From contig JAFGHO010000067.1 in the NCBI GenBank assembly GCA_016930085.1, positions 1,041 to 65,040 on the forward strand: DNA of 64,000 nt, read 5' to 3'. This stretch comes from Spirochaetales bacterium. Lineage in GTDB: Bacteria; Spirochaetota; Spirochaetia; SZUA-6; JAFGRV01. Positions 1 through 64,000 of the stretch are shown in pieces. The translations under genes were made by a program, and so were the position numbers. How positions within the stretch are numbered: position 1 is the first letter of the stretch; every line of letters begins with the position of its first letter. The notes below the pieces were generated by a model. That model saw only the letters and a list, made by a program, of their open reading frames with translations, was not told the DNA's origin and searched no databases.

Positions 1-336
1 CTGGTTTTTTCCCTTATACCGAAAATTATCATCAATCCGCCCGGGATAGACTGGTTCGACAAACTCCTCCATACCTCCGTATATACGGTATTGGGAGTTC
101 TTTCGTTTTTGTCGTTTATCGGGGAGAGGCGCTCTGTGATACAAAAGGCGGTGCTTCTTGTTATTCTGCTTTCCCTTTATGGCGGGATTATCGAAGTACT
201 GCAATCCTTTACCGGAAGGACTCCGGATATCTTCGATTTTTTTTCCGATTCGATAGGCGCATCCGTCGGTGTCGGGTCCTGTTTCGTGATATGCTTCCTC
301 AAAAGGAAATCGAAACACCACGCGGGAAACCTCTGA
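1..336 (+). CDS. VanZ family membrane protein, C-terminal part (5' end lies outside window)
   Basis: Frame 1 is open from base 1. Translation LVFSLIPKIIINPPGIDWFDKLLHTSVYTVLG...EVLQSFTGRTPDIFDF has the DKxxHxxxYxxLG and E..Q....R / D...N..G pattern typical of VanZ. Stop at 334-336. Confidence 0.55.
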   Translation: MVFSLIPKIIINPPGIDWFDKLLHTSVYTVLGVLSFLSFIGERRSVIQKAVLLVILLSLYGGIIEVLQSFTGRTPDIFDFFSDSIGASVGVGSCFVICFLKRKSKHHAGNL

Positions 337-420
337 AATTCCGTCACATTCCCTTGCCCTGAAACTCTTTTTTTCTTAAATTTACCAAATAAGTAATCTA
401 ATAAGAGGAGTAAGGAAAAA

Positions 421-843
421 ATGTTTAATAGAATAGTTATATTAATGATTTTATTTTCATTTTCCGGTTGTTTTTCGGAACCGAATAACAGCAGAGGGGA
501 GGGAGAACAGATGGTTAAGACCATAACACCCGAGTCCGCATATAAACTCGTCCTGGAGAATGAGGGAAAAGATGATTTTCATATTCTCGACATCAGAACT
601 CCGGCAGAATATGATGACGGCCATCTGGAGGACGCCATTCTCCTCGATTATTATTCAGCCGCATTCGAGGAAGAACTCGATAAACTCGATAAAAACGCGA
701 CCTGGCTTGTTTATTGCAGAACCGGAAACAGAAGCGGAAAGGCGATGAGTATATTCGAACGGCTGGGTTTTCATCGTGTATACAATATGGGAGAGGGGAT
801 CGTCGGCTGGAAACGGCTGGAATATCCCCTCGTCTCGGATTAA
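421..843 (+). CDS. Rhodanese-like sulfurtransferase, lipoprotein (signal peptide with lipobox FSGC)
   Basis: 140 aa. Single rhodanese domain with catalytic loop CRTGNRS. RBS AGGAG upstream. Hydrophobic N-terminus followed by Cys. Confidence 0.8.
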   Translation: MFNRIVILMILFSFSGCFSEPNNSRGEGEQMVKTITPESAYKLVLENEGKDDFHILDIRTPAEYDDGHLEDAILLDYYSAAFEEELDKLDKNATWLVYCRTGNRSGKAMSIFERLGFHRVYNMGEGIVGWKRLEYPLVSD

Positions 844-854
844 CGGCCCGGGCG

Positions 855-1778
855 TTATGATATGACCGTGCGGAGAAAGGAATAGGCCGAGGTAATCCGC
901 TTGCACATTTCAAGTCCTTCCGGATTAATATCTGGATGATAGGTTTTCATGAGGGTGACGTATCGCTTTTTCAATCGCTTCCGGGTTATAAGACCTGATT
1001 CGAGACCGAGTATTCTTTTTGCCCGTGTGATGTCGGAGACGGGTTTTTCATCCTGTTCGGAATCGTTATTTTTATTTATGAAGGAGTGCAGTTTTTTTTC
1101 GATGAACAGAAAAAGTCCGCGGGGATCGAAAATATGGCGTTGAAACAGCGAATAAAGATATGCCGGGACGGTCGCGTATGCGGTTGTATCGAGGTGTTTT
1201 TTTTCTATAAAACGTAAACAGGCTTTTTCGATCATCGGCCCGAGAGAGAAATATTCGGCGTAATACATATCGAGTGCGCGGTAAAAATCTCCTGCGACGC
1301 CGTACATGGATGTAAAATCCTCATGGTGTATCGAATGGGCGGAAAGCCGGGCATTGACTTCAGAAATAAAACATTCCATCAGTTCGATTCTGTCCGAATG
1401 TGGAATAAAGAGTCCGGCCTTTACAAAGGCTTCTTCGATCCTCGATCCGTTACGGCGGGGTAACGGCGGATATTCGCTTCTGGAGTCCTTTTTATCGATG
1501 AGCGGTAATCGTTCGATCTCCTCGAGAAGGGCAATGAGATTTCCCGCATCGTTATCCGTAAATAAATCTATCATGTCGAATAAGGGAAGGTTGTCCTTTT
1601 CACGGTAGAGTGTTCTGTAAAACTCGGCCGGATCGATATCGAGAAGCCGGATCAGGTTGTCGGTGGGAAGACGCCACCTGCCGTCCCTCGTGAGAGACGC
1701 TTTTATCGTTTCGATAATCCGTTGAACCCTGTATTCCATTACGGTGCCATTATACAGGGTATAGCGTTTTTTTTCCAT
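855..1778 (-). CDS. J-domain (DnaJ-like) protein with unknown N-terminal domain
   Basis: C-terminal J domain with HPD motif (KRYVTLMKTYHPDINPEG). The longest ORF begins with TTG at 1832; the first ATG (MEKKRYTLYN) is at 1778. Divergent from bactofilin. Confidence 0.55.
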   Translation of the reverse strand: MEKKRYTLYNGTVMEYRVQRIIETIKASLTRDGRWRLPTDNLIRLLDIDPAEFYRTLYREKDNLPLFDMIDLFTDNDAGNLIALLEEIERLPLIDKKDSRSEYPPLPRRNGSRIEEAFVKAGLFIPHSDRIELMECFISEVNARLSAHSIHHEDFTSMYGVAGDFYRALDMYYAEYFSLGPMIEKACLRFIEKKHLDTTAYATVPAYLYSLFQRHIFDPRGLFLFIEKKLHSFINKNNDSEQDEKPVSDITRAKRILGLESGLITRKRLKKRYVTLMKTYHPDINPEGLEMCKRITSAYSFLRTVIS

Positions 1779-1824
1779 AGGTCCGCCGGGCGCGGTACCC
1801 GGGAATGAGGCCGTCGGGAGTTCT

Positions 1825-1853
1825 GTTGACAATTAATGTCTCTGACGGTAGTA
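1825..1853 (+). promoter_or_regulatory. Sigma70-like promoter (TTGACA-N17-TAGTAT) upstream of bactofilin
   Basis: TTGACA at 1825-1830, 17-nt spacer, TAGTAT at 1848-1853. RBS GGAGGAGG follows at 1861-1868, then ATG at 1877. Confidence 0.35.
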
Positions 1854-1876
1854 TAGTTGCGGGAGGAGGAAAACGT

Positions 1877-2254
1877 ATGCTTGAAGTAAGGATAAAAAAG
1901 GTCGAGGAAAACAATATCGATACCATTCTGGCCGACGATATCGATTTTACCGGTATGGTGAGTTTCAACAAACCGCTTATGGTAAAAGGCAAGATCAATG
2001 GTGAAATCGATGCCAGTGGAGATCTGTATATTGACGAAGGGGCGGAAGTAGAGGCGCAAATCAAGGCACATATCGTTTCCGCAAAAGGGAAAATAAATGG
2101 CAATATCACAGCGGATGCGAAGGTGGAGCTCTTTTCCACCGCCATTGTGACCGGTGACATTGTGACCCCCGAGATTGAAATCGAAAGCGGTGCGCGGTTT
2201 AACGGGAATTGTATTATGAAGGGAAGCGGACAGGGGGATAATTATGGCCGGTAG
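1877..2254 (+). CDS. Bactofilin (polymer-forming cytoskeletal protein, DUF583)
   Basis: 125 aa. Repetitive beta-helical glycine/valine pattern (KINGEIDASGDLYIDEGAEVEAQIKAHIVSAKGKINGNITADAKVEL). Strong RBS. Start chosen at MLEVRIKK. Confidence 0.75.
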   Translation: MLEVRIKKVEENNIDTILADDIDFTGMVSFNKPLMVKGKINGEIDASGDLYIDEGAEVEAQIKAHIVSAKGKINGNITADAKVELFSTAIVTGDIVTPEIEIESGARFNGNCIMKGSGQGDNYGR

Positions 2255-2873
2255 ATTGCGGAGGTTCATTCTTGTTTTCTGTTTCCTTGTTCCGATAGCC
2301 GCGCTTGCGCAGGAGAAACCCGACGCACTCGCTTTGTACAGGCAGCAGAAATATGCCGAGGCGGAAAAGGTATGCCTTGCGGAACTGGAGGAGACGCCAA
2401 AACGGCTCGATTCCTATGTCGTTTTAGTGTGGGCGCTTTTAGCCCAGAAAAAATACGAAGATGCGGCCAGATATACGGAAAAGGCACTCAAGATATCACG
2501 CTATGACAAGAGAAATATATATAGCGCCGTCGAAGCGTATTATTATCTCGGCGACAACGACAAAGCCCTGAAATATTGTGAAGAATACGTTTCCATTGCC
2601 GTTGCGGATAAAAACATAAGTATCATTTATAATTATATGGGAGAGATTTTTATACGGCTGGGCGAGTTCAACAATGCGGATATCGCGTTCTCGACGGCCC
2701 TTCACTATGACAACAAGCAGGCGGACTGGTGGGCGCGGCTGGGATACGCGCGCGAGATGGGCAAAAATTACCGGGCGGCACTCGAAGCCTATGAGAACGC
2801 GCTGAAACTCAACCAGGACCATTCGGAGGCAAAACGGGGGAAAAAATCGGTTGAACAGAAACTGGCGGAATGA
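2244..2873 (+). CDS. Secreted tetratricopeptide (TPR) repeat protein
   Basis: Signal peptide (FLVPIAALAQE). Repeated A/Y/L-spaced TPR-like helices (ALKYCEEY, EAYENALKLNQDH). Overlaps bactofilin stop by 11 nt. Confidence 0.65.
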   Translation: MAGRLRRFILVFCFLVPIAALAQEKPDALALYRQQKYAEAEKVCLAELEETPKRLDSYVVLVWALLAQKKYEDAARYTEKALKISRYDKRNIYSAVEAYYYLGDNDKALKYCEEYVSIAVADKNISIIYNYMGEIFIRLGEFNNADIAFSTALHYDNKQADWWARLGYAREMGKNYRAALEAYENALKLNQDHSEAKRGKKSVEQKLAE

Positions 2874-2963
2874 GAGTGCTTGACGGATGAGAGTGTTTGT
2901 CGGATGAAAGTGTTTGTCGGATGAAAGTGTTTGTCGGATGAAAGTGTTTGTCGGATGAAAGTG
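2871..2963. repeat. 17-bp tandem repeat, about 5.4 copies (TGA[A/G]AGTG[T/C]TTG[T/A]CGGA), ending inside the mtaB start
   Basis: Copies start at 2871, 2888, 2905, 2922, 2939 and a partial one at 2956. The last three full copies are identical. Each copy contains ATGA(A/G)AGTG; the final one provides the mtaB start ATGAAAGTG (2955). Confidence 0.9.
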
Positions 2964-4310
2964 CTGCTTCAAACACTCGGCTGTAAGGTCAATCAGGCCG
3001 AAGGCGAAGCGATTGCCTGTACGCTGCGCCGGCGAGGTATCAGCCTTGTTTCCGCAGGAGAAGAAGCGGACATCTGTGTCGTCAATACCTGTACCGTTAC
3101 CTCGAAAAGCGACCAGAAATGTCGCAGGGCCATCCGGTTCTCCGTCAAGGAGAATCCCCATGCGCTCATCATCATTACCGGATGTTACGCCGAGCTGGAC
3201 GGGCCGTATCTTTCCCGCATCGCGGAGAATGTCGTTGTCGTTCCCCAACACCGCAAGGCGGTTCTTCTCGATATGTTCGACCGTCTTCCCGTCAAAGCGT
3301 TTCTCGACGCTTCGATTGAAGAAAAAAAAGCATTCATCACCGGGTTCCTTGAAACCCGGGAAGAGCGATCTTTCACCGCGTGTTTCCGGTTTTATACGGA
3401 CGACGTTCTCCTCCACAGCAGGGCATTTCTCAAGGTCCAGGATGGATGCAGCTATCGATGTACGTATTGCAGGGTCCCGCTTGCAAGGGGCCCTTCGATA
3501 AGCCTTTCCCCGCAGGAAATAATCAGACGGATACGTTTCCTCGAGGAAAAGGGATTCAGGGAGATTGTCTGTACGGGAATCAATATCACCGACTACTGTT
3601 ATGGAAGTGAAACGCTTGTTTCCCTGTTAAAGAGGATTCTCGCTGAAGTCCGCAGCGCCCGTATCAGACTGACGTCCCTCGAACCCGAACGGATCGATAA
3701 TGAACTTGCGGATGTCCTCTCCGATACCCGTATTTGTTCCCATTTCCATCTTCCCGTACAGTCCGGTTCCGACCGGATACTCGGCGGGATGAAGCGCCGC
3801 TACAATGCGGAAAGGGTGAGGGAAACCGTCCGCCTGCTCAGGGCGGTAAAGCCGGATTGTTTTATCGGTGCGGATATAATCGTCGGTTTTCCCGGTGAAG
3901 GGGATGAAGATTTCGCGTTGACCCGGGAACTCATTACTTCGTGCGCATTATCCGCCCTGCATGTTTTTCCGTTTTCACCGAGAAAAGGAACGGAAGCCTG
4001 GCTTTTAACGCATCGCGTGAAAGCGTCGGTGGTGAAGAAAAGAGTTGCGGAGCTTCTCTCTCTCTCTAAAATCCTTTCGGATACCTATATTTCCGGCTTC
4101 AGGGGAAAAAGGGTCCGTGTCATACTTGAAAAAAGCCTTTATAATGATGATAATGGGAAGGTGATATTTCAGGGATTGTCCGACAATTATATACGGCTTT
4201 CCATCGCGGGTATTCCGGAAAAAGAGGCGGTAAGGGGCAGGCTCGCCGAGGCGGTTATCGAGAAAACCGGGGACCCGGTGAACGCACGCTTTTGCAGGAT
4301 GCTGATATGA
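2955..4310 (+). CDS. mtaB: tRNA t6A37 methylthiotransferase MtaB (radical SAM MiaB/RimO-family MTTase with TRAM domain)
   Basis: N-terminal TLGCKVNQAEGEA (MTTase N domain, MtaB-type). Radical SAM motif CSYRCTYCRVP. C-terminal TRAM-like domain. ATG at 2955; the ORF track extends to a TTG at 2931 inside the repeat. Confidence 0.75.
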   Translation: MKVLLQTLGCKVNQAEGEAIACTLRRRGISLVSAGEEADICVVNTCTVTSKSDQKCRRAIRFSVKENPHALIIITGCYAELDGPYLSRIAENVVVVPQHRKAVLLDMFDRLPVKAFLDASIEEKKAFITGFLETREERSFTACFRFYTDDVLLHSRAFLKVQDGCSYRCTYCRVPLARGPSISLSPQEIIRRIRFLEEKGFREIVCTGINITDYCYGSETLVSLLKRILAEVRSARIRLTSLEPERIDNELADVLSDTRICSHFHLPVQSGSDRILGGMKRRYNAERVRETVRLLRAVKPDCFIGADIIVGFPGEGDEDFALTRELITSCALSALHVFPFSPRKGTEAWLLTHRVKASVVKKRVAELLSLSKILSDTYISGFRGKRVRVILEKSLYNDDNGKVIFQGLSDNYIRLSIAGIPEKEAVRGRLAEAVIEKTGDPVNARFCRMLI

Positions 4311-4668
4311 CCGGGCGGCGCCTGTTGCAGTAGGACCGGGAAGGGAATCACTGACGGTGGAAGAGAAAAAAATAACGGGGAAGGGTGAAATTTTGGATTT
4401 TTATGGAAAAAGAGATATATTGTTTATTAGAAGGATGTACGGCCTTCTCGCTGATTTATAATGTCATAACAAAAACAAAGGGGAAGTGATGCTCGGGATG
4501 AAGAAGTATGGCCGGCAACGGGCGGTGGAAAAGCCTTGCCTGCCGGAGTCGGAGGTTTTTTTCAGGATCGGGCGTGCATACTGAAAAAAATACAAACGGA
4601 AAGAGGCAACCCTGAAACGGGAAAGATGAACGATCGGATGGCAGAGGACGTCGAGGAGGATGAATGAG

Positions 4669-5874
4669 ATGGATAAGATGATTAATATGTTGAAATATAT
4701 TATACTATTCAGTATGTTCATGCTGGTGGCTGGCGTATATTCTTTTTCACAGGATGGGGGTCCGGTGAGTAAACAGCCGCCCTTTCTTCCCGTCAATCCG
4801 GCCGTCATGGCCCAGGGAGGGGCCTTTACCGCCGATGCAAACGGATACAATTCACTTTTTTATAATCCCGCGGGGTTTGCCGTCGGGGACGGAGGTCTTA
4901 CCATTGCCTCAATTACCCCGTGGGGCTACTCTGATCCTTTTACCCTGATGACGCTTCATCACAGTTCGAGTGTAAGTGCCGACCGCCTGCTGACCGACCT
5001 TGTTTCTTCGGGCGGATACGGGGGCGGCTATGCCGGGCTGATCAGTTTCGTCAAGGCGGGGCTTGGCATCGGTGCTGCATTTGTTTTCGATTCGTATCTT
5101 CACGGGAATGAAGAGTTGACACAGACGGACGGAAGCGTGCATATGACCCTCGGTTTTGTGCTGGGATACGCTTATTTGTTCACCTTTCCCGGATTCAGCC
5201 TCAGTATCGGGGCCGATGTCAGGCCCATGGCCCGGGTGTATGTTCCCGTTACCGAAACGCTCGCCGTGCGGCTTTTTGAAGAATATATCACGGGGGGAAG
5301 TGACGTCATCGGGGTGCTCGACAATGCGCCGGCTTTGAGCGGTATCGGTATCGGCTTTGATGCGGGACTTATCGCGGATTTCGGGATTATCAAATGCGGG
5401 CTTTCGTTCAGGGATATCGGGGGGACGCTTTTCGATTATCGTGAAAGCACGTTTGACGAAATCATGACCTCTTTGGCCGACTCGGGCGTCTTTCCCGAAG
5501 ACGCGGAGAAACCGGAGGAACGGTATATCATCCCCATGAATGTGAGTGCCGGCGTATCCGTTCATCCCGACCTCGGGGACCTGGAGGATATCGTTAAACC
5601 TGTTTTCCATCTGGATCTTCAGGATATTGTCGAAGTATTCGCCGAGCACAGGGATCCGTTACTTTTGCTTCACATCGGGGCGGAAGCGACATTATTCGAA
5701 ATATTCAGCCTCAAGGCGGGATTCGCAGGCGGTCATTTCAGTCTCGGTGCGGGTGTCAAGCTCTGGTTTCTCGATATAAATATGGCATTCTTTACCACCG
5801 AACGGGGAACAAGTGCCGGCGATGTCCCCAATTCGTGCTCTGCCATAGAAGTGGCCGCGCGGCTGGCACTCTGA
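4669..5874 (+). CDS. Putative outer-membrane beta-barrel protein (FadL/TodX-like N-terminal NPAG motif)
   Basis: Signal peptide. Motif GGAFTADANGYNSLFYNPAGFA resembles the FadL-family N-terminal NPA region. Gly/aromatic-rich alternating strands. Paralog at 6582. Several candidate ATGs at 4660-4687; RBS GAGGAGG at 4653-4659. Confidence 0.5.
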   Translation: MDKMINMLKYIILFSMFMLVAGVYSFSQDGGPVSKQPPFLPVNPAVMAQGGAFTADANGYNSLFYNPAGFAVGDGGLTIASITPWGYSDPFTLMTLHHSSSVSADRLLTDLVSSGGYGGGYAGLISFVKAGLGIGAAFVFDSYLHGNEELTQTDGSVHMTLGFVLGYAYLFTFPGFSLSIGADVRPMARVYVPVTETLAVRLFEEYITGGSDVIGVLDNAPALSGIGIGFDAGLIADFGIIKCGLSFRDIGGTLFDYRESTFDEIMTSLADSGVFPEDAEKPEERYIIPMNVSAGVSVHPDLGDLEDIVKPVFHLDLQDIVEVFAEHRDPLLLLHIGAEATLFEIFSLKAGFAGGHFSLGAGVKLWFLDINMAFFTTERGTSAGDVPNSCSAIEVAARLAL

Positions 5875-5937
5875 TTGAGGGGGTGAACGTCTCTATCTTT
5901 TATGCCGATTATGGCCGATAGAGAAAAGGAGGAACAT

Positions 5938-6558
5938 ATGGGGAAAATGAAAGCGATCATGATGGGGACGTGCGTCTGTCTTTTGCTGCTTATGCTGCAG
6001 GTCGCCTGCCAGGATCTGTATACCACCGGTATTTTCGGTTCTCTCCAGGACGACCCGAAGGACCTTTCGGACGAACGTCTGATCGATTACGGGTGGGACG
6101 CGTTGGGCACCGGTGAAAACAGCAAGATAGAAAAGGCTTTTGAAGCACTCGAAGACGCCCTGAAAGACTCCCCCAAAAATGCCGAAATGAATTACGTCGC
6201 CGCTTTCTGCGCTCTCGAACTTTCCGGCGTCACCGAAGTCATCATCAGCCAGCCGTCTGATTACACTGCCTTTAAAAACTCTCTCGATACCGCCTGTCTT
6301 ATCGACGCGGGAACATATTTCGACGCTGCTGCCGTCAATGGCGCTGATTTGAACGCGATCGATTCTTTTTTCTGCGGTACCGGAATACTTCTTAACGCGA
6401 CGGGAGGAGATTTTTCATTAATTCCTTTCGTCTTTGCGGCTCCATCGACACCGGAAGAGATAGCAGGTGTTGCTTATGCAACGGCGGGATTGACTGCAAT
6501 TAATAATGTAAACGCGGAACTGGGCTTAACGTTAATGGAATGTTTCCTTACTCCGTGA
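5938..6558 (+). CDS. Hypothetical lipoprotein (lipobox LQVAC)
   Basis: RBS AAAGGAGG 7 nt before ATG at 5938. Signal peptide ending LQVAC|QD. No recognisable domain. Sits between the two OMP paralogs. Confidence 0.55.
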   Translation: MGKMKAIMMGTCVCLLLLMLQVACQDLYTTGIFGSLQDDPKDLSDERLIDYGWDALGTGENSKIEKAFEALEDALKDSPKNAEMNYVAAFCALELSGVTEVIISQPSDYTAFKNSLDTACLIDAGTYFDAAAVNGADLNAIDSFFCGTGILLNATGGDFSLIPFVFAAPSTPEEIAGVAYATAGLTAINNVNAELGLTLMECFLTP

Positions 6559-6581
6559 TCAATAAAGCAAAGGATGTTCGT

Positions 6582-7730
6582 ATGGTAACGAGAAGACTAT
6601 TATATGCTATATTGCTGCTTTTTATTGCGGGAATCGGCAGTCTCTTTGCTTCGGGAGAAATTGAGCCCTCCCTTGTCCCCTCGAACGCCCGGTCCGCTTC
6701 TCTGGGCGGTCCGCACGCCGCTATGACGGACGACCACCGGACCATTTTCCATAATCCCGCCGGTCTGCGGACCGCGGAGTCCGGATTCCTCCTTTCCGAG
6801 TTGACCCTGCATCTGACGGGTCCGGTATTCGATGTCACGGGCGCGCTTTTGGAGGATTCGGATATCACGGAAAACTCTGAGCTTCTGGAATTGCTGACCA
6901 CCATCTACGCGGGGATGGAACTTGTCGGTCCTATCTCCTTTGCCTATATCGGGGGGGGATTCGGTTTCGGTATTTTCAACTGGGCCGATATCGAGTTTCA
7001 GACGCGCGGCTCCTACAACCTCCAGTTTTCGTTTCTGGAAAATCTCCTTCTGACGGCCGGTTACGCGTTCAGGGTTCCGATCGGAGAAACCACCCTCGAT
7101 ATCGGGGTGCAGTTGAAGGCGCTGGGCCGCGGTTCGACAACCAGTCTGATCCAGTCCGTGCTCGAAATCATGGAAACGGCGACCTCCGACCCCTTGCAGC
7201 TCCTTTTCGAAGGGGATTTTTACATTAGCAGCGGCGCGGGGCTCGATATCGGTTTGCTTTATACGATAGCCGATATTTTTTCAATCGGACTCGTTGCCCG
7301 CGACGCCTATACCCCGACCTGGCGGCTCCGCTTTGATTCACTCGAAGATTTCTCTGATCCCGCATCCGAATACGGCACCGTTCCCTGCGATCTTTCCTTT
7401 GGTATCAGGTTCGCCCTCCCCCTCGGAAGGCTACACTATTATCTCGGAGAACCGGTCCTGTATCTCGATTATACGGATATCCTCGATTTTCTCACGCACC
7501 CGGCAACTGCAAGAAACTGGTTTCTCCATCTCGGGCTGGGGCTGGAATGGCACATCCTCGATATTATCAGTCTTCGGGCCGGATTCGCGGAGGGATTGCC
7601 GGGGGCCGGACTCGGCGTTGATTTGACCTTCTTCACGATCGATGTAGCGATATTCGGGAGCGAGCTTTCAACCGAACCGTCATTCAGACCGGCCTATAAC
7701 ATGATAATCGGATTCGACTTTACACTATAA
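6582..7730 (+). CDS. Putative outer-membrane beta-barrel protein, paralog of 4669..5874 (NPAGL motif)
   Basis: Signal peptide LFASGE. Motif GGPHAAMTDDHRTIFHNPAGL parallels the upstream paralog. Ends with aromatic-rich ...IGFDFTL. Confidence 0.5.
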   Translation: MVTRRLLYAILLLFIAGIGSLFASGEIEPSLVPSNARSASLGGPHAAMTDDHRTIFHNPAGLRTAESGFLLSELTLHLTGPVFDVTGALLEDSDITENSELLELLTTIYAGMELVGPISFAYIGGGFGFGIFNWADIEFQTRGSYNLQFSFLENLLLTAGYAFRVPIGETTLDIGVQLKALGRGSTTSLIQSVLEIMETATSDPLQLLFEGDFYISSGAGLDIGLLYTIADIFSIGLVARDAYTPTWRLRFDSLEDFSDPASEYGTVPCDLSFGIRFALPLGRLHYYLGEPVLYLDYTDILDFLTHPATARNWFLHLGLGLEWHILDIISLRAGFAEGLPGAGLGVDLTFFTIDVAIFGSELSTEPSFRPAYNMIIGFDFTL

Positions 7731-7807
7731 CGGGATGTCAATCGCGGTAGTATGAGTCCTTTCAGAGAAAATGTTTAAAATAATGTGGTGAGGTCCTGTA
7801 AAAAGTG

Positions 7808-7836
7808 TTGACATGTCACGGATAAGTTGGTATATA
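7808..7836 (+). promoter_or_regulatory. Sigma70-like promoter (TTGACA-N17-TATATA) upstream of tRNA-Lys
   Basis: TTGACA at 7808-7813, 17-nt spacer, TATATA at 7831-7836. About 90 nt upstream of the tRNA. Confidence 0.35.
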
Positions 7837-7928
7837 GAACCTTGTATTATGATTTAAAAAAGCTGACCCGGGTTTTATAACAGTAACCGTAAAAATTCCC
7901 GGCACACTATATCGTTAGCAGGATAAAC

Positions 7929-8001
7929 GGGCCGCTAGCTCAGTAGGCAGAGCAACGCCCTTTTAAGGCGTGGGTCGAAGGTTCGAATCCTTCGCGGCTC
8001 A
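7929..8001 (+). tRNA. tRNA-Lys (anticodon UUU)
   Basis: Cloverleaf readable by eye. Acceptor GGGCCGC/GCGGCTC with one G-U pair. D-arm AGCTCAGTAGGCAGAGC. Anticodon loop CUUUUAA. T-arm GGTTCGAATCC. Discriminator A. CCA not encoded. Confidence 0.9.
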
Positions 8002-8008
8002 TAATAAA

Positions 8009-8036
8009 AGCAGGTGAGGTATCCTGCTTTTTTTTG
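8009..8036 (+). terminator. Rho-independent terminator after tRNA-Lys
   Basis: AGCAGG-tgaggtat-CCTGCT hairpin followed by TTTTTTTT. Confidence 0.7.
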
Positions 8037-8355
8037 TGCGCGCCCGTCAGGGTGCACCGCTTTAATGTGATTCTTAGATCATCGATGACGGGGACCATAC
8101 CGGTATCGGGTCTCATGAGCGTGTCAAGAAGGAGAGGTCCATGATCGGAATGGACCCGGCGTGAACACATCGTTTCGGCGTGATCGAGGGGCACTGAAGG
8201 CAGTCAATCCATAAAAAAAAGGATTTTGACCAAAGTAATACCGAAAAACTCTTGCAATTTCGCAAAGACTATATAATGATATAAGTGAGCCTCTATGACT
8301 ATTCTTTATTCATTATATATTACAGGCCTGAAAAGAGGAGGTAAGGAAGAGCGAT

Positions 8356-8871
8356 ATGGGAAAAACGTTTATCAAAAGAAAAACATATGTCATAGACAAA
8401 AAGTTTCAGTTCAGGTTTATTGCCACATTTCTTCTTTATATAGGGATATCTTTAATCATTTTTACCGTCGGTGTCGGTCTCTTTTACTGGTTTTCATATA
8501 TAGCGGGAGAAAATATTTTCAGTGAGTTTATTATCGTTTACAGGCAGATCGATGCAGTCGATAACGACGGGAATCACATCCTTGATGAATACGGCGATCC
8601 GGTAAAGACGACGGAACCCCTTCCCCCCGTCAATCGTATTCAGATCGTTCTCCCCGCGGTTCTTTTCAATAATATCATCATTATGATCATTATTTCCGTG
8701 CTTGGAATCTTTTACTCCCATAAAATAGCCGGACCGGTCTACAGAATCGATATGGAGATCTCAAAGGTTCTTGCCGGGGAAAAAGGGATCAGGATTAGGC
8801 TGAGAAGGAAAGACAAGCTTCAGAGTCTCGCGGAGAAAATAAATAAGCTTATCGAAAAAGCCGAGGGGTAA
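8356..8871 (+). CDS. Hypothetical membrane protein (2 TM segments)
   Basis: RBS GAGGAGG before ATG. Two hydrophobic helices. No identifiable domain. Confidence 0.5.
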   Translation: MGKTFIKRKTYVIDKKFQFRFIATFLLYIGISLIIFTVGVGLFYWFSYIAGENIFSEFIIVYRQIDAVDNDGNHILDEYGDPVKTTEPLPPVNRIQIVLPAVLFNNIIIMIIISVLGIFYSHKIAGPVYRIDMEISKVLAGEKGIRIRLRRKDKLQSLAEKINKLIEKAEG

Positions 8872-9037
8872 CGATAATTCCGTAAAACCACACTCACCTT
8901 TTCCATGTCTTTTCCCCGTTTCAAGCTTCACGATAACCGATGTCCCGGTAAGAATTCCGGCAATCCCGTACCGCTTTTTTCTCTCCGGTGCCCGAACACA
9001 ATTGACAAATTCGATGTTATCACGCAATGGTAGAGAT

Positions 9038-9772
9038 ATGGATAGAATCATTTTCGGGTATCATTCGATTGAAGAACGGCTTGAAAAAGGGGCGGGGAAG
9101 GCATGCCTGCTTTATTCAAGGGAAAAAGGAAGGTGCGGTCATATCATGGCACTGGCGGAACGGAAAGGTATCCGCGTGCAAAAGGTAAGTGAGGATGAAC
9201 TCGACAGACGATGCGAACGGCAAAAACACCGCGGTCTTCTTTTGATTATAGAAGGTATTCCGGAAGAACGGGTTGAAAAGGGGTCGTTTGTTGCCGAAAT
9301 CGATTCCCCCCATCCCGTTGTTCTCCTCCTTGACGGGATAACGGATCCTCATAATTACGGGGCCATTCTTCGTTGCGCAGACCAGTTCGGGGTTGACAGT
9401 GTGATCGCCCCGAAGCGGAAGTCGGCGCATGAAACGGGTGTAGTTCATGTCACCTCCGCGGGTGCTTCGGCATACGTCCGCCAGGTGGTTGTGGCGAATC
9501 TCGTGCATGCAATCGATCTTTTGAAAAAAGACGGATTCTGGATATACGGGGCTGATGCCGAGGGCGTGCCCGTTTATAATGTTGACCTTACCGGAAAAAT
9601 CGGAATAATCCTTGGAAGCGAGGGAAAGGGGATGAGACGGCTGGTACGGGAAGCATGCGATGCGATTATCGGCATCCCGCAGCGGGGGCATATCAATTCC
9701 CTGAATGTATCTGTTGCCGCCGGGATACTCCTTTACGAATGCAGGCGCCAACAGGGCCTTGAAAAAAAATGA
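9038..9772 (+). CDS. rlmB: 23S rRNA (guanosine-2'-O)-methyltransferase, SpoU/TrmH family (RlmB-like)
   Basis: SpoU_sub_bind N-domain followed by SpoU methylase motifs (LLLDGITDPHNYGAILRCADQFG; IGIILGSEGKGM; NSLNVSVAAGILLYE). Start chosen at MDRIIFGYHS. Confidence 0.75.
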   Translation: MDRIIFGYHSIEERLEKGAGKACLLYSREKGRCGHIMALAERKGIRVQKVSEDELDRRCERQKHRGLLLIIEGIPEERVEKGSFVAEIDSPHPVVLLLDGITDPHNYGAILRCADQFGVDSVIAPKRKSAHETGVVHVTSAGASAYVRQVVVANLVHAIDLLKKDGFWIYGADAEGVPVYNVDLTGKIGIILGSEGKGMRRLVREACDAIIGIPQRGHINSLNVSVAAGILLYECRRQQGLEKK

Positions 9773-10926
9773 ATATCCGGGAAGTGACCGCAAAAACAAT
9801 ACTGCGGAAATATAAAACAATCGATTCCTGGTTCATTTCACGTTACGGAATGAACCTCTACCGTGGGTGCGTTCATAATTGCATCTATTGTGACGGCAGA
9901 AGTGAAAAATACCTCGTCGAGGGCGAGTTCGGACACGATATCGATGTCAAGGTGAATGCGATCGAATTATTGCGCCGCGAACTCGATCCCGCGCGAAAAC
10001 GAAAACCCTTCAGAGCTTCTTATTTTCTTATGGGGGGCGGGGTGGGGGACAGTTACCAGGCGGTCGAGAGAAAATACCGGCTTTGCCGGCAGGCCCTCTC
10101 CCTCTGCCTTGACTTTTCCCACCCGGTGCATCTTTTGACAAAATCCACGTCCGTGGCGGAAGATATCGGACTCATTAGAAAAATACATGAAAAGCGCGGT
10201 GCGATCGTGTCCTTCAGTTTTTCAACTGTCGATGAAAAACTCGGCCGGCTCCTGGAACCCGGCGTTCCTTCTCCGAAAGAACGGCTCGAGGTGATGGCCC
10301 TGGTGAAAAAGGAAGGCATCCCGTGCGGCATGTTCCTGCTTCCCGTCGTTCCTTTTGTCACCGATACGGAAGACCTGATCGAAGCGTCCGTAAAAAAAGC
10401 CGCCGAAGCCGGGGCCGACTTTGTTATTTTCGGTCCGATGACCATGAAAAGGGGGCGGCAGGGGGATTATTTCATGAACACGATCCGGTCGTCGTTTCCG
10501 GACATACCGGAGAAATACCGCGCTGTCTACGGAAACGATGAATGGGGAAATCCGGTATCCTCGTATACCGATATGGTTCATGGACGGGTTGCCCCGATCG
10601 CATCGCGATACCGTATGCCGCTGCGCATTCCCATCGGACTTTTTGATACGCTGCTCGATGAAAACGACAGGGTAATCGTGCTGCTGCAACATATCGATTA
10701 TCTTCTCAAAATACGGGCTCAACCTTCTTCATTCGGTTATGGGGCCTACCTTCTTTCAAAACTCACGAAGCCGTTTTCGTCAATAAAAGAAGAGATCGAT
10801 AATATGGCCCGGCTGAATAAACGCGTTAAACAAACGGTTTTCGAAATTCTTCGAACGGGTTCCTCGTCACTCTACCGCCGGTTATGTCATTTTGAATTGC
10901 CCGTCTTGAGAACGCGAAAAGGATGA
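9769..10926 (+). CDS. Radical SAM protein, SplB / COG1533 (DNA photolyase-like) family
   Basis: N-terminal NLYRGCVHNCIYCDG (CxxxCxxC). Start overlaps the rlmB stop (ATGA). Confidence 0.65.
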   Translation: MNIREVTAKTILRKYKTIDSWFISRYGMNLYRGCVHNCIYCDGRSEKYLVEGEFGHDIDVKVNAIELLRRELDPARKRKPFRASYFLMGGGVGDSYQAVERKYRLCRQALSLCLDFSHPVHLLTKSTSVAEDIGLIRKIHEKRGAIVSFSFSTVDEKLGRLLEPGVPSPKERLEVMALVKKEGIPCGMFLLPVVPFVTDTEDLIEASVKKAAEAGADFVIFGPMTMKRGRQGDYFMNTIRSSFPDIPEKYRAVYGNDEWGNPVSSYTDMVHGRVAPIASRYRMPLRIPIGLFDTLLDENDRVIVLLQHIDYLLKIRAQPSSFGYGAYLLSKLTKPFSSIKEEIDNMARLNKRVKQTVFEILRTGSSSLYRRLCHFELPVLRTRKG

Positions 10927-10934
10927 AATCGCAC

Positions 10935-10963
10935 TTGACAGGGATACCGTAAAAAGTTATTGT
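10935..10963 (+). promoter_or_regulatory. Sigma70-like promoter (TTGACA-N17-TATTGT) upstream of trpE
   Basis: TTGACA at 10935-10940, 17-nt spacer, TATTGT at 10958-10963. No Trp-codon leader peptide or T-box was recognised in the 200-nt leader. Confidence 0.4.
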
Positions 10964-11167
10964 TTGCCTGCGTGAAAAAAAAACTGAAGTGGTTTTTCAG
11001 AATGCGTCAGACAAAAAAAGTGATCAGCCAGAAAGTTCATCCCCATGCCTTGAGACGAAAAGCCCCTTCAGTCGTAAAAGCGACGTATAAGAACTTCTTT
11101 ATGCCGGATCGAACGAAGTGAGTAATAAACGATCGAGATATTTTCACAGTATTCGAGGTGAAACGAT

Positions 11168-12580
11168 TTGAGTACGACAGTACCATTAAAACAGGGCCTT
11201 CTCAAAATTATCCCCGGTGAACGATTTACGCCCTTCTCCCTTGCATTGAAACTCCAGGCAAAAGTCATTCTGGAATCAGCTTCCTTTCACAAAGGGCGCG
11301 AGCGATGGTCCATCCTTCTGCTGAACGAGGCCTTCCGGGTATTCGAAACAAAACAGGGTATTTATATCGACCGTGACGGCAAGCGTTTTATGATCAAAAC
11401 CCCGGCCCGCGATATTCTCGATGTCCTTCTTTATATCGCCAACCAGCATGAAACCACCGACTACGATTTTCCGGTTCCTTCGGGGGGAATCGGATATATT
11501 ACCTATGAGAGCGCGTCGAAATTCGATACCATCCGCCTCATCGACAAACCGGACCGGATCGGTATTCCGGACGCTTTTTTTATCGTCGGCAACGTGTACC
11601 TTATTTTCGACCACTATACCGACTCGATTTTTCTTCTGGGACTCAATTATAATGAAAAAAAGATCGATCTCGAAGCGACACTTGCGTCAATTGAAAAACG
11701 GATAAATGATCTCGATTTCAATTTCATGACCTCATCGCCCGGTACCTATAATGCGGAGGTTATGGAAGTCAAAGGCGAGCGGGACAGGTTTCTCCAGGGC
11801 GTTATGGAGGTGAGAAAACATATCATCTGCGGCAATATTATCCAGGGGGTGCTCTCGAGGCGGGTATATATAAAAACCGGACTTCCCGCGATCGAAGCGT
11901 ATAGGAATCTCCGGGCACTCAATCCGTCGCCGTATCTTTTTTGTCTTGATTTTGACGCCTTCCAGATTTTCGGTTCTTCACCCGAGGTTCATGTGAAAGT
12001 GAAGAATAAAAAGGTGGAGATCCGGCCCATCGCCGGGACGAGAAAACGGGGGAAAAACGAGGAAGAGGAGATCGCTTTGCAAAAGGATCTGCTTTCGGAT
12101 GAAAAGGAACTCGCCGAACACCTCATGCTCGTCGATCTTGCCCGAAACGACATCGGGCGGGTTTGTATGCCGGGAAGCGTCGAATTGACTGAAAGTATGG
12201 TGATAGAAAAATATTCCCACGTGATGCATATCGTTTCGCAGGTGGAAGGAATCCTCGAAAAGGACAAAACGGGGGCGGACGCGCTGCGGGCGACATTTCC
12301 GGCAGGGACCGTGTCCGGTGCCCCGAAGATAAAGGCCATCGAGATTATCGATTCCCTGGAACCGGAAAAACGGTCTTTTTACGCCGGTATCGTCGGCTGG
12401 CTCGAACCCGGCGGCGATCTCAATTCGTGCATTACCATACGGAGTGCGTTCAAGAGAAAGGATCTTCTCGTCCTCCAGGCAGGGGCGGGAATCGTGTACG
12501 ATTCGGTACCGGAGAAAGAGTACGAGGAAACTTCGAACAAATTGCGGGCACTCGGGAAAGCGGTAGGAGTAGAGGTGTGA
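11168..12580 (+). CDS. trpE: Anthranilate synthase component I
   Basis: Chorismate-binding C-terminal domain (LMLVDLARNDIGRV...GAPKIKAIEIIDSLEPEKRSFYAGIVGW). Apparent TTG start with RBS GAGGTG 7 nt upstream; there is no in-frame ATG near the N-terminus. Confidence 0.9.
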   Translation: MSTTVPLKQGLLKIIPGERFTPFSLALKLQAKVILESASFHKGRERWSILLLNEAFRVFETKQGIYIDRDGKRFMIKTPARDILDVLLYIANQHETTDYDFPVPSGGIGYITYESASKFDTIRLIDKPDRIGIPDAFFIVGNVYLIFDHYTDSIFLLGLNYNEKKIDLEATLASIEKRINDLDFNFMTSSPGTYNAEVMEVKGERDRFLQGVMEVRKHIICGNIIQGVLSRRVYIKTGLPAIEAYRNLRALNPSPYLFCLDFDAFQIFGSSPEVHVKVKNKKVEIRPIAGTRKRGKNEEEEIALQKDLLSDEKELAEHLMLVDLARNDIGRVCMPGSVELTESMVIEKYSHVMHIVSQVEGILEKDKTGADALRATFPAGTVSGAPKIKAIEIIDSLEPEKRSFYAGIVGWLEPGGDLNSCITIRSAFKRKDLLVLQAGAGIVYDSVPEKEYEETSNKLRALGKAVGVEV

Positions 12581-12581
12581 T

Positions 12582-14180
12582 ATGTTTGTATTGATCGATA
12601 ATTACGATTCGTTTACCTATAATCTTTTTCAGTATATCACCGAGATCACGGAAAAAGAAGTTAAGGTGTTTCGAAACGATGCGGTCAAGGATATGAAGGA
12701 CATCGAGCGGCTCAAGCCGGAGGCGATCATTATTTCACCCGGCCCGGGAAGGCCTGAGGAAGCCGGTATTTCGATTCCGGTTGTCAAACACTTTGCCGGC
12801 AAGGTACCCATCCTGGGAGTGTGTCTCGGACATCAGGTAATCGGCGTCGCCTTCGGTGCCAAGATAAAGCAGGCGCGGCGGATCGTCCACGGTAAGGTCG
12901 AAAATATCATGCTCGACGGAAAGGGTCTTTTCAGGCAGGTCCCATCTCCTGCACGTTTCACCCGTTACCATTCGCTTTCCGTACGGGAGGACACACTGCC
13001 TGAATCTCTTGAAATTACCGCCTTCGCGAATGACGGTGAGATTATGGGACTTCGCCACAAGAAATATACGATCGAAGGAATACAATTCCATCCGGAATCG
13101 ATCGGCAGCGAATTCGGCAAACGCATTCTCAAAAATTTTCTCAACTACAAGCGGGAGGCCTTTGATACGAGGGGTTGTCTGGCACGTCTCATCGAAGGTC
13201 AGAGTATGAGTTTCCAGGAAGCTGAAGGATTTATGGATGAAGTGACCGACGGTAATTTTTCCGATATCCAGCTTTCCGGATTTCTCGTGGCCATCAACGC
13301 AAAAGGGCCCAGTCCGGAAGAGATAGCGGGGTGCGCGTCGATTCTCAGAAAGAAACGAAAAGTGCTGGATGTCCCGTTTCCGGTTCTCGATACCTGCGGG
13401 ACGGGGGGGGACGAACTGGGGACGTTCAATATATCCTCGCTCGCCGCGATCGTTTCGGCCGCCTGCGGGGCCCATGTCGCAAAACACGGCAACCGTGCGG
13501 TCAGCAGTAAAAGCGGGAGTGCCGATTATTACAAGGAACTGGGAATCAATATCGAATTACAGCCCGATGCCGCAAAAATATTGATCGAAAAGACCGGTTT
13601 CACTTTTCTTTTTGCGCCCCTCTACCATAAAGCGATGAAATATGCCGGGCCGGTAAGGCGTGAACTGCGGCTCAAGACAATCTTCAATCTTATCGGTCCG
13701 CTTTCGAATCCGGCGTGCGCCCAGTACCAGTTGATCGGTGTCTATTCAAGCGATCTCTGCCTGCCGGTGGCACGGGCTGCCAGGTTACTTGGCGTCAAGC
13801 GGATCATGGTTGTCCATGGCCTTGACGGGATGGACGAGATATCGGTCTCTTCTCCCACAAAGGTGGTCGAGATAACCGAGTCCGGCGATGAAAAACAGTA
13901 TATTTTCGACCCGAGGGATATCGGTCTCACAATATACCGGTCCGAAGAATTGAAAGGCGGAGATTCGAGTGTCAATGCGCAGATTACCGGCGAACTTCTT
14001 ACCGGTGTGAGGCTCGAGGCGGTACGGGACGCGGTTCTTCTCAACAGCGGGGCCGCCCTGTATATCGCGGGTATTACCGATTCGATAAAAGCTGGGTATG
14101 ACAGGGCGATGAAGGCGCTTGTGGAAGGGAAGGTCAGGGAAAAACTGAGCCGGATTGTTGAAACGAGTCAGTCATTGTAG
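12582..14180 (+). CDS. trpGD: Bifunctional anthranilate synthase component II (GATase) / anthranilate phosphoribosyltransferase
   Basis: N-terminal class-I glutamine amidotransferase (ISPGPGRP, GVCLGHQ, H-E near FHPES). C-terminal TrpD (GTGGDELGTFNISS, HGNRAVSSKSGSAD). Confidence 0.9.
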   Translation: MFVLIDNYDSFTYNLFQYITEITEKEVKVFRNDAVKDMKDIERLKPEAIIISPGPGRPEEAGISIPVVKHFAGKVPILGVCLGHQVIGVAFGAKIKQARRIVHGKVENIMLDGKGLFRQVPSPARFTRYHSLSVREDTLPESLEITAFANDGEIMGLRHKKYTIEGIQFHPESIGSEFGKRILKNFLNYKREAFDTRGCLARLIEGQSMSFQEAEGFMDEVTDGNFSDIQLSGFLVAINAKGPSPEEIAGCASILRKKRKVLDVPFPVLDTCGTGGDELGTFNISSLAAIVSAACGAHVAKHGNRAVSSKSGSADYYKELGINIELQPDAAKILIEKTGFTFLFAPLYHKAMKYAGPVRRELRLKTIFNLIGPLSNPACAQYQLIGVYSSDLCLPVARAARLLGVKRIMVVHGLDGMDEISVSSPTKVVEITESGDEKQYIFDPRDIGLTIYRSEELKGGDSSVNAQITGELLTGVRLEAVRDAVLLNSGAALYIAGITDSIKAGYDRAMKALVEGKVREKLSRIVETSQSL

Positions 14181-14390
14181 CCCGCTTCAGGTCATATGAA
14201 ACTCAGGGCGCCGATGGCTGTGCATATATAAACGGATGCAGATAACCCGTCTTCCCCATTCGAATGACGCTGCCTTCCCCGGACAACACCGGCCGGCTTT
14301 GGTTGCCGTGTACCGGCTTCCGGTAGATACATCCCGACAGGTCAGGTGCTGAAATATACCCCGAAGATGATTGTCAAGAAAGGATCGGGC

Positions 14391-15809
14391 ATGGATATAT
14401 TGACGGAAATTGTCGAAAAACGAAAAAATATGGTAACACAGACAGGCTTCACGATGGGGGAAGACGTTCCGGAAGAAAGGGAGGTGCCCGTCGTCCCTTT
14501 TGTCCGCGATCCGCTGCTTGTCTGTGAAATAAAGCGGAAGTCGCCTTCAAAAGGAGATATTTCACTCCGTCTCGACGCCGCCGGACAGGCCGAACAATAT
14601 TATCGTAAGGGAATCAGGTCCGTTTCCGTTCTCACCGAACCCAATTATTTTGCCGGTTCACTTTCCGATCTTATCCGGGTTAAGCGGACATTTCCCGATC
14701 TCGCCGTGCTTCGAAAGGATTTTCTCTTTTCGAAAGAGGATGTCGAGGTCAGCTACCGCGCGGGCGCGGATGCCGTGCTTCTTATCGCCGCCATTTTAGA
14801 TGAGGATGCCCTCGAAACGATGTACCGGAAAGCCAAAGGGTTGGGGATGGAGGTGCTTTTGGAGGTTCACGACGAAAACGATATCACGAAAGCGGCGGGC
14901 GTCAGGCCCGTGCTTACCGGGATCAATGCACGGGACCTGACCACCTTTACCATCGATCTCACCATTCCCTTACGGCTGAAACCTCATATTACATGGCCGA
15001 CCTCGCTGATCTTCGAATCCGGTATTCTACGGGAAGAGGATGCCGCGCTTCCGCTTTCCTCCGGTTTCCGCGGCCTGTTGATCGGTGAGGCGGTCGTGAA
15101 AAATTCCGGACTCATCGATGAAATTTTAAGTCTTTTCCCGGGAACATCGCGTCGCTTCTGGACCCGTTTGTACGGCGCGCGGCCGCCGTACGTGAAGATC
15201 TGCGGCATCACCCGTGAAGACGACGCGTACCACGCGGCGGATGCCGGGGCGGATATCCTCGGCTTTGTGTTTGCGCCCTCCCCCAGAATGGCGGAACCGG
15301 CGCTGCTCGAAAAAATCGGGAATTGTGATATTTTGAAGGTGGCCGTTGTCGTCACCGACCGGGGAAGCCGCGAACTCGACGGCCGGGTTCGCGGCCTTCT
15401 GGAAAGGGGGCTTCTTGATGCCGTGCAGTTTCACGGGGACGAACGGCCAGATGAGTGTTATACCATGGCCTTCCCGTACTATAAGGCCCTCAGGATACGG
15501 GATGCAGATGATTGTAAACGGATTTCGGACTATCGATGTCCGCGGGTACTTATCGACGCTTTTTCATCTGCCGCAAGGGGCGGTACCGGAAAACAGATTC
15601 CCCATGACCTTATCGGGGAGGTGCAAAAGGCGGGACCTCTCTGGCTTGCGGGCGGCATGGGGCCGGAAACGATTTCAGAAATTATGCAGCGGTTTACTCC
15701 CGAACTTGTCGACGCGTCGAGCAGACTCGAAAGCGCACCGGGAGAAAAAGATCCGGATAAGGTCAATGCCTTCATCGATGCGGTAAAAAAAGTGCATCAA
15801 AGCCGGTGA
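14391..15809 (+). CDS. trpCF: Bifunctional indole-3-glycerol-phosphate synthase / phosphoribosylanthranilate isomerase
   Basis: N-terminal IGPS (CEIKRKSPSKGDI, LLIAAIL). C-terminal PRAI (VKICGITREDDAYHAADAGADILGFVF). Start chosen at MDILTEIVEKRKN; a GTG at 14346 is the alternative. Confidence 0.85.
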   Translation: MDILTEIVEKRKNMVTQTGFTMGEDVPEEREVPVVPFVRDPLLVCEIKRKSPSKGDISLRLDAAGQAEQYYRKGIRSVSVLTEPNYFAGSLSDLIRVKRTFPDLAVLRKDFLFSKEDVEVSYRAGADAVLLIAAILDEDALETMYRKAKGLGMEVLLEVHDENDITKAAGVRPVLTGINARDLTTFTIDLTIPLRLKPHITWPTSLIFESGILREEDAALPLSSGFRGLLIGEAVVKNSGLIDEILSLFPGTSRRFWTRLYGARPPYVKICGITREDDAYHAADAGADILGFVFAPSPRMAEPALLEKIGNCDILKVAVVVTDRGSRELDGRVRGLLERGLLDAVQFHGDERPDECYTMAFPYYKALRIRDADDCKRISDYRCPRVLIDAFSSAARGGTGKQIPHDLIGEVQKAGPLWLAGGMGPETISEIMQRFTPELVDASSRLESAPGEKDPDKVNAFIDAVKKVHQSR

Positions 15810-15891
15810 TTCCCTCGGTATTAAGGCGGAAAAGCGATCTGTTTTTTTTCACGATAATTGACGATAACCTTGATAGGAGCGATTAAGAAAT

Positions 15892-16653
15892 ATGGGATAC
15901 AGAAAATTGAGTCCGGAAGAAATATCCGATGTTGTCGCGAAGATTCGGACAAAATACACCTTTTACTGCAAGACATTTTTCAAATCGAGTAGATTGAAGG
16001 ATGAGTTCGAAAACAGGTATATGATCACGTTGAAAAAGGGTTATGATATTTCCAATTTTCTGCTCGCCGAAATTAGTGTGATCGAGGAACTGATCAGGAA
16101 AGAGGAAGATAGAATCGCGCACAGCAAACCGAAAGAGGACAGTAAAAGGCGAAATTTTGCGGATAAAATCATTCTGGAAAATCTTGAGAAGATAAGGAAA
16201 TATCCCCATCTGGAAGTGCACCGCGACGCGAACGAGGAAATCAAATATTTAAGCGGGGCCTTGAATACGATCTATGAAACCCATATTCCCATGTTGCACG
16301 GATTAAGCAGGCATATTGAGGGTAATCTCAGCGTAAAAACCATCGAAAATCAGGAATCCAGGCTGAGGGTCCTCGCCTATGGCGGGAAAACCTCGATTCC
16401 TTCACAGCTTTCCAGATATGTCGCGTACCTGAACCGCTTCCCGCGGGATTACCGGGCAATCGAGTGGGAGGAAAAGGAGTACATCCTCGAATCCGCATTC
16501 ATCCTGCATGATATGTTTGGAACCCTTTCGACGATCCTTCAGACCACCTCGACCCTCCCGAAGCCCGAACAAACGCAGCTCATGGATATTATCGCGTATA
16601 TCCGGGGTATGATCGAAGATTTCCGGCTTAAGGATCTCAAGCGTAAGAAATAG
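15892..16653 (+). CDS. Hypothetical protein
   Basis: 253-aa ORF. Clean coding appearance, no recognisable domain. Follows the trp cluster. Confidence 0.45.
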   Translation: MGYRKLSPEEISDVVAKIRTKYTFYCKTFFKSSRLKDEFENRYMITLKKGYDISNFLLAEISVIEELIRKEEDRIAHSKPKEDSKRRNFADKIILENLEKIRKYPHLEVHRDANEEIKYLSGALNTIYETHIPMLHGLSRHIEGNLSVKTIENQESRLRVLAYGGKTSIPSQLSRYVAYLNRFPRDYRAIEWEEKEYILESAFILHDMFGTLSTILQTTSTLPKPEQTQLMDIIAYIRGMIEDFRLKDLKRKK

Positions 16654-16782
16654 CGAGATGCGGCAACAGCGGTAGTATACATCCACTCATGAACATAATG
16701 AAACCAGTGAGGAAATAATCGCAGGATTAAAGGCAGCTTTTACGAGATAATTTCGGCCGAACGGTATTGGTGGTTATGGTTT

Positions 16783-17325
16783 TTAAAGACGTAGTATCCA
16801 AAAAGGTGTATAATGACTTGTATATATGGATAACAATCTATTTCGACCTGGTAGATGTTGAATTATCTTAGACAATTGTCGTAAATTCCCTCGATGATTT
16901 TGTTGTATGCGATTATCCTCAGTACTCCATTGCTGAAATCTTTTCTTTAATTCTTCGATCAGTCTATCTCCAAATTCCTCTATCAGTGCCAAAAACAACT
17001 CCAATAACCACCTCACCAATTGGGCGATACTAAAACAATTCAAGTCCGCGTGAAGCATCTTGATCTTTCTATACTCATCTTCCGTGAAATACACATGAGC
17101 GTGTACACGTTTTTCGTCCGGGTTATCTGATACCGGTTGATACCGGCTCATCCTTTGTTTTCCCCATCGATGCTCCGTGATGATCAAAGGATCGATAAGA
17201 GAAATGATTCCTACAATGACACCGGATAAAGAATACCTCGAACCGAAAAGATGCACGTTTAGCAGCTTCGCTATCATCGTGTCTGTCATGATAATATGAA
17301 ATTCATGCTTTCTTGCTTGTATCAT
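16783..17325 (-). CDS. Hypothetical protein in AT-rich islet
   Basis: 180-aa ORF in a conspicuously AT-rich stretch (~16.66-17.49 kb). No recognisable domain. Confidence 0.4.
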   Translation of the reverse strand: MIQARKHEFHIIMTDTMIAKLLNVHLFGSRYSLSGVIVGIISLIDPLIITEHRWGKQRMSRYQPVSDNPDEKRVHAHVYFTEDEYRKIKMLHADLNCFSIAQLVRWLLELFLALIEEFGDRLIEELKKRFQQWSTEDNRIQQNHRGNLRQLSKIIQHLPGRNRLLSIYTSHYTPFWILRL

Positions 17326-17490
17326 GTAACACTCCCTGGATAATTGTTCTTCTACATTGTATAACGCTAAAAAAGTGTAATGTGCATTGATTTTTTAAAA
17401 GAAATAAAAAAACTGATTTTATTTGCTACGATATACATTTTGTTTTATAGTAAATTTATAAGCTAATGTATTTACCATAAAAGGAAGGGT

Positions 17491-17949
17491 ATGAAAAAAA
17501 AGAGGTATTGTCTGGTTTGTATTATGCTGCTTGGTGGAATCTTTCCGCTTTCCGCGCAATCGAACGAGATGCTCGATGAGCTGCTTTCGGAAGAGAGTGT
17601 ATCGTTCGGTAATGCCGTTTACATCGTTTTAGCGGGTGCCGGTCTGATCGGGGAAGGTGTGTCCGTCGAGGAGGCGGTCGGTATCCTTTTGGAACAGCAA
17701 TGGGGAATAAAAGGAAAGTCTCCGGAGGAACCCATCCACCTCGATGAATATTCGTTTCTGCTTATGAAAGCCTTGATGAAAGGGGGCGGATTGATGTATA
17801 CCCTGTTTCCTTCACCCCGTTACGCCTACCGGGAACTCGATTACCGGGGGCTTATCGAACAGCCCGCCGATCCCGGAAGAACCGTCTCTGGAGAAGAGGC
17901 GCTCAGGATGCTGGCCGGAGTACTCGCATTGAAGGAGGATGAAGGATGA
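17491..17949 (+). CDS. Secreted hypothetical protein
   Basis: Signal peptide (LLGGIFPLSAQS). First gene of a co-directional run of secreted proteins. ATGA overlap with the next gene. Confidence 0.55.
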   Translation: MKKKRYCLVCIMLLGGIFPLSAQSNEMLDELLSEESVSFGNAVYIVLAGAGLIGEGVSVEEAVGILLEQQWGIKGKSPEEPIHLDEYSFLLMKALMKGGGLMYTLFPSPRYAYRELDYRGLIEQPADPGRTVSGEEALRMLAGVLALKEDEG

Positions 17950-19283
17950 AGATACCGGTGAAACAGATCCTTGCCTGCGGATTGTTCATCCTGCTCGTGC
18001 TTCCTGCCGCGGCTATAGATTACGGGCTTACCGCCGACAACATAGTGACAATCTCTCAGGAAGCCGTCTTTTCCGGCAATTACCTCGGTAAAGCATCGCC
18101 ATGGATTTCATATGAAAGCGAGCACGTCTCCTTTGCACTCCAGGGGGTGTACATTTATACCTTCGAGATTCCCTTGTATATCGATCTCGATTATATGATG
18201 CTCGAGTACCGGACGCTTTTTTTCGGGGATTACACGGGCTTGTTTTCCGTGAGGGGAGGGCGCTTTCCCGTTTCCGATTTCACGGGTTGTGTCCTTAATC
18301 ACAAACTCGACGGGGTCCGGTTCGATTTCGCGAACGCGGGTTCCGAAATATCATTTTTCGCCGGGTACGCGGGACTGCTTCTCAAGCCGTACTCGACCAT
18401 CAGTCTAAGCAAGGCCGATATCTCTGATACGGGGGAACCTGATGTTATTCTGGCGCCCCCGCGGTTAGTCGGGATGCTGCAAATCGCCTTTCCGGAACTC
18501 TTTCCGAAACATACGATTACCGCGTCCTTCCTGGGGCAGATCGATCTGAGAACGGACGGACTCATCGAGGAGGGCGCGGGGACCTACGACGCTTCGACCG
18601 GCGGCTACCTTCATACCGTATATACCGGGGCCGGGCTTTCCGGTGGAATAGGGCCCGCTTTTTTTTACGATATCTTCGGGTATGCGGGTACCGGCGGCAT
18701 GCTCTCTTTTATCGGGGATATAAGCGGGATCGGGTTATATCAGTATAAACCGATTTTTTCCTTTCTTGCAGGCTTATCGATGAGAGTGTATTTCGATGAA
18801 CTGCTTCACTCCCGTCTTGGTGTTTCCGCGTTGTACGCGTCGGGAGACGCGGATTTCTCGGATTTTTATGAAGGAAATACCGATGGGGAGGCGAATCAGT
18901 TTATACCGATCGCCCATGAACCGGTCGCGCTTGTTTTCGCCCCGCAGCTTTCGAATATCGCGGTATGCGGACTTTCCTGGTCGATCAAACCCCTTTCTGC
19001 CGGTAAAGGCGATTTCATGCAGAACTTCCAGACGCAACTCACCGCCCAGGTTTTTCTTCGTCCGACGGCGGGTCCTATTTCAGAAGCGGGTTTGAACACT
19101 GATTCGGATGCCGTGTACCTTGGGATGGAGATCGACGCAACCATCAATATGAGAGTGCTTTCCGATGTCGGCTGCTCGATTTCCGCCGGTTGTTTCATCC
19201 CGGATAACACAGACGGCGGGGCTTTCGAAGGAAGCAGGGATGTCGAAATGGCCGCCAGGTTCGAGCTTTCAGTCGGGTTATAA
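17946..19283 (+). CDS. Secreted hypothetical protein (possible outer-membrane protein)
   Basis: Signal peptide. 445 aa, Gly/aromatic-rich with alternating hydrophobic segments. Translationally coupled to neighbours. Confidence 0.5.
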   Translation: MKIPVKQILACGLFILLVLPAAAIDYGLTADNIVTISQEAVFSGNYLGKASPWISYESEHVSFALQGVYIYTFEIPLYIDLDYMMLEYRTLFFGDYTGLFSVRGGRFPVSDFTGCVLNHKLDGVRFDFANAGSEISFFAGYAGLLLKPYSTISLSKADISDTGEPDVILAPPRLVGMLQIAFPELFPKHTITASFLGQIDLRTDGLIEEGAGTYDASTGGYLHTVYTGAGLSGGIGPAFFYDIFGYAGTGGMLSFIGDISGIGLYQYKPIFSFLAGLSMRVYFDELLHSRLGVSALYASGDADFSDFYEGNTDGEANQFIPIAHEPVALVFAPQLSNIAVCGLSWSIKPLSAGKGDFMQNFQTQLTAQVFLRPTAGPISEAGLNTDSDAVYLGMEIDATINMRVLSDVGCSISAGCFIPDNTDGGAFEGSRDVEMAARFELSVGL

Positions 19284-19296
19284 AGGAGGCTGATTC

Positions 19297-19965
19297 ATGA
19301 AACGATTGTCGTTTATTATTTTAGTGCTCGCCGGCGTCATCGGCTTTGCCGCGGGGGATGTGCGCGCTACCATTGAAGAGGTCAAGGGCAAGGTTGAAAT
19401 CAAAACGCCGAAAAAATCGTGGACGAAAGCGGAGGCGGGCATGACGCTTGAAAACGGCACCATGATATCGACCGGGTTTAATTCGCAGGCCGTTTTAAAG
19501 CTGGGTCCCTCGACCGTGATCGCCCGGCCCCTTACACGAATGACCCTGGAGGAGCTTGTCGAAAAAGAGGGAACCATCACCACCGAACTCTTTCTCAATG
19601 TGGGGAAGGTCCAGGCGGAGGTGAAAAGCAGTGAAGGAATCAAAAATGATTTTCTCTTGAAAAGCGTCGTGTCCACGGCGGCCGTCAGGGGTTCGATGGT
19701 CATATTCGACGGGAGAAGGGTGACCTTTCTGTCCGGAAGCGGTGTCGCGGTCAACCTGTACGGACAGAAACGGTATATGAGCAAGGGGGATGTCATTGAT
19801 ATTCCGAAGTTCAGGCCGCCTTCATTACGTGAGGCGGATAAAATCAGGAAGGCACTCGTCAATCCGCAAACAGGACTCACCGGCCTTCTGCCTCCTGATA
19901 TCATGACAAAGGCACTGGTCGTCGTTGCGTTTGTGTGGGTGACGGATACTATCGATGGGGACTAG
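19297..19965 (+). CDS. FecR-domain secreted protein
   Basis: Signal peptide. WTKAEAGMTLENGTMISTGFNSQAVLKLGPSTVIARPLTRMTL ... AAVRGS matches the FecR beta-sandwich pattern. Confidence 0.55.
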   Translation: MKRLSFIILVLAGVIGFAAGDVRATIEEVKGKVEIKTPKKSWTKAEAGMTLENGTMISTGFNSQAVLKLGPSTVIARPLTRMTLEELVEKEGTITTELFLNVGKVQAEVKSSEGIKNDFLLKSVVSTAAVRGSMVIFDGRRVTFLSGSGVAVNLYGQKRYMSKGDVIDIPKFRPPSLREADKIRKALVNPQTGLTGLLPPDIMTKALVVVAFVWVTDTIDGD

Positions 19966-20041
19966 ACGAACTGAAAATCGTATGGTATCCGGCCGATCAA
20001 CGATTCCCGTACCGGTTTTTCCGGAGATTGAGGTGAAGGAC

Positions 20042-21313
20042 ATGAAGGAAAGAAAAAAAATATATACCGCCGGCATTATGCTGATTGTACTGGCCATGGT
20101 GTCCGGTTGTTATATCGTGAACAGTGAAGACGCCGCGTTGTATCTTGATGTGAACGCCATGGTCAGGGGGGAAAGCCGCGCCCCGCTTCCCGGTTCGGTC
20201 CTGGGCATCCGGCTTGTCATTACCGGGCCGGGGATGGAGGTCATCGACAAATATTTCCCCCCCGGTCTTATGGCCGTATCCGTGGGCGTTCCCGCGGGCA
20301 GGGACAGGGTCATCAGTGTCGCCCTCGACATCGATCCCGCGGACCCCGGCGCGGTACTCGCCTTCGGGGACAAGGTCGCGACCGATCTCAAACCGGGACA
20401 GGTGAAAGTGGTGGCTGTCCGGATGAAGCCGGTAAAGACAAAACTGGTGGTTCCGGATTATATCGGTACAACGGGAGATGAATATGGAAGGGTAATACAG
20501 TTTGATAACATCGGCGGTGGTGGAAGAGTGGAACTCTATGGGACTGCGATCGGTATGGCAAGCGATTATTACTTTAAGCCCCATGATATCGCTTTTGACA
20601 GGGGAGGAAGGATATATATTGCGAACAATTACGCTTCAACCGGCTACGGACGGGTAGTGAGGATCGACAATATATTGGGGGCCGCTCCGGTCTTTTATCC
20701 GGATACGGGTTTTGGAATCGTTGCGGTTGCCGTCGATATGGAGAGGAGTCTGGTGTATTATACTTCCGGCATCAACCTCTTTAGCAGTCCAATTCGGGAA
20801 AATACGGTTGTCCTTCCACTTTCAACGACCGGCATCGGGCAGATCAGAGGAATAGATATTGACGATAACGGTTTTCTCTATATCGCCGGTACGCCGCAGG
20901 CAGGCGGTTATGGCATTTTCTATTACAATCCCTTTACTATGAATATCGTCGATCAAGTGACCGATGCAATGGTCGGCCAACTCAATACACCCTGGGATAC
21001 CCTTGTCAGGAACGACCGTATCTATGTATCAAACCTGAACGGGGCCGATGGGTCGAAGATCCTCCTGTTTGATAAATATCTTTCTTTTATCGACGGATAT
21101 GGCAACACCGCGGCAGGTATCGATATATCGCAGGGAATGTTCTATGGGCCGTATATGTTCGTCGCCATTCTCAACAAGAAGATCACCGTTATCGACGATA
21201 CATTCGGCATGAATAAAATCGTATCTATGGATGATATAAACGGAACAGGCTGGCAGACAAATCCATCGACGGCGGTCGACGGTAGGGCTTTCTTTAATTT
21301 TTACGAATGCTGA
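20042..21313 (+). CDS. Lipoprotein with NHL/beta-propeller-like repeats
   Basis: RBS GAGGTGAAGG. Lipobox MVSGC. Repeated Gly/Tyr/Ile-rich blades (GRIYIANN, GFLYIAGT, DRIYVSNL). Confidence 0.55.
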   Translation: MKERKKIYTAGIMLIVLAMVSGCYIVNSEDAALYLDVNAMVRGESRAPLPGSVLGIRLVITGPGMEVIDKYFPPGLMAVSVGVPAGRDRVISVALDIDPADPGAVLAFGDKVATDLKPGQVKVVAVRMKPVKTKLVVPDYIGTTGDEYGRVIQFDNIGGGGRVELYGTAIGMASDYYFKPHDIAFDRGGRIYIANNYASTGYGRVVRIDNILGAAPVFYPDTGFGIVAVAVDMERSLVYYTSGINLFSSPIRENTVVLPLSTTGIGQIRGIDIDDNGFLYIAGTPQAGGYGIFYYNPFTMNIVDQVTDAMVGQLNTPWDTLVRNDRIYVSNLNGADGSKILLFDKYLSFIDGYGNTAAGIDISQGMFYGPYMFVAILNKKITVIDDTFGMNKIVSMDDINGTGWQTNPSTAVDGRAFFNFYEC

Positions 21314-21316
21314 CCC

Positions 21317-22222
21317 ATGAAAATTCTCTATTATACCTCAGGCGTTACCGGCTCCGGTCGGGTCGTCCGCGGGATCGCGATCGCAAACGGGCTTGAACGC
21401 AGAAAACAGGGAACGAAGCGCGGCGGGATCGCGGCTGATTTTCATGTCCTCAGTTCCTGCCGCCTGGCCCGTCTCTGCGACCGCTTCGGCATTTCCCATA
21501 CGGAAATTCCCCCGGAAGGCGAGGACCGGCTGGGTCCGGATGCATACAGGGATTCGGAGCTTTTCAGGGCGATCACCGGGCTTGCCCCGGATATCCTCCT
21601 CGTCGATCTCCTCTGGTTTCCCCTCTATTTTTTTATCGATTCGCTGTCGTGCACGACGATTTTTCTCTGGCATGAAGTCGATGAGGCTTTTTTCACGATC
21701 GATTGCCGCGGGGGACGGAGGATCGTCTTTGATCCCTGCATGTTCGACCGCCTCGTGGCGATCGAACCGGTCGAAAAGCCTATCGGACCGGGGACGGAGG
21801 TCAATCCCCTTATCCTCCGCAACCGCGACGAAATTTTTCCACGGGACCGGGCGGTGAAAGAACTCGGGGTAGGAGATGATAAACGAAACTGCCTGCTCGC
21901 CTACAACGGGCATCCGGGTGATTTCGAGAAACTGAAAAGAATGTATTCCTATCTCGAAGATGAAGGGTTCCGGATGGTGTATACGACGAATTACAGGGGG
22001 GGGCTTTTCCCCGTCGTCGATTATTTCAATGCCTTCGACCTCATCATCTGCGGCGCGGGATACAATTCTTTCTGGGAAACGCGTTTTTTCGAAAAGGAAG
22101 CGGTTTATTATCCCCCCGTAACCAGGTTTTATGATCCCGGGCGGCTCATCCGCGACTATCATGATTATACCTTCAGCGAAAACGGTGCGGATCAGCTTGC
22201 GGATATGCTCATGAGTCTGTAA
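21317..22222 (+). CDS. Putative GT-B fold glycosyltransferase (MurG/UGT-like)
   Basis: N-terminal MKILYYTSGVTGSGRVVRGIAIANGL resembles the GT-B Gly-rich loop. C-terminal ICGAGYNSFWE resembles the donor-binding region. No close family assignment. Confidence 0.4.
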   Translation: MKILYYTSGVTGSGRVVRGIAIANGLERRKQGTKRGGIAADFHVLSSCRLARLCDRFGISHTEIPPEGEDRLGPDAYRDSELFRAITGLAPDILLVDLLWFPLYFFIDSLSCTTIFLWHEVDEAFFTIDCRGGRRIVFDPCMFDRLVAIEPVEKPIGPGTEVNPLILRNRDEIFPRDRAVKELGVGDDKRNCLLAYNGHPGDFEKLKRMYSYLEDEGFRMVYTTNYRGGLFPVVDYFNAFDLIICGAGYNSFWETRFFEKEAVYYPPVTRFYDPGRLIRDYHDYTFSENGADQLADMLMSL

Positions 22223-22326
22223 AATGGTCTGCGGTAATGGATGAAAAAGGCGGCCGAACGAGGATGTTGAGCGTTCGCCGGCACGCAAACCTGGTGTACA
22301 GGTTCCACGACTCATGACAGTGACGT

Positions 22327-23826
22327 TCAGTCGCGCTCCCGTTCGATCTCCAGGACGTTTTTCCCCTTTATCGAACGGAGAATTTCTTCGACCTTGAAAT
22401 ACCGGTTTCGACCGATCATACTCACCCCGTCCGTGTACCGGAGGGAGTTGCCCTGCCAGTCGCTGGGGATCGGATCGTAGGCGATAAAATATTGTTCATC
22501 GAGACTGTAGCCTTTGATGACGATATAGTGGCCGGTGGTGTCCGGATAGAAACGGTCGACAAACACCAGCCGTTCGTCTCCTTCGACGGGCGAGAGAACG
22601 GTCGTGTTGAAACTGACGATCGCGATATTTCCCCAGTCGATGATCCGTTTCATGTCGTTGAATTGATCGATAACGGTAAGTGCCGTTTTTATTCGGTGGT
22701 AGTTGAAATTCATTATCATATGCTGGTAGGAAAGCGCCCCGGATTTGATGGGAAGGCCGATTTCCTCCCTGCTTTTTTCCACGCTGATATACTTCCCCGT
22801 GGCCCAATGAAGCGCGATAGCTACGCAGGCGGGACCGCAGTTTCCGTACATCCCGGTATCGAACTGCGTCTTGTACCAGTCATACTCCGGTTCGACGCTG
22901 TGCTGGGAAGGAAAGGGACTGACAAACAGATAAAAGCCGAAACTCGTTTCTCTGCCGGTCAGCGTTATCTTTGCGTACCCCGGGGCTATCGCGGTAAAGA
23001 CATCGTCAGCAGTCTGTTTGAGTAGTACCGGGCGCTGGATTATCCGCGTTTCCATGTCGAATGCCGGGGCTCCGGCTTCTTTACGCTGTATCACTTCTCC
23101 AAGATCGAGATTCCCGTTGACATGATCGATCGTATAAAACGGGAGACCCTCCTTTGTTTCGATGCGTGTTCTTTTCACGCGGACCGTCAGGGGTGAGGAA
23201 AGAACTTCCCGGCCGCTTCCGTCGGCGACGGACAGACGGACGGTGTAATCGCCCGATTTCATGTAGGTATACGAAGGACGTTCCTCCCGGGAAAAATAGC
23301 CCGTTCCGAAATCCCACACACAGGAGAGATCGTCGGGGACATCGAGGACCGGATAGAAATCGACACGCAGGGGAATGTTACCGTTTTTATTGAACGCCGA
23401 GACGGCGAGTGTGGTGGGAAGCGTGCCGGTCCGGTTTGTCGGTTCGCCCGGAAACGTGGAATTCCGTCGCTGTTCGATACCCTTCGGCAGATAAAGTGCC
23501 GTTCCCACGGCGAGCAGCCGCGAGTCGATCAGGCCGTTGTATCGTGCAATGCCGGCGGCGCTTATTCCATAGGAATCCGCGATACTGTGAATCGTGTCGC
23601 CGATTGCATACCGGTGGATGGGAGGTATGTCGTTATGTGATATAGCGGCGTCGGCCGGATTCCCGTCTTCCTCCGTCCCCGGTTCCGCATCCGCCGGCTC
23701 CGCCCCCGGCGGTTTTCCTTCCTGGTCGAAAAGCGAGAACGAGGCCAGCAAAGAGATCGGAACGGCGATACAGAGTACCAAAAGGACTATGAAAAGTATC
23801 CGGTTTCTTTTCATCATCTCTTTCAT
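22327..23826 (-). CDS. Secreted LysM - PKD - C39-like (papain-fold) peptidase
   Basis: Signal peptide. LysM (YAIGDTIHSIADSYGISAAGIARYNGL). PKD-like (VWDFGTGYF...YTVRLSVADGSG). C-terminal YGNCGPACVAIAL ... GHYIVIKGY (Cys/His peptidase_C39-like). Start chosen among ATG candidates 23856, 23826 and 23817. Confidence 0.65.
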   Translation of the reverse strand: MKEMMKRNRILFIVLLVLCIAVPISLLASFSLFDQEGKPPGAEPADAEPGTEEDGNPADAAISHNDIPPIHRYAIGDTIHSIADSYGISAAGIARYNGLIDSRLLAVGTALYLPKGIEQRRNSTFPGEPTNRTGTLPTTLAVSAFNKNGNIPLRVDFYPVLDVPDDLSCVWDFGTGYFSREERPSYTYMKSGDYTVRLSVADGSGREVLSSPLTVRVKRTRIETKEGLPFYTIDHVNGNLDLGEVIQRKEAGAPAFDMETRIIQRPVLLKQTADDVFTAIAPGYAKITLTGRETSFGFYLFVSPFPSQHSVEPEYDWYKTQFDTGMYGNCGPACVAIALHWATGKYISVEKSREEIGLPIKSGALSYQHMIMNFNYHRIKTALTVIDQFNDMKRIIDWGNIAIVSFNTTVLSPVEGDERLVFVDRFYPDTTGHYIVIKGYSLDEQYFIAYDPIPSDWQGNSLRYTDGVSMIGRNRYFKVEEILRSIKGKNVLEIERERD

Positions 23827-23962
23827 TTCTCTACAATGAAATGAGAGAAAAATCAAGAGTAATATGAGAGTTTATCCCGTCTTGTGTCGGGGACTGCTGT
23901 ACTTTCTCGACCGTATTTGATAAAATCATTGAAAAAGCTGTCAATGAAAAGGGAGTTGAATC

Positions 23963-26167
23963 ATGAATGAAATAACCGTGTTGCCATTGGCCGAATACGG
24001 CCGGAAATTCATTCCGGATGAGTTTCTTCCGGAAGGAAAAGACGAGTATTATATCCGTAACGAGCAACTGGGAAAACCCGATTATCCATGGCGGCGACTC
24101 GAATCGGAAGAAATCGAAAACCTTATTAAAAACGGGAATACGAGCGAAGACTGGAGCAATATTTTCGTCACACAGAATTTCGAAGACCACCTTGTCAAGA
24201 ACTGCCTGTTTTCCGGTATCGTCAGAATCGGCCGGCTGGATAACGTCGCCCTCGAGCACCATAATCTCCAGGTGCCCGTCGGTATCACCAATTCGACGAT
24301 TATTTCATGTGACATCGGGGATAATTGCGCGATTCACAATGTCAATTATCTCGCCCATTATATTATTGGAAACAATGTCATTCTGCTCAATATCAATGAA
24401 ATGCATACAACCGATCATGCAAAATTCGGGAACGGCATCGTCAAGGAAGGGGAGAATGAGAATGTCAGAATATGGCTCGAACTCATGAATGAAATGGGCG
24501 GACGCGCGGTGCTTCCCTTTGACGGAATGATCCCGGCAGACGCTTATATATGGCTGAAATTCCGGCATCATGCGGCATTACAGCAACAACTCAGGGAAAT
24601 TACACAAAATCAGACCGACAACCGGAGGGGGTATTACGGGTCGGTCGGTGATTGCACGGTCGTGAAAAACAACAGGATCATCAAGGATGTCAAGATCGGT
24701 TCGTGCTGTTATATCAAGGGAGCGAATAAACTGAAAAACCTGACCATCAACTCGAGTGAAGCCGAACCCACACAGATCGGAGAAGGGGTGGAACTCGTCA
24801 ATGGCATTATCGGATACGGGTGCAGGGTGTTTTACGGGTGTAAAGCCGTTCGTTTTGTGATGGGAAGAAACTCGAACCTCAAATACGGCGCACGGCTCAT
24901 TCATTCGTACCTGGGCGACAATTCGACGGTATCGTGTTGTGAAATCCTTCACAACCTCATTTTTCCCGCCCATGAACAGCATCACAACAACTCGTTTCTG
25001 ATAGCTTCGCTGGTGATGGGGCAGAGTAATCTCGCGGCCGGGGCAACCGTCGGTTCGAACCACAATAGCCGAGCCAATGACGGCGAGATCCAGGCCGGAA
25101 GGGGATTCTGGCCCGGACTTTGTACTACGCTCAAGCATTCGTCCCGCTTCGTGTCGTTTGTCCTTATCGCAAAGGGGAACTATCCCGCGGAATTGAATAT
25201 ACCGCTTCCTTTTTCCCTGCTCAATACTAACGAAGGAAACGATACCCTCGAAGTGATGCCCGCCTTCTGGTGGATGTATAACATGTATGCCCTCGCGCGA
25301 AACACATGGAAGTTTCGAACCCGCGATAAACGGAAGATCAAGGTTCAGCATATCGAGTTTGATTCGCTTGCCCCGGATACAATCGAAGAAATATTTACGG
25401 CACGCAGACTGCTCGAGATATGGACGGCAAAGGCATTTTTCAGATCGCAAGGGGAGGCCTTTGACCGGAAAGACGGCGATGAGCTTTCGGAAAAGGGAAA
25501 AGAACTCCTTAACGGGCCGGAAGGGGCAATGAAAGGGCTCGAAGTCCTTGGTGAGTATATGGAGAAAAGCGGCAGGAAAGAAGTAATTCTCAAACCGCGC
25601 GACGGGTATCACGCGTACGGCCGGATGATTCATTATTATGCGATGAAGGAACTGCTCGCATACATGGATGAAAACAAGACGGTGACAATCGAAGCGCTTG
25701 GCAGAAAATTCTCACCGGTCCGTGAGGCCGGATGGATCAATTGCGGGGGACAACTCATCAAGGAAAAGGATGTTAAGACGCTCTGCGATAATATCGGAAG
25801 CGGAATGTATAAGAGCTGGGAAGAAATTCACAAAGCATATGACGAACTCTGGGCCGCGTATCGGCACGATAAATGCGCCCACGCCTTCGCAACGCTCCTT
25901 GAGATTCTTGGAACGGATTCCCTTTCATCCTCTTTATGGATGGAACAACTCGATGAGGCGGTGAAAACCCAGGAGTATATCCGCGATCAGGTTTACCTCT
26001 CGCGAAAAAAGGATTATGAAAACCCCTTCAGACAGGCGACCTTTGACTCTGCCGAAGAAATGGAGGCGGTGATTCATACGGCGGAAGATAACTCCTTCGT
26101 GCTGCAGGTAAAAAAGGAAACTGAGGAGTTTCGGCGGCTTGTCGATGATATACGGAAACGGGGATAG
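23963..26167 (+). CDS. Left-handed beta-helix (hexapeptide-repeat) protein, DUF4954-like
   Basis: 734 aa. Central hexapeptide-type repeats (ISCDIGDNCAIHNVNYLAHYIIGNNVILLNIN). Long alpha-helical C-terminus. Family assignment from memory only. Confidence 0.5.
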   Translation: MNEITVLPLAEYGRKFIPDEFLPEGKDEYYIRNEQLGKPDYPWRRLESEEIENLIKNGNTSEDWSNIFVTQNFEDHLVKNCLFSGIVRIGRLDNVALEHHNLQVPVGITNSTIISCDIGDNCAIHNVNYLAHYIIGNNVILLNINEMHTTDHAKFGNGIVKEGENENVRIWLELMNEMGGRAVLPFDGMIPADAYIWLKFRHHAALQQQLREITQNQTDNRRGYYGSVGDCTVVKNNRIIKDVKIGSCCYIKGANKLKNLTINSSEAEPTQIGEGVELVNGIIGYGCRVFYGCKAVRFVMGRNSNLKYGARLIHSYLGDNSTVSCCEILHNLIFPAHEQHHNNSFLIASLVMGQSNLAAGATVGSNHNSRANDGEIQAGRGFWPGLCTTLKHSSRFVSFVLIAKGNYPAELNIPLPFSLLNTNEGNDTLEVMPAFWWMYNMYALARNTWKFRTRDKRKIKVQHIEFDSLAPDTIEEIFTARRLLEIWTAKAFFRSQGEAFDRKDGDELSEKGKELLNGPEGAMKGLEVLGEYMEKSGRKEVILKPRDGYHAYGRMIHYYAMKELLAYMDENKTVTIEALGRKFSPVREAGWINCGGQLIKEKDVKTLCDNIGSGMYKSWEEIHKAYDELWAAYRHDKCAHAFATLLEILGTDSLSSSLWMEQLDEAVKTQEYIRDQVYLSRKKDYENPFRQATFDSAEEMEAVIHTAEDNSFVLQVKKETEEFRRLVDDIRKRG

Positions 26168-26192
26168 GGAAGACCGTCCCGTTGATCATCCT

Positions 26193-27209
26193 TCAGCCCA
26201 TAAACTCGTTTCCTACCTTTCGGGCGCGTTGCGGTTTGTCCAGGTTGATTCCCGCGGCTAGACCGATTTCGACAAGAAGATTCCAGCCCGCACAAAGGTA
26301 GACATACGGGGCCATCTCGCCCGCCCGGGGGACCACAACCGTCGGAAAGGGCGTCGCGTGATCGGCGATTGCCACAACGGTCAATCCCACCCCATCGACA
26401 AGCACCTCCTGGAACTTTTGTATCTCGTCTTCGATGGGATCGACAACGAAGACGATTTCATCCGGGTCCATCACCTCTTCAATCCCGTGCACGGCATAGG
26501 TGCCTTCGAGAAAATCCGATTTTTTTCTGGTGATTTCATTCGTTTTCAGCGTCAGTTCTTCCGCGACCCCGTCGTTATAACCGGCAAAATAGATGACCGG
26601 CGCGTTTTTCGCCTTCTCGACGATCGTGCCGTCGATGGTAAGCGTCAGAGCCTCCTCGATTTTTTCCGCAAGACCTTTAACCCCCTCTTTCATATTCATT
26701 CCCGCAATATGACTGATAATAGACTGATAAAAAAGGGCCTGTTCGACCACACTCTTTGTCGCCGCGACGGCCTCTTCCCATCCGCAGCCGAGAACAAAGG
26801 TTTCTTCGACTTCACGGGAAAGGACGGTGTCCTCGTTTGCCGTCAGACCGAAACATCGCCTGTTGCCTGAAGCGGTCAGTTTTTTTGCGAGCAGCACCAC
26901 TTCCCTGGTCCTTCCCGAATTCGAAGCGCAAAACACCGCAGAGTCCCTGAGATTGTACAACGCGGACTGCCGGGAGCCGTCGGTCGCGATACTCAGGGGT
27001 AGCCCCCACGTATGGGCTTTACGAATGGTATTCTTCGCGGGAAAGATACGGCTCGACCCCTCCCCGGTAAGAAGCAATCTGCCCGCCTCCTTTATCTTTC
27101 CGGCAACCGTCATGGTCTTTCCGGGATCGAATTTTCTCACCACATCCACGGTATCCATCATCTCCCGCGAAAGCGCGTACTGCGAATATCGGGCTTCATT
27201 CAGATTCAT
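26193..27209 (-). CDS. SIS-domain sugar-phosphate isomerase/deaminase (AgaS / GlmS-C-like)
   Basis: Two SIS-type phosphosugar-binding segments (LLLTGEGSSRIF; VIYFAGYNDGVAEE). Confidence 0.65.
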   Translation of the reverse strand: MNLNEARYSQYALSREMMDTVDVVRKFDPGKTMTVAGKIKEAGRLLLTGEGSSRIFPAKNTIRKAHTWGLPLSIATDGSRQSALYNLRDSAVFCASNSGRTREVVLLAKKLTASGNRRCFGLTANEDTVLSREVEETFVLGCGWEEAVAATKSVVEQALFYQSIISHIAGMNMKEGVKGLAEKIEEALTLTIDGTIVEKAKNAPVIYFAGYNDGVAEELTLKTNEITRKKSDFLEGTYAVHGIEEVMDPDEIVFVVDPIEDEIQKFQEVLVDGVGLTVVAIADHATPFPTVVVPRAGEMAPYVYLCAGWNLLVEIGLAAGINLDKPQRARKVGNEFMG

Positions 27210-27358
27210 AGCTTCCTCCTCATCGGTTTTCTGATTATCGACCCTGACCGGTTCGAACGGAACTCAGTATACATAACTTTATTACAATAATCAAGAAACC
27301 CGCTCGCCTTCGGCCCGCGAAAGGATTCGGCCGGATACCCGCTTTTCCGAAATATTTT

Positions 27359-27378
27359 TTTTCGAACTCCGTCCCCGT
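27359..27378. repeat. Direct repeat copy 1 (TTTTCGAACTCCGTCCCCGT)
   Basis: 20-mer. Pairs with the copy at 29983-30002 (1 mismatch). The two bracket the LRR-dockerin gene. Confidence 0.5.
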
Positions 27379-27394
27379 GTTTTCGGTTTCCGCG

Positions 27395-29800
27395 TCAGTG
27401 GACAACATTCACCCCATACTGCTCGAGGAGGGGGATGATCTCGGAACCGGAATGATCACTCAGCGGATTATCGCTGACATTGACCGTTTCGAGCCGCGGA
27501 AGGTCGATGAGTACGGATAAATCCGTGATACGGTTTGACCGGATATCGAGATTCCACAAGTACGGAAAGCCGCTTAACGGCGAGATATCGGTGATGTTGT
27601 TGCCGCCGAGATCGCACATAGAGAGGTTTCTGTTTCCGGCGAGCGGCGTTATATCCGTTATCCCGTTTCCCGCGGCGTGGAAAAAACTCAGGGACGGCCA
27701 ATTCGCAAGCGGCGAAAGATCGGTAATAGTGTTGTTATTTATCGAAAGCGAATCGAGGCTTTCGATTCCGGAGAGGAATGAAATATCCGTCAGGCCGCAC
27801 TTGTCAAGCTTGAGATCGATGAGTTTGGGCATTTCCAGAAGCGGACTGAAATCGGTGATATCGTTGCCGGAAATATCGAGTCTGCCGAGATTTGTCATCG
27901 CCAGAAGGGGGCTTATATCCGTCACATTATTACCGCCGATATAAAAACCGGTATAACTGTGAAGCAGCTTGTTCAAAACACTCAGGTCACTGATCTCGTT
28001 GTCGTTGAGGTACATATTGGTGAAATAGGTACCCTCGAGAAAATCGAGGTTCGTGATATTGTTTGATTCGAGGTGCAGTGCCCAGATCATATAAAGGTTC
28101 GAGTCCGAAAATGATTCATAGTCCTCTATGGGGACGGCATTGAGGGAAAGGATATCGAGGTCGATGCCCACCCTGCGAAGCGGACGGACACGAGTGATCG
28201 GATTCCGGTCGAGATACAGTTCGCAGAGATACGGGAGGTCGCTGTTGTTGAAAGGACTCAGGTCGCTGATATTGTTTTCCTCGAGGTGGAGGTAAAAGAT
28301 ATTGCCCGTCATGATGGGGGTAATATCCGAGATATTGTTTTCCCTGAATTCCATCTGTGCTATTCCGTCAAGGTCCGATAAGGGCTCCAGACTCGTTATA
28401 TCGTTCCCGTTCATGCAAAGCCTGTCCAGTTCCGAAAGGTGCCTGAGCGGTTCGAGATCCGAGATATTGTTGTCATTCATATAAAGATTCACCAGTGAAG
28501 CCGGTCCTTCAATACCGGACAGGTCGCCTATCATGTTGTTGTTCGCTCTCAGGCTGGTGATAAGGGAGAGTCCGGCAAGGGGGGTAATGTCCGTGATCCG
28601 GTTGTCACTCATCTCGAGTATTTTCAAAGAGACGAGTCCCGCAAGGGCGTCGATGTGCGTGATGCGGTTGTTGTTCATGTACAGTTCCGTAAGGGAGGTG
28701 CAGCCCGAAAGGGGGCCGATATCGGCAATAGTGTTGTTGTTGACGGACAACTCGCTCAGGGAGACAAGTCCGGCGAGTGCGGTAATATCCGATATAGCAT
28801 TATTATCGAGATCAAGGGATGTGAGGGCCGTTTTCCCGGCAAGAGCGGAAATATCGGTGAGTTCATTATATTGCAGTTCACATCCTGTCAGTCCGTACAT
28901 GTTTCTGAGACTTTCAATATTCCGGATAGTATTGTTCGATAGAGAAAGCGAGGACAGGTTCACGAGTGGGGCAAGCGGCGTTATATCGGCGATACGGTTA
29001 TAACCTACATCGAGAGAGGCAAGCGATGTCAGGCCGGAGAGCGGCGATAGATTGGCAATCCGGTTGTGGCCGGCGTAAAGTCTGGTAAGGTGCGATAATC
29101 CCGCAAGGGGACCGAGGTCCGTGACAGAATTACCGCCGCAGGACAGATATTCAAGATTCACAAGATTCTTTATTGGAAGTAAATCGGAAATGGCGTTGTT
29201 TCCGATATAAAGGGTTTTGAGATTGAGGAGTCCGGCAAGGGGTGAAATGTCGGTAACGGCATTGCCTGATACGGCGATGTACGTCAGATTCGCAAGCGAA
29301 GAAAGCGGGCCCAGATCGGCGATAGTGCTGCCGGTGAATACGATCTCTTCGAGGGCGGGAAGGTGTTCAATCCCGCTTATATCCGAAATATTCGGTTGAC
29401 GCTGCCGGAGGGAGGTGATGTTTTCGACTTCAAAGGCGTAAATATGGCCGGTGGACTTGCTGATGGTGAAGCGGATGAGGCTTTCGAAGGCCGGATCGGG
29501 AAAGGTGAGTATTTCCTGCTTCCCGCAATATCCCGGGAATTCGCTTATACTCCCGATATAATATCGAGCCACCAAAAGGGCGTCCACAATGTCGGCCTTT
29601 CCGTCATCGTTTACATCCATGTTTTCAGGGGCAATATTGGGAGGGTTTGTTCCCACATAATACTGCGCTATCAGAAGGGAATCGACAATATCGATACGCC
29701 CGTCATTATTCGCATCGCCGCAGGTCTGCCCGAAGGCGGTCACTCCCGGAAAAACGATTATAATGAAGAGAATCAAAAGGGAAACAACGCCTGGTTTCAT
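27395..29800 (-). CDS. Secreted protein: N-terminal type-I dockerin + ~25 leucine-rich repeats (internalin-like)
   Basis: Signal peptide. Duplicated Ca-binding dockerin segments (GDANNDGRIDIVDSLLIAQYYVG / MDVNDDGKADIVDALLVARYYIG). Then LxxLxxLxLxxNxIxDISPL repeats throughout. Confidence 0.8.
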   Translation of the reverse strand: MKPGVVSLLILFIIIVFPGVTAFGQTCGDANNDGRIDIVDSLLIAQYYVGTNPPNIAPENMDVNDDGKADIVDALLVARYYIGSISEFPGYCGKQEILTFPDPAFESLIRFTISKSTGHIYAFEVENITSLRQRQPNISDISGIEHLPALEEIVFTGSTIADLGPLSSLANLTYIAVSGNAVTDISPLAGLLNLKTLYIGNNAISDLLPIKNLVNLEYLSCGGNSVTDLGPLAGLSHLTRLYAGHNRIANLSPLSGLTSLASLDVGYNRIADITPLAPLVNLSSLSLSNNTIRNIESLRNMYGLTGCELQYNELTDISALAGKTALTSLDLDNNAISDITALAGLVSLSELSVNNNTIADIGPLSGCTSLTELYMNNNRITHIDALAGLVSLKILEMSDNRITDITPLAGLSLITSLRANNNMIGDLSGIEGPASLVNLYMNDNNISDLEPLRHLSELDRLCMNGNDITSLEPLSDLDGIAQMEFRENNISDITPIMTGNIFYLHLEENNISDLSPFNNSDLPYLCELYLDRNPITRVRPLRRVGIDLDILSLNAVPIEDYESFSDSNLYMIWALHLESNNITNLDFLEGTYFTNMYLNDNEISDLSVLNKLLHSYTGFYIGGNNVTDISPLLAMTNLGRLDISGNDITDFSPLLEMPKLIDLKLDKCGLTDISFLSGIESLDSLSINNNTITDLSPLANWPSLSFFHAAGNGITDITPLAGNRNLSMCDLGGNNITDISPLSGFPYLWNLDIRSNRITDLSVLIDLPRLETVNVSDNPLSDHSGSEIIPLLEQYGVNVVH

Positions 29801-29982
29801 TTTTTTTTCCTTTTTTGATATATATTCGAACTGTATTTCAGTTGTCCGTTTATTTTTGCATCAATGAAAGGTAAACGTATCATTGTATAACTCATCCCGT
29901 AAAAAGAAGGACGTTAACCTGTCATTCGAGATATTATATACCATATTGTATCAGCCGTCAACAAAATGTTATTACAGAATCG

Positions 29983-30002
29983 TTTTCGACCTCCGTCCCC
30001 GT
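29983..30002. repeat. Direct repeat copy 2 (TTTTCGACCTCCGTCCCCGT)
   Basis: See copy 1. Lies at the left edge of the AT-rich Fic island. Confidence 0.5.
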
Positions 30003-30147
30003 TATCTCAACCTACATCCCCCTCCCGGATGAGAATAACATACTTGATCATACCCGTTAAATGTAACATACTCCTTATTGAAAGAGCCGGAATCATTCAA
30101 TTTTGGGACGCGCGTGGGTATAATGGGAAGGTGCATGTCTGCATGGA

Positions 30148-30215
30148 AAGTAAAATATAAAATCCTATATTTTACTTTAAGGCCGTAAAGTAAAATATGG
30201 AATACTATATTTTAT
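30148..30215 (+). promoter_or_regulatory. Two tandem palindromic operator-like sites (AAGTAAAATAT-N8-ATATTTTA) upstream of or overlapping the fic start
   Basis: Site 1 at 30148-30177 and site 2 at 30188-30215, 40-bp register. Each is an inverted repeat AAAATAT...ATATTTT. Embedded in an AT-rich leader. Confidence 0.45.
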
Positions 30216-30228
30216 GTTGGGGAAAGAA

Positions 30229-31359
30229 ATGGATACAAAGGATTTCATGGCCGGTATTTATAAAAAGGCAGATAATTATCGGTATTTTATGCCTGAAAAA
30301 ATCAACCGTGCATTTATCTGGACAGATACTATGCTAAACGAAATCTTGGAAAAAGCATCGTTAAAACTAGGCGAACTGAACTCATTTTCACGACTTGTGC
30401 CGGATACCGATATGTTTATCCTTATGTATATTGTCAAGGAAGCGGTTATTTCAAGCCGTATTGAAGGAACACGGACTAATATCGAGGAAGCCTTTGCCGA
30501 AGAAAGTGATATCGATCCTGAAAAGAGGGACGACTGGAAGGAAGTGAAAAATTATGTCAACGCGATGAACCAGGCAATTAATGACCTTGAGAAGCTGCCT
30601 TTATCAAACCGGCTTATAAGAAAAACTCATGAGATATTATTGTCCGGAAGCAGGGGCGAAACAAAAACACCGGGAGAATTTCGTAAATCCCAGAACTGGA
30701 TCGGCGGGGTAAGTCTCGGCGATGCCGTTTTTATTCCTCCGTCACATATTGAATTGCCTGAATTATTATCGGATTTCGAGAAATTTCTGCATAACAGCGA
30801 TATCCATGTTCCACATCTGGTAAAGATAGCAATTGCCCATTATCAATTCGAGACTATACATCCATTCCTCGATGGTAACGGAAGGATTGGACGGCTTCTT
30901 ATAACACTTTACCTTGTCGCTAACGGAATCCTGGAGAAGCCTCTGTTGTATCTTTCGGATTTTTTCAATAAAAATAAAACATTGTATTATGACAATTTGA
31001 CTTTTGTACGCACCAAAAACGATCTCAATCAATGGATCAGATTTTTTTTGACGGGCGTTATCGATACGGCGGAAAACGGCGTTGCGACACTAAGGAAAAT
31101 AATTGCACTAAAAGAAACGATCGAGCATGATCATATCATGAAGATGGGAAAACGGCTTCAAACGGGACTTGCCCTGTTGCATGGAATATTAAGACAACCT
31201 CTGGTTTCGGCAAAAGACGTACAGGAAATGACACGTCTTTCTCCAAAGGCCGCAAACGATATTATAGATATTTTTATAGAAAAAAATATACTTGTCGAGA
31301 CCACAGGGTATAGACGAAATCGAAGTTATTTGTTCGAGTCATATATCAGGATGTTTTGA
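30229..31359 (+). CDS. fic: Fic/Doc family protein (AMPylator-type) with C-terminal winged-helix
   Basis: Canonical Fic motif HPFLDGNGRIGR. Alternative ATG at 30214 lies inside operator site 2. Confidence 0.85.
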   Translation: MDTKDFMAGIYKKADNYRYFMPEKINRAFIWTDTMLNEILEKASLKLGELNSFSRLVPDTDMFILMYIVKEAVISSRIEGTRTNIEEAFAEESDIDPEKRDDWKEVKNYVNAMNQAINDLEKLPLSNRLIRKTHEILLSGSRGETKTPGEFRKSQNWIGGVSLGDAVFIPPSHIELPELLSDFEKFLHNSDIHVPHLVKIAIAHYQFETIHPFLDGNGRIGRLLITLYLVANGILEKPLLYLSDFFNKNKTLYYDNLTFVRTKNDLNQWIRFFLTGVIDTAENGVATLRKIIALKETIEHDHIMKMGKRLQTGLALLHGILRQPLVSAKDVQEMTRLSPKAANDIIDIFIEKNILVETTGYRRNRSYLFESYIRMF

Positions 31360-31411
31360 CTTTGAGAATATTTTTATATGCTACTTCTTTATTAACCCGG
31401 GAGACTTGTAT

Positions 31412-32584
31412 TTGAGTAGTGAAAGTAAACAAATAAGCAATCCTTTTTCAACAGGTGGAGGTGGCATATATTTCGAAACACGCGTACAGTCGCTTTTTGT
31501 TGCGCTTATGCTTACGGGAGGATTTGCTCCATGTTTACCATGCTGCCCGATTACCAGGATTAAACTTCAGGGAAGATTTGCCGGATTCAATACTGATGAT
31601 ATGATCGTTTATATGAGTGATACATCGGGTAAGGAACGAAAACTTCTTGGACAGATCAAACATACAATAAGTATAACCGAAAGCGAAGAGGTTTTTAGAG
31701 AAGTAATACAGGCCGCATGGAATGATTATAGTAATCCGGATATTTTTACAAAAAATGAAGATGTTTTTGCACTTATTACCGGCCCTCTCAGTGTGACTGA
31801 TATCAATGATACAAGAACGATACTTGAATGGGCGAGGGCTTCAGGAAATGCAGATGAGTTTTTTACCAAAGTGAAACTGGCAAGATTTAGCAGTAAGCAA
31901 AAGAAAAAAAAGCTGGATGTATTCAAGCTCAATCTAAAGAAAGCTAACAAAGAAAAAGATATACCCAATGAAATTATTTTCGATTTTCTTAAACATTTCA
32001 ATCTTATCGGTTACGACCTTGACATCAAGTCCGGTGTCACATTGTCACTATTACATTCTATAATTGGTCAGTATTCACAGGATAATGCAGAATCAATATG
32101 GACAAGAATTGTCGATGAGGTTCAATCGGCAAACAAAAATGCAGGCACAATAACAATGGATATGCTTCCGGTGGAATTACAAAACATTTTTGGCAAGAAA
32201 GAAATCAATACAATACCTTCTGATTTACCAAAACCAGAGATTGAATCTATTTCTCCAGACTGGACACACCATAAATATGCTGTTCCATTATCAATCTCAG
32301 TTATTGCAGGTGCATGGAACGAGCAAAATCAAATGGATTGCGAGATTGTCGGCAAACTTGCAGGTGAAAATTACGAATCATGGATAGTCAAATTAAGAGA
32401 AATACTTCATGAATCGGAGAATCCTCTTGATTTTCGAAACGGACGCTGGAATATAAAAAACAGAATAAATCTGTGGGATATGCTGGGCTCGAGGATTTTT
32501 GGCAATAATCTGGATACATTCAAGGAATGTGCAATCAAGGTATTAGCGGAATATGACCCTCAATTTGATTTAAAACCAGAATAA
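31412..32584 (+). CDS. Hypothetical protein (no recognisable domain), island gene 2
   Basis: Long AT-rich ORF. Probable TTG start at 31412 with RBS GGGAGA 7 nt upstream; the ORF track extends it to a TTG at 31292 overlapping fic. No signal peptide or TM segment. Confidence 0.5.
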   Translation: MSSESKQISNPFSTGGGGIYFETRVQSLFVALMLTGGFAPCLPCCPITRIKLQGRFAGFNTDDMIVYMSDTSGKERKLLGQIKHTISITESEEVFREVIQAAWNDYSNPDIFTKNEDVFALITGPLSVTDINDTRTILEWARASGNADEFFTKVKLARFSSKQKKKKLDVFKLNLKKANKEKDIPNEIIFDFLKHFNLIGYDLDIKSGVTLSLLHSIIGQYSQDNAESIWTRIVDEVQSANKNAGTITMDMLPVELQNIFGKKEINTIPSDLPKPEIESISPDWTHHKYAVPLSISVIAGAWNEQNQMDCEIVGKLAGENYESWIVKLREILHESENPLDFRNGRWNIKNRINLWDMLGSRIFGNNLDTFKECAIKVLAEYDPQFDLKPE

Positions 32585-32614
32585 AGATTTGCAGCAGGTA
32601 TCCATGGAAAGGTT

Positions 32615-34981
32615 TTGAGTTATTCACGTGATATACGTAAAGGTATGGCAGAAGGGCTTGCCTTGATGGGCACAAGATCAAAATCGTTGATTAATTGTAC
32701 GGAACAAAAACCGGAAGCTGTTGCTGTTCTTACGATAAGAGAAATTTTTGATAAAGCCGGTTGGAAACGCTGGGCAAGTCTGAACGATTTGCTTCCAATA
32801 TTAGCCGAAGCATCGCCCGTAGAATTCCTTACTGCTGTGGAGCAGGCATTACAACAAAATGAATGCCCTTTTGATGAATTATTCGCACAGGAAGGAAAAG
32901 GATTATTGGGAAGTAATTATCTGTCCGGATTATGGTGGGCTTTGGAAGCTCTTTCATGGGATGAGGAATATATAACTCGAACATGTGTCATTCTTGGAGA
33001 ACTTGCATCTCATGATCCTGGCGGGAATTGGGCCAATCGACCAATTAATTCCTTAACTTCGATTTTATTGCCATGGCATCCTCAAACAAAAGCAAATAGT
33101 GATACAAGGATCGCCGCTTTCAAGGCTGTCCTTTTAGAATTTCCCGGAATTGCCTGGAAACTGGTCATTAATTTACTTCCTGAACAACATCAAACTTCAT
33201 CCAGTACATATAAACCACAATGGCGTAATCCAATACCTGGAGATTGGAAACCCAAAGTAACAAACAAGGAATATCAGGATCAAGTTGAAAAATATGCAGA
33301 TATAGCTGTTTATATGGCTGTTACAGATCCTTCCAGGATTAAGGATTTGGTTGAAAATCTTGATAATCTGCCTGAATCATCCTTTGACAGGATATTGAGA
33401 CATATTTCTTCAAAACAGGTAACATCGCTTCCTGAAAATGAACGGTTGCCCATTTGGATAAGTTTGAAACAATGTGCCAGAAAGCACCGGCGGTATGCAG
33501 ACACACAATGGGCTCTGGATGCTGTTTCAGTATCAAAAATAGAAGCGGCTGCCAAAAAGATTGCACCTGAAAGCCCTGAGGGGCGTTACAGAGAACTTTT
33601 TATAAATAGAAGCAATTATCTTTATGAAAGTAATAGTGATATACAAGAACAGAATGATAAATTGAATGAAAAACGACAAAAAGCTGTACAGGAAATAATG
33701 GATAAAGATGGAATTAATGGGATTATAGCTTTTACACATACTGTTGAATCTGCTGAGCAGGTAGGATGGGCACTTGGCGCAATAGCAAATGACGAAATCG
33801 ATACTTATTTGTTGCCTGAATTTTTAACGGATAAGACAGAAAAAATCAAACGCTTCATAAGCATGTATATATTAAATCGATATTGTATATATAGATGGGA
33901 ATGGGTTGATGGGTTGAATCGCTCTCACTGGACCATGGATCATAATTGTCAGTTCCTCATGTGTTTGCCATTTGTCATCGATACATGGCATAGAGTAACA
34001 AAATGGCTAAACGAAGATGAAAATCAATACTGGAAAAAAGTTAATGTTAATCCATATGATTCAGATGATGACCTTGTTTTCGCAATCGATAAACTTATTG
34101 AGGCAGGAAGACCTCAAAAAGCAATTGATTGCCTGTGTTACAGAAAATACAAGAAATTGCCACTAGATAGGGATCGTACAATGAAAGCTTTATTTAATGC
34201 AATATCTTCTGAAGAATCATCGGCTTATATAGATTCTTTAAATGCTATAGAACTTATTAAAGAACTTCAAAACGATCCTGAAGCCGATCCAAACGATCTT
34301 TTTAAAATCGAATGGGCATATTTACCCTTACTCGATTCTCATCACGATGCCGAACCAAAGTTTCTTGAGAAACAACTCGCTTCAAACCCTGGGTTTTTCT
34401 GCGAATTGATTCAACTTGTGTTTAAATCCAGCAAAGAAGAAAAAAATGACATTAATATAAATGAAGGAAGCAAAAATATTGCGGAGAATACATGGAGACT
34501 TCTTCATAATTGGAAAAGGCCGCCTGGAATGAATGAAAATGGAAATTTCGAATCAAAATATTTTAAGTCATGGCTTGAAATTGTAAAAGAAAAGTGCAGG
34601 GAATCCGGACATTATGAAGTAGCTATGAGGAAGATAGGTGAGGTGCTTGTATATTGTCCTGCCGATAAAGAGGGACTCTGGATTGATAAAGATATTGCAA
34701 GAATGCTGAATGAAAAGGATGCCGATCCTATGAGAAGGGGATTCAATACAGAAGTATACAATTCGAGAGGTTTTCATGCAGTTGATCCAAAAGGTAAACA
34801 GGAAAGGGAAATAGCTGGTAAATGGAGGGAAAAAGCATATGCTGTCGATAATGAAGGTTTCGCACGATTTGCCGCATCATTACGCGAGTTGGCCGGTTCT
34901 TTTGAACGTGAAGCAAGGATGTTTAAAAATATATTTATTGATGAATTCGGATTGGTAACTGGTGAGGAAGATACAGACTAA
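32615..34981 (+). CDS. Hypothetical 788-aa protein (no recognisable domain), island gene 3
   Basis: Uninterrupted 2.37-kb ORF, AT-rich, predicted cytoplasmic and largely alpha-helical. Start uncertain (TTG 32615 or ATG 32645). Confidence 0.55.
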   Translation: MSYSRDIRKGMAEGLALMGTRSKSLINCTEQKPEAVAVLTIREIFDKAGWKRWASLNDLLPILAEASPVEFLTAVEQALQQNECPFDELFAQEGKGLLGSNYLSGLWWALEALSWDEEYITRTCVILGELASHDPGGNWANRPINSLTSILLPWHPQTKANSDTRIAAFKAVLLEFPGIAWKLVINLLPEQHQTSSSTYKPQWRNPIPGDWKPKVTNKEYQDQVEKYADIAVYMAVTDPSRIKDLVENLDNLPESSFDRILRHISSKQVTSLPENERLPIWISLKQCARKHRRYADTQWALDAVSVSKIEAAAKKIAPESPEGRYRELFINRSNYLYESNSDIQEQNDKLNEKRQKAVQEIMDKDGINGIIAFTHTVESAEQVGWALGAIANDEIDTYLLPEFLTDKTEKIKRFISMYILNRYCIYRWEWVDGLNRSHWTMDHNCQFLMCLPFVIDTWHRVTKWLNEDENQYWKKVNVNPYDSDDDLVFAIDKLIEAGRPQKAIDCLCYRKYKKLPLDRDRTMKALFNAISSEESSAYIDSLNAIELIKELQNDPEADPNDLFKIEWAYLPLLDSHHDAEPKFLEKQLASNPGFFCELIQLVFKSSKEEKNDININEGSKNIAENTWRLLHNWKRPPGMNENGNFESKYFKSWLEIVKEKCRESGHYEVAMRKIGEVLVYCPADKEGLWIDKDIARMLNEKDADPMRRGFNTEVYNSRGFHAVDPKGKQEREIAGKWREKAYAVDNEGFARFAASLRELAGSFEREARMFKNIFIDEFGLVTGEEDTD

Positions 34982-35203
34982 ATCTAAACTTTTACATGTG
35001 AAACGAATATTATATTTATCTATCCATTATCAGAAACCAATCTTCCCTGATACTCCGGCCGTATAAAAATCCTTCTTGTAATACCCGCAGAATAATAAAA
35101 AAGGCGGCAAGGAAGCCTCCTTGGGGCCGTCTTTCCGGCGTCCCCGTGCTTCCCGCACCGCCCTTTCAGATGAAAAGGAATCAAGGCCGCAAGGCGGCCC
35201 CGA

Positions 35204-37336
35204 TTATTGATGTTCGCCCGCAAGCCGCATGGCGGCTGTAACCAGCGATATAAACTCCTCCCGGTAGCCGTATTCGTCCTTTCCGCGTGAGCCCCCGGCA
35301 AGATCGAGCACCTGCTCATAGGACGCATCGGCCTTGTGTTCCGAGTTTCTGAGGAGCAGTCCCCATTCGGCGACCGCCGAGGCGAACCGGAAATTGTCGG
35401 AGGAGGCCGTTAGCGGGATATCCTCATCGCGAACGGGGATTTCTATCAGGATGCTTGTATCCCCTTTCGGTTTTTTGTAGCGGAACTTCATTGTCATGAT
35501 TTCGTCCGTATTGTATGCGCCGTCGTTTATCCTCGTTTCCTGGTATTTCAGCTCCGTCCCGCCGCCGTCTCCAATCGAAGGAACGATTTCATAGAGGGCG
35601 GTAACGCTGTGTCCTGCGCCGAGTTCGCCCGCGTCCTTTGTGTCGTCGGCAAAATCTTCCTTCGCCATCACGCGGTTTTCGTATCCGATCAAGCGGTACG
35701 AATCGACGCGTGCGGGATTGAACTCGATCTGGATTTTCACGTCTTTCGCGATGGTAAGCAGGGTGCTTCCCATCTCCTCGACGAGGACCTTTTTCGCTTC
35801 GGAGACCGTGTCGATATAGGCGTAATTGCCGTTTCCCTTGTCGGCGAGTTTTTCCATCTTCGAATCCTTGTAGTTACCCATACCGAAGCCCAGAATCGTG
35901 AGGAAGATGCCCTTGTTTCGTTTTTCCTCGATCAGGCGGACCAGTTCCGCGTCGCTTGACACACCGACATTGAAATCGCCGTCCGTCGCGAGGATCACCC
36001 TGTTGTTTCCCTGCGGATTATAGTACTTCTCCGCCGTTTCATAGGCGAGCGAGATTCCCGCCCCGCCCGCGGTCGAACCGCCCGCCGAAAGACGTTCCAG
36101 CGCCCCGATGATCTTGCCCTTATCCGTTCCCGCTGTCGGGGGAAGGACAAGACCGGCCGCCGAGGCGTACACCGCGATAGCGACCCTGTCTTCCTGCCGC
36201 AGCTGATCGACGAGCAGGGAGAAGGCCTTTTTGAGAAGCGGCAGCTTGTTCTGGCTTTCCATCGACCCGGAAGTGTCGATGAGAAAAACGAGGTTGTTCG
36301 GCGGGAGCTGTGTCTTCGGGATCTCCTTCCCCTGTATGCCGATATGGATGAGCCGGTGCGGGGTGTTCCACGGGCATTCGGATATTTCGGTATAAAAGGC
36401 AAAGGGGTGCTCGCCCGAGGGCTGGGGATATTCGTAGGTAAAGTAGTTGACGAGTTCCTCGATCCTGACCGCATCCGGATAGGGAAGCCTGCCGTCGGTG
36501 ATAAACCGCCGCACGTTCGCATAGGAGGCGGTATCCACGTCGATGGAAAAGGTGGAGAGGGGGTTGTCGACCGCTTTCAGAAATCTGTTCTCGTAAATTC
36601 TGTCGTATTCCTCGGTATTCCAATCGGCTTCATCACCGCTTGAAAGAAGTTTGATCCTTTCGTCCGTCTTCCTTTCTTCTTCCGCGGATGCTTCGTATAG
36701 TTCCATGTCCATTCCCGATGTTTCGTCGATCATTGAATAAGCGAATATCCCCTTCTCGCCGGGTGAGGGCGGATTTTCTTCCTGGGCGGCGGTTTTCTTC
36801 TTTTCATCGGGTTTGTATTCCTTCTCTTCCTTTTTTACCGCGCTCCCCGAGCTTTCCGTTTCTTTCGATGCCGTCCTTCCCCGTTCGCCCGCTTCCGCCG
36901 GGTTTTCACTCTCCTGTTTATCCGCTTTCGGCTCCGGTATATCTTCGTCGAACGCATCGGGCACGATTCCTTCCGTGCCGGGTATCATCCCTTCAGGCGG
37001 CCCGGTGTATGTATTTATCGTGTCTTCGCTTTTCATGGTCTGCCAGAGGGGGATAAAAACCGCAAAACCGAAAACGGCGCAGAAAACCGCCGCTGCCGCG
37101 GTCACCGCGATTTTCATACCGTGTCTGCCCAGCCATTCGGTTACCGGATGGGATTTGTCCGTGAACTCTCTGAGAAGTCTTTTTTTGAGTGTTTTTCTGA
37201 ATTCCTCATCCATTGTGACATCCGGTTTCGAGGAAACGAGTTTTTCGATTATTTTCTTCAATTCGGTCTCCTTTTCCTTCAATGACGGATCGACCTCATA
37301 AAGGTCGTTCAAGATTGCATGTATTGTTTCATTCAT
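35204..37336 (-). CDS. Anti-sigma factor (N-terminal zinc-finger-less anti-sigma domain + TM) fused to periplasmic vWA domain, YfbK-like
   Basis: RBS AGGAGG. N-terminal cytoplasmic helix bundle, one TM (VTAAAAVFCAVFGFAVFIPLW), acidic linker. vWF_A N-domain (FSIDVDTASYANVRRFI...VRIEELVNYF). vWA MIDAS (DTSGSM ... ATDG). Start ATG overlaps the sigma-factor stop (ATGA). Confidence 0.75.
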   Translation of the reverse strand: MNETIHAILNDLYEVDPSLKEKETELKKIIEKLVSSKPDVTMDEEFRKTLKKRLLREFTDKSHPVTEWLGRHGMKIAVTAAAAVFCAVFGFAVFIPLWQTMKSEDTINTYTGPPEGMIPGTEGIVPDAFDEDIPEPKADKQESENPAEAGERGRTASKETESSGSAVKKEEKEYKPDEKKKTAAQEENPPSPGEKGIFAYSMIDETSGMDMELYEASAEEERKTDERIKLLSSGDEADWNTEEYDRIYENRFLKAVDNPLSTFSIDVDTASYANVRRFITDGRLPYPDAVRIEELVNYFTYEYPQPSGEHPFAFYTEISECPWNTPHRLIHIGIQGKEIPKTQLPPNNLVFLIDTSGSMESQNKLPLLKKAFSLLVDQLRQEDRVAIAVYASAAGLVLPPTAGTDKGKIIGALERLSAGGSTAGGAGISLAYETAEKYYNPQGNNRVILATDGDFNVGVSSDAELVRLIEEKRNKGIFLTILGFGMGNYKDSKMEKLADKGNGNYAYIDTVSEAKKVLVEEMGSTLLTIAKDVKIQIEFNPARVDSYRLIGYENRVMAKEDFADDTKDAGELGAGHSVTALYEIVPSIGDGGGTELKYQETRINDGAYNTDEIMTMKFRYKKPKGDTSILIEIPVRDEDIPLTASSDNFRFASAVAEWGLLLRNSEHKADASYEQVLDLAGGSRGKDEYGYREEFISLVTAAMRLAGEHQ

Positions 37337-37917
37337 ACGATGGTTCCTCCTTTTTGGAAAAATGTGGTGAAAAGAAAAACAAAAAGGAGTGCCGCAACGG
37401 AAAGGTGTTTCCGAAGACGGGCGATCACCCTCATGAACATCATCTTGCATGCGCCTTCGCTCTTTCCCATAATCTGGGCGATATCCCTGTACGGGAGTTC
37501 CTGCCAGACGCGGAGAATGAGAAGGTCGCGTTGTTCCGAGGGAAGTTTTTTCATCACCTTTTGCAGCTCCCTGAGATGTTCCCTGTTTTCCGTGTCGAGT
37601 TCGACATTCTGGCGCCCCGCGCAATCCCATACATCGTCGATGTCGACAGTCTTTCTGTGAGCTCGGTAATGATCGGTGACCAGATTCCGCGCTATCCGAT
37701 AGAGCCATGACGATATGCTTCCCTTCTCAGGATCGTATTGGGCCAGATGTTCGAGCGCCTTGAGAAATGTCGTTGCCGTGAGGTCTTCGGCGATTTCCCT
37801 GTGATATGTCTTGTAGTAGATAAACCGATATATTTTATCCGCATACATATCGTAGACGCTCCCGAACTCGTCCCGCTTCACTTTTGTCTTTCTTTTCGGA
37901 AATTCTATTACCTTCAT
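37333..37917 (-). CDS. ECF-type RNA polymerase sigma-70 factor
   Basis: Region 2 (DLTATTFLKALEHLAQYDP) and region 4 (LPSEQRDLLILRVWQELPYRDIAQIMGKSEGACKMMFMRV). Confidence 0.85.
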   Translation of the reverse strand: MKVIEFPKRKTKVKRDEFGSVYDMYADKIYRFIYYKTYHREIAEDLTATTFLKALEHLAQYDPEKGSISSWLYRIARNLVTDHYRAHRKTVDIDDVWDCAGRQNVELDTENREHLRELQKVMKKLPSEQRDLLILRVWQELPYRDIAQIMGKSEGACKMMFMRVIARLRKHLSVAALLFVFLFTTFFQKGGTIV

Positions 37918-38317
37918 CTCCTCTACTCCCTTATTGCACCGTGATAATGCCTGATATTTCGCCGGGTCCGATGATGCTTCACGATAACGGCCTGTTTAAT
38001 CAACGACTGGCCATTGGTCGATGATAAAGGCCGATTTGCCTTTCTACAGACGACCCGGCTGCAACCTGCGCCGGTTTTTTATATCCCTTGCAGTATATAC
38101 GGAAATTCGCAAAAAAGGTAACACGGAAAAAATGACATCACCAAAAACATGCTTTTCCGGTTTTTTATAACGCCTATAAATCATCATTGTATTGATCCGG
38201 GTACCGTTTTTTCTGCCGCAGGAGGTTTACGACCGTGATAAAAAAAGGTATATTTTGCCGGAAGACATTTTTTTCCCGTTTTCATTACACCGATATCAGG
38301 AGGAATCAGTCACCGTC

Positions 38318-38614
38318 ATGGTCCAGATGAACGCAATAATACGCAATGCAGCCGGCATCCATTGCCGGCCGTCTGCCTTGATTTTCAAACACACCGAGCA
38401 TTATAACGGAAAGATATTTCTATCGGTGGACGGAGAAAAAACGGAACTCACCTCGATTATGGATATTATCGCCCTTGGACTGCATAAAGGCGACATGGTC
38501 ATGATTCAGGTAAGCGGGCAGGGAGAGGATGAAATGATAAAACAACTTGCCTGCCTCTTTGAAACTTGTTTCGATTTTCCTCCCCGGGAAAAATCCGATC
38601 AAGGATCGTTGTAA
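38318..38614 (+). CDS. ptsH: HPr-family phosphocarrier protein
   Basis: NAAGIHCRPSA matches the HPr GLHARPA active-site region. RBS AGGAGG upstream. ~98 aa. Confidence 0.65.
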   Translation: MVQMNAIIRNAAGIHCRPSALIFKHTEHYNGKIFLSVDGEKTELTSIMDIIALGLHKGDMVMIQVSGQGEDEMIKQLACLFETCFDFPPREKSDQGSL

Positions 38615-39042
38615 AGAGAATCAGAAAGTACTCCTCCACATCGATCCGATTATGGATATATGGCGGGATTTCCAAAAAAAAGAGGGGATGAGAAGCTCCT
38701 TGTCGAATACAGGCGCTTCAGGCGGATACTCTTTCAGGTCCGGCAGGCAGGTTTTCTAATAGACGGCAGTCGCATTGTGTTTTCGGCCGGACCTGTTCAC
38801 AAGGGTTTCTTTTTCCGGTTTTTCATTTTCTTCATCCGATTCCCAATTGATACTGTTTTCCTGGATCTCTTTCATTATTATTGAAAACAGTACGATATCC
38901 TCGGATTTACCAGTCTTATTCATTTTTTCTCCAACTTCTTTTTTTTCGTTTATCAATGCCTTTTTTTAGTAAGCATCATATAAGCATCCGCTTCTCACCC
39001 CCCGGGGCTCTATTATAAATTACTACGTTCTGTGCCAAATGG

Positions 39043-39066
39043 AATCAGACTTTTGTCTGATTTTTA
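39043..39066 (+). terminator. Hairpin + T-run (AATCAGAC-tttt-GTCTGATT TTTTAT) in long intergenic region
   Basis: Perfect 8-bp stem followed by a T-run. About 430 nt downstream of HPr. Confidence 0.35.
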
Positions 39067-39077
39067 TATACAAATTA

Positions 39078-39093
39078 TTCCTTATATAAGGAA
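39078..39093. promoter_or_regulatory. Perfect 16-bp palindrome TTCCTTATATAAGGAA upstream of ppk2
   Basis: Identical to its own reverse complement. About 150 nt upstream of the PPK2 start. Confidence 0.35.
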
Positions 39094-39243
39094 TAAAATT
39101 ACCCGATATCATCCAGGCGATCACTATTGCCGGAAAATCGGCATTTACCGGATATGAATGATCGATAAGCGTCTTTCTTGAAAAAAGAATACGATCCGCT
39201 ATAATAAAAGTAACGCTGTGATGCAATAAAGGAGTGGAATTTT

Positions 39244-40053
39244 TTGAATAACGATATAAACACATTATGCGTAAAACCCGATGAAAAGGTGGATTTGAAC
39301 AAAAGAACGACCGTTTACAAAGGCGTGATGGAAAAAGAAGAGGGGAAGCGGAAGCTTAAAAAGCTGATCAGACAATTGCAGGACATGCAGGAGCTTCTCT
39401 ATGCGGATTCGGGCAGATCACTCCTGGTTGTTTTCCAGGCCATGGATGCCGGCGGAAAAGACTCGACGATCCGCCATGTTTTCGGTCCGCTTAATCCGCA
39501 GGGGTGCAGGGCTGTTTCATTCAAGGCCCCGACATCTTCCGAACTGGCGCACGATTTTCTCTGGCGTATTCACGGAAACCTTCCCCCGCGGGGCTATATC
39601 GGTGTTTTCAACAGATCCCATTATGAAGACGTCCTTGTCGTGAAGGTTAAAAAACTTGTCCCCGACACATTGATCGAGAAACGCTACGGGCATATCAACA
39701 ACTTTGAACGGCTGCTTCATGATGAAGGAACACGGATTCTCAAATTTTACCTTCACATTTCAAAGCGGTATCAGAAAAAACGGTTTGTACGGCGTCTTGA
39801 AAAAACGGAAAAACAATGGAAGTTCAATCCCGGTGATCTCGCGGAACGGAAACGGTGGGACGATTACATGAAGGCCTTCGAACAGGTTTTCAGGAGGTGT
39901 TCGACGAAATATGCGCCATGGTACATCATTCCCGCGGAAACGAGGTGGTTTCGTGATCTGGCGGTTGCGACGATTGTTGAATCGACCTTGCAGGATATGG
40001 AGCTTCGTTTCCCGAAACCGTCGTTCGATCCCTCATCGATTGTCATTCCTTGA
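39244..40053 (+). CDS. ppk2: Polyphosphate kinase 2 family (polyphosphate:nucleotide phosphotransferase)
   Basis: PPK2 Walker-A-like region LLVVFQAMDAGGKDSTIRHVF and lid/Walker-B (RSHYEDVLVVKV). TTG start at 39244 with RBS AAGGAG; alternative ATG at 39328. Confidence 0.8.
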   Translation: MNNDINTLCVKPDEKVDLNKRTTVYKGVMEKEEGKRKLKKLIRQLQDMQELLYADSGRSLLVVFQAMDAGGKDSTIRHVFGPLNPQGCRAVSFKAPTSSELAHDFLWRIHGNLPPRGYIGVFNRSHYEDVLVVKVKKLVPDTLIEKRYGHINNFERLLHDEGTRILKFYLHISKRYQKKRFVRRLEKTEKQWKFNPGDLAERKRWDDYMKAFEQVFRRCSTKYAPWYIIPAETRWFRDLAVATIVESTLQDMELRFPKPSFDPSSIVIP

Positions 40054-40130
40054 GAAAAAAAAGGAGGAAGAAACCCAAAGGTTTTCTTCCTCCCGATACA
40101 TCATGAACGATCATGACGGTCGATCAGTCA

Positions 40131-40274
40131 TCAGTAATTCTGGTTCTCGTTATCGTGATTTCCTTTCTGTTGCTTGTCCTTGATGAACCTGATGGCCTTA
40201 ACCACGACCGTATCGATCTGCGGTTTGAAAATATATCCGATAACGATACCGACTATTATTCCGAATAACATCAT
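40131..40274 (-). CDS. Small hydrophobic protein (47 aa), translationally coupled to hsp20
   Basis: ATGA overlap with the Hsp20 stop. Encodes MMLFGIIVGIVIGYIFKPQIDTVVVKAIRFIKDKQQKGNHDNENQNY, one TM then a basic/polar tail. Below the 60-aa ORF-track cutoff. Confidence 0.4.
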   Translation of the reverse strand: MMLFGIIVGIVIGYIFKPQIDTVVVKAIRFIKDKQQKGNHDNENQNY

Positions 40275-40786
40275 TCTTCCTCCTTCATAATATCTACCTT
40301 GATCCCTTCTTCCGATGAATAATCCTCCTTCGGAGGAACAACCACACGGAGAAGACCGTTTTTCAATTGAGCCGTGACCTTTTCGCGTTCAAACTTGCTG
40401 GCCGGCACATAATACTTCTGTTCGCTTACATCCTTGAGCTTAAGCCGCCGTTTGAAATAGCGCACGTTCTCCTTTGCCTTGAGTTCATCAGGGACTCGGG
40501 CGGATAGAACCATATAATCCCCCTTGAATTGCAGATCGATCCCTTTGTCGTCGAGTCCTGAAAGGGCGAACTCAAATACCATTTCCCTTTCATTTGTTAG
40601 ATAGACATTTGCAGGCGGGTAGGAATATGCAGGATAATAGTCTATGTTTTCGTCCCAGTGGAATTCGGTCTTGAACTCCCCGGGACCACAGGAAAAACCG
40701 TTCTTGAATGCATCCCTGAAGTTTTCCGCGGCTTCAAAGACTTCTTCAAGAATTCTGTTGAGGTCAAAGATAAAGCTTTCCTTCAT
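40271..40786 (-). CDS. Hsp20 / alpha-crystallin family small heat-shock protein
   Basis: RBS GGAGAGG. Alpha-crystallin domain (PANVYLTNEREMVFEFALSGLDDKGIDLQFKGDYMVLSA ... GLLRVVVP). Confidence 0.85.
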   Translation of the reverse strand: MKESFIFDLNRILEEVFEAAENFRDAFKNGFSCGPGEFKTEFHWDENIDYYPAYSYPPANVYLTNEREMVFEFALSGLDDKGIDLQFKGDYMVLSARVPDELKAKENVRYFKRRLKLKDVSEQKYYVPASKFEREKVTAQLKNGLLRVVVPPKEDYSSEEGIKVDIMKEEE

Positions 40787-41152
40787 ACAACACCTCTCCT
40801 TTAAGCGTGTTATCCGGTCCCCCATACGAGGCGACCCTTTTTGACACACAATAATCTCGGTTACCTTTGATTATCGGTCCTTACTATGTCAATCGGGAAA
40901 TATTCATTATCCCGAGCGAGTGCTTGAAAGCTCCTCATAGATAATATGCAAAATCCGTGCCGGATACTGATCCGCAGATATTTCATTATAATATAATAAA
41001 TTGCAGGAAGTCTGGCGATCGCGAATATTCAGACGGTTAAAATTTTGTAACATTCTGACACAATTACATAAAATCAGCAGAAAAACCGTGTTCTTTTGTT
41101 CTGCCTGCCGGTAACGGGCGTATGAAAAATATGCCTCCGTATACAACTTTAT

Positions 41153-41193
41153 TGAAAAAAAAACAGGGCCGTGCTTGAATGAACACGGCCCTG
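41153..41193 (-). terminator. Rho-independent terminator downstream of the small OMP gene
   Basis: CAGGGCCGTG-N10-CACGGCCCTG stem. A-run on the plus strand, so a T-run on the minus strand. Confidence 0.65.
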
Positions 41194-41224
41194 CTTGTTT
41201 AGCCTGACAGTTTACCTTTAACTG

Positions 41225-41752
41225 CTAGAAAATTTTGAAGAGGACCGATACACCCAGAAGCCCTTCGATGTTTTCCGGCTTGAATATATCGGCTGAATCT
41301 TCGCTGAGATCGATATCCATGAGGTAATTGAGTCCGATGGAAATTCCGCCGAGCATCACCTCGCCGCTCAGCTTGAGATTCATCCCCAGGTTGACTGTTT
41401 CCTCGAATCCCGGATCGCCCAGGTAGACGATTAGGTTCGGACCAAGACCCACTCCAAACCTGAAGATGAATATATCAAGCGCAATACCAAGATTGGTAAA
41501 CAGCTCGATGGAGCCTGGGTCGTCTTCATACCCGGGCTGGAAGAATGCGAAAGCCCCTGCCTGGAAGATACTCAGCTTCAAGCGGGTATCGAGTCCAAAG
41601 GTAAAATCATTCACCGAGAGTTCTTTCGCACCCGGCAGATCATCGGGCTCTGAAACATAGAAGTTGTAAAATGCTGTAGGCCCAATCTGGAAATCGGCAA
41701 ACGCTGCCAACGGTAACAAGAGAATTGCCAGGATAATTAGTATTCGTTGCAT
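41225..41752 (-). CDS. Small outer-membrane beta-barrel protein (OmpW/OmpA-like 8-strand type)
   Basis: Signal peptide (LLLPLAAFADF). Alternating hydrophobic strands. C-terminal ...VLFKIF aromatic terminus. Confidence 0.55.
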   Translation of the reverse strand: MQRILIILAILLLPLAAFADFQIGPTAFYNFYVSEPDDLPGAKELSVNDFTFGLDTRLKLSIFQAGAFAFFQPGYEDDPGSIELFTNLGIALDIFIFRFGVGLGPNLIVYLGDPGFEETVNLGMNLKLSGEVMLGGISIGLNYLMDIDLSEDSADIFKPENIEGLLGVSVLFKIF

Positions 41753-41884
41753 AATAAACCTCCTTACTAATGTAGTGGCGACAAGTACCTGCCTTAAATG
41801 GTAGCACTTTCTGATAAATTTTCAATCAATTACGGAAAGAATATATATAAAATACAAATTTTACACATATTCGCGAATCCCCGA

Positions 41885-42541
41885 TTACAGTATCCCGTTT
41901 TCCTGAAAGCTGAAATAGTCCTTTTGCGAGAAAATCACATGGTCGAGGAGGTCGATGCAGAGGATTTTTCCCGCGTTTTTGAGAAGACCGGTTACCTCCC
42001 TGTCTTCGGGACTCGGCATCACATTACCGCTCGGGTGATTATGTGCACAAATGATTGCCGCCGCTCTGTCGCCGAGCGGATCGGCAAAGACCTCCCTCGG
42101 GTGTACGACGGTTCTGTTGACAAGCCCGACCGAAACAACCCGTGCGGCGATCACCTCATGTGCCCCGTTCAACGAGATGCAGAGAAAGTATTCCTGCTTT
42201 CTGTCCGCGTAATGGCGGACAAGGGGAAGGATGTCCCGCGGAAAGCTAATCCTATGATGTCCGGGACAAAGTATCCTGCGCGAAAACTCGAAAGCCGCCG
42301 AAATGACGGACGCCCGGGCCGTTCCGAGTCCGCTGATTCCCTTGAGGGTGCACATTGTGGGGATGCCCCCGGTTGTATCGATAAGCCGTACGACTTCATC
42401 GGCAAGGGCCGCAACACCTTTTCCCCTGATACCGGACCCAATCAGTATCGCGACAAGCTCCCTGTCCGAAAGGTAAGCCGGGCCGTGGGCGGCCAGCCGT
42501 TCTCTGGGCCGGTTTTTCAGGGGGAGTTCTCTCACTTCCAT
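41885..42541 (-). CDS. radC: RadC-like JAB/MPN domain protein (UPF0758)
   Basis: N-terminal HhH (LSDRELVAILIGSG). JAMM motif HNHPSGNVMPSPED. RBS GAGGAG. Confidence 0.85.
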   Translation of the reverse strand: MEVRELPLKNRPRERLAAHGPAYLSDRELVAILIGSGIRGKGVAALADEVVRLIDTTGGIPTMCTLKGISGLGTARASVISAAFEFSRRILCPGHHRISFPRDILPLVRHYADRKQEYFLCISLNGAHEVIAARVVSVGLVNRTVVHPREVFADPLGDRAAAIICAHNHPSGNVMPSPEDREVTGLLKNAGKILCIDLLDHVIFSQKDYFSFQENGIL

Positions 42542-42733
42542 TTGTCGTCTCCTCTTCAAAGCTGGATTTTTATATACATTGACTATTAACGCCCGGAAAG
42601 TGTCCGTCACTTTGTTTTTTTTTGTATTTTTCGAATTTTTTTTTTCATATCCGTTACATCGGGTATAGGTGAAGAGGATTTTTAAAGTAATGCATGGAAG
42701 CTGTCCGGGAAATCTCCCGGACAGCCCTTATCC

Positions 42734-43207
42734 CTACAGTTTGGAGTTCGGATCCGAAGAAGGATCTTCACAAAGCGCGAGAAAATAGATGGATCGTGCT
42801 ATACTGAAAAACCGCTGGCTTGCAAGTTGTTTTACTTTCTTGATTTTAAATGCATCATAGAGGAGTGCAGCCTGCCGTTCACTCAATCCCTGAAGCGCTT
42901 CAAGTGGAGAATCGAGAATCTGCTTCAAGGTTTTTCCTTCATATGCCTTGTCGACCGCCTTATCGATATTGAAACTCGCATTTCCTCCGTGTCCCTCTTT
43001 CTCTGTTTTTTCCAGTTCCTGTATCGCCCATGCCCATTTGGCGAACCTGAGTTTCGAGAACTGCTCGACTGTGGAGATGCGGAAGGCCTCTTTCATTTTT
43101 GCCGCGTCCCCTTCGCTGACTCCCTGAATGGCGGACACCGGCTGTTTGAGGATTTCCCTCATTGACATCGACTCGAATTTCTTATCAACAGCATTTTTAA
43201 TGTTCAT
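42734..43207 (-). CDS. Hypothetical protein with two tandem helix-hairpin-helix-like repeats
   Basis: Internal duplication (ILKQPVSAIQGVSEGDAAKMKEAFRISTVEQFSKLRF / LKQILDSPLEALQGLSERQAALLYDAFKIKKVKQLASQRF). Confidence 0.45.
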   Translation of the reverse strand: MNIKNAVDKKFESMSMREILKQPVSAIQGVSEGDAAKMKEAFRISTVEQFSKLRFAKWAWAIQELEKTEKEGHGGNASFNIDKAVDKAYEGKTLKQILDSPLEALQGLSERQAALLYDAFKIKKVKQLASQRFFSIARSIYFLALCEDPSSDPNSKL

Positions 43208-43358
43208 TAAACACCTCCTTGAATGACATACTTTATTTATAATTAAAATGGCAGGAAATTACAAAGAATATTTTGATTTTTTTTGTGGTTATTTTATATT
43301 AATTTCTTACTTTTTGAGTCCCGATCGGTTACAATGACCGTATGAGACGAATACTATT

Positions 43359-44090
43359 GTGCTGGCCGCTCTTTTTTTTTTACTCGGGAACGGTGCGGGG
43401 TGCTGCGGGGTGAATGGTAAAGAAAAAAGTCCGCAGCTTCCCGAATGCAGATGTTTTGACGATGTGGTGCGGTATAACGGTATGACAGTCAGCATCGATG
43501 GATGGTATGAAGTCGAGCCGGTTCCCGGGGGGAAGCGCCTGCAGGCTGCTTCAATCGTGCTCGCCGACGGGACCCGGCTCATCCATTCCTACAGGCCGGT
43601 AAAGGAATTGTTCTGTTTTATCAACAGGCGGATTACGGTTACCGGGGTCGTCACGGTCGATTCGGGCCAGGGACCGGAGGTGCAGCAGGTGATGGCCCCC
43701 CATATCGGCATTGATACAATCTCCTTACATCCGGATGAAGAACCGTGCGGGGAAACACCCGTGAGGATTCCCGATCTCCCCTTTATCGAGAAAAAAGCCG
43801 ATATCGGAAAGTGGCATGACCGATGGGTGCATGTTTACGGCCGCCTATCCGGTCTCGACCTCCGTCCCCATGAATCACTCTGGGCGAATGCAACCCTCCT
43901 CTTGCACGACGGGACAACACTATGTTTTGAATGGGTTTCATTTTCCCGATGGTCGCCTTTTGTCGATTCGGACGTTACGGTGACTTTACTGCTTAAGCCG
44001 GAACGGGAGGAGAAGGGTGCGCTGTATTTCCGTGCCGGAAGAACGGCCGTTTGCAGCGGTAAAACGGCCCGGTGCGGCATGAATGACTGA
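43359..44090 (+). CDS. Hypothetical secreted/lipoprotein with internal two-fold repeat
   Basis: Hydrophobic N-terminus with GCCG. Two similar halves (…SIVLADGTRLIH… / …TLLLHDGTTLCFEW…). Confidence 0.45.
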   Translation: MLAALFFLLGNGAGCCGVNGKEKSPQLPECRCFDDVVRYNGMTVSIDGWYEVEPVPGGKRLQAASIVLADGTRLIHSYRPVKELFCFINRRITVTGVVTVDSGQGPEVQQVMAPHIGIDTISLHPDEEPCGETPVRIPDLPFIEKKADIGKWHDRWVHVYGRLSGLDLRPHESLWANATLLLHDGTTLCFEWVSFSRWSPFVDSDVTVTLLLKPEREEKGALYFRAGRTAVCSGKTARCGMND

Positions 44091-44173
44091 AAGATTCGGA
44101 TATACCGTGAGTACAGCGTCTCTTGTAAAAAGTCCGGGGGCGTATATACTGTATAGACAGAGAGAGAAACGAG

Positions 44174-44743
44174 ATGCCGACTAAAATAACTTTTTATCCG
44201 AATGGTACCTGGGAAGGAGGAGCGAGAATTCCTCCCGTGCTGCAGGACATGTCCGATCTTTCCGAATGGATACGCCATTTTCTCAAGGAATATAAAAACC
44301 TGGGGAAATTATATGCGAAATATTTTACGAATGACGGAGAACTCATTGGTCAGGAAAAGGCGAATCTCGTGAGTGCCCTTGACGGTATTATCGGCGGGCT
44401 TTTACTTCTCCGCAGGTACGTCACGCTAAACACCCCCCTTCATTTCGAATCCCTCGACAACTCGTATAATTTCTGGTTTGAAATAAAGCTCGACACGCTC
44501 AACTGGCGCGGAAGGGGTAAGATGAGCAACAGGTATACATTCAACATTTCCAGTTTCGCCCACTGGTACGGCAATACCATGATTCAGAAAATACAGCAGG
44601 TTTTCAGGGATTATTCCAGGGCCATGGAGGACGGGAAACTTACCACGGAGGAACGCAACGGCCTTATCCGATTTATCGAAGTTATTATTTTCGATATTCT
44701 CGTCATTGAGAAAGTACTTATCGCCACCGATATACACCGGTAA
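44174..44743 (+). CDS. Hypothetical protein
   Basis: 189-aa ORF. No recognisable domain. Confidence 0.45.
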   Translation: MPTKITFYPNGTWEGGARIPPVLQDMSDLSEWIRHFLKEYKNLGKLYAKYFTNDGELIGQEKANLVSALDGIIGGLLLLRRYVTLNTPLHFESLDNSYNFWFEIKLDTLNWRGRGKMSNRYTFNISSFAHWYGNTMIQKIQQVFRDYSRAMEDGKLTTEERNGLIRFIEVIIFDILVIEKVLIATDIHR

Positions 44744-44801
44744 TGATTGCTTATGGCGATTTCTTCTTTTATATCTATTTTATAAAGAGGAGCAGTGAAA
44801 A

Positions 44802-45137
44802 ATGAGGGAACGAAGACGCTTCCGGCGGCTGGAGCTTGATGTATTGGTGAATTTCTCGGAAAAAGCGCGGGCCCGCGCCAAAAATATCAGTCTGCTCGGG
44901 ATCTGTATCATCACCAATATCCCCTTTCATGCCGGAGTTTATCTGAATCTCCTTATTACCCTTCCGGATACTACAACGATTGAAACATTGGGCAGAGTGA
45001 TCTGGCAGAGAAAAATCAAACCGGATGAATACGAGAATGGAATCGAGTTTTATAATATAAACCCGAATGAAAAAAATAAGCTGGATGACTTTATCAGGGG
45101 ATATAATGCGGAGAAGGGGAACGGATCCTCTTGCTGA
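44802..45137 (+). CDS. PilZ domain protein (c-di-GMP receptor), paralog 1
   Basis: N-terminal RRRFRRLELD (RxxxR) and NISLLGICI (DxSxxG-type) PilZ motifs. RBS AGAGGAG. Confidence 0.7.
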   Translation: MRERRRFRRLELDVLVNFSEKARARAKNISLLGICIITNIPFHAGVYLNLLITLPDTTTIETLGRVIWQRKIKPDEYENGIEFYNINPNEKNKLDDFIRGYNAEKGNGSSC

Positions 45138-45301
45138 CGAACAGGCAGGGCATGTTACGGCATCGTCACTTCCCCCAATCCGGCTTGAGAATACCCGACT
45201 GGTATTGGAATATGAATATTCATCTTTTATTTTTGTCTTGATTAAAATCGTTTTCTGAATTAGTATCCTGACAATAAATGCAATGTGAAGAGTAAAGGCG
45301 G

Positions 45302-45715
45302 GTGAAAATGGGAAATGCCGAACAAGAACATCAGCGTGATGAGGTAAGCACCCTCACGGGCGGCAGAAAAAAAACGATCAAAAGCTCGGAATTGCTGCTC
45401 AATAAAGCCGTTCTTCTTGTACTTTCGGAGAAAGAATTCGGAAATGCCTTTGTTATCCGGAAACGTGAGGTTGTCGTCGGGCGCAATAAAAGCTGTGATT
45501 TTACGATTGACGATCCGCTTGTGAGTAATGAGCACTGCAAAATTACGAGTGGTGAAGACGGCAGGTTTTGTATTGAAGATCTACATTCGACGAACGCCAC
45601 CTTTATCAACAGGAAAAAACTCAAAAAAAAAGAACACCTGCTTTATGGAGACAGGATCGTTATCGGTGACACGATTATCCGTTTTTATCTCGAAGAGCAG
45701 ATAGAAGAAAAATGA
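45302..45715 (+). CDS. FHA domain protein
   Basis: FHA core: VVVGRNKSCDFTIDDPLVSNEHCKIT...STNATFINRKKL. Confidence 0.7.
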   Translation: MKMGNAEQEHQRDEVSTLTGGRKKTIKSSELLLNKAVLLVLSEKEFGNAFVIRKREVVVGRNKSCDFTIDDPLVSNEHCKITSGEDGRFCIEDLHSTNATFINRKKLKKKEHLLYGDRIVIGDTIIRFYLEEQIEEK

Positions 45716-45984
45716 GGGCACTTCCCCAAATTTACCGTGCAGGTTTTGGGAAGGATCCTTAGGAAATAATGCCCGATTACGCCTCATTTTCGGGAAATTC
45801 TTATGGCCGTTTGTAAATAAAACTAGTATATTTTAATCGGACGGAAAATGTGAAGAAAAAGTAACGGGGCCGTGAAGTGGGGCGCCCTGTTTTTATCTTT
45901 TAATACGAAAAAAGCAGAAAAATTAATTACTCATGTCCGGTGATGGATAAAACGGGAACGTTCGTTTAATAAAGGAGTTTATGT

Positions 45985-46338
45985 GTGCGGTATAATGTCA
46001 AGTATCCTTATGATTCTGAATCCGGGAACATTCGTATGAAAGAAAAACGGCGATTTGAGAGGGTCAGCCTCGATACCTATGCCAATTATTCGAGTGACAA
46101 AAGGGCACAGGTCAAGAATATCAGCCAGGGTGGGCTTTGTATCACCACCGACCACTTTATCTCAAAGGGTACATTACTTTTCCTGGTTGTTTCGCTTTCC
46201 CGAAAGGGTATGATTCAGGTGATCGGCGAGTCTGTATGGTGCAGAAAAAAGGGAGAAGGAGTCTATGAAAACGGAATTTCCTTCTTCTGTTTGGATGATT
46301 TTAATGTGCGGAAGCTGAAAGAGTATATCGGGTCATAG
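45985..46338 (+). CDS. PilZ domain protein, paralog 2
   Basis: KRRFERVSLD ... NISQGGLCI. GTG at 45985 with RBS AAAGGAG; alternative ATG at 46036 gives MKEKRRFERV, parallel to paralog 1. Confidence 0.65.
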   Translation: MRYNVKYPYDSESGNIRMKEKRRFERVSLDTYANYSSDKRAQVKNISQGGLCITTDHFISKGTLLFLVVSLSRKGMIQVIGESVWCRKKGEGVYENGISFFCLDDFNVRKLKEYIGS

Positions 46339-46858
46339 GCCGTCGGAGAATTGTCCGGAGGAGAAAGGTGGATTTTTTTCCGGCATTTTATTGTTTTTTG
46401 AACGAAAGACACAACCGGAAAGCACGGTGTTTCGGCGGTACCGGTATAAATCATGTAAAAAAGTCTGTTTTCCTCTTGAATAATGGAAATGCATGAACAA
46501 CAATATTAGTGGGGGTTCGTGGCGTGGTAATAGAGAAGCCGCGCCGTGTATGTATGGGGCAAGGATATACGGGAGAGAACCGCCGTACCGGTATGAATAT
46601 CTGCGACTGGTGCATCGGGATAACTGCCTGTATATGGAGAGAATTGGGTGTGTGCAGGAAGGAGTCGAGAAACCTAATGACATAACGCAATAGCAATAAA
46701 GCCATCGACATGACGCTTTTTCACAGGTCTTGATGAAAGAAGGAAAGACCACCGCGTGAAGGGAGGGGCCGGGGAGAAGCGACATGCAGGTGTAGCCGGG
46801 GTTTTATCCGGCAGGATAGAACATTATGGTTATATATCAAGGAGAGGAGGAATTACTA

Positions 46859-47191
46859 TTGAAAGAAGATAGAAGTTTTCCGCGTGTAAAACTGGATGTC
46901 ATTCTTTCAAGCGTAAAAAATCAACAAATCCAGACCGAAAATGTGAGTCAAAACGGTATTTGTATCATCACTGCGGAACCGTACAGCAACGGGAAGTATT
47001 TGAGCAGGATGTTGATGCTTCCCGGCGGCGAAGAGATCAATGTTCTGGGAAAGGTAGTGTGGTGCAACCGGTTCAACAATTATTACAAAAGCGGGGTTGA
47101 GTTTATCAGCATCAACAGTAATGATCGTGAAAAATTAAGAAAATATATCAAGAAGATGATAAAGAAGGAGAAAGGAGTAGTCTGCCGCTAA
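46859..47191 (+). CDS. PilZ domain protein, paralog 3
   Basis: TTG at 46859 preceded by GGAGAGGAGG (8-nt spacer) gives MKEDRSFPRVKLD ... NVSQNGICI. The ORF track's ATG at 46826 is upstream of the RBS. Confidence 0.6.
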   Translation: MKEDRSFPRVKLDVILSSVKNQQIQTENVSQNGICIITAEPYSNGKYLSRMLMLPGGEEINVLGKVVWCNRFNNYYKSGVEFISINSNDREKLRKYIKKMIKKEKGVVCR

Positions 47192-47384
47192 TTCTATCCG
47201 GGAAGAAATTCCGGATAACGGGATGGTTGCCGCGGATGGATTTCCACCGCCGAATCCAGGGCAACTCACAACAGGATGCAATGTCCGACCGAAATCCCGG
47301 GGTTGGCTTATAAAGCGGTTTTTTCAACCGGGGCAGCCAACCCCTTTTTTACATACGATACTTCCGTTTACCCGCGATACACCG

Positions 47385-48341
47385 CTATTTTATATTTTTT
47401 ACCGTCTCATCTTCCTGCAGCCTGCCCGTGACTAACCTGTTGACGACCGTCATGGCAATAATGATGAGAAAGACGAGGAGGGTGATGGCGCTTCCCTTCC
47501 CGTATCGCTGGGCCCGCTGGAGGAGCCACATGATGTAGAATGCCGATGTAAGTCCCGCGCTTCCCGTTCCCCCCATGTTGAGGTATCCGCCGGTGAGCAT
47601 GTACGGATCGTCGAAAAGCTGCATCCCCCCAATAATACTCAGCGTGACTGCAAAGAAAATAATCGGTATAAGCAGCGGGAGTGTGATGTATATATGTTTC
47701 TGAAGGGTGTTCGCCCCGTCTATCTCGACAGATTCATACAACTCTTCCGGAATCGCCTGAAGTCCGGCAAGGTAAATGACCGTATTCCACCCGATATACC
47801 GCCAGTTTACCATGATCGCTATCGAGGGCTTTATATACTCCTTGTTCCCCAGCCAGTCGATTCGCGGTAACCCGATCGCCTCGAAAACATAGTTGAGAAG
47901 GCCGAAATTGTTTCCGAAAACGTAATTGAAGATAATGGCGACGGAAACGGCGCTTGTTATAAAGGGGAGGAAATAGGCCGTTTTAAAAAAATCCCTTCCC
48001 TTGAGCGTCTTGTTGTTGAGGATAATCGCCAGGGGAATCGCGATTATGTGCTGTGTAAACGAACCGAAAAGAAGCAGCCACCCTGTATTATAGAGGGATT
48101 GCCAGAAAAATTTGTCTTCAAAGAGAAGCTGTCCGAAATTCCTGAGTCCGACAAACTCCATCGGTCCCATGCCGCTCCATTTTTGAAGGGAAAGGAAAAA
48201 CGCGAAAATATTCGGGAAGAATCCGAATATCAGGTAAAGAAGGACGAAGGGGGATAAAAAAAGATACGGCGCAAGGTGCTGCTGATTGAGACTCAATCTG
48301 GCAAGCAATCTCGGCACACGAATGGTTTGTTTTTTTTTCAT
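47385..48341 (-). CDS. Carbohydrate ABC transporter permease (MalF/UgpA-type)
   Basis: 6-TM permease with EAA-loop region (ELYESVEIDGANTLQKHIYITLPLL). Confidence 0.85.
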   Translation of the reverse strand: MKKKQTIRVPRLLARLSLNQQHLAPYLFLSPFVLLYLIFGFFPNIFAFFLSLQKWSGMGPMEFVGLRNFGQLLFEDKFFWQSLYNTGWLLLFGSFTQHIIAIPLAIILNNKTLKGRDFFKTAYFLPFITSAVSVAIIFNYVFGNNFGLLNYVFEAIGLPRIDWLGNKEYIKPSIAIMVNWRYIGWNTVIYLAGLQAIPEELYESVEIDGANTLQKHIYITLPLLIPIIFFAVTLSIIGGMQLFDDPYMLTGGYLNMGGTGSAGLTSAFYIMWLLQRAQRYGKGSAITLLVFLIIIAMTVVNRLVTGRLQEDETVKNIK

Positions 48342-48351
48342 TCGGTTCCTC

Positions 48352-49209
48352 CTATCCTTTCAGGCTTCCCGCGAGAAAATTGGAGATGATTTTTTTCGAG
48401 AAAAGAATGAAGACAAGCAGAAGCGGGATAATCGCCAGCGCGTTTCCGAGCATTTTGGCCCCGTAGCCCTGACCCGCGATTTCCGCTTTCAACTGAAACG
48501 CGGAGAGTGCGGGCGGTATCGTTCTCATTTCTTCTTTTGTCAGCATGAGAAGGGCCCAGAGAAAATTGTTCCATGAGCCGACAAAGGTTATCGTTCCCAG
48601 AACCGCGATACCCGGCATCGAAAGGGGGAACCCTATTTTCAGGAGAATCCAGAACTCGTTCAGGCCGTCGATCCGGGCCGCGTCCATCAGGTCCGACGGT
48701 ACCGTTGTCGTGATGAACTGTGTCATGAGGAAAATGCCGAAGGCGTTCGCCATGCCCGGAATGAACATTGGCCAGTAGGTGTTGAGCCACCCGAACCAGA
48801 GCATGAGTCTGTATGCAGGAATAATTCCGAGGAGTGGGGGAATCATAAGGGTAAGCAATATAAAGGAAAAGAAAAACGACTTTCCCTTGAAATTATATTT
48901 TGCCAGGGCGAATCCGCCCATCGTACAGAAAAATATAACCGTCGATGTCTGCAATACGGCGATAATGACACTATGGAAAAAATTGAGGGCAAAGGGTATC
49001 TGTTCGAAAAGGATACCCCAGTTGACGAGAAGTTTGTCACCGGGAGTGAATGGGGGCGGGATACTGAATATGGTTTTGAGGTCCCTGGTCGCGAGAATAA
49101 AAACATCATAAAAGGGAAATGCGAAAATGACGAGAAGCAGCGTGAGAAAGATGTATAAAATGGTCCTTCGTATGTAAAATCCTGTTTTCCTCAATAACAT
49201 GTTCTTCAT
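48352..49209 (-). CDS. Carbohydrate ABC transporter permease (MalG/UgpE-type)
   Basis: EAA loop DLMDAARIDGLNEFWILLKIGFPL. No substrate-binding protein or ATPase gene adjacent. Confidence 0.85.
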   Translation of the reverse strand: MKNMLLRKTGFYIRRTILYIFLTLLLVIFAFPFYDVFILATRDLKTIFSIPPPFTPGDKLLVNWGILFEQIPFALNFFHSVIIAVLQTSTVIFFCTMGGFALAKYNFKGKSFFFSFILLTLMIPPLLGIIPAYRLMLWFGWLNTYWPMFIPGMANAFGIFLMTQFITTTVPSDLMDAARIDGLNEFWILLKIGFPLSMPGIAVLGTITFVGSWNNFLWALLMLTKEEMRTIPPALSAFQLKAEIAGQGYGAKMLGNALAIIPLLLVFILFSKKIISNFLAGSLKG

Positions 49210-49311
49210 CGATTACTCCTTAATGGCATTAAGGTTTTGATGCGCGTCGATTTCAAGTATAGCATAAACGATATCGTATGGCCAGATCATTTTACTTAAA
49301 AATATTTTATC

Positions 49312-52300
49312 CTATTTTATGTCGATTTTTTCCTGGCCTTCCCAATCCTCCGGCACCCCCGTTTCGGCGTATTCTCTCGCGCGGTCCCGGTACAACCGGG
49401 CCGCCCTGTCGTATGAATCGATGTCGAGAACGGAATCGAAATATTTCTCCGCGAGGACGAAGTCCCTGCTCAAATAGGCGAGAAGGCCTTTTTCAAAGAA
49501 ATCCTTGGTTTTCTGTTTGATCTGCCCGCTTTCGCTGTTATCGAAGATTTCATAGATGGGAACCGAATCGCGCTTCCCCTTTACCTGCACATGCCCCAGG
49601 AAGCGGTAAAAATAAATGCTCGGGTCCTGGAGTGAAAAAAAGATCGATGAACTGATGATGATCGAACCGCCGTACGCCTTTGTCAGGGCCTCGAGGCGCG
49701 CGGCGACATTGACCGAGTCCGAGATAACCGTGCCTTCGATCCGGTATTCGTCGCCGATTGTGCCGAGCATGATCGGACCGTTATGAATCCCGATGCCGAT
49801 CTGGATCGGCGAATATTTCGATTTGACGCGGAATGTGTTGTACGTGGCGACCATCTTTTTCATTTCGAGCGCCGCCTTCAGGGCGTCTTCGGGATTGCCG
49901 GGAAAAATCGCCATGATCCCGTCCCCGATGTACTTGTCGATGTAGCCGTTGTATTTTCGTATCGACGGGCCCATTTTCTCGAAATAGGAGTTGAGAAAAT
50001 TGAAATTCTGTTTCGGCGACATGCTTTCGGAAAGCGACATAAACGAGCGTATATCGCAGAACATGATCGTCATATCTCGCTGGATCTGGTCGCCACGTTC
50101 CACCTCGACGATCGAATCACGGCCGAGAAGGCGAAGAAACCCGTTCGGAACGAACCTGCTGTAGGCGATATTGATCTTGGCGAGCTGGACGTGGGTTTTT
50201 ATCCGCGCGATCAATTCCGATTTGTGAACCGGCTTCGAGATGTAGTCGTTGGCCCCGGCGGACAGACCCTCGACGAGGTCCGATACGAGGTTTTTCACCG
50301 TAAAAATGATAATCGGCAGCTGATGTTTTTCGAATTTCTCCCTGATCTTTTTGCAGACGAGATACCCCGACATTCCGGGCATCATGACATCGAGGAGAAC
50401 AATATCGAAGGTGTCTTCCTGAAGCCGCTTGAGGGCGTCTTTTCCGCTCAAGACATGGACGAGTTCGAACTGATCCGGATCGAGCTGGGTCTTGATGACC
50501 TCATGGTTCACCTGTTCGTCGTCGACGATGAGGACCTTTATCGCTTTTGCCGTAAGAACGAGGGTTTCGGTATCTTCGACCGGAATCAGGTCGCCCTCGT
50601 ATTCGCTCATATCGACGAACCGGGAGGCCTTTATCTCATCCTCCTCCCGTTGCTGGACCTTGCTTATGGGAATGGAAAAGGTAAACGAAGAACCCCTCCC
50701 CACGACGGAATCGACGGTTATCGCGCCGCCCTGGAGTTCGATGAGCTGTTTTGTAATCGAAAGGCCGATGCCCGTTCCTCCGTACGGCCGCGAGAGGCTC
50801 GTGTCGACCTGTTCGAATGATTCGAATATACGGTCGAGCTTGTCCGGCGGAATCCCGATACCCGTATCGGTGACGGTAATAAAGGCTTCCGAACCTCTTT
50901 GTTCAGCGGAAACGGTGATCCTGCCCGATTCCGTGAATTTGATCGAATTACCGATCAGGTTGTGCATTATCTGCTGCAGCCGCGTTTCGTCGCCATAAAC
51001 AAAAGGGAAATCCTTCGGGATATTGTTTTCAAGCGAAATATCCTTCTGCGCGACCATTGGCCGCGAAAACACGAATACCACGTCGCATACCTCCCGCAGA
51101 TCGACCGGTTTTTTCTGAATCACCAGTTCTTTCTTTTTCATTTTCGAGAAATCGAGAATATCGTTCACCAGATTGGCGAGTCTCCTGCCGCTCGATATGA
51201 TCAGTGATATGGTCCTTGCCTGTGTGTCATTAAGTTTTCCGCTTGTCCCTTCATAAAGCGATTCGGCCAGTCCGATTATCCCGTAGAGGGGGGTGCGAAG
51301 CTCGTGGCTGGTGTTCGCGAGGAAGGCGTCCTTGAGTTTGTCAAGAGAAACGAGTTTTTCCGAAAGCCGTTCGACCGATGTCAGGGCTTCGAGGAAACGA
51401 AGCGAGAGAAGCACCGACTGGAAGAAAATGAATATAAACAGACCTACGGAAAGAAAGTAACCGATTTTCAGAATATTGAAATAATAGAGGATATCATTGA
51501 CCGCCGTCGCGAAGAAAATGAGAAATCCGATGAGAAAAATCAACGCACCTTTGTGTTTTTTTGCGATACCGATGAGGAGCCCCGCGATAATCGCCATTCC
51601 CACCGCGATGATGCAGAGCTGATAGAACGGCATGATTTCCGAATACACGTGAACCGGAAGCAGTACGACCGAAAAACTGAAGAGGCCGCTTATTCCCATG
51701 AAGACATAGTTCAGGTACCTGTACCATGTATACGGATAGAGGGAGTGAAAATAGAGAGAAAAGCAGACGGCGGCAGCCGGCACGGTGAGGAATTCTGTGG
51801 CCAGCAGGAAATGGTACAAACCGGGAAACATGGTATAAAGAAACCGTTCGCCCATTAAAATGGTTCTCAGACTCAAGGACAGGCAGAAAAGCCCGAAAAA
51901 GAGGGGCCCCTTTTCCTTTTTTCTCAGAAAAAAGAGGGCAAGATGATACAGCCCCATAATGAGAAAACTCCCGAAAAGAATCATTTCCATGGCAAGATTA
52001 CGGGAACGCAGCTGTTCGATCTGTATTTTCCGTCCCATGACAATCGGTGTAAAACCGCCGTGCCTGTCGCTGAAATTGCTGATTTGAAGAATAATGGTAA
52101 ACCCGCTGCGCTGCGGCGTAAAATATTCGGCCCGCGGAAGAATATCCGGTTTGTGTGTTTCCGCCGTGGTACCGATCGTTCCGCTCTGGATCAGAAGTAT
52201 ATCGTCGATATAAAGGCGGTAGGCGGTATCGATCTCCTTGACGTATATTCCGATGAGTCCGATACCGGCTTTGTGATCGACCCTCATTCTGAATGTCGCG

Positions 52301-52605
52301 CAACCGAATACCGGATAGATTTTTTTTATATCTTTCTGTTCGTTCCAGAATCCCGGGCCATGGAAATAGCCGGTCATCTGCGGTCTTTCTCCTCCGGTAA
52401 AATCTCCGGGTGAAAGCAGTCGGTTCCAGTAGAACTCCCATTCTCCTTTCAGCGATACGGGGCTGTCCATATTGAAATCGATATTTTGAAGGTCAAGGAC
52501 CCCCCGTTGCGCTTCAATATCTTCCCCGATACCGGAATCGCATCCGGAAAACGCAAGGAATATGAGGATTACGGGAAGAAATATGACGAGATTCCCCTTA
52601 TTCAT
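49312..52605 (-). CDS. Multidomain sensor: periplasmic 7TMR-DISMED2 + 7TM-DISM, histidine kinase, receiver, class III adenylate/guanylate cyclase
   Basis: Lipobox and signal peptide. GEWEFYW-type DISMED2 start, 7 TM helices. HisKA H-box (NTSHELRTPL). HATPase (GIGIP...GGTGIGLSI). REC (VLIVDDE...VLLDVMMPG). CHD cyclase (MFCDIRSF...YIGDGIMAIFPG). ATG at 52605 with G-rich RBS; the ORF track's TTG at 52623 is less likely. Confidence 0.85.
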   Translation of the reverse strand: MNKGNLVIFLPVILIFLAFSGCDSGIGEDIEAQRGVLDLQNIDFNMDSPVSLKGEWEFYWNRLLSPGDFTGGERPQMTGYFHGPGFWNEQKDIKKIYPVFGCATFRMRVDHKAGIGLIGIYVKEIDTAYRLYIDDILLIQSGTIGTTAETHKPDILPRAEYFTPQRSGFTIILQISNFSDRHGGFTPIVMGRKIQIEQLRSRNLAMEMILFGSFLIMGLYHLALFFLRKKEKGPLFFGLFCLSLSLRTILMGERFLYTMFPGLYHFLLATEFLTVPAAAVCFSLYFHSLYPYTWYRYLNYVFMGISGLFSFSVVLLPVHVYSEIMPFYQLCIIAVGMAIIAGLLIGIAKKHKGALIFLIGFLIFFATAVNDILYYFNILKIGYFLSVGLFIFIFFQSVLLSLRFLEALTSVERLSEKLVSLDKLKDAFLANTSHELRTPLYGIIGLAESLYEGTSGKLNDTQARTISLIISSGRRLANLVNDILDFSKMKKKELVIQKKPVDLREVCDVVFVFSRPMVAQKDISLENNIPKDFPFVYGDETRLQQIMHNLIGNSIKFTESGRITVSAEQRGSEAFITVTDTGIGIPPDKLDRIFESFEQVDTSLSRPYGGTGIGLSITKQLIELQGGAITVDSVVGRGSSFTFSIPISKVQQREEDEIKASRFVDMSEYEGDLIPVEDTETLVLTAKAIKVLIVDDEQVNHEVIKTQLDPDQFELVHVLSGKDALKRLQEDTFDIVLLDVMMPGMSGYLVCKKIREKFEKHQLPIIIFTVKNLVSDLVEGLSAGANDYISKPVHKSELIARIKTHVQLAKINIAYSRFVPNGFLRLLGRDSIVEVERGDQIQRDMTIMFCDIRSFMSLSESMSPKQNFNFLNSYFEKMGPSIRKYNGYIDKYIGDGIMAIFPGNPEDALKAALEMKKMVATYNTFRVKSKYSPIQIGIGIHNGPIMLGTIGDEYRIEGTVISDSVNVAARLEALTKAYGGSIIISSSIFFSLQDPSIYFYRFLGHVQVKGKRDSVPIYEIFDNSESGQIKQKTKDFFEKGLLAYLSRDFVLAEKYFDSVLDIDSYDRAARLYRDRAREYAETGVPEDWEGQEKIDIK

Positions 52606-52997
52606 CGACGGCACCCCCCTCAAACACTCTTACTATTGTATCGACTAAAAAAAAAAGAAAAAGCAGTCATTGTTTGTCAGTAAGGTAATAAAAAAACCGG
52701 TATCCGGCGAGCTATAGCATCTGCTTTTGTATCGCCAAAAGATTCATCCGCGTGACGGTTACGGTTCATAGTATAGTTCAGCCTGGGATGAATTTCAAAT
52801 TAAAAACCGGTCCGGGATATTCCGCCGGAACGGCCGCCCCGTTATCCTCCGTCTGTTTTCATACGGGAGAAACGCCCGGTTGCCGGACGGACGGCAACCG
52901 GGCTTCAAACGAGATCGTGAGTACCCCTTTGCCCCTTGACTTTCAGGTGTCGCGGGATTTACAATTGATGGTATGATGCGTCATAAGGAGGTCGTGT

Positions 52998-53516
52998 ATG
53001 AGTGACGATTATTCCCCGCCTGAAGGGATGAATGAGGGGGAAACCGTTCCGGCGGGCCGGTTATCATCGAAAAAACAATCGAGTCTCGTTCTCAATATCA
53101 TCATGATCGTTATCGGTCTTGTTTTCTTTTCAAAAGGCGTCCTCGAGTTTCTTGCCTGGCTCAAGGTTTTTCCACTGCCGGACTGGCTCAAGACGATCGC
53201 CATATCACTCGACAGCCGTGATATGGGGAACGCACTTTCGTTTCTGGGCACGCAGGGTATTATTTCAGCCACGCTGGGATTCTGGGCCGTAATCGCCGGA
53301 TTTCTCATGTTCGGGGAACAGGAGTCGGGATGGGGGATGGCGCTCGTTATCCTGAGTATCATGGTCGTGATGAGTGTGTCGGCGGTTCTCACCTGGATTC
53401 TCAATCCGAAAACACTCGATCTCGCCTACTGGCCGAACTGGATCACGATGGTCGCGATCGCAATCGGCCTGTTCGGGTTCATCTACCTGCTCGCGACAAA
53501 AAAACGGTACAGCTGA
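52998..53516 (+). CDS. Hypothetical membrane protein (4 TM)
   Basis: RBS AAGGAGG. Four hydrophobic helices. No known domain. Confidence 0.5.
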   Translation: MSDDYSPPEGMNEGETVPAGRLSSKKQSSLVLNIIMIVIGLVFFSKGVLEFLAWLKVFPLPDWLKTIAISLDSRDMGNALSFLGTQGIISATLGFWAVIAGFLMFGEQESGWGMALVILSIMVVMSVSAVLTWILNPKTLDLAYWPNWITMVAIAIGLFGFIYLLATKKRYS

Positions 53517-53560
53517 CGTTTATCGAAAAGACGATAAGCGACTGATACATTTTTTCTATC

Positions 53561-54403
53561 GTGTTTCGGATGAAAGCCATACAAAGGCTGATGTTATATT
53601 GTTTATCCCTCCTGCTTCTCGTCGTCATCGGTTTTGTCGACAGGGTCACCGGATATGAAATATCTTTCTCGATATTCTATCTGATGCCGATCGTCATATC
53701 GAGCTGGTATCTGGGAATGCTGCCCGGAATTGTTTTTGCGGCAGCAAGCGCTGTCGTCTGGCTCGTCGTCGATATCTCGGGTAATACCGCGTATTCCTTC
53801 CCGCTGATACCATATTGGAATATGTTCGTCCGCCTCGGCTTTTTTTTCATTATCAGTATCATGCTTTCGAGACTCAAAAAAGCCATGGACAGGGAGCGGG
53901 AACAGTCGCACATCGATTTTCTGACACGGGCTTTGAATTTGCGGTCGTTTATGGAAACTTCCGCACGTGAACTCCATCGCATGAGAAGGTATCGTCGTCC
54001 CGTAACGCTGATATATCTGGATTGCGATAATTTCAAGGCCGTCAATGACCGGTTCGGGCATCAAACCGGAAATTCCCTCCTCCAGAATGTCGCAAGGACG
54101 ATAGGGGAAAATACGCGTGCAACCGACGCGTTCGCCCGCCTCGGCGGCGATGAGTTCGCGATCCTGCTGCCGGAAACGGACCAAGAGGTCGCCCTCGGGC
54201 TGGCAGGCCGTCTTTCCGGGGCATTGGAGGAATGCATGAATGAAAACGAGTGGCCGGTAACGTTCAGCCTCGGTATCGCGACCTTCAGAAGCGCTCCGGA
54301 GGATGCGGAAGCGATGTTGAGGGCCGCGGACAACCTTATGTACGAGGCGAAGAACCGGGGCAAAAACGGAAGCGTCGACAGGGTTTTCGACGAACAGAAA
54401 TAA
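53561..54403 (+). CDS. Membrane-anchored diguanylate cyclase (GGDEF)
   Basis: 3-4 N-terminal TM helices, then GGDEF domain with intact RLGGDEF active site and substrate-binding NDRFGH. Confidence 0.8.
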   Translation: MFRMKAIQRLMLYCLSLLLLVVIGFVDRVTGYEISFSIFYLMPIVISSWYLGMLPGIVFAAASAVVWLVVDISGNTAYSFPLIPYWNMFVRLGFFFIISIMLSRLKKAMDREREQSHIDFLTRALNLRSFMETSARELHRMRRYRRPVTLIYLDCDNFKAVNDRFGHQTGNSLLQNVARTIGENTRATDAFARLGGDEFAILLPETDQEVALGLAGRLSGALEECMNENEWPVTFSLGIATFRSAPEDAEAMLRAADNLMYEAKNRGKNGSVDRVFDEQK

Positions 54404-54434
54404 AACGGGGACGGTCCTGGACCGCCGCGGCGGT

Positions 54435-56747
54435 TTACCGGTACACGATGACCTCGCGGGCGGCCGGTGTGAACCTGCAGCTGCCGGAACGGCTCACTTC
54501 GATTTCAGTCCCGTCGACAAAGGCCCTGCTCATGAAAAAAGGAATCGAAAACTCGATATACTCCGGCTGGGAGGAATAGTGGTTGTCGAGTGAGAGGATG
54601 ATCCGGTCGGATTTCGCTTCAATGATAAAGGCGATGGTCCCGAAATGACTCGGCGCGTCGGCCACCTCGATGAGCTCTCCCGCCTCCATCCAGCGGTGGT
54701 AGACCAGCGGTGTAATCACCAGCCCCCCTTCTTCCTCGAAGAAGAGGAAGTTGCGTATAAGATGGAGAAGTTCCGCGCACGCCCACCCGTGGTGGCCGTC
54801 TCCCATGCACCCCCCGCCGGTGACCGGATGTATCGCTTCAGGGAAGCTTCCGGTTCCGGTGATGGTATCCATAAGCCACTGGAGAATCGGATGAAGACGG
54901 GTGGAGCGGCGAAAAAGATAGCATTCGGCGATCTGGAGGGTGAGATAGACATTATAACCCGAATGAATGACCCGGTGGAAAAATGCCTGTTTCTGCTGGT
55001 AATTTTTTCTGAGAACATGAAGCGTCCCCGTTAGCCGGTCGTCACGGGGCTCGAGAAGCCTCAACGGGTAGAGGGCGACGATGGCCCCCACGATGGAGCT
55101 GTCGATATCCCTGTTCGGCGAGGAAGGGATAAGCGGAAAGGGATATTTGTGCTGTGTTTTTTCGATTGAAGAAAATATCGCTTTTTCATAATCGTCGATT
55201 TCCCGCCGTACTTCTTCGACGGCCTTCGATTTTTCGAGTTCGGCCGCGATGGCGAGAAAGCTTTTGCATCCCGCCAGCGCCCAGAAATTATCCCAGTAGA
55301 AGGTATCGTTCGGTCCGAAGTGCTCGGCGGAATAGCCGGGGGGGAGCAGCCCGTTTTTCTTTACCCGTTTCCGCTTTATCCAGTGAAAACCGGCGTACGC
55401 CGAATCATAGATATCCTCGAGAAAGCCCCTGTTTCGCGTATAGCGATAGTGCTCGTAATACGTCCAGAGCGCCTGGCCGTTCGAATCCCATTCGCCTTCC
55501 TGGGACATGAAATACCCGTCGGGCCGCTGGCGTTCCGGGTATGCCTTGAGAATTCGCTCCGTTTCCGCGTGAAACCCCATCTTGTCGAGGGCGGTCAGCA
55601 TATACGCGTCGTCCCTGAACCATTGATGATGGTAGGTGTACGGGCCGGGCGTGATCGAGGTGCCGTCGATAAAAAGATAGAGGTGCGCCTTGTTACCGTT
55701 GAAGGTATTCTGCATTTTTTGATACGGCAGCCGGATTCGTATGCTTTTCGCCAGGCGGTGTTCCCATTCGGTGATGACCCGCCGCTTGATCTCCTGATAC
55801 GGAAGGATATCGATGAGGGTCCGGTCGACAGTACGGGAGGGCGCAGGCGCCGCCGTCGCACGGACTTCGATTTCCTTCACTTCACCGGCCTCGAGGTCCA
55901 GCCTGTATTCCGCGAAGGCGGATGCGAGACCGTGTTTGCACGAGACCGCGGTTCTCCCGCGGTCGGAAAAGGCCTCCCATGACGTATCGCCGTCATCCTG
56001 GTTGGAGCAGTACACCCTGTCCGGTTTGTCGAGGAGAAAGAGTCCGTCATTGCCGTCGACTGAGAATATATTCCTTTCTTCATCGTATTCGATACGATGG
56101 ACGAGCGATATACCTTCGGGATTGTAGGGTCTGATATTGACGAATATCGATACCGAAACGTTCTGCGTATCGAGGTTCTCGACGCTGATCGAATTGGAGA
56201 TGATCTGGCGGCCTTCGTGTTTGTGGACAAAGACCTTTGTCCGGATGCGGAGGTCCTTTTTGACGAACTGGGACACGACGATCGGCAATTGTTTAACAAG
56301 GTACTGGTAGACCTCCTGGTTTTTCGACGGGACGACCAGGTACCCCTTTTTCCCCACCCAGAAATCGGTCGACCAGGAATCGTACCACGGGGTGAGGAGT
56401 CCGGTGGGATCGACGATCGGTTCCCGTTCGGAATCGAGCGCCCCGATCGCGGTCCAGTTTCTGTGGGTGAGGTTGATCGAGAGGACGGTCCCGGGGACGT
56501 AGCTGGTGCCCGCCTCGTCGTACTGCCGCTGGACCCAGTACGGAAGGACCCAGTCGAGGTTGCACTGGATCGCGAACATGTTGAGCAGACCGCGGGAGGC
56601 GACGTCGACGCTGATCGCGGCGATCTCTTTCGGGATCGCGATCTCGGTGCTTTCTCCCAGCTTGAAACTTGCGTCGATGCGCTTCAGGGCATCGATGAGT
56701 CCGTAATGTTCCGCGAGTTTTTTAAGAAAAAAGGATCGTATTCCCAC
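54435..56747 (-). CDS. Putative (alpha/alpha)6-barrel glycoside hydrolase (GH15/GH63/GDE-like)
   Basis: 770 aa. YHHQWFRDDAYM resembles the WxRD motif of GH15-type barrels. Apparent GTG start. Family not resolved. Confidence 0.45.
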   Translation of the reverse strand: MGIRSFFLKKLAEHYGLIDALKRIDASFKLGESTEIAIPKEIAAISVDVASRGLLNMFAIQCNLDWVLPYWVQRQYDEAGTSYVPGTVLSINLTHRNWTAIGALDSEREPIVDPTGLLTPWYDSWSTDFWVGKKGYLVVPSKNQEVYQYLVKQLPIVVSQFVKKDLRIRTKVFVHKHEGRQIISNSISVENLDTQNVSVSIFVNIRPYNPEGISLVHRIEYDEERNIFSVDGNDGLFLLDKPDRVYCSNQDDGDTSWEAFSDRGRTAVSCKHGLASAFAEYRLDLEAGEVKEIEVRATAAPAPSRTVDRTLIDILPYQEIKRRVITEWEHRLAKSIRIRLPYQKMQNTFNGNKAHLYLFIDGTSITPGPYTYHHQWFRDDAYMLTALDKMGFHAETERILKAYPERQRPDGYFMSQEGEWDSNGQALWTYYEHYRYTRNRGFLEDIYDSAYAGFHWIKRKRVKKNGLLPPGYSAEHFGPNDTFYWDNFWALAGCKSFLAIAAELEKSKAVEEVRREIDDYEKAIFSSIEKTQHKYPFPLIPSSPNRDIDSSIVGAIVALYPLRLLEPRDDRLTGTLHVLRKNYQQKQAFFHRVIHSGYNVYLTLQIAECYLFRRSTRLHPILQWLMDTITGTGSFPEAIHPVTGGGCMGDGHHGWACAELLHLIRNFLFFEEEGGLVITPLVYHRWMEAGELIEVADAPSHFGTIAFIIEAKSDRIILSLDNHYSSQPEYIEFSIPFFMSRAFVDGTEIEVSRSGSCRFTPAAREVIVYR

Positions 56748-56883
56748 TGCTTTTATGAGGTCATAAAACGTTCAGAATGTCAAGCGGGCGGAACCGGAAG
56801 CGGCGGTTTTGGAGAATATCAATGGGTCGGGACTTGCCCGCCCGGCCGGTTTTCCCGGCGGGCGGGCAATATATCGGTCTCAA

Positions 56884-58335
56884 TCAAAACCGGTAATGAA
56901 TCCATTCGTCGCCGTAATGTCCGTACAGCGACCATATTTCGCCGTTTGTGAGGTCATAAAGCGACCTGCTTCCCTTGACGGCCGCACGGGGGTTTGTCCC
57001 GTAATAATTGTAGGCCGGCGGATGCAGGTAATCGACGAGCCGCTTCGCCTTTTCGACATCGATACCACCGTAATTGTCAAGAAGGAGATTGGTCAGGGTT
57101 TCGTAACGCCACCGTGAGTCCGGGATGGCGGCGTTTCCGGAAAGGATCACCATCTGAGGAACGATGTAGTGATTGGCGAAGACCAGGAGGTCGGGTTTAT
57201 CCTCGATCTGTTTGGGCAAGCCGGAGATGAGGTTGTAGAACCGCGGGTAGGTGTAATCGGCGTACCGGATTTTCGTCAGGGTTGCCGATGTTTCGATCAC
57301 CGCCCCTTTGTTTTCGCTTTTTCCGCTTGCAAGGGCGATAATCCATGATATGCCGAGGTCCGCGTTCGTGATGTAATCGACACCCTCGGATAATTTTCTG
57401 CTGTACTGGAGGGCCCGTCTGTTCGCCATCAGGACACCCATTCCCACGTTCGTGACATTCGCCGCGACAGCGGGCGCCATGTCGCACCCGATACCGATCC
57501 CGTTTGCGTTCATCCCGGCAACAAGGCCGACCCAGCCCGGAAGCGTCGGTGAAACGAACCTGTAACCGTTCCGGGGACAGTATTCGACAAAGAGCATTTC
57601 CTCATGGAGATACGCGTCGGTAAACATGAAATTTCTTCCCATGAGTGTTCTTTTATCCGTTGTTCCGTTGCCGTAGACGATGAACCCGTCGCACATATGC
57701 GGTGCGAAGTTGTTTTTTATGCCGAGGACGGGCGATACGATCGGGTAGGCGACCCCGAGCAGGATGTCGAATGCGATATTGACGACCAGGATGTTGTCGT
57801 ACTCGACGGCGTATCCTTTTGCCGTGACACCGTCATATATGCCGCGCATTTCATCCCTGAACTCTTCCGGTATGTTGTCTTCGAAGATCCCCGACGTCGT
57901 CCTGAAGGCGTTGCAGACGAGTCTCGTAACCGCGGCGCCGACTTTGGACGTGAACTCCGAGGCTGTCATGTCCATGTAGTTGGCCAGAATCGTGATGATG
58001 AAATCGTCAGAGGCCAAACGGCTCACGTTACGGGCAAGAAGGTATCCGTGCTGGTACCCCATCTGGTAGCCCGTTCCTTCGATGTGAAGAAATTTTTTTC
58101 CCGCCGCATTCACAGCGAGGTATCCTTTTTTGTCCGGGGCATAGACCGGAGCGCCGAAGTCATCCGGCCCGGCGATCGACCGCGTCCCATGGGATTGTTC
58201 CACAGCCGTTTCATCACGCCCGGTCCGTTCGTCAAGCGAACAGGCGGCAAGTCCTGCGAGAAACAGCGTTACCAGAAGTAGTGCTTCGAAACGGAATAAT
58301 AACCCGTTATGTGAATGTGTTTTTTTGTGAATCAT
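56884..58335 (-). CDS. Hypothetical lipoprotein (possibly Ntn-hydrolase / peptidase C45-like)
   Basis: RBS AGGAGG. Lipobox LAAC. 484 aa. Weak resemblance to C45 acyltransferase/hydrolases. Confidence 0.4.
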   Translation of the reverse strand: MIHKKTHSHNGLLFRFEALLLVTLFLAGLAACSLDERTGRDETAVEQSHGTRSIAGPDDFGAPVYAPDKKGYLAVNAAGKKFLHIEGTGYQMGYQHGYLLARNVSRLASDDFIITILANYMDMTASEFTSKVGAAVTRLVCNAFRTTSGIFEDNIPEEFRDEMRGIYDGVTAKGYAVEYDNILVVNIAFDILLGVAYPIVSPVLGIKNNFAPHMCDGFIVYGNGTTDKRTLMGRNFMFTDAYLHEEMLFVEYCPRNGYRFVSPTLPGWVGLVAGMNANGIGIGCDMAPAVAANVTNVGMGVLMANRRALQYSRKLSEGVDYITNADLGISWIIALASGKSENKGAVIETSATLTKIRYADYTYPRFYNLISGLPKQIEDKPDLLVFANHYIVPQMVILSGNAAIPDSRWRYETLTNLLLDNYGGIDVEKAKRLVDYLHPPAYNYYGTNPRAAVKGSRSLYDLTNGEIWSLYGHYGDEWIHYRF

Positions 58336-58421
58336 TTTTTCCTCCTGCACGATCATGGCATGATTGTCCGATTCGGTCAAATATGTTTTAAAAAAAACGG
58401 TAAATAATACGCCAATCATAC

Positions 58422-58450
58422 TTGACATTTTATGATTTTGGGTATAGATT
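58422..58450 (+). promoter_or_regulatory. Sigma70-like promoter (TTGACA-N17-TAGATT) of leu leader
   Basis: TTGACA at 58422-58427. -10 TAGATT at 58445-58450 (or TATAGA with a 15-nt spacer). Confidence 0.4.
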
Positions 58451-58483
58451 GGAATTAAAGACGCGAAAGGGATAATAGAAGCA

Positions 58484-58615
58484 ATGAGATTTTCAGGATG
58501 CGGTTTAACGTTATCACTAAACCTCCTCACCCTTACCGGCGGGCTCCTTGGTCTACAGATGGGGAGCTCGGTAGTGAAAGAGGCATGTCTGAAGATTCCA
58601 TTGCACGACATTTAG
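58484..58615 (+). CDS. Leucine-rich leader peptide (43 aa) of leuA attenuator
   Basis: MRFSGCGLTLSLNLLTLTGGLLGLQMGSSVVKEACLKIPLHDI. Nine Leu among residues 8-24 (codons TTA, CTA, CTC, CTT). Ends 26 nt before the terminator stem. Confidence 0.45.
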   Translation: MRFSGCGLTLSLNLLTLTGGLLGLQMGSSVVKEACLKIPLHDI

Positions 58616-58640
58616 GCAATTTCAGGAATTGGAAATCGGA

Positions 58641-58683
58641 AAGCCCGCTACTGAGCTACTCAGGAGCGGGCTTTTTTATTTTT
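58641..58683 (+). terminator. Intrinsic terminator (attenuator) immediately upstream of the leuA RBS
   Basis: 14-bp stem AAGCCCGCTaCTGAG/CTCAGgAGCGGGCTT followed by TTTTTTATTTTT. Leader segment GGCGGGCT (58538-58545) can pair with the stem's 5' arm AGCCCGC (58642-58648) as an alternative antiterminator. Confidence 0.7.
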
Positions 58684-58704
58684 ATACCATTAAGGAGGTG
58701 TATT

Positions 58705-60372
58705 ATGCCAAAGTATCAGCCATTTCCGAAAATCGACCTCGAGAACAGAATGTGGCCGGACGCGGCCATTACCAAAGCCCCGATCTGGTGCAGTGTCGAC
58801 CTTCGTGACGGGAACCAGGCACTTGCCACGCCAATGAATATAGAAGAGAAATTAAGAATGTTTCAGCTCCTCGTCGATGTCGGCTTCAAGGAGATCGAGG
58901 TCGGATTCCCGTCGGCGTCGCAGATCGATTTCGATTTTTTACGCCGTCTGATCGACGGTCACCTGATCCCGGATGATGTCTGGATCCAGGTGCTCACCCA
59001 GTCGCGCGAACACCTGATCCGCCGGACGATCGAAGGATTGCAGGGCGCGGGGAAGGTGATCGTTCATCTCTACAATTCGACATCGCCGCTTCAGCGGAAG
59101 GTGACCTTCAACAAGACAAAGGAAGAAATCAAGGAGATAGCGGCCACCGGAACGAAACTCGTCAAATCCCTCGTCCCGGAATTGAAAGGCGCGGAAGTGC
59201 GGTTCGAGTATTCACCCGAGAGTTTTTCGGACACGGAAACCGACTACGCCCTCGAAGTATGCGAGGCGGTGATGGACGTCTGGGAGCCGACTGAAAAAAA
59301 CAGGATCATCCTCAACCTGCCGGACACGGTGCAATGGACGACCCCGAACATCCACGCGGACCAGGTCGAATGGTTCATCCGCAACATGAAACACCGGGAA
59401 AAGGCGATCATCAGCCTGCATACCCACAACGACCGGGGAACAGGCGTGGCTGCTACCGAACTCGCCCTGCTCGCCGGCGCGGAGCGCGTCGAGGGGACGC
59501 TTTTCGGAAACGGCGAACGGACGGGAAACCTCGACATTATCGTCGTCGCGTTGAACATGTTCGCAAACGGTGTCGATCCGGGACTCGATTTCGGCAATAT
59601 CCCGGCGATCCGCAAGGTGTACGAGGAATGCACGAAAATGACCGTTCACGAACGCCACCCCTATTCCGGCGACCTCGTGTTCACCGCGTTTTCCGGTTCG
59701 CACCAGGACGCCATCAAGAAGGGGATGGACATGAGGGCCGGGAACAAGGACAAGGACTCGAAGTGGGAGGTTCCCTACCTGCCCATCGATCCGCAGGATA
59801 TCGGGCGGACCTACCAGGCGATCATCAGGATCAACAGCCAGAGCGGCAAGGGCGGGGTCGCCTACATCATGTCGAGGGATTTCGGCATCGAACTCCCCAA
59901 GGCGATGCACCCCGAAATCGGGGCCGCGGTCAACCGGCTCGCCGACGAATCGGGACGCGAGCTTTCGCCGCAGGAGATTTACGGCGTGTTCAAAAAGGAA
60001 TACCTGATGCGGGAAAAACCCCTCCGGCTCGTCACCCTTCACACCATCGAGAACGGAGCCGCCGAACACGGCGTCTCGTGCCATGCGGAAGTGGAGTATA
60101 ACGGTGAGGTGTGCGAAATAAAGGGACGGGGAAACGGTCCCATCGACGCCTTCGTCCACGCCATGCAGCAGCTGGGGATCGAAAAGTTCTCGCTCACCGA
60201 TTTTCACGAGCACGCGATTTCAAGGGGATCGGAAGCGGAGGCGGTCGCCTTCGTCCAGATCGAACGGCCCAAAGGGAGCGCCTTCTGGGGCGCGGGGGTC
60301 GACACGAACATCAGCTACGCGGGACTCAAGGCCCTCCTGAGCGCGTATAACAGGTCGGTTGCCGAGGGCTGA
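58705..60372 (+). CDS. leuA: 2-isopropylmalate synthase (long, LeuA type 2)
   Basis: RBS AGGAGG. Motifs WCSVDLRDGNQAL, HTHNDRGTGVA, LeuA dimerisation/regulatory C-terminal domain. Confidence 0.9.
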   Translation: MPKYQPFPKIDLENRMWPDAAITKAPIWCSVDLRDGNQALATPMNIEEKLRMFQLLVDVGFKEIEVGFPSASQIDFDFLRRLIDGHLIPDDVWIQVLTQSREHLIRRTIEGLQGAGKVIVHLYNSTSPLQRKVTFNKTKEEIKEIAATGTKLVKSLVPELKGAEVRFEYSPESFSDTETDYALEVCEAVMDVWEPTEKNRIILNLPDTVQWTTPNIHADQVEWFIRNMKHREKAIISLHTHNDRGTGVAATELALLAGAERVEGTLFGNGERTGNLDIIVVALNMFANGVDPGLDFGNIPAIRKVYEECTKMTVHERHPYSGDLVFTAFSGSHQDAIKKGMDMRAGNKDKDSKWEVPYLPIDPQDIGRTYQAIIRINSQSGKGGVAYIMSRDFGIELPKAMHPEIGAAVNRLADESGRELSPQEIYGVFKKEYLMREKPLRLVTLHTIENGAAEHGVSCHAEVEYNGEVCEIKGRGNGPIDAFVHAMQQLGIEKFSLTDFHEHAISRGSEAEAVAFVQIERPKGSAFWGAGVDTNISYAGLKALLSAYNRSVAEG

Positions 60373-60490
60373 AACGAAGCGTCCCCGTATCGGTCTTCAC
60401 CCGAATGATCATGAACGTGGGGGGCGCGCCGCGGTTACCGGTTGACATCGGCTTCCTTTGATGTTTGCCGCCGGAGCCGGGGGCCGTCCC

Positions 60491-61258
60491 TCACTCCTTT
60501 TTCGTATAGTAGATTTCGTAGGTGAGGACTTCGTTTCCTGTTTTATGTTCGCCGGTCAGAACGACGTAATTGTTCACGAAGCCGAGGTTGAACCGGTACC
60601 CGGAATCGCCTTCCGGATAACGCCATTCGAACTCTTCGATTTTTTTCTGTGATTTGATGATGAAAACATCCTTTTGCCCGATATCCGGATGGAACCCGAT
60701 CGAAAAGACGAACTCGTCTTCGAGGGCGATGGCGATCACTGACCCCCGTAGCGCGGTGATGTAACTGTCCGGAAATTTGTGCCGGTTTATGATCTTGAAT
60801 ACCCCGTATTCGCCGGCCCATCGTTTGTCCTCCGGCCGTATCTCGTCCGAGTAATCGACACCGTGAACGGGAAGACGGTCCGGGGCCCCCTCCTCCATCG
60901 AAATATAATGGCCGTACGTCCAGCCCGCGAGGCCGTTCTTCCGCTTGATGAGGTACCAGTAGTCTTTCAGGTTGTAGACCTCATAGCGTTCGCCGGTCCT
61001 GCAGAAGACCGTGACCTCCTCACCCAGGCCGAGGTTTCCTACGATCTCCGCATTGAGGGTGGGGATGTTCCGCACCCTCACCTGGTCTTCCGTGATTTTT
61101 CCGGAAACCGCGCACGTTCCCGAAGCCATGCCGCCCGCTTCTCCGTCTGCGGACGTTCGGTCATCTGTGGTTGAGGTTTCCCGGGCCGCCTTCGGCGCGC
61201 AGCCCTGCATCAGTATGACTATAATGGAAACAAAAAGAATCGGTTTAATCGCGTTCAT
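60491..61258 (-). CDS. Lipoprotein with bacterial SH3 (SH3b) domain
   Basis: Lipobox LMQGC. SH3_3-like segment VRVRNIPTLNAEIVGNLGLGEEVTV. Confidence 0.5.
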   Translation of the reverse strand: MNAIKPILFVSIIVILMQGCAPKAARETSTTDDRTSADGEAGGMASGTCAVSGKITEDQVRVRNIPTLNAEIVGNLGLGEEVTVFCRTGERYEVYNLKDYWYLIKRKNGLAGWTYGHYISMEEGAPDRLPVHGVDYSDEIRPEDKRWAGEYGVFKIINRHKFPDSYITALRGSVIAIALEDEFVFSIGFHPDIGQKDVFIIKSQKKIEEFEWRYPEGDSGYRFNLGFVNNYVVLTGEHKTGNEVLTYEIYYTKKE

Positions 61259-61363
61259 CGCCGTCTCCCCCTCCTGTATTCAAAGACCGATTGTAACGAT
61301 ACGGCCCCCGATGATCAAGGGGGGAGGGGGCCCGTCCATGAGACATTATTTTCCCTCAGACGT

Positions 61364-63307
61364 TTATTTCCGCGAAATGGAAAAAAAGGGATAAAGGGTC
61401 CGCGTCCCGGATTCGTCGAACACCTCGCCGTAGGGGATGCGGACGAGTTTGTTCGCGATCGATTCGGATGCCCACACACCTTTTTCGTCGAACGAGTAGA
61501 CGGCGACATAGTGGCCGATCCACGACCCGCCCTGTTTGTACCTGTACTGGATCGCAGCCGGTTCTCCCCGTATCAGGCTGGCGAATAATGAATTGGCCGA
61601 ATCCTCCCATGTGTAGGCGAGGCCGTAAAGATCCGCCAGGTCCGTCATCATGGCGTAGTCCCACAGGTCGTCGCGCGATTTTCCGATCTTTTTTTCCGCC
61701 CCGTCCACGTCGATCGCTTCCCCGGTCATGTACTGGTACAGATGTTTGACAGCGAAGCCGAAACAGGCATTGTGGTGCTGTTTGGAACAGGGAAACGGGT
61801 AATCGGGTTTCATTTTCGGCCTTATATTCCTCTTTACGATTTCGCCGTACGCGAGTCTTTCACCGGCAAGGAACAAAAGATCGCCCAGGTGCGCTGTATA
61901 CGCCCCCGCGGTTTTCGCTTGTCCGGTTTCCATGGCGGCTTCGTACGGGGTTTTTCCACGGTAGTCCCGAAGAAAGGGATTCGCCCCCCGTTCGAGAAGC
62001 AACTCCGTTATCCCGATTTTTTCGTCCGATGCGCAGAACGACAGGGGGGGGCCGTTGTTGTGAAACGAGAGGATATTCATGTCCGCCGATTTGTCCAGAA
62101 GGAACTTCGCCATCTCGAGGTTGTTGTGCATGGCGGCATAATGGAGCGGCGCGTACAGCCCTTCGAAGGCGTCGACCTCCGTCCCCGCCGTATATGTTTT
62201 TTTCATCAGTTCGACGTCGTTGGTTTCCGCGGTCTCGACGAATGAAAGCGGGACATCGTTTTTGACAAAGCCTTCCGGCATATAGGGTTCGATTTTCGAG
62301 GCGAGAAAATCGCGCATTCCCAGCGAACTGCTTACCAGTTCGCCGAAGGATACGGCGAGAAATCCTTTTCGCGTGATGAGGTGATTCCGGCTTTCAATGG
62401 CAGCGGCATCGCGTCCGGGCCAGTTTTCGCACAATGCCGTCACGTCCACGACCGGGCAGGGGGCGGGGCGCTTCCGGAGTATCCGTTCGATCCTGTTTAT
62501 ATCCGTGTTTTTGAATCCCAGAAAGACCTTCACCTCCGGGTAGATCTTCCCCACACGGTCGAGAAGCGCGGTCTCCCAGACGAACATGTTTTTATCCGTA
62601 AATACGGCAAGCACTACGATTTTTCCTTCGAGTCCGCTTATACGGTATGGTTCGCCCGTTTCGATATCGGTAAAAGGGGTGTCCGGCATTTTTTTCGCGG
62701 GATCGGTCACGTCCTTTTTCGGGTACAGGGCCGTTTTTTTGTGTGTTTCCTTCCGTGCCGTCTTTTTTGCCGTCTCGAGGCGTTTTGCGATGTGAGCCCG
62801 GTTTTTCTCCAGGTTTTCGACCAGCGTCCGCATGACGGTATCGGCGTCGATGAGGGCCGTGGAAGTGCTCGAACCGCAGATTTCAAAGTCCGCCGCCGAG
62901 GCGAGGTACAGGGAGCAGCGCGCCGAAACATGGCGGGCTGGCTTCCGGGTGATATCGAGGGAGACGGTCGCGATGAGATCCGGCCCGAGGGCTTCGTTTA
63001 TCCTCGCGTAAACCTCCTCCGTATAGCCCTCCGAAGCGTCGGTGCCCAGCTCATCGAGGAACGGCTTCAACCGCTCCCGCGGAACGACCTTGAAGACCGG
63101 GCTTTCGGCGAGATACGACAGCAGGGCGGAGTCAAAGGCATCCGCGTCTTTCCTCGTGGTATGTTCGGAGACGGCCGGGGGCAGGACCGCGATCTCGAAC
63201 TCCCCCGTATCGTTTCCGGTGCTTCCGTTTCCCTGGGACACGCACCCGGGAAACCATGTCGAGATGATAAGTGAAAGTACGAGATAGTTCCGTAATTTAC
63301 GTTTCAT
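61364..63307 (-). CDS. Lipoprotein with ankyrin repeats and C-terminal C39-like (papain-fold) peptidase domain
   Basis: Lipobox WFPGC. Ankyrin repeats (LHYAAMHNNLEMAKFLLDKSADMN...). C-terminal NACFGFAV ... GHYVAVYSF Cys/His pair resembling the C39-like domain at 22327-23826. Confidence 0.6.
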   Translation of the reverse strand: MKRKLRNYLVLSLIISTWFPGCVSQGNGSTGNDTGEFEIAVLPPAVSEHTTRKDADAFDSALLSYLAESPVFKVVPRERLKPFLDELGTDASEGYTEEVYARINEALGPDLIATVSLDITRKPARHVSARCSLYLASAADFEICGSSTSTALIDADTVMRTLVENLEKNRAHIAKRLETAKKTARKETHKKTALYPKKDVTDPAKKMPDTPFTDIETGEPYRISGLEGKIVVLAVFTDKNMFVWETALLDRVGKIYPEVKVFLGFKNTDINRIERILRKRPAPCPVVDVTALCENWPGRDAAAIESRNHLITRKGFLAVSFGELVSSSLGMRDFLASKIEPYMPEGFVKNDVPLSFVETAETNDVELMKKTYTAGTEVDAFEGLYAPLHYAAMHNNLEMAKFLLDKSADMNILSFHNNGPPLSFCASDEKIGITELLLERGANPFLRDYRGKTPYEAAMETGQAKTAGAYTAHLGDLLFLAGERLAYGEIVKRNIRPKMKPDYPFPCSKQHHNACFGFAVKHLYQYMTGEAIDVDGAEKKIGKSRDDLWDYAMMTDLADLYGLAYTWEDSANSLFASLIRGEPAAIQYRYKQGGSWIGHYVAVYSFDEKGVWASESIANKLVRIPYGEVFDESGTRTLYPFFSISRK

Positions 63308-63470
63308 GACACCCTCCTTGTCGATACGGGCGGGCGGGTTTTCGGAAAAAAATTCCGCCGCTTTTTATAGTGTAGACAATGGGAAGGGAATTTTCCCGGA
63401 TTTTTTTTTGTGGAAAAGGATTCATTCTCATATTCGTGAACATCAATTTGCTTTACTCTTTGATTTTGTC

Positions 63471-63496
63471 GTCTGAATATGGTACTATATTCAGAC
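63471..63496. promoter_or_regulatory. Palindromic operator GTCTGAATAT-N6-ATATTCAGAC upstream of antitoxin remnant
   Basis: Perfect 10-bp inverted repeat overlapping a TATATT/TACTAT -10-like sequence. 12 nt upstream of the RBS/ATG. Confidence 0.4.
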
Positions 63497-63507
63497 AGGA
63501 GTACGAT

Positions 63508-63687
63508 ATGAATTTGAATGAGGATATAAAATCAATATCATATATTAAATCCCATACGGCGGATATACTGAAACAGGTAAACGACACGCATCGTCCGATA
63601 ATTATTACGCAAAATGGAGAAGCAAAATCGAATTATTGGATGCCGAATCGGCATGAACCCCGCACAACGGCGGCGGCTTCCGCATAA
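63508..63687 (+). pseudogene. Truncated Phd/YefM-family antitoxin remnant (no cognate toxin)
   Basis: MNLNEDIKSISYIKSHTADILKQVNDTHRPIIITQNGEAK matches the Phd/YefM N-terminal half. It then degenerates (SNYWMPNRHEP...) across a 7-bp inverted repeat ATGCCGA-A-TCGGCAT (63640-63654). No toxin ORF follows. Confidence 0.4.
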
Positions 63688-63724
63688 CGCGGCACGGGGT
63701 TCGTTTTTCCGGGACCGTCTCCTC

Positions 63725-64000
63725 CTAAAACCCCGATATAATCCCGACATAATACTGTGCGATTCTGAGGGCGTCGGCTATGGTAATCGAGCCGTCCCTG
63801 TTGACGTCCGCATTGGCGGTAATAAAACCGGAAGGCGAAAGCCCGACGTAATATTGCGCCGTCAGCAATGCATCGACGATACTGACGGAGCCGTCGCCGT
63901 TGACATCGCCCAACGTTCCGGGTACGGGCGTCGAGGTATTGTTCACCGCTTCGAGCAGGGCCTGTTGTATTGCGTAATAAGCCGGTTTTTTGTTGCCGCT
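63725..64000 (-). CDS. C-terminal type-I dockerin module of a larger protein whose 5' part lies beyond the window end
   Basis: Reading frame open to base 64000. Duplicated dockerin segments GDVNGDGSVSIVDALLTAQYYVG / ADVNRDGSITIADALRIAQYYVG, near-identical to the dockerin of the LRR protein at 29.8 kb. Confidence 0.7.
   Translation of the reverse strand, partial: SGNKKPAYYAIQQALLEAVNNTSTPVPGTLGDVNGDGSVSIVDALLTAQYYVGLSPSGFITANADVNRDGSITIADALRIAQYYVGIISGF

Follow-up and report, generated by a model that had tools for sequence, protein, structure and literature searches.

A 17-nucleotide tandem repeat between the TPR gene and mtaB of a Spirochaetales genome that resembles mycobacterial MIRU repeats

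Repeats and coupled genes within operons

Simple-sequence contingency loci (phase variation), known from Neisseria, Haemophilus, Helicobacter and other bacteria, carry at the 5′ end of a gene a tandem repeat of a short hypermutable unit (anything between a homopolymer and about 8 nt), which may lengthen or shorten by slippage. Another kind of repeat are the mycobacterial interspersed repetitive units (MIRU or MIRU-VNTR; Supply et al. 1997, as presented in PMC12548453, PMC3184786 and PMC2734929). As far as they are described there, MIRU units measure 40–100 bp and lie head-to-tail between co-directional operon genes of Mycobacterium, each with a small ORF in the same orientation; a spacing of −4 nt couples this ORF to the adjacent ones and to the gene that follows. 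They are dispersed and apparently mobile, with tens of loci per genome and copy numbers that vary between isolates, and relatives show short, 'empty' junctions at the same places. The units are thought to be tolerated since coupling is preserved, and the ORF coupled at −4 nt 'likely' minimises the impact on the downstream gene (PMC12548453).

The known cases of such coupling, e.g., those of Huber et al. 2019 (PMC6728339), concern pairs of full-length genes that meet at one junction. Overlaps of the form ATGA or TGATG mediate termination–reinitiation, and a premature stop in the upstream gene abolishes translation of the downstream one in most of the pairs tested. The optimum lies between −4 and +3 nt and coupling is mostly gone beyond some 30–40 nt, and ribosomes can be 'delivered' to a gene by a short ORF in front of it (PMC12548453). 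Mycobacterial uORFs (Shell et al. 2015, in the terms in which PMC12548453 cites them) and synthetic bicistronic designs follow the same principle, with a non-functional short ORF that overlaps a gene start and supplies it with ribosomes from its own SD or leaderless start.

We have found a locus that shares features with all these systems in a metagenome-assembled genome (MAG) of an uncultured Spirochaetales bacterium, of which we analyzed a stretch of 64,000 nucleotides (the window). Inside a tightly packed operon, a 17-nt unit is repeated head-to-tail between two co-directional genes, coding for a TPR-repeat protein and for MtaB. Among known kinds MIRU-VNTR is the closest, as here also each unit holds a small ORF in the same orientation, linked by −4 nt overlaps with adjacent ORFs and with the gene behind the array, the units may be tolerated for the same reason, and relatives have short junctions without repeat. 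The differences are the host group, the size of the unit (17 nt, or 6 codons), the lack of a second locus in the 64 kb, and the 5′ half of the unit, which derives from mtaB and speaks for a local origin rather than for a dispersed or mobile family. All junctions of the chain are canonical ATGA overlaps, six in series instead of the single junction of the coupled pairs, and the ORFs between them are, unlike full-length coupled genes, shorter than one ribosome footprint. With respect to the uORFs and bicistronic designs, the short ORFs are here tandemly iterated and would be fed by the upstream gene.

The array and its flanking genes

Bactofilin, TPR and mtaB form a conserved block with the bactofilin gene first, and the gene order was the same in loci L001/L002 and L164/L166. 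The bactofilin gene (1805..2254, + strand; Pfam PF04519, E=1.1e-27) overlaps the TPR start by 11 nt at its 3′ end. The TPR gene (2244..2873, + strand; 209 aa, with matches to several TPR families of Pfam, e.g., TPR_2 with E=4e-16) is preceded by an SD-like GGGGGA at −11 to −6, and the C-terminus of its product, ...EQKLAE*, is colinear with ...EQMLAQ* of L001. The third gene, mtaB (2955..4310, + strand; 451 aa), codes for the tRNA ms2t6A methylthiotransferase, a radical-SAM enzyme, and its true start is the ATG at 2955. Pfam UPF0004 covers residues 2–93 with profile positions 1–93 (a Radical_SAM match is also found), the N-terminal MKVLLQTLGCKVNQ is aligned to MKAALYTQGCKVNQ in relatives, and the protein is 100% identical to MBN1698210.1 of NCBI, from a Spirochaetales MAG, in which the start is annotated identically. 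We treated an antisense ORF of 306 aa (2496–3416) as spurious rather than as coding on the opposite strand, because it had no Pfam match (E<=1) and overlaps two well-supported genes.

The TRF program detected a single array at 2870–2963 with period 17, 5.5 copies (about 5.4 in the earlier note), 96% matches, no indels and a score of 160, versus 44 for the runner-up in the window. We searched with the repeat unit, allowing three mismatches or less, and obtained five matches against 0.20 expected (none of 100 shuffles reached five), with no further copies elsewhere in the window. Outside the organism's own contigs, the unit was absent from the related and other non-viral loci (L001–L166). The array lies entirely on the + strand, in the orientation of both flanking genes, and exactly fills the stretch that separates the TPR stop from the mtaB start. 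Copy 1 (2870, ATGAGAGTGCTTGACGG) differs from the consensus at three positions and copy 2 (2887, ATGAGAGTGTTTGTCGG) at one, while copies 3, 4 and 5 (2904, 2921 and 2938; ATGAAAGTGTTTGTCGG) are perfect. A partial copy of 9 nt follows (2955–2963, ATGAAAGTG), which corresponds to codons 1–3 of mtaB. The TPR stop TGA (2871–2873) overlaps the first ATG of the array (2870–2872). The earlier note had placed the TPR stop in the first copy and the mtaB ATG in the last, partial one, and had described two diverged copies before three perfect ones; in register, all this was confirmed.

Since 17 is 18 − 1, each unit is a closed ORF of six codons, the TGA of which overlaps the next ATG. Mini-ORF 1 (2870..2890, + strand; ATG AGA GTG CTT GAC GGA TGA) reads MRVLDG*. 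Mini-ORF 2 (2887..2907, + strand), with an ATG that overlaps the TGA of the former (ATGA), reads MRVFVG*, and mini-ORFs 3, 4 and 5, all in perfect copies of the + strand (2904..2924, 2921..2941 and 2938..2958), read MKVFVG*. The TGA of the last one (2956–2958) overlaps the mtaB ATG (2955–2957). In this way the TPR stop and the mtaB start are connected by six successive ATGA junctions, with five intact six-codon ORFs between them; all six are co-directional −4 stop/start overlaps of the kind known from translationally coupled genes.

An independent assembly of the sample SRR13394437 was available as Logan contigs (k=31), which match positions 1–2921 and 2934–7974 of the window with 0 mismatches. 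These contigs end and begin, inside the perfect copies, with exactly 30 nt (k−1) of periodic sequence, and both flanks of the array are reproduced, including the diverged copies 1 and 2. Exactly k−1 periodic bases at the breaks of a k=31 assembly are the signature of a true repeat cycle, and therefore the array is not the artefact of a single assembler; it is present in the reads of SRR13394437. Mini-ORFs 1 and 2 were recovered also in the independent contig L164 and mini-ORF 5 at the start of L165. Mini-ORF 4 is in the MAG assembly only, because the Logan contigs break there. The perfectly 17-periodic run (2892–2963, + strand) has an assembly-dependent copy number: its 72 nt are 55+17, the least that a K=55 assembler would write on going once through an unresolved 17-nt loop, for which reason the 5.5 copies may be a lower bound. 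The number of perfect copies is then possibly a choice of the assembler. That the array does not exist at all in the organism is extremely improbable, given that the k=31 assembly contains both flanks, the two diverged copies and a perfect copy at each side, and that diverged copies are not produced by assembler loops.

Among the collections searched, the organism was found only in SRR13394437, the single Logan sample to which TPR, bactofilin and two downstream ORFs could all be traced. For MtaB, the contig index gave no exact protein match, and the search of genome contigs with MtaB gave only distant phyla (33–40% identity), dominated by the generic GCKVNQAE motif.

Orthologous junctions and origin of the unit

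We have compared the array with 60 non-redundant junctions in which TPR and mtaB genes are adjacent. Overlap was found in 36 of them (−4 in 18, −1 in 11 and longer in 7), a spacing of 0 to +10 nt in a further 14 and gaps of more than 30 nt in 3, and none of the 60 had a comparable array. ATGA or TGATG overlaps are the form of the junction in most relatives, and many read cggATGAgag, which resembles the internal unit boundaries of the array. The nearest relatives (TPR 75–78% and MtaB 64–66% identical) have a plain caATGAaag overlap. If exactly 85 nt (5×17; 2874–2958) are removed, what is left is colinear with the junctions of L001 and L003 at both DNA and protein level. Judging from these alignments, the array, which is known from one genome of one sample, is a lineage-specific tandem expansion located exactly on the former ATGA overlap of TPR and mtaB, a 17-base repeat present five times having replaced the usual stop/start overlap of 4 bases.

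Nucleotides 1–9 of the consensus unit are identical to nucleotides 1–9 of mtaB; for copy 1, 10 of the first 11 agree. Since the unit starts like mtaB and is found nowhere else in the window or in L001–L166, its sequence indicates a local origin, with the 5′ half copied from mtaB. The clearly mtaB-derived portion is limited to the 5′ ATGA(A/G)AGTG(C). A clean single duplication of 17 nt across the junction was discarded, as the best model still left 5/17 mismatches to copy 1, so that the origin of the unit is only partly explained. Evidence that purifying selection has acted on the chain was not obtained either: copies 1 and 2 carry four substitutions, none of which touches the ATGA or creates a stop, but this has P ~0.34 under neutrality. 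Besides, the prior for a 3n−1 period is about 1 in 3, and the intact chain alone is therefore not statistically compelling.

The same architecture was found in a phage contig (IMGVR_UViG_2061766007_002087; L203, 450–521, minus strand), where four perfect 17-nt units form ATGA-linked ORFs of six codons (MRTSTI*); the chain begins exactly at the stop of an ORF of 139 aa and ends exactly at the start of one of 105 aa. The sequence, however, is unrelated, the source is viral and the flanking ORFs have no family assignment. Another candidate of the viral scan (L396) was rejected as analogue, as it is a microsatellite of 7 nt and the ORFs at its flanks are implausible.

Diverged copies at the edge of three identical adjacent ones usually point to expansion and contraction that is recent or still going on. 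This could be read as an adaptive hypervariable 'rheostat' similar to MIRU-VNTR, in which frequent slippage or unequal recombination would be selected for a graded ratio of TPR to MtaB translation. The variants would be viable, because whole-unit changes leave the chain intact, and in M. tuberculosis the expression of fpg correlates with the length of the upstream repeat (PMC2734929). We consider this reading unlikely, since the organism was found in one sample only, MtaB is a housekeeping enzyme without obvious need for population heterogeneity, and an equivalent array at 0 of 60 orthologous junctions gives no sign of recurrent selection.

Probable reinitiation along the array

Neither the mtaB ATG at 2955 nor any of the mini-ORF ATGs is preceded by an SD at functional spacing, and the TPR start does have one. 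The GGA that the earlier note saw just upstream of each ATG is indeed there, but as RBS it fails, since it abuts the ATG (−3 to −1) and so lacks the spacing of a functional SD. No sigma-70-like promoter or terminator was found in or near the array, the closest promoter-like sites of the + strand being at 1826–1854 and 3495–3523. The Rfam search (E-value mode) gave no family at the array, with two chance snoRNA matches of ~20 bits versus gathering scores of 47–60. Self-pairing of the array RNA is possible (MFE −33.2 kcal/mol for 2862–2990), and there is an 8-nt complementarity between AGTGTTTG of each unit and CAAACACT at 2970–2977, but the folds of 2840–3010, 2862–2990 and 2930–2990 were not significantly better than those of shuffles (z = −1.46, −0.07 and −1.71), for which reason RNA structure was dropped as primary explanation. 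A leader-peptide attenuator or regulatory uORF RNA element was rejected as well, there being no terminator-like site, significant fold or Rfam family.

The explanation that we favour, and hold to be probable, is that the ATGA-linked chain of mini-ORFs is a termination–reinitiation relay that keeps mtaB coupled to the TPR gene across a near-neutral insertion. A ribosome at the end of the TPR gene would restart on the overlapping ATG, read six codons, stop and restart, and go through this cycle five times before the mtaB ATG, which has no SD of its own at working distance and would be supplied by the relayed ribosomes. In this way the translational coupling of mtaB would be preserved over the 85 nt, which as an untranslated spacer would largely abolish it. 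Both the translation of the mini-ORFs and their role in handing on ribosomes are inferred from the sequence. Most likely, the array is a near-neutral insertion that survived as its period class preserves coupling, and the net effect is probably a modest quantitative change of MtaB output, up or down, scaling with the copy number. Six serial reinitiations could also severely reduce MtaB instead of preserving it. The role of the SD in reinitiation varies strongly by gene pair (PMC6728339), and therefore the missing SD does not prove that mtaB depends on coupling.

The mini-ORFs might on the other hand be unused and the array be an untranslated or structural spacer (inert DNA or RNA structure), with mtaB uncoupled and starting by independent initiation, de novo or standby. 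In E. coli one overlapping pair, bioBF, showed no coupling although its SD is weak (PMC6728339), which means that a gene may initiate on its own with a poor SD, and the three orthologous gaps above 30 nt tell that uncoupled arrangements are tolerated in the clade. The self-pairing of the array RNA also goes in this direction. We regard this as rather improbable, because the ATG at 2955 has no SD at functional spacing, the folds do not significantly beat shuffles, and a ribosome that terminates at the TPR TGA is placed directly on an ATG in a context of ancestral type, where a failure to reinitiate is hard to see.

A tandem repeat with perfect internal copies directly 5′ of a start codon looks like a contingency locus, as the earlier note had proposed, in which slipped-strand gain or loss of units would switch mtaB ON or OFF through the frame, the RBS or the promoter spacing. 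We consider this very improbable. In the earlier note, a unit length indivisible by three was linked to out-of-frame upstream starts, whose number would change with the copy number; instead each unit is a closed ORF of six codons, and as whole-unit gain or loss alters no frame and no ATGA junction, a frameshift could not act as an ON/OFF switch. Each unit brings an identical upstream context, which keeps the distance to the mtaB ATG constant, so the predicted effect on RBS spacing disappears too. Promoter spacing, which the promoter search left without a site near the array, is not applicable, because the array sits inside a tightly packed operon. A unit of 17 nt and a housekeeping tRNA-modification enzyme as target are, besides, atypical for these loci. 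The other proposal of the earlier note, translational tuning of mtaB, is a live possibility; any graded tuning by copy number would be hypothetical. If each mini-ORF passed only a fraction of the ribosomes, the number of units would determine how much MtaB is made in relation to the upstream gene, in graded steps that are heritable but reversible, as a copy-number-variable 'resistor ladder', which we find improbable.

Autoregulation of MtaB through codon 2 of the mini-ORFs (AAA or AGA) is pure speculation. ANN codons are read by tRNAs with t6A37 or ms2t6A37, and the latter is the product of MtaB. The peptides MRVFVG and MKVFVG recall the macrolide-resistance pentapeptide mini-gene MRLFV; we found no support for a relationship in the literature searched, MKV being the N-terminus of MtaB, and this candidate was rejected.

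On present evidence, phase variation, a genetic switch or a special MtaB biology are not indicated, and the array is a real curiosity that resembles the mycobacterial MIRU repeats. As a practical lesson, gene callers are misled by arrays of this kind, and assemblies with short k break in them. If it is true that unit number varies and sets MtaB output, this would be a minimal non-mycobacterial counterpart of MIRU-VNTR and a natural system for measuring serial termination–reinitiation. The locus offers a ready-made natural construct for the efficiency per step of termination–reinitiation and for the question of 30S versus 70S. If the relay reading is right, these would be the smallest natural repeat units inserted in an operon junction with coupling preserved, in a design found outside the mycobacteria, the sole group for which it has been described so far (MIRU). 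The general rule suggested is that tandem duplications at ATGA junctions would survive preferentially when their period is 3n−1.

Organization of the array and its flanking genes

We have found a single tandem array at 2870-2963 (Tandem Repeats Finder: period 17, 5.5 copies as a minimum figure, 96% matches, no indels, score 160), located between a TPR-repeat protein gene (2244-2873, + strand) and mtaB (2955-4310, +). A bactofilin gene (1805-2254, +) precedes them, both this and the TPR gene being identified by domain matches. The sequence at 2860-2980 reads ...ctggcggaATGAgagtgcttgacggATGAgagtgtttgtcggATGAaagtgtttgtcggATGAaagtgtttgtcggATGAaagtgtttgtcggATGAaagtgctgcttcaaacactcggctgtaag..., and all remaining arrays in the 64-kb window scored 44 or less. 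Allowing up to 3 mismatches, the unit gave 5 matches against 0.20 expected, a number reached by 0 of 100 shuffles, and no further copies were found elsewhere in the 64-kb window. The coordinates, the unit, the two diverged first copies and the three perfect ones described in an earlier note were all correct by Tandem Repeats Finder and unit matching. What had been overlooked is that the units are mini-ORFs. In the ATG register each one reads ATG-NNN-NNN-NNN-NNN-GGA followed by a TGA that overlaps the next ATG, giving five closed six-codon ORFs (MRVLDG*, MRVFVG* and three times MKVFVG*). The TPR stop (2871-2873) overlaps the first ATG of the array (2870) and the last mini-ORF stop (2956-2958) overlaps the ATG of mtaB (2955), so that stop and start overlap as ATGA six times in succession between the two genes. 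Both the closed mini-ORFs and the chain result from the period being 17, that is, 18-1.

The mtaB start at 2955 is the true one as judged from the domain match, in which residues 2-93 align to positions 1-93 of the UPF0004 profile, followed by Radical_SAM. The encoded protein and NCBI MBN1698210.1, from a Spirochaetales MAG, show 100% identity, and the start annotated there is the same. A mechanical ORF list puts the start at TTG 2931, inside the array (2931-4310), and the gene call on a Logan contig (L165 1-1377) yields a 458-aa product reaching the contig edge; both are artefacts of a frame that is open across the last 1.5 units. An antisense 306-aa ORF (2496-3416, -) spanning the array and extending into both genes is probably spurious, with no Pfam match at E<=1. 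Further downstream, G+C was 0.42-0.43 at 28001-36000 against 0.45-0.55 elsewhere in the window, and this segment may be foreign or otherwise atypical.

Exact look-ups of the TPR protein, the bactofilin and two downstream proteins retrieved two Logan contigs from an independent k=31 assembly of SRR13394437, corresponding to window positions 1-2921 and 2934-7974 with 0 mismatches. The left contig ends with copies 1, 2 and 3 plus one extra base, and the right one begins with tcgg and one perfect copy, then ATGAAAGTG. At each end the periodic sequence is exactly 30 nt, or k-1, which is the outcome of a de Bruijn graph for a genuine repeat longer than k+17, indicating that the reads do contain the array, including its diverged edge copies. 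The perfect run spans 72 nt (2892-2963), precisely the length to be expected from a K=55 assembler that goes once round an unresolved 17-nt loop (the phase-allowed lengths being 55, 72, 89...), so that the 5.5 copies have to be read as 'at least'.

The TPR-mtaB junction in relatives and the origin of the unit

No relatives with MtaB identity above 66% were found in a collection of 5.8 billion proteins. In the two nearest species (L001/L002 and L003) the order bactofilin-TPR-mtaB-404-aa ORF is conserved, the TPR proteins are 75-78% identical and the junction is a plain overlap (...gcacaATGAaagcgg... and ...tcacaATGAaagccg...). Removal of exactly 85 nt from the window (2874-2958, 5x17) gives ...ctggcggaATGAaagtgctgctt..., colinear with these relatives in DNA and in protein (...EQKLAE* versus ...EQMLAQ* in a relative for the TPR end, MKVLLQTLGCKVNQ versus MKAALYTQGCKVNQ for the MtaB N-terminus). 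A metagenome scan with the TPR alignment (80 loci), together with L001-L003, provided 60 non-redundant adjacent TPR-mtaB junctions. Stop and start overlap in 36 of them (-4 in 18, -1 in 11, longer in 7), the others having spacings of 0 to +10 (14), +11 to +30 (7) or more than +30 (3). The sequence cggATGAgag, found at many -4 junctions, is also the context of the internal unit boundaries of the array. Among the 60 loci none had a substantial array at this position, that of the window being the only one. From these comparisons, the array is a lineage-specific expansion, over a junction whose conserved state is the stop/start overlap.

Other repeats were seen at loci carrying mtaB. In L092 an independent perfect 14-nt x2.1 duplication (3563-3591, GCGGGTAGGACGCC) crosses the TAG stop of the TPR gene, with a non-overlapping junction gap of 64 nt, indicating that small tandem duplications have arisen at this junction more than once. 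Another relative, L142, carries a 7-nt x3.1 repeat (TGTGCGA, 3610-3632) in the TPR-mtaB spacer and a 10-nt x6.0 array (5211-5270, TCGCAAGTTA, 98% matches) at the locus end. An unrelated Thermodesulfobacteriota MAG (L080) has a near-perfect 15-nt x7.5 array upstream of mtaB (1219-1330, CTGCCCCCGGCTCGG, score 203) which, its period being a multiple of 3, may be coding.

The consensus unit and mtaB begin with the same 9 nt (ATGAAAGTG), copy 1 matches the mtaB start in 10 of the first 11 nt, and the CGG before ATGA at the unit end resembles the GCGGA before ATGA at the TPR end. A local origin is supported by sequence for the 5' part of the unit. A single 17-nt duplication across the junction as the sole origin was discarded, as even the best model differs from copy 1 at 5 of 17 positions. 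Three identical inner copies between diverged edge copies are the usual pattern of expansion or homogenisation, which would have been recent. Overall, we are close to certain of the anatomy and ancestry described here.

Phase variation and regulatory signals

The earlier note had considered the repeat a contingency (phase-variable) locus, in which changes in copy number would alter the number of out-of-frame upstream starts and the promoter/RBS spacing. Frame analysis and signal searches do not support this. With a period of 18-1, gain or loss of whole units shifts no frame and leaves the immediate surroundings of the mtaB start unaltered, and neither a sigma-70-like promoter nor an intrinsic terminator was detected in or beside the array. 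The frame or promoter switch that defines simple-sequence contingency loci is therefore missing. The other suggestion, translational tuning of mtaB by the array, is possible.

Rfam gave no family, only two chance snoRNA matches of ~20 bits versus gathering scores of 47-60. Three RNA folds showed no significant gain in stability over shuffles (z=-1.46 for 2840-3010, -1.71 for 2862-2990 and -0.07 for 2930-2990). Every unit contains an 8-nt stretch, AGTGTTTG (e.g., 2943-2950), complementary to CAAACACT at 2970-2977 (mtaB codons 6-8); a hairpin with the mtaB ATG in its loop was rejected as the primary explanation, since the predicted folds were no better than shuffled controls. No SD-like motif lies at a working distance before any ATG of the chain, mtaB's included, only cgg abutting each of them, unlike the TPR start, which has an SD-like GGGGGA at -11 to -6.

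A putative reinitiation relay and its counterparts

Overlaps of the ATGA/TGATG type couple translation by termination-reinitiation, a premature upstream stop abolishes downstream translation in most E. coli pairs tested, and spirochaetes are grouped with E. coli by their pattern of SD usage (PMC6728339). Coupling works best at spacings of -4 to +3 nt and mostly disappears past ~30-40 nt, and ribosomes can be delivered to a coupled gene by a short ORF upstream of it (PMC12548453). An untranslated insert of 85 nt would thus be expected to uncouple mtaB; as ATGA-linked mini-ORFs, the same insert would hold each step at -4 nt, and the array would act as a termination-reinitiation relay from the TPR gene to mtaB. 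Such a coupling-preserving relay, made by tandem expansion at an ATGA junction, is the best explanation that we can offer, and we consider the mechanism reasonably probable. The array is probably tolerated because a clean chain is possible only with 3n-1 periods; with 3n, MtaB would acquire an N-terminal extension, and with 3n+1, ribosomes would arrive in the wrong frame. MtaB output could change in either direction: it would fall if every step loses ribosomes and would rise if each ATG also captures them de novo, funnelling them downstream. Selection on the chain is only weakly indicated (the 3n-1 class has a prior of 1-in-3, and for four substitutions sparing ATGA P is ~0.34). The TPR protein has a signal-peptide-like N-terminus, as read from its sequence, so that coupling with mtaB is not obviously a matter of complex stoichiometry.

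The closest described kind are the mycobacterial MIRUs (MIRU-VNTR), units of 40-100 bp, often in tandem at operon junctions. Each contains an ORF coupled to the following gene with a -4 nt spacing, which 'likely' keeps the impact of the insertion small; copy number varies at 12 of 41 loci, and a proposed function is 'differential translation within a polycistronic operon' (PMC12548453; PMC3184786; PMC2734929). The array shares this design but differs in its 17-nt unit, its spirochaete host and its partly local origin, and a dispersed family such as that of MIRU was not evident in the 64-kb window or in the related and other non-viral loci (L001-L166). It would function as a MIRU does, without being one.

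Viral contigs were scanned generically for five ATGA motifs at 17- or 14-nt spacing, and the matches listed include at least 309 chains of at least 4 units, at least 178 of them intact mini-ORF chains. Among the matches listed only two, L396 and L203, connect the stop of an ORF of 80 aa or more with the start of another. L396 was dismissed as a 7-nt microsatellite with implausible flanks. L203, a phage contig (IMGVR_UViG_2061766007_002087), has at 450-521 (-) four perfect 17-nt units (ATGAGGACATCTACGAT), each MRTSTI* and ATGA-linked, leading from the stop codon of one ORF (139 aa, 518-937) to the start codon of another (105 aa, 136-453), within a tight co-directional gene series; neither flanking ORF had a PHROG assignment. 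This is a genuine structural analogue. No other array running from ORF stop to ORF start appeared in 955 kb of non-viral DNA. The mini-ORF chain is a rare design but it recurs, and the present array, known from one MAG, is an elegant natural construct for the study of serial reinitiation.

Follow-up and report, generated by a model that had tools for sequence, protein, structure and literature searches.

In textbooks, cellulosomes belong to the Gram-positive Clostridia and to anaerobic fungi, and the dockerins found outside these two groups usually go uninterpreted. Among the closest described systems is that of Ruminococcus flavefaciens FD-1, a Gram-positive Firmicute with the proven scaffoldins ScaA–E. 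In this organism non-catalytic leucine-rich repeat (LRR) proteins carry a dockerin (SIGN-LRR-Doc), 19 dockerins are N-terminal and directly follow a signal peptide (SIGN-Doc-SERPIN, for instance), and GH10-dockerin enzymes coexist with them (Rincon et al. 2010, PMC2930009). Dockerins have also been reported in the diderm Bacteroidetes (PMC6487960), Cloacimonadota (PMC8542988), and Omnitrophota (PMC10066038), so that dockerins are not new in diderms, where the initial annotation of the present locus had called such systems poorly characterized. In Ca. Stygibacter (Cloacimonadota), an uncultured diderm from an anoxic aquatic site described by MAG inference only, enzymes with signal peptides bear dockerins, and the same MAG encodes a large scaffoldin-like protein that contains CBMs, several cohesins in tandem, and a T9SS-type CTD (Williams et al. 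2021, PMC8542988).

The 64-kb stretch of DNA analyzed here (the window) belongs to the MAG of an uncultured spirochaete from a sulfidic spring. The MAG is labeled Spirochaetales, a diderm order, in agreement with the diderm host deduced at first. The host is thus a spirochaete MAG rather than a Gram-positive Firmicute, and its phylum differs from that of Ca. Stygibacter. At least two predicted secreted dockerin proteins of one subtype, one of them a CAZyme, are encoded within the 64 kb. The first is an LRR protein and the second a GH10 protein, and their genes lie approximately 34 kb apart. On balance, we lean toward the view that both are cargo subunits of a cohesin–dockerin assembly. An Rfam scan of the whole window returned a tRNA-Lys as its sole match.

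The LRR-dockerin gene is located at positions 27395–29800 of the minus strand and is complete, stop codon included. It encodes 801 aa, exactly as first annotated, and an identical gene is carried by Logan contig SRR13394437_209607. The ORF translation and the Pfam matches give the order signal peptide, type-I dockerin, and internalin-type LRR domain. The predicted Sec signal peptide (aa 1–22, positions 29735–29800, minus strand) was read directly from the translation as MKPGVVSLLILFIIIVFPGVTA, followed by FGQ, with the cleavage site placed by eye at an A-x-A-like VTA motif. The dockerin module covers aa 27–92 (positions 29525–29722, minus strand) and is joined to the LRR domain by a linker of approximately 3 residues. 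Read from its translation, the product is a predicted secreted, non-catalytic protein whose mature form begins with a canonical, Ca-binding type-I dockerin. A consensus scan gave a sigma-70-like promoter match, TTGACG-17-TATAAT (11/12), at positions 29933–29961 of the minus strand, approximately 130 nt upstream of the ATG; as a pattern match, it suggests that the gene has its own promoter. No orthologue of the LRR-dockerin protein was found in a whole-protein homologue search, where LRR repeats dominated the matches and the best identities were 26–41%.

Both dockerins were identified using Pfam, where the cut-off for Dockerin_1 (PF00404) is 22.9 bits. The LRR protein matches this profile at aa 28–80 with 42.2 bits (E 9.2e-11, profile positions 2–55 of 57), and the GH10 protein matches with 50.4 bits (E 2.6e-13, profile positions 1–55 of 57). 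Across the 628 segments of the window's six-frame translation, a dockerin HMM detected exactly these two genes, with E values of 1e-34 and 9e-33. The matches are not a chance motif, because the third-best segment reached only E = 2. The dockerin of the LRR protein contains two F-hand Ca loops, D29–D40 and D62–D73, each followed by a helix. The four loops of the two proteins, read from the translations, are DANNDGRIDIVD, DVNDDGKADIVD, DVNGDGSVSIVD, and DVNRDGSITIAD. In all four, D or N occupies positions 1, 3, 5, and 12, and D, S, or T occupies position 9; the Ca-ligand columns are invariant in alignment A6. The duplicated, intact Ca loops directly after the signal peptide and the second dockerin at the window end with a common signature, both noted at first, were thereby borne out.

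Solved cohesin-binding dockerins align with the two modules over their full length. The best PDB sequence matches are 4fl4_A (E 8.5e-8) and 1daq (1.7e-6) for the dockerin of the LRR protein and 4fl4_A (6.9e-7) and 2y3n_B (1.6e-6) for that of the GH10 protein. The fold was examined for the LRR protein's dockerin, for which the AF2 model has a pLDDT of 90.1 and helices at model residues 14–24 and 47–57. Ranks 1–36 of the Foldseek search of the PDB with this model are all dockerins, most of them crystallized in cohesin complexes (query-normalized TM 0.58–0.76, rmsd 1.1–4.5 Å). Generic EF-hand-like Ca-binding repeats, named by the initial annotation as a refuting case, would be another reading of the two segments, and the second Ca loop of the GH10 protein's dockerin does give weak EF-hand Pfam matches below threshold (E 0.008–0.045). 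The Dockerin_1 scores of 42–50 bits are far above the cut-off, however, and the fold search returned dockerins alone down to E ~0.75, with unrelated proteins, a troponin complex among them, appearing at E ~1 and above. This reading is refuted by the Pfam scores, the PDB sequence matches, and the fold search, and its remaining probability is negligible. Both segments are true type-I dockerins.

The two dockerins had been described as near-identical, whereas the alignment gives 56% identity (35/63); the signature IVDALLxAQYYVG is common to both. In each of them the recognition-surface positions are alike in the two halves (IV/IA at loop positions 10–11 and AQ/AR at 17–18), which we take to be the pattern of dual-binding-mode dockerins. 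The type-I dockerins of Clostridium (Acetivibrio) thermocellum, with examples in a family-9 glycoside hydrolase (4fl4), Cel48S (1daq/2mte), Xyn10B/XynY (1ohz), and Doc435 (4dh2), likewise have a duplicated F-hand and two Ca sites. They compare with the AF2 model at TM 0.58–0.76 and 26–35% identity, and the GH10 plus dockerin architecture is found there as well. The recognition positions differ, with hydrophobic I-V plus A-Q/A-R here versus S-T plus K-R in C. thermocellum. The signature and its flanking Cys residues also separate the present subtype from that of R. flavefaciens.

A further feature that sets the window dockerin apart from those of C. thermocellum is its bracketing by Cys27 and Cys92. 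Cys27 was considered as a lipoprotein cysteine and rejected, as FGQTC is not a canonical lipobox. In relatives either a "C-GDxN ... C-terminal C" pairing is found (P0146) or a loop-2 Cys is paired with a C-terminal Cys. Because such pairing recurs and the lipobox is lacking, a disulfide clasp fits better than a lipoprotein, and Cys27 and Cys92 may possibly form one around the module.

The LRR domain spans aa 96–801 (positions 27398–29515, minus strand), as delimited by phmmer against the PDB and by the repeat register. It consists of an internalin-like N-cap (aa 96–124), repeat units (aa 125–788), and a C-terminal cap ending in NPLSDHSGSEIIPLLEQYGVNVVH. The register gives approximately 29–30 units of about 22 aa each, compared with the 25 repeats first counted. 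The Pfam profiles LRR_4 (E 6.5e-86) and LRR_8 match the protein, and phmmer matches the domain in the PDB to Listeria internalin A (2omv_A, E 2.6e-73), with the cap region included. In common with the LRR domain of internalin A (2omv/1o6s) are the 22-residue units and the internalin-type helical N-cap, the match extending over the first 280 residues. Internalin A has 15 LRR units, about half the number found here. Unlike the internalins, the window protein has neither an Ig-like inter-repeat region nor an LPXTG/GW anchor and ends in an LRR C-cap; its anchoring, if any, would be through the dockerin. The NCBIfam scores are 339 bits for internalin_A (cut-off 1600) and 306 bits for internalin_H (cut-off 1050). 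By these sequence comparisons, the LRR domain is internalin-like, whereas the protein as a whole is no class 1 internalin.

The second dockerin gene is cut by the window edge, so that its last 91 codons and stop are present at positions 63725–64000 of the minus strand. The reading frame ends in GDVNGDGSVSIVDALLTAQYYVGLSPSGFITANADVNRDGSITIADALRIAQYYVGIISGF, and the stop codon is at positions 63725–63727. Its C-terminal type-I dockerin (fragment aa 30–83, from the Pfam and PDB matches) is located at positions 63752–63913 of the same strand. On Logan contig L002 the gene continues upstream, its readable product growing from 91 to 119 aa and reaching the C-terminal part of a GH10 domain. The extended protein matches Glyco_hydro_10 with 26.9 bits (Pfam cut-off 22.1) at profile positions 275–310 of 311. 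GH10 xylanase structures (1isv_A and others) align with it at E 1.6e-6, covering the C-terminal strand and helix. The initial annotation had asked whether this gene encodes a CAZyme, and the GH10 profile and the xylanase alignments indicate that it does, over the last 36 profile positions. The catalytic Glu residues of the gene product would lie further upstream, outside the window and the Logan contig alike. A homologue search using the GH10-dockerin fragment returned short dockerin fragments only and no full-length xylanase.

Sorting signals are position-specific. Proteins of the window must cross an outer membrane, and in many LRR-dockerin proteins of other phyla the C-terminus is a FlgD-Ig/T9SS-like CTD as well; the dockerin-like segment might on these grounds be a secretion or sorting tag comparable to the T9SS CTD rather than a binding module. 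Such a CTD, however, is a domain of its own, present in addition to the dockerin. In a set of the 63 closest single-dockerin cluster representatives, moreover, the dockerin directly follows the signal peptide in 25 and is C-terminal in 23, and dockerins of the window subtype are also internal or present in multiple copies in some relatives. A sorting tag is accordingly very improbable. At either terminus the cargo of this subtype includes TIG, LVIVD propeller, malectin-PKD-Sde182, GH2, GH16, beta-helix, and LamG domains, and this diversity points to a general docking tag rather than a position-specific sorting signal. The same counts, together with the precedent in R. flavefaciens, do not support the initial description of an N-terminal dockerin as atypical. 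The LRR proteins tabulated for that species have the dockerin C-terminal to the LRR and not N-terminal as here (PMC2930009).

Pfam scans of approximately 40 ORFs of the window gave no cohesin, and four custom cohesin HMMs run against all six frames of the 64 kb also detected none (best E 0.3). At face value, the two dockerin genes, and only two, in this stretch suggest a dockerin-rich genome. The lack of a cohesin in the window agrees with a reading in which the dockerins are orphans, that is, Ca2+-stabilized binding or structural units that have no cohesin and form no scaffolded complex, with an envelope component, a polysaccharide, or another dockerin protein as the partner. Many non-clostridial genomes contain dockerins with few or no cohesins according to the literature. 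In camel-rumen Bacteroidetes bins, for example, 11 dockerins stand against 0 cohesins (PMC6071333, Table 1), and an adhesin role has been put forward for non-cellulosomal dockerins of Omnitrophota (PMC10066038). As Peer et al. 2009 is reported in PMC6487960 and PMC10066038, dockerins that have no cognate cohesin are common outside Clostridia. Three observations stand against orphan dockerins. Several proteins (P0132, P0139, P0208, P0229, and L011) contain the window subtype in direct fusion with a cohesin, a different Spirochaetales MAG of the same dataset encodes the subtype alongside a multi-cohesin protein, and the recognition positions recur in both dockerin halves as described above. We regard the orphan reading as rather unlikely.

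Cohesins that may serve the proposed assembly are found in related genomes. The initial annotation had deduced a cohesin-bearing scaffold elsewhere. This expectation is supported indirectly: the window encodes no cohesin, but two other Spirochaetales MAGs of the Zodletone-spring dataset (BioProject PRJNA690107 according to PMC9040765) contain both cohesins and dockerins of the window subtype. The window MAG (proteins MBN1698xxx) is distinct from these two (MBN2441xxx and MBN2738xxx), and contigs of all three are present in run SRR13394437. In Spirochaetales bacterium Zod_Metabat.855, protein P0208 on JAFGRV010000320.1 combines a cohesin (31.6 bits, cut-off 24.1) with a dockerin. A single-sequence AF2 model of P0208 has a pLDDT of only 34.6. 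In Spirochaetales bacterium ZodW_Metabat.242, JAFGWI010000239.1 encodes a scaffoldin-like protein, at least 710 aa long, in which 2 CBM64 modules are combined with 3 or more cohesin-like repeats. Its order is signal peptide, CBM64, three cohesins, CBM64, and cohesin, after which it continues to a C-terminus off the contig end. The CBM64 modules are matched at E 4.6e-48, and in the PDB at E 1e-13. The same MAG holds a window-subtype dockerin (P0157) two genes from a GH5 cellulase and three genes from an F5/8-CBM9 protein.

The Pfam Cohesin profile has no match at E ≤ 0.01 in the scaffoldin-like protein of ZodW_Metabat.242 (L012), and no solved cohesin was retrieved by sequence with a profile built from the cohesin-like repeats of L012 and P0208. 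When compared with an independent set of cohesins, the repeats of L012 gave 93% by hhalign and E 1.6e-10 by hmmsearch. The P0132/P0208 family is in both alignments A3 and A1, which made an hhalign comparison of the two (99%) partly circular; it was set aside and repeated with independent sets. The L012 repeats are best called cohesin-like, on the basis of 34–46% identity to P0208-type modules, profile–profile comparison, and the custom HMMs. Compared with Ca. Stygibacter, the scaffoldin-like protein of the Spirochaetales is encoded in a different MAG, uses CBM64, and has its C-terminus missing. CBM64 is also the module of solved cellulase structures (5E9P and 5LU3) from Spirochaeta thermophila; in these examples it is appended to free GH5/GH12 enzymes and not to cohesin arrays.

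Cohesin–dockerin specificity is usually species-restricted in the systems studied. The cohesin–dockerin modules with the window subtype are 67–92% identical to P0132 from Calditrichota and 71–85% identical to P0208 from Spirochaetales; two originate from Calditrichota and Spirochaetales bins and the others are metagenome fragments. A Chitinispirillaceae bin holds a dockerin of the window subtype, and a cohesin–dockerin relative with 49% identity is found in an archaeal MAG. Such a distribution could mean that released cargo plugs into the scaffoldins of other community members by a "public" code, in which case the producer would need no cohesin. The usual species restriction argues against this, and high identity on short contigs may equally reflect mis-binning. 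P0208 itself shares 88% identity with a protein assigned by binning to Calditrichota and lies on a 7-kb contig, and for these reasons mis-binning or recent transfer of P0208 is possible. Docking across species is improbable as the explanation for the window dockerins. The occurrence of nearly identical modules in Calditrichota and Spirochaetales bins, of the dockerin subtype in a Chitinispirillaceae bin, and of the 49%-identical relative in an archaeal MAG could mean that the docking code is shared or exchanged between phyla.

In the assembly favored here, both window dockerins would plug, in a Ca2+-dependent manner, into the cohesins of a scaffold encoded elsewhere in the genome. A cellulosome-like assembly, extracellular or on the cell surface, would result in an environmental spirochaete, and it is plausible because related spirochaete genomes of the same spring encode matching cohesins. 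Catalysis would be provided by the GH10 xylanase. The LRR protein may contribute protein or ligand binding (adhesion or recruitment), by analogy with the role proposed for the LRR-dockerin proteins of R. flavefaciens. The scaffold would probably take the form seen in the related Spirochaetales MAG, with CBM64 and multiple cohesins, and the complex would thereby be tethered to cellulose. No outer-membrane export or anchoring route was identified, and no surface-anchoring module such as SLH, a sortase signal, or a CTD was noticed in the window. A more extended version is tentative and, taken as a whole, rather unlikely: that a lineage of free-living Spirochaetales in an anoxic, sulfidic spring assembles cellulosome-like machinery, with the GH10 enzyme and a large LRR adhesin on a CBM64-bearing multi-cohesin scaffoldin, by a code that is shared or exchanged between phyla and allows mixed-species complexes.

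The window comes from a genome labeled as a spirochaete's in which two or more dockerin cargoes are encoded, a xylanase among them, and a related MAG contains a CBM64 and multi-cohesin scaffoldin-like protein. If the proposed assembly does not exist, the locus is one further case of the widespread "orphan" dockerins. If it does, a compact, disulfide-bracketed cohesin–dockerin pair would become available for protein engineering, and the export and anchoring of such complexes in a diderm would become a question. Spirochaetota would be added to the phyla with scaffolded polysaccharide degradation, and the cellulosome-like system would be the first described for this phylum in the literature searched.

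Two secreted proteins of the window, a probable xylanase and a long leucine-rich repeat (LRR) binder, carry authentic dockerins of one subtype. The LRR protein (801 aa) is encoded at 27395-29800 (-), and its translation and Pfam matches confirm the dockerin and LRR assignments of the initial annotation. The identical gene was called on a contig of an independent Logan assembly (run SRR13394437). Residues 28-80 match Dockerin_1 (E = 9.2e-11; 42.2 bits, cut-off 22.9), and the remainder of the protein matches LRR families (E = 6.5e-86 for LRR_4). As read from the translation, the hydrophobic signal peptide MKPGVVSLLILFIIIVFPGVTA is followed by FGQ. Cys27 is located between the signal peptide and the first of two Ca loops (D29-D40 and D62-D73). 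After each loop comes the helix motif IVD(S/A)LL(I/V)A(Q/R)YY(V/I)G. Next are Cys92 and a linker of three residues, and then the LRR domain, made up of an internalin-type N-cap, about 29-30 units of ~22 residues each (residues 125-788) and a cap at the C-terminus. Internalin A structures match over the first 280 residues, cap included (E = 2.6e-73). The protein is a carrier of an internalin-like LRR domain and not an internalin, since it scores far under the cut-offs of the NCBIfam internalin models and contains no LPXTG or GW anchor. A sigma-70-like promoter match (11/12) is found ~130 nt upstream of the start codon. The region directly upstream of the gene (30214-34981) is a low-GC island (0.38 vs about 0.50 elsewhere). 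Besides a Fic_N/Fic gene, it carries two large ORFs of 430 and 788 aa for which Pfam gives no match, and it may represent an inserted mobile or defence-type element.

A dockerin HMM applied to all 628 six-frame segments of the window identified exactly two genes (E = 1e-34 and 9e-33), with the next match at E = 2. The dockerin of the LRR protein can be aligned over its full length with cohesin-binding dockerins of known structure (4fl4_A, E = 8.5e-8; 1daq, E = 1.7e-6). An AlphaFold2 model of residues 25-100, obtained from a 44-sequence alignment, has a mean pLDDT of 90.1. The best 36 Foldseek matches of this model in the PDB are all dockerins (query-normalised TM 0.58-0.76), and unrelated proteins, including a troponin complex, appear only from E ~1 upward. 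The D/N residues at positions 1, 3, 5 and 12 are retained in all four Ca loops of the two dockerins. The HMM, solved-structure, fold and Ca-loop evidence together exclude the scenario, named in the initial annotation as one that would overturn it, that these segments are generic EF-hand-like repeats; its probability is negligible. The two dockerins had also been described as near-identical; the alignment gives only 56% identity, and the signature IVDALLxAQYYVG is common to both.

The second dockerin belongs to a gene that runs off the window end, with its stop codon at 63725-63727 (-) and its last 91 residues encoded in the window. These residues match Dockerin_1 (Pfam; E = 2.6e-13). Logan contig L002 overlaps the window end and lengthens the product to 119 aa, adding WGIRDNQSWR...PLIFDDSGNKKPAYYAIQQAL. 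This added part corresponds to the last 36 positions of the Pfam Glyco_hydro_10 profile (26.9 bits, cut-off 22.1) and aligns with the C-terminus of GH10 xylanases of solved structure (1isv_A and others; E = 1.6e-6). Therefore, the cargo, which the initial annotation had proposed to check for a CAZyme, is with good probability a GH10 xylanase with a C-terminal dockerin, its predicted catalytic residues lying outside the available sequence. This is the classic layout of a cellulosomal enzyme. The gene is adjoined by those for an ankyrin-repeat protein (61364-63307 (-), 647 aa) and an SH3_3 protein (60491-61258 (-)); counting the LRR protein too, 'eukaryote-like' repeat proteins are abundant in this region.

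The 71-residue dockerin module was compared with 1.84 billion cluster representatives using an exhaustive phmmer search, which returned 4,375 clusters at a threshold of E<=1e-3; at E<=1e-10 there were 816. Those relatives that have a name were binned as Calditrichota, Chitinispirillaceae or Spirochaetales. A single dockerin (55-69% identity) is present in 63 of the best 150 clusters: it directly follows the signal peptide with >100 residues after it in 25, and is C-terminal in 23. N-terminal placement is therefore normal for this subtype and not atypical, as initially thought. In Ruminococcus flavefaciens FD-1, 19 dockerins directly follow the signal peptide, and SIGN-LRR-Doc proteins exist (PMC2930009). 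Recognisable, unrelated cargo was found in 8 of 10 scanned N-terminal-dockerin relatives: TIG, LVIVD propeller, malectin-PKD-Sde182-like, GH2, DUF6345, GH16 twice (one with F5/8) and beta-helix. Of the other two, one has only a sub-threshold beta-helix match and one has no domain besides the dockerin. At least four matched stretches, and up to 17, occur in 53 of the best 150 relatives (P0268-P0300 among them), corresponding to many tandem dockerins. The combination of LRR and dockerin, sometimes with a cohesin, recurs among LRR homologues of the window protein in other phyla; in these, a C-terminal dockerin with a FlgD-Ig-type CTD behind it is the usual arrangement.

Many members of the subtype contain paired cysteines, as 'C-GDxN ... 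C-terminus C' or 'DVNCDG ... FC'. In the set examined (P0130-P0133, P0146 and P0208), a Cys just before loop 1 with a C-terminal Cys is found in P0146, as in the LRR protein (C27/C92; dockerin at 29525-29722 (-)); the alternative is a Cys at position 4 of loop 2 with a C-terminal 'FC'. Either pair probably makes up a disulfide clasp; the dockerin of the GH10 protein has neither.

No cohesin was detected in the 64-kb window using Pfam (about 40 ORFs) or four custom cohesin HMMs on six frames (best E = 0.3). The cohesin profile search led to a family of C-terminal cohesin-dockerin tandems with the dockerin subtype of the window. One member, P0208, labelled Spirochaetales bacterium, passes Pfam Cohesin (31.6 vs 24.1 bits) and Dockerin_1, and is encoded on JAFGRV010000320.1 of MAG Zod_Metabat.855; this MAG also has a CotH-LRR protein that is an LRR homologue of the window protein. 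The tandems of P0208 (Spirochaetales bin, L009/L010) and P0132 (Calditrichota bin) are 88% identical on contigs of 6-7 kb, which reflects either recent horizontal transfer or mis-binning. A cohesin-dockerin that is 49% identical to the Spirochaetales one ends a GH5-fn3-...-PKD-cohesin-dockerin protein with the same dockerin subtype in an archaeal MAG (CAZGJX010000047.1, 7343-10575 (+), 'uncultured archaeon'). Its reading frame breaks inside the cohesin at ~10189, through a frameshift or an assembly error.

A GTDB genome scan with this family identified JAFGWI010000239.1 (19.6 kb) of Spirochaetales MAG ZodW_Metabat.242. At 9569-11698 (+) this contig encodes a protein truncated by the contig end (at least 710 aa), with the layout signal peptide-CBM64-linker-three cohesin-like repeats-CBM64-start of a fourth repeat, an architecture that by sequence is scaffoldin-like. 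The CBM64 assignment is secure (Pfam E = 4.6e-48; PDB 5lu3 and 5e9p at E ~1e-13). The cohesin-like repeats are 34-46% identical among themselves and to P0208-type cohesins, and match an independent Pfam-annotated cohesin set by hhalign (probability 93%, E = 2.6e-7) and local hmmsearch (E = 1.6e-10). At E<=0.01 Pfam Cohesin does not match them, nor does sequence comparison link them to any solved cohesin. Another product of this MAG is P0157, a small protein that has a signal peptide and the dockerin subtype of the window; a GH5 cellulase is encoded two genes away and an F5/8-CBM9 protein three away.

The window proteins (MBN1698218-MBN1698259) are labelled as products of a Spirochaetales bacterium MAG and lie on a 69,247-bp contig, and window genes are also present on Logan contigs of run SRR13394437. 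Runs with these genes also contain contigs of Zod_Metabat.855 and ZodW_Metabat.242, names that point to the Zodletone sulfidic spring dataset, whose paper makes no mention of dockerins (PMC9040765). Four beta-barrel-like signal-peptide proteins without a Pfam family (4660-5874 (+), 6540-7730 (+), 17946-19283 (+) and 41225-41752 (-)) are compatible with outer-membrane proteins and a diderm envelope; two have weak, far sub-threshold similarity to PorV/PorQ (FadL-like) NCBIfam models. The rest of the window is ordinary chromosomal content (trp operon, leuA, radical-SAM enzymes, PPK2, ABC permeases). The window also encodes a 1,103-aa hybrid sensor (49312-52623 (-)) with 7TMR-DISM 7TM, HisKA/HATPase, receiver and class III adenylate/guanylate cyclase domains, and a 509-aa protein with LysM, PKD and Peptidase_C39_2 domains (22327-23856 (-)). 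A 770-aa protein without a Pfam match (54435-56747 (-)) is weakly like oligosaccharide amylase (TIGR01577, GH15-like), and the adjoining gene (56884-58611 (-)) encodes a C45-family autoproteolytic acyltransferase/hydrolase homologue (124 bits).

The reading somewhat favored here is that both window proteins bind, through their dockerins, to cohesins on a scaffold whose gene lies elsewhere; the xylanase would then be a catalytic subunit and the LRR protein one that serves adhesion or recruitment. Four observations suggest cohesin partnering: the dockerin architecture is intact, the module serves as a tag on diverse cargo irrespective of its position, this subtype is physically fused to cohesins in other proteins, and a scaffoldin-like protein is encoded by another Spirochaetales MAG of the same dataset. 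The initial interpretation is supported in part: the dockerins are authentic, but they are not near-identical and N-terminal placement is not atypical. Counting against a scaffolded assembly, no cohesin is demonstrated in the genome of the window, as searched within its 64 kb, and there is no known route over the outer membrane. Mis-binning or transfer is also possible, given that the cohesin-bearing contigs are short and that P0208 shares 88% identity with a protein binned as Calditrichota. Orphan dockerins are frequent in diderm phyla; camel-rumen Bacteroidetes bins, for example, contain 11 dockerins and no cohesins (PMC6071333). Non-cellulosomal dockerins are discussed for Omnitrophota (PMC10066038) and Bacteroidetes (PMC6487960). 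That the window dockerins are likewise orphans, with no scaffolded complex, is a less probable but serious alternative. Docking across species is unlikely, and use of the dockerin as a sorting tag is more improbable still.

Type-I dockerins, internalin-type LRRs and GH10-dockerin proteins are already known kinds, and 'dockerin type I repeat-containing protein' is already used by NCBI in Spirochaetales MAGs. MAGs of Cloacimonadota, another diderm phylum, have been interpreted as encoding cellulosome-like systems (PMC8542988). A rumen survey gives no cohesin-dockerin systems for Spirochaetes (PMC6487960, Table 2), and the literature searched contains no paper describing such systems, or a scaffoldin architecture of the JAFGWI010000239.1 type, in this phylum. 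The more interesting lead is this putative spirochaetal CBM64-cohesin scaffoldin, which is encoded by another MAG and not in the window.

Follow-up and report, generated by a model that had tools for sequence, protein, structure and literature searches.

Four small genes lie on the plus strand between positions 44802 and 47191 of a 64-kb stretch of DNA (the window) from an uncultured Spirochaetales MAG; three of them encode stand-alone PilZ proteins and the other encodes an FHA protein. This grouping raises the question of whether predicted receptors for c-di-GMP and a predicted reader of phospho-threonine act as a single unit, as proposed in an earlier note on this DNA, and of what the spacers between the genes contain. 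Comparison with related lineages suggests that the locus is probably a signalling neighbourhood in which two conserved blocks of genes now stand side by side. As a type of neighbourhood it is ordinary, and its genes are real and look functional. The genes, all on the plus strand, are as follows.

43359 to 45137, plus strand: block 1, consisting of a lipoprotein-like protein of 243 aa, a 189-aa protein (unk189) and PilZ1
43359 to 44090, plus strand: ORF for the 243-aa protein with a lipoprotein-like N-terminus, first gene of the block that ends with PilZ1
44174 to 44743, plus strand: unk189, 189 aa, 58 bp upstream of PilZ1, member of a small uncharacterised family
44802 to 45137, plus strand: PilZ1, stand-alone canonical PilZ protein of 111 aa (Pfam PF07238, E=4.9e-11)
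45308 to 47191, plus strand: block 2, consisting of FHA, then PilZ2 ('a' type), then PilZ3 ('b' type)
45308 (ATG) to 45715, plus strand: FHA protein, 135 aa (Pfam PF00498, E=1.5e-20)
46036 (ATG) to 46338, plus strand: PilZ2, stand-alone canonical PilZ protein of the 'a' ortholog group, 100 aa (Pfam PilZ, E=6e-10)
46842 to 46852, plus strand: PilZ3 ribosome-binding site, GAGAGGAGGAA, 6 nt before the TTG
46859 (TTG) to 47191, plus strand: PilZ3, stand-alone canonical PilZ protein of the 'b' ortholog group, 110 aa (Pfam PilZ, E=1.4e-13)

When the codons of the four genes are compared with those of their orthologs, the differences fall mostly at third positions in every case; they are therefore real coding genes, and all four are under purifying selection. 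The Pfam matches of the PilZ and FHA genes lie well above the gathering thresholds, and domain matches, motifs and fold matches agree with the earlier identification of three stand-alone PilZ domains and one FHA domain; the FHA is of canonical type.

The choice of start codon determines both the lengths of these proteins and those of the spacers. PilZ1 has a ribosome-binding site, GAGGAG, 9 nt upstream of its start. For FHA, the ATG at 45308 is more likely than the GTG at 45302, which would give a protein of 137 aa. The start of PilZ2 had been given with mixed figures: the length of 117 aa and the 270-bp spacer belong to a GTG at 45985, whereas the MKEKRRF motif belongs to the ATG at 46036 (100 aa, 320 bp). 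The 17-codon extension from the upstream GTG is not conserved, and in one related lineage, L040, PilZ2 starts at the same codon as 46036, with GTG. For PilZ3, an ATG at 46826 would give 121 aa. (In L040 and L057 an in-frame TGA comes after this ATG, and L056 has ATT in its place.) Because the TTG and GAGAGGAGGAA are invariant in the four lineages compared (the window, L040, L056 and L057) and the upstream ATG is not conserved, the TTG start proposed previously is right, with the correction that it yields 110 rather than 111 aa.

The c-di-GMP-binding residues are intact in all three PilZ proteins, as the earlier note had read them. Each contains RxxxR (R5 and R9) and N-(I/V)-S-x-x-G, with a hydrophobic residue at the 'h' position: RRFRR and NISLLG in PilZ1, RRFER and NISQGG in PilZ2, and RSFPR and NVSQNG in PilZ3. 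R5, R9 and G33 do not vary among 11 members of the family, and S30 hardly does. Two orthologs (the L002 'b' protein and P0025, the ortholog of PilZ1) have an N at the motif Ser. An AlphaFold model of PilZ3 (pLDDT 73.9, from an alignment of six sequences) shows a beta-barrel of six strands with a helix at the C-terminus, and a Foldseek search with it returns only PilZ domains at PDB ranks 1-38, including MotI, MrkH, PA4608/MapZ, YcgR and Alg44. From these features we infer that each PilZ protein of the window is a canonical c-di-GMP receptor. In the mechanism envisaged, c-di-GMP would be clamped between the flexible RxxxR arm at the N-terminus and the strand with N-h-S-x-x-G; the beta-barrel, once loaded, would act by binding another protein, in the manner of MapZ and of stand-alone PilZ proteins of the DgrA type.

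Characterised PilZ proteins resemble those of the window to differing degrees. MapZ (PA4608) of P. aeruginosa and DgrA of Caulobacter are likewise single PilZ domains of about 100-125 aa, with an N-terminal RxxxR arm, [D/N]hSxxG, a six-stranded beta-barrel and a C-terminal helix, and three PA4608/MapZ structures (1ywu, 5xly and 5y4r) are among the fold matches of the PilZ3 model. Sequence identity to these proteins is only about 17-20%, however; no CheR or flagellar gene is found near the PilZ genes of the window, which keeps two PilZ paralogs paired beside an FHA gene, and c-di-GMP binding is here a prediction. MotI/DgrA (YpfA) of B. subtilis heads the PDB matches in sequence as well as in fold (5vx6; profile E=0.0014, Foldseek E=3.8e-4), and the window motifs align with its RxxxR and NISAGG. 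In MotI and YcgR, which target the stator or rotor of the flagellum, a PilZN domain is joined to the PilZ domain, whereas the window proteins consist of the PilZ domain only. Within the same phylum, PlzA of Borrelia and TDE0214 of Treponema denticola are c-di-GMP receptors with a PilZN3-PilZ two-domain architecture; the single-domain proteins of the window are only distantly related to them, and PlzA (7mie) is a weak fold match of the PilZ3 model.

The three PilZ proteins are only 35-39% identical to one another and are therefore old paralogs, not recent duplicates. In addition, PilZ1 belongs to a different block from the other two. Its ortholog in L058, P0025 (74% identity by BLAST, 68% over a global codon alignment), is the last gene in the order 250 aa, 189 aa, PilZ1, and is followed by a membrane protein instead of FHA. 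Since the L058 gene has the same two genes upstream and no FHA after it, PilZ1 is assigned to a block separate from FHA-PilZ2-PilZ3, and the description of the genes as one tandem array of duplicated receptors does not hold. The gaps within block 1 are only 83 and 58 bp, and for this reason it is probably transcribed as a single unit. Its first protein, called lipoprotein-like by eye from the sequence LLGNGAGC, is 62% identical to the first protein of the L058 block, and unk189 is 84% identical to its L058 ortholog; Pfam and PDB searches gave no match for either. The unk189 family comprises 93 clusters at 50% identity, and in P0039 and P0041 its domain forms the C-terminal cytoplasmic part of sensors with Reg_prop, Y_Y_Y and transmembrane helices.

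Block 2 is conserved in about seven lineages of uncultured Spirochaetales. The order FHA-PilZa-PilZb is found in L040, L002, L004/L005, L041 and L052, while L010 has FHA followed by PilZa only; the PilZ protein that comes after FHA is of the 'a' group in L040, L002, L004, L041, L010 and L052. PilZ2 and PilZ3 represent two distinct orthologous groups, which related lineages retain together downstream of FHA (the PilZ3 orthologs P0021 and P0022 are 83% and 79% identical to it). The flanks of the block vary, with PilZ1, Ppnp, a histidine kinase or a 700-aa protein upstream, and ABC permeases or a CbiQ-BioY operon downstream. Preservation of the FHA-PilZ-PilZ order while the flanks change is compatible with a functional link between phospho-threonine and c-di-GMP signalling, but is no proof of one.

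The FHA protein itself has the features of a phospho-threonine reader. The residues that bind phospho-threonine, G58-R59, S73-x-x-H76 and N96, are invariant in 19 orthologs, and the AlphaFold model (pLDDT 79.9, with residues 1-25 below 50) predicts a disordered N-terminal tail of ~25 residues with a conserved Thr, followed by a canonical FHA beta-sandwich. The best fold matches are OdhI of Corynebacterium and GarA of Mycobacterium (TM-score normalised to the target 0.9, rmsd ~1 Å, 27-29% identity), which are also the best PDB matches by sequence (E=2.6e-12). Both are of similar size (about 135-160 aa) and likewise have a disordered tail before a single FHA domain. The window protein, in contrast, comes from a different phylum, has no ETTS motif, carries a small residue (G, A or S) three positions after the conserved Thr, scores 44 bits against the OdhI equivalog cut-off of 200, and has no 2-oxoglutarate dehydrogenase or kinase gene in its neighbourhood. 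It would act as a GarA/OdhI-like adaptor, whose intact pocket would read the output of a Ser/Thr kinase. The FHA domain of DgcB from Bdellovibrio bacteriovorus also matches by sequence. DgcB has the architecture tail-FHA-GGDEF, and binding of the FHA domain to its own phosphorylated tail switches the enzyme on, an example of c-di-GMP signalling gated by an FHA domain that reads phospho-threonine (PMC6733907). There the FHA domain is part of the same polypeptide as the c-di-GMP-producing enzyme, whereas in the window FHA is a separate protein beside predicted c-di-GMP receptors. A gene for a GGDEF diguanylate cyclase is located at 53561-54403, 6.4 kb downstream of the locus.

Are FHA, PilZ2 and PilZ3, then, a single, dedicated output module in which Ser/Thr phosphorylation and c-di-GMP are coupled at the level of the receptors? 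In such a module FHA could bind a phospho-threonine on a PilZ protein or on a shared target, or c-di-GMP-bound PilZ could alter binding by FHA. The retention of gene order across changing flanks argues for this idea, as do the DgcB precedent and the conserved Thr in the disordered tail of the window FHA. On the other hand, the lineages with the adjacency are the closest relatives as judged by FHA identity, so that common descent can account for it; the FHA ortholog of 20 other Spirochaetota lineages has no PilZ gene within 6 kb and lies in other contexts, with other conserved partners (five of these orthologs are directly upstream of malQ-rpe and five downstream of Bat-like genes). Moreover, FHA and the PilZ genes always have a promoter-bearing spacer between them, a search of the 64-kb window found neither a Ser/Thr kinase nor a PP2C phosphatase, and there is no FHA-PilZ fusion among the proteins retrieved. 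What survives of the proposed specialised output module is a conserved adjacency confined to one clade; the module itself we consider unlikely, and the adjacency may be inherited gene order without function. A different objection to receptors of any kind would be that the PilZ proteins have degenerated into adaptors and lost c-di-GMP binding, like Xanthomonas XAC1133 or P. aeruginosa PilZ. Motif loss has occurred in some stand-alone PilZ proteins (bioRxiv 10.1101/814665), the three stand-alone L. interrogans PilZ proteins are predicted non-binders (PMC12943098), and the N in place of the motif Ser in two orthologs could be read in the same way. Given that both motifs are canonical in PilZ1, PilZ2 and PilZ3 and align with those of the c-di-GMP-binding MotI, and that R5, R9 and G33 do not vary in the family, this reading is improbable, and the PilZ proteins are best regarded as predicted c-di-GMP receptors.

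The spacers can be judged against the window as a whole. In a crude gene call the gaps have a median of ~82 bp and 75th, 90th and 95th percentiles of 165, 262 and 379 bp. Under a consistent choice of starts the three spacers measure 164-170, 320 and 520 bp; the first is therefore ordinary, the second falls in the top decile and only the third is exceptional, so that the earlier description of all of them as unusually long applies to the second and, above all, to the third. Nor is the genome especially compact, as had been thought: its coding density of ~88% is typical. The spacers and the features found in them are as follows.

45138 to 45307, plus strand: spacer S1, 164-170 bp, AT-rich (GC 0.40), of ordinary length
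45716 to 46035, plus strand: spacer S2, 320 bp to the ATG, non-coding, with the candidate PilZ2 promoter and a leader of ~195 nt
45804 to 45832, plus strand: candidate sigma-70-type promoter of PilZ2, with -35 TGGCCG (45804-45809), a 17-nt spacer and -10 TATATT (45827-45832)
46339 to 46858, plus strand: spacer S3, 520 bp, non-coding, of such length in the sub-clade of the window only, relatively GC-rich (GC 0.469), moderately structured on the sense strand
46355 to 46383, plus strand: terminator-like hairpin with a T-rich tail just 3' of PilZ2, from a consensus scan
46476 to 46504, plus strand: weak candidate promoter, TTGAAT, 17 nt, AACAAT, a consensus match only
46650 to 46664, plus strand: invariant, SD-like 15-mer GTGTGCAGGAAGGAG, ~195 nt upstream of the PilZ3 start
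46333 to 46785, minus strand: 150-aa ORF annotated by a gene caller on the public contig (L001)

In S2, the candidate promoter of PilZ2 lies within a 73-nt block (45797-45869) that is 75% identical to L040. The TAGTATATT box, which occurs once in the window, recurs at the matching position in L040, L002, L004/L005 and L052; L041 has it there as GAGTATATT. In L002, L004, L041 and L052 the promoter reads AAAAAAGTTGCC-N17-TATATT, whereas the -35 of the window, TGGCCG, is degenerate. S2 is thus a candidate for holding its own sigma-70-type promoter (-35 TGGCCG / TTGCCx, -10 TATATT), conserved in six lineages and followed by a leader that would be about 165-215 nt long across them; the spacer between FHA and PilZ is 213-323 bp in every lineage with the pair. 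No conserved ORF, Rfam match or consensus structure across six lineages was found in S2, and its fold z-score is -0.18. In S1 there is a weak candidate promoter for FHA, TTGATT, 17 nt, TAGTAT, ~70 nt upstream of the ATG; this is only a consensus match whose sequence is not conserved with relatives, and in L058 a different gene follows PilZ1 at the place of S1. The suggestion of individual promoters is accordingly well placed for S2, with weak candidates only in S1 and S3. (It should be noted that promoters, leaders and operon structure are here inferred from consensus matches and conservation.)

S3 has a different character. The equivalent spacer measures 437 bp in L040, 454 bp or more in L056 and 251 bp in L052, but only 37-49 bp in L002, L004 and L041, and S3 is, from this comparison, a lineage-specific expansion of the short gap seen in the more distant relatives. 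In GC content S3 equals or exceeds the genes on either side, which S1 and S2 do not. The hairpin just after PilZ2 also appears in the minimum-free-energy fold; it is not conserved, since it falls in a gap in L040. The candidate promoter of S3 lies in a block with 71% identity over 48 nt; it reads TTGCAT-N17-AACAAT in L040 and is not clearly conserved in L056. Further downstream, GTGTGCAGGAAGGAG is unique in the window and identical in L040, L056 and L057, although the window spacer around it shares only about 46-48% identity with those of L040 and L056. In three relatives, but not in the window, a 5-codon mini-ORF follows it, and a pyrimidine tract is found 45-70 nt downstream of it (46716-46722 in the window).

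These features leave three readings of S3 to be weighed. That the spacers are mis-annotated coding sequence, whether small proteins, a pseudogene or the 150-aa minus-strand ORF, is suggested by the gene-caller annotation of that ORF, by a 66-aa plus-strand ORF at 46493-46693 and by the fact that S3 is not AT-rich. Yet neither ORF has a Pfam match, the indels between lineages are not multiples of three, a six-frame comparison of the spacers yields no peptide conservation (best E-value 0.004, in a very small database), S3 retains no resemblance to PilZ or FHA and does not recur elsewhere, and no gene is called at the equivalent place in L040, L056 or L057. The 150-aa ORF is probably spurious, and a coding origin of the spacers, which the earlier note had named as an alternative, is very improbable. 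A more serious candidate is a functional RNA on the plus strand. It could be an independent small RNA, or a long structured leader that would control PilZ3 translation, with GTGTGCAGGAAGGAG, the pyrimidine tract and the genuine SD site pairing in alternative ways. In favour of such an RNA, three lineages have a long spacer (437 to 520 bp), its folding is strand-specific (z-scores against shuffles of -2.85 for the plus and -0.10 for the minus strand, and -2.98 for the plus strand of L040), the 15-mer is unchanged amid diverged sequence, and pyrimidine tracts lie between it and the SD site in all four lineages. Against this, S3 matches no Rfam family, the z-score of L056 is only -1.25, and RNAalifold yields a weak consensus (-13 kcal/mol over 335 columns) with no convincing compensatory changes, in a comparison of only four sequences, three of them close to one another. 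In addition, the predicted pairing partners of the 15-mer and of the SD site differ between lineages, complementarity of purine and pyrimidine tracts easily arises by chance, and a 37-49-bp gap suffices in the more distant relatives. Hence the small RNAs once suggested for the spacers have no Rfam match or conserved structure behind them, with hints in the 520-bp spacer only, and a functional RNA there is possible but on balance doubtful. S3 is most likely PilZ3's own promoter together with a leader or regulatory region.

Taken together, the comparisons suggest that the four genes do not constitute a tight operon, and that FHA, PilZ2 and probably PilZ3 each lie behind a non-coding spacer. In this arrangement the S2 promoter would drive PilZ2, and S3 would supply the promoter and leader of PilZ3.

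Four small genes, three encoding PilZ proteins and one an FHA protein, lie on the same strand as the earlier note had described, and all four match their Pfam families well above threshold:

44802-45137, plus strand: PilZ1, Pfam PilZ (4.9e-11)
45302/45308-45715, plus strand: FHA protein, Pfam FHA (1.5e-20)
45985/46036-46338, plus strand: PilZ2, Pfam PilZ (6e-10)
46826/46859-47191, plus strand: PilZ3, Pfam PilZ (1.4e-13)

The PF07238 bit scores of PilZ1, PilZ2, and PilZ3 are 43.3, 39.8, and 51.5 (curated cut-off 22.5), and the FHA protein scores 73.8 bits with PF00498 (curated cut-off 20.7); its overlapping, weaker match to Yop-YscD_cpl is to a related FHA-type model. The 64-kb window has no PilZ or FHA matches beyond these four genes. 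When each gene is compared with its closest ortholog, substitutions fall mostly at third codon positions (for PilZ3, 0.08/0.11/0.35 differences by codon position), and because of this pattern the four ORFs are judged to be real genes under purifying selection.

The translation starts can be placed by comparison with relatives. The TTG at 46859, which had been proposed as the start of PilZ3, is correct: when the window is aligned with the related loci L040, L056, and L057, both this codon and its ribosome-binding site, GAGAGGAGGAA, are invariant. As for the ATG upstream, at 46826, L040 and L057 have an in-frame TGA after it, and in L056 the codon is ATT. PilZ3 is mis-called on a Logan contig from run SRR13394437 that also carries the window locus, where the TTG is missed and the product is 82 aa, and in a plain ORF list, where it is 121 aa. 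For PilZ2, the ATG at 46036 (100 aa) is the most likely start; L040 has GTG at this position, and conservation does not reach into the 17-codon extension upstream. The FHA protein most likely begins at ATG 45308 (135 aa), in agreement with the NCBI annotation, whose proteins are sourced to 'MAG: Spirochaetales bacterium', and with the Logan annotation. With these starts all three PilZ proteins begin M-(K/R)-E-x-R-x-F-x-R, which bears out the parallel start motif of the earlier note.

Each PilZ protein carries RxxxR (R5, R9) in its N-terminal arm and a second motif, N-(I/V)-S-x-x-G, which is NISLLG in PilZ1, NISQGG in PilZ2, and NVSQNG in PilZ3 and which fits the refined definition [D/N]hSxxG, where h is hydrophobic (bioRxiv 10.1101/814665). 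Across 11 family members (two ortholog groups together with PilZ1), the RxxxR motif and G33 do not vary, and S30 hardly does; in two orthologs elsewhere the motif S is replaced by N. A family profile aligns these motifs with RxxxR and NISAGG of B. subtilis MotI (5vx6). The AlphaFold model of PilZ3, the sole PilZ of the three with a model (pLDDT 73.9, from a shallow 6-sequence alignment), has six beta-strands (15-85), a C-terminal helix (87-104), and a flexible N-terminal arm, and its PDB matches by Foldseek at ranks 1-38 are all PilZ domains, among them MotI, MrkH, PA4608/MapZ, YcgR, and Alg44. The residues of the PilZ c-di-GMP motifs are all present, so that the loss which the earlier note had named as a refutation is not seen. 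By every defining feature that alignment and model can address, the window proteins are canonical members of the PilZ family. In this they are unlike the stand-alone PilZ proteins of Leptospira interrogans, which are predicted not to bind c-di-GMP (PMC12943098).

Across 19 orthologs of the FHA protein, G58-R59, S73-x-x-H76, and N96 do not vary; these Gly-Arg, Ser-x-x-His, and Asn positions are the established phospho-threonine-binding residues of FHA domains. The AlphaFold model (pLDDT 79.9) consists of a beta-sandwich at residues 30-130 (~83-96) and a disordered N-terminal tail at residues 1-25 (<50); nearly every ortholog keeps a Thr in this tail, T15 in the 135-aa protein, in the context D-x-x-T-(L/I). 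The best sequence match is OdhI/GarA (E=2.6e-12), and the fold superimposes on OdhI and GarA with target-normalised TM-scores of 0.88-0.93 and an rmsd of ~1 Å; another match is the FHA domain of DgcB, a diguanylate cyclase of Bdellovibrio. Like GarA and OdhI, the 135-aa window protein is small, with one FHA domain behind a disordered N-terminal tail, but its tail is without the ETTS motif, and the NCBIfam OdhI model gives 44.4 bits against a cut-off of 200. Membership of the GarA/OdhI family is rejected on these two counts; the resemblance is kept as an architectural analogy only, and the protein belongs to the FHA family. Regulators of the GarA/OdhI type are phosphorylated by a Hanks-type kinase and act as inhibitors of 2-oxoglutarate dehydrogenase or of enzymes in glutamate metabolism. 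Neither a Ser/Thr kinase nor a PP2C phosphatase was found among window ORFs of at least 150 aa.

The earlier note had read the row as a tandem array of paralogs. Comparison with related loci, which were fetched through orthologs of the FHA protein and, likewise, of the PilZ proteins, indicates that it is not one unit; rather, two conserved blocks, [243 aa - 189 aa - PilZ1] and [FHA - PilZ2 - PilZ3], are juxtaposed. The first block occupies 43359-45137 (plus strand) and encodes a 243-aa lipoprotein-like protein, a 189-aa protein (unk189, 44174-44743), and PilZ1. Its counterpart in L058 (69-1874) encodes a 250-aa protein, a 189-aa protein, and the PilZ1 ortholog P0025, which are 62%, 84%, and 74% identical to the window proteins; what follows, 53 bp after the PilZ1 ortholog, is a gene for a multi-pass membrane protein and not for an FHA protein. 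The second block, FHA followed by a PilZ of the 'a' type (the PilZ2 ortholog group) and one of the 'b' type (the PilZ3 group), recurs in L040, whose FHA protein is 75% identical to that of the window, and in L002 (same place as L011), L004 (same place as L012, and near-identical to the Logan contig L005), L041, L042, and L052; L010 has FHA and then the 'a' type only. Since the first block occurs in L058 without FHA and the FHA-PilZ block is found in other loci, the window row is composed of two blocks. The flanks of the FHA-PilZ loci vary, with PilZ1, Ppnp, a 7TMR-DISM histidine kinase, or a 700-aa protein upstream, and either two ABC permeases (window, L056, L057) or a CbiQ-ABC-BioY operon (L002, L004, L041) downstream. 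About 2 kb downstream of the pair in L010 (8411-9526, minus strand) lies a putative receiver-SpoIIE/PP2C phosphatase fusion, as judged by eye.

A recent tandem duplication of the PilZ genes is also rejected, as the three proteins are old paralogs with pairwise identities of 35-39%, versus 74%, 66%, and 83% between PilZ1, PilZ2, and PilZ3 and their closest orthologs elsewhere. (Protein word-index searches return just 2-3 close orthologs for each PilZ.) The small FHA protein, on the other hand, is widespread in Spirochaetota: one search gave 22 spirochaete FHA loci, and the neighbourhood set holds 27 non-redundant ones. In the 20 of these 27 without an adjacent PilZ, there is none within 6 kb of FHA, and other neighbours recur; PilZ adjacency is therefore clade-specific. 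In five loci (L006, L013, L016, L020, L023) FHA lies 16-40 bp upstream of malQ (GH77 4-alpha-glucanotransferase) and rpe (ribulose-phosphate 3-epimerase), and in another five (L018, L019, L022, L024, L028) it lies just downstream of Bat-like vWA/TPR genes, and in three of these five it is upstream of der, which encodes a GTPase. The malQ-FHA pairing is curious, since glycogen accumulation gave GarA its name.

A spacer is always present between FHA and the PilZ gene that follows (213-323 bp). A functional link between the two is possible but doubtful; DgcB provides a precedent for an FHA domain that gates c-di-GMP signalling (PMC6733907). A more elaborate scheme, which is judged quite unlikely, would make FHA-PilZa-PilZb a dedicated module of the clade, in which a GarA-like phospho-threonine adaptor and two single-domain c-di-GMP receptors share a target and thereby merge Ser/Thr-kinase and c-di-GMP signals at the level of the receptors, and in which, within the sub-clade of the window, PilZ3 has gained a new structured 5' leader of ~450-520 nt around the invariant element GUGUGCAGGAAGGAG that controls its translation. 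No description of the FHA-PilZ gene pair was found in the literature searched. The conserved order of FHA and then two PilZ genes in an uncultured spirochaete clade offers a concrete pair for testing cross-talk between Ser/Thr phosphorylation and c-di-GMP.

With the chosen starts, the spacers between PilZ1 and FHA (S1), FHA and PilZ2 (S2), and PilZ2 and PilZ3 (S3) are 170, 320, and 520 bp; the earlier figures of 165 and 270 bp rest on two GTG starts. Intergenic gaps in the window have a median of ~82 bp, with 75th, 90th, and 95th percentiles of 165, 262, and 379, and a crude non-overlapping ORF call makes the window 88% coding. Thus, of the idea that the spacers are unusually long for a compact genome, the part concerning S3, which is exceptional, stands; S1 is ordinary, S2 falls in the top decile, and a genome that is 88% coding is not unusually compact.

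S2 has a GC content of 0.40 and a single-sequence fold z of -0.18; a six-frame comparison found no conserved peptide in it, and RNAalifold on six S2 leaders returned zero pairs. By these measures it is non-coding, AT-rich, and unstructured. It does contain a 73-nt block, 75% identical to L040, that is centred on TAGTATATT, a sequence present once in the window. This box recurs at the equivalent site in L040, L002, L004/L005, and L052; in L041 it reads GAGTATATT. In L002, L004, L041, and L052 the context is AAAAAAGTTGCC-N17-TATATT, which has the sequence of a textbook sigma-70-type promoter; in the window and L040 the -35 is TGG(C/T)CG, one mismatch from the TTGCCG of L041. The window sequence reads as a predicted PilZ2 promoter with its -35 at 45804-45809, its -10 at 45827-45832, and a leader of ~195 nt. 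This conserved box lends support to the suggestion that the spacers hold individual promoters. (Downstream of the promoter, the 'a'-type PilZ leaders of L002, L004, L041, and L052 have a purine-rich element, GAAGAGGT(A/G)GGGGTAAAAT; the corresponding place in the window and L040 reads AAAAAGTAAC(G/A)GGG.)

The gap equivalent to S3 is 37-49 bp in L002, L004, and L041, 251 in L052, 437 in L040, at least 454 in L056, and 520 in the window; by this comparison, it has been expanded in some lineages. S3 is a genuine feature, most simply the putative promoter and leader of PilZ3. A decayed PilZ or FHA gene is rejected, as PilZ and FHA profile searches of S3 are blank, and a six-frame peptide comparison likewise found no hidden coding. 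A mobile element or repeat is also rejected: S3 has no second copy in the window or the fetched loci, and no inverted terminal repeats. The 150-aa minus-strand ORF called on the Logan contig (46333-46785) is probably spurious, because the lengths of indels in S3 between lineages are not divisible by three and peptide conservation is absent; this likely false gene and the TTG start of PilZ3 are the two points at which annotation needs to be corrected.

Overall identity between S3 of the window and its relatives is only ~46-55%, with three patches that are better conserved. These are a promoter-like TTGAAT-N17-AACAAT at 46476-46504, common to L040 only; the ribosome-binding region of PilZ3; and a 15-mer, GTGTGCAGGAAGGAG, at 46650-46664, which is invariant in four sequences and is followed by a 5-codon mini-ORF in three relatives, the mini-ORF being absent in the window. 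Unlike S1 and S2, S3 has a GC content (0.469) at or above that of the flanking genes. Compared with dinucleotide shuffles, its plus strand is more stably folded in the window (z = -2.85) and in L040 (-2.98) and to a lesser degree in L056 (-1.25), whereas the minus strand is not (-0.10). In four of four lineages a pyrimidine tract lies 45-70 nt after the 15-mer and could pair either with it or with the Shine-Dalgarno (SD) site of PilZ3. A three-part switch of SD mimic, anti-SD, and SD can be drawn from these elements only as a hypothesis; the ensemble pairing partners vary from one lineage to another, and for four S3 sequences RNAalifold gives a weak consensus (-13 kcal/mol) with no covariation. 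(A metagenome scan for further relatives, made with the PilZ alignment, gave just distant PilZ genes and L052, and the genome scan covered a set that lacked the window's own species.) As to the small RNAs that the spacers might hold, Rfam finds no spacer RNA, including the c-di-GMP-I and -II riboswitches, with the window searched at gathering thresholds and 44000-47800 at E<=1; the sole Rfam match in the window is a tRNA at 7929-8001. The 520-bp S3 with its invariant 15-mer is a lead.

Building on the domain identities, intact motifs, fold models, conserved gene order, non-coding spacers, and conserved promoter box, all of which the analysis shows, a scheme can be outlined. Each PilZ protein would bind c-di-GMP and work through a protein partner, by analogy with stand-alone PilZ proteins of the MapZ/DgrA type. 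The FHA protein would read phospho-threonine, and phosphorylation of its own tail may switch it, as in GarA, OdhI, and DgcB. PilZ1 would be co-transcribed with its two upstream genes, while FHA, PilZ2, and PilZ3 would be transcribed separately. As regards a possible single operon, the gaps are 170, 320, and 520 bp, the second of them contains the conserved promoter box, and a terminator-like hairpin comes after PilZ2. A GGDEF cyclase (53561-54403) and a hybrid kinase-cyclase (49312-52623) are encoded nearby, and their link to the PilZ and FHA genes is only positional. Both protein types are well understood, and the cluster leaves the view of c-di-GMP or FHA signalling unchanged; the window genes extend known families in an uncultured lineage, with a gene order conserved within one clade and one puzzling spacer.

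The first block contains a further lead. Searches of Pfam, NCBIfam, and PDB found no match for the 243-aa protein or unk189, even when a 46-sequence profile was used. The unk189 family comprises 93 clusters at 50% identity, and E61, G115, and D153 are invariant. In two large sensor proteins, P0039 and P0041, the unk189 domain forms the C-terminal cytoplasmic part, after Reg_prop, Y_Y_Y, and three transmembrane helices. In sensors of this kind, that position is usually taken by a kinase or GGDEF output domain. The unk189 domain, which elsewhere takes the place of an output domain in transmembrane sensors, may represent a new signalling output domain.

Other features of the window are as follows:

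11168-15809, plus strand: tryptophan biosynthesis cluster with TrpE, a TrpG-TrpD fusion (GATase + Glycos_transf_3), and a TrpC-TrpF fusion (IGPS + PRAI)
27395-29800, minus strand: 801-aa protein with a dockerin type I domain and then many leucine-rich repeats
30214-31359: Fic/DOC protein, in the low-GC island
31292-32584 and 32615-34981: two large ORFs with no Pfam match, in the low-GC island
47385-49209, minus strand: two ABC permease genes, adjoining the 1103-aa hybrid
49312-52623, minus strand: 1103-aa hybrid with 7TMR-DISM, HisKA, HATPase, receiver, and class III nucleotide cyclase domains

The low-GC island, at ~30000-35000, has a GC content of 0.36-0.39 versus ~0.5 elsewhere and looks horizontally acquired. 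The same arrangement of permeases and hybrid follows the PilZ3 ortholog in L056. The pairing of dockerin with leucine-rich repeats is unusual for a spirochaete.
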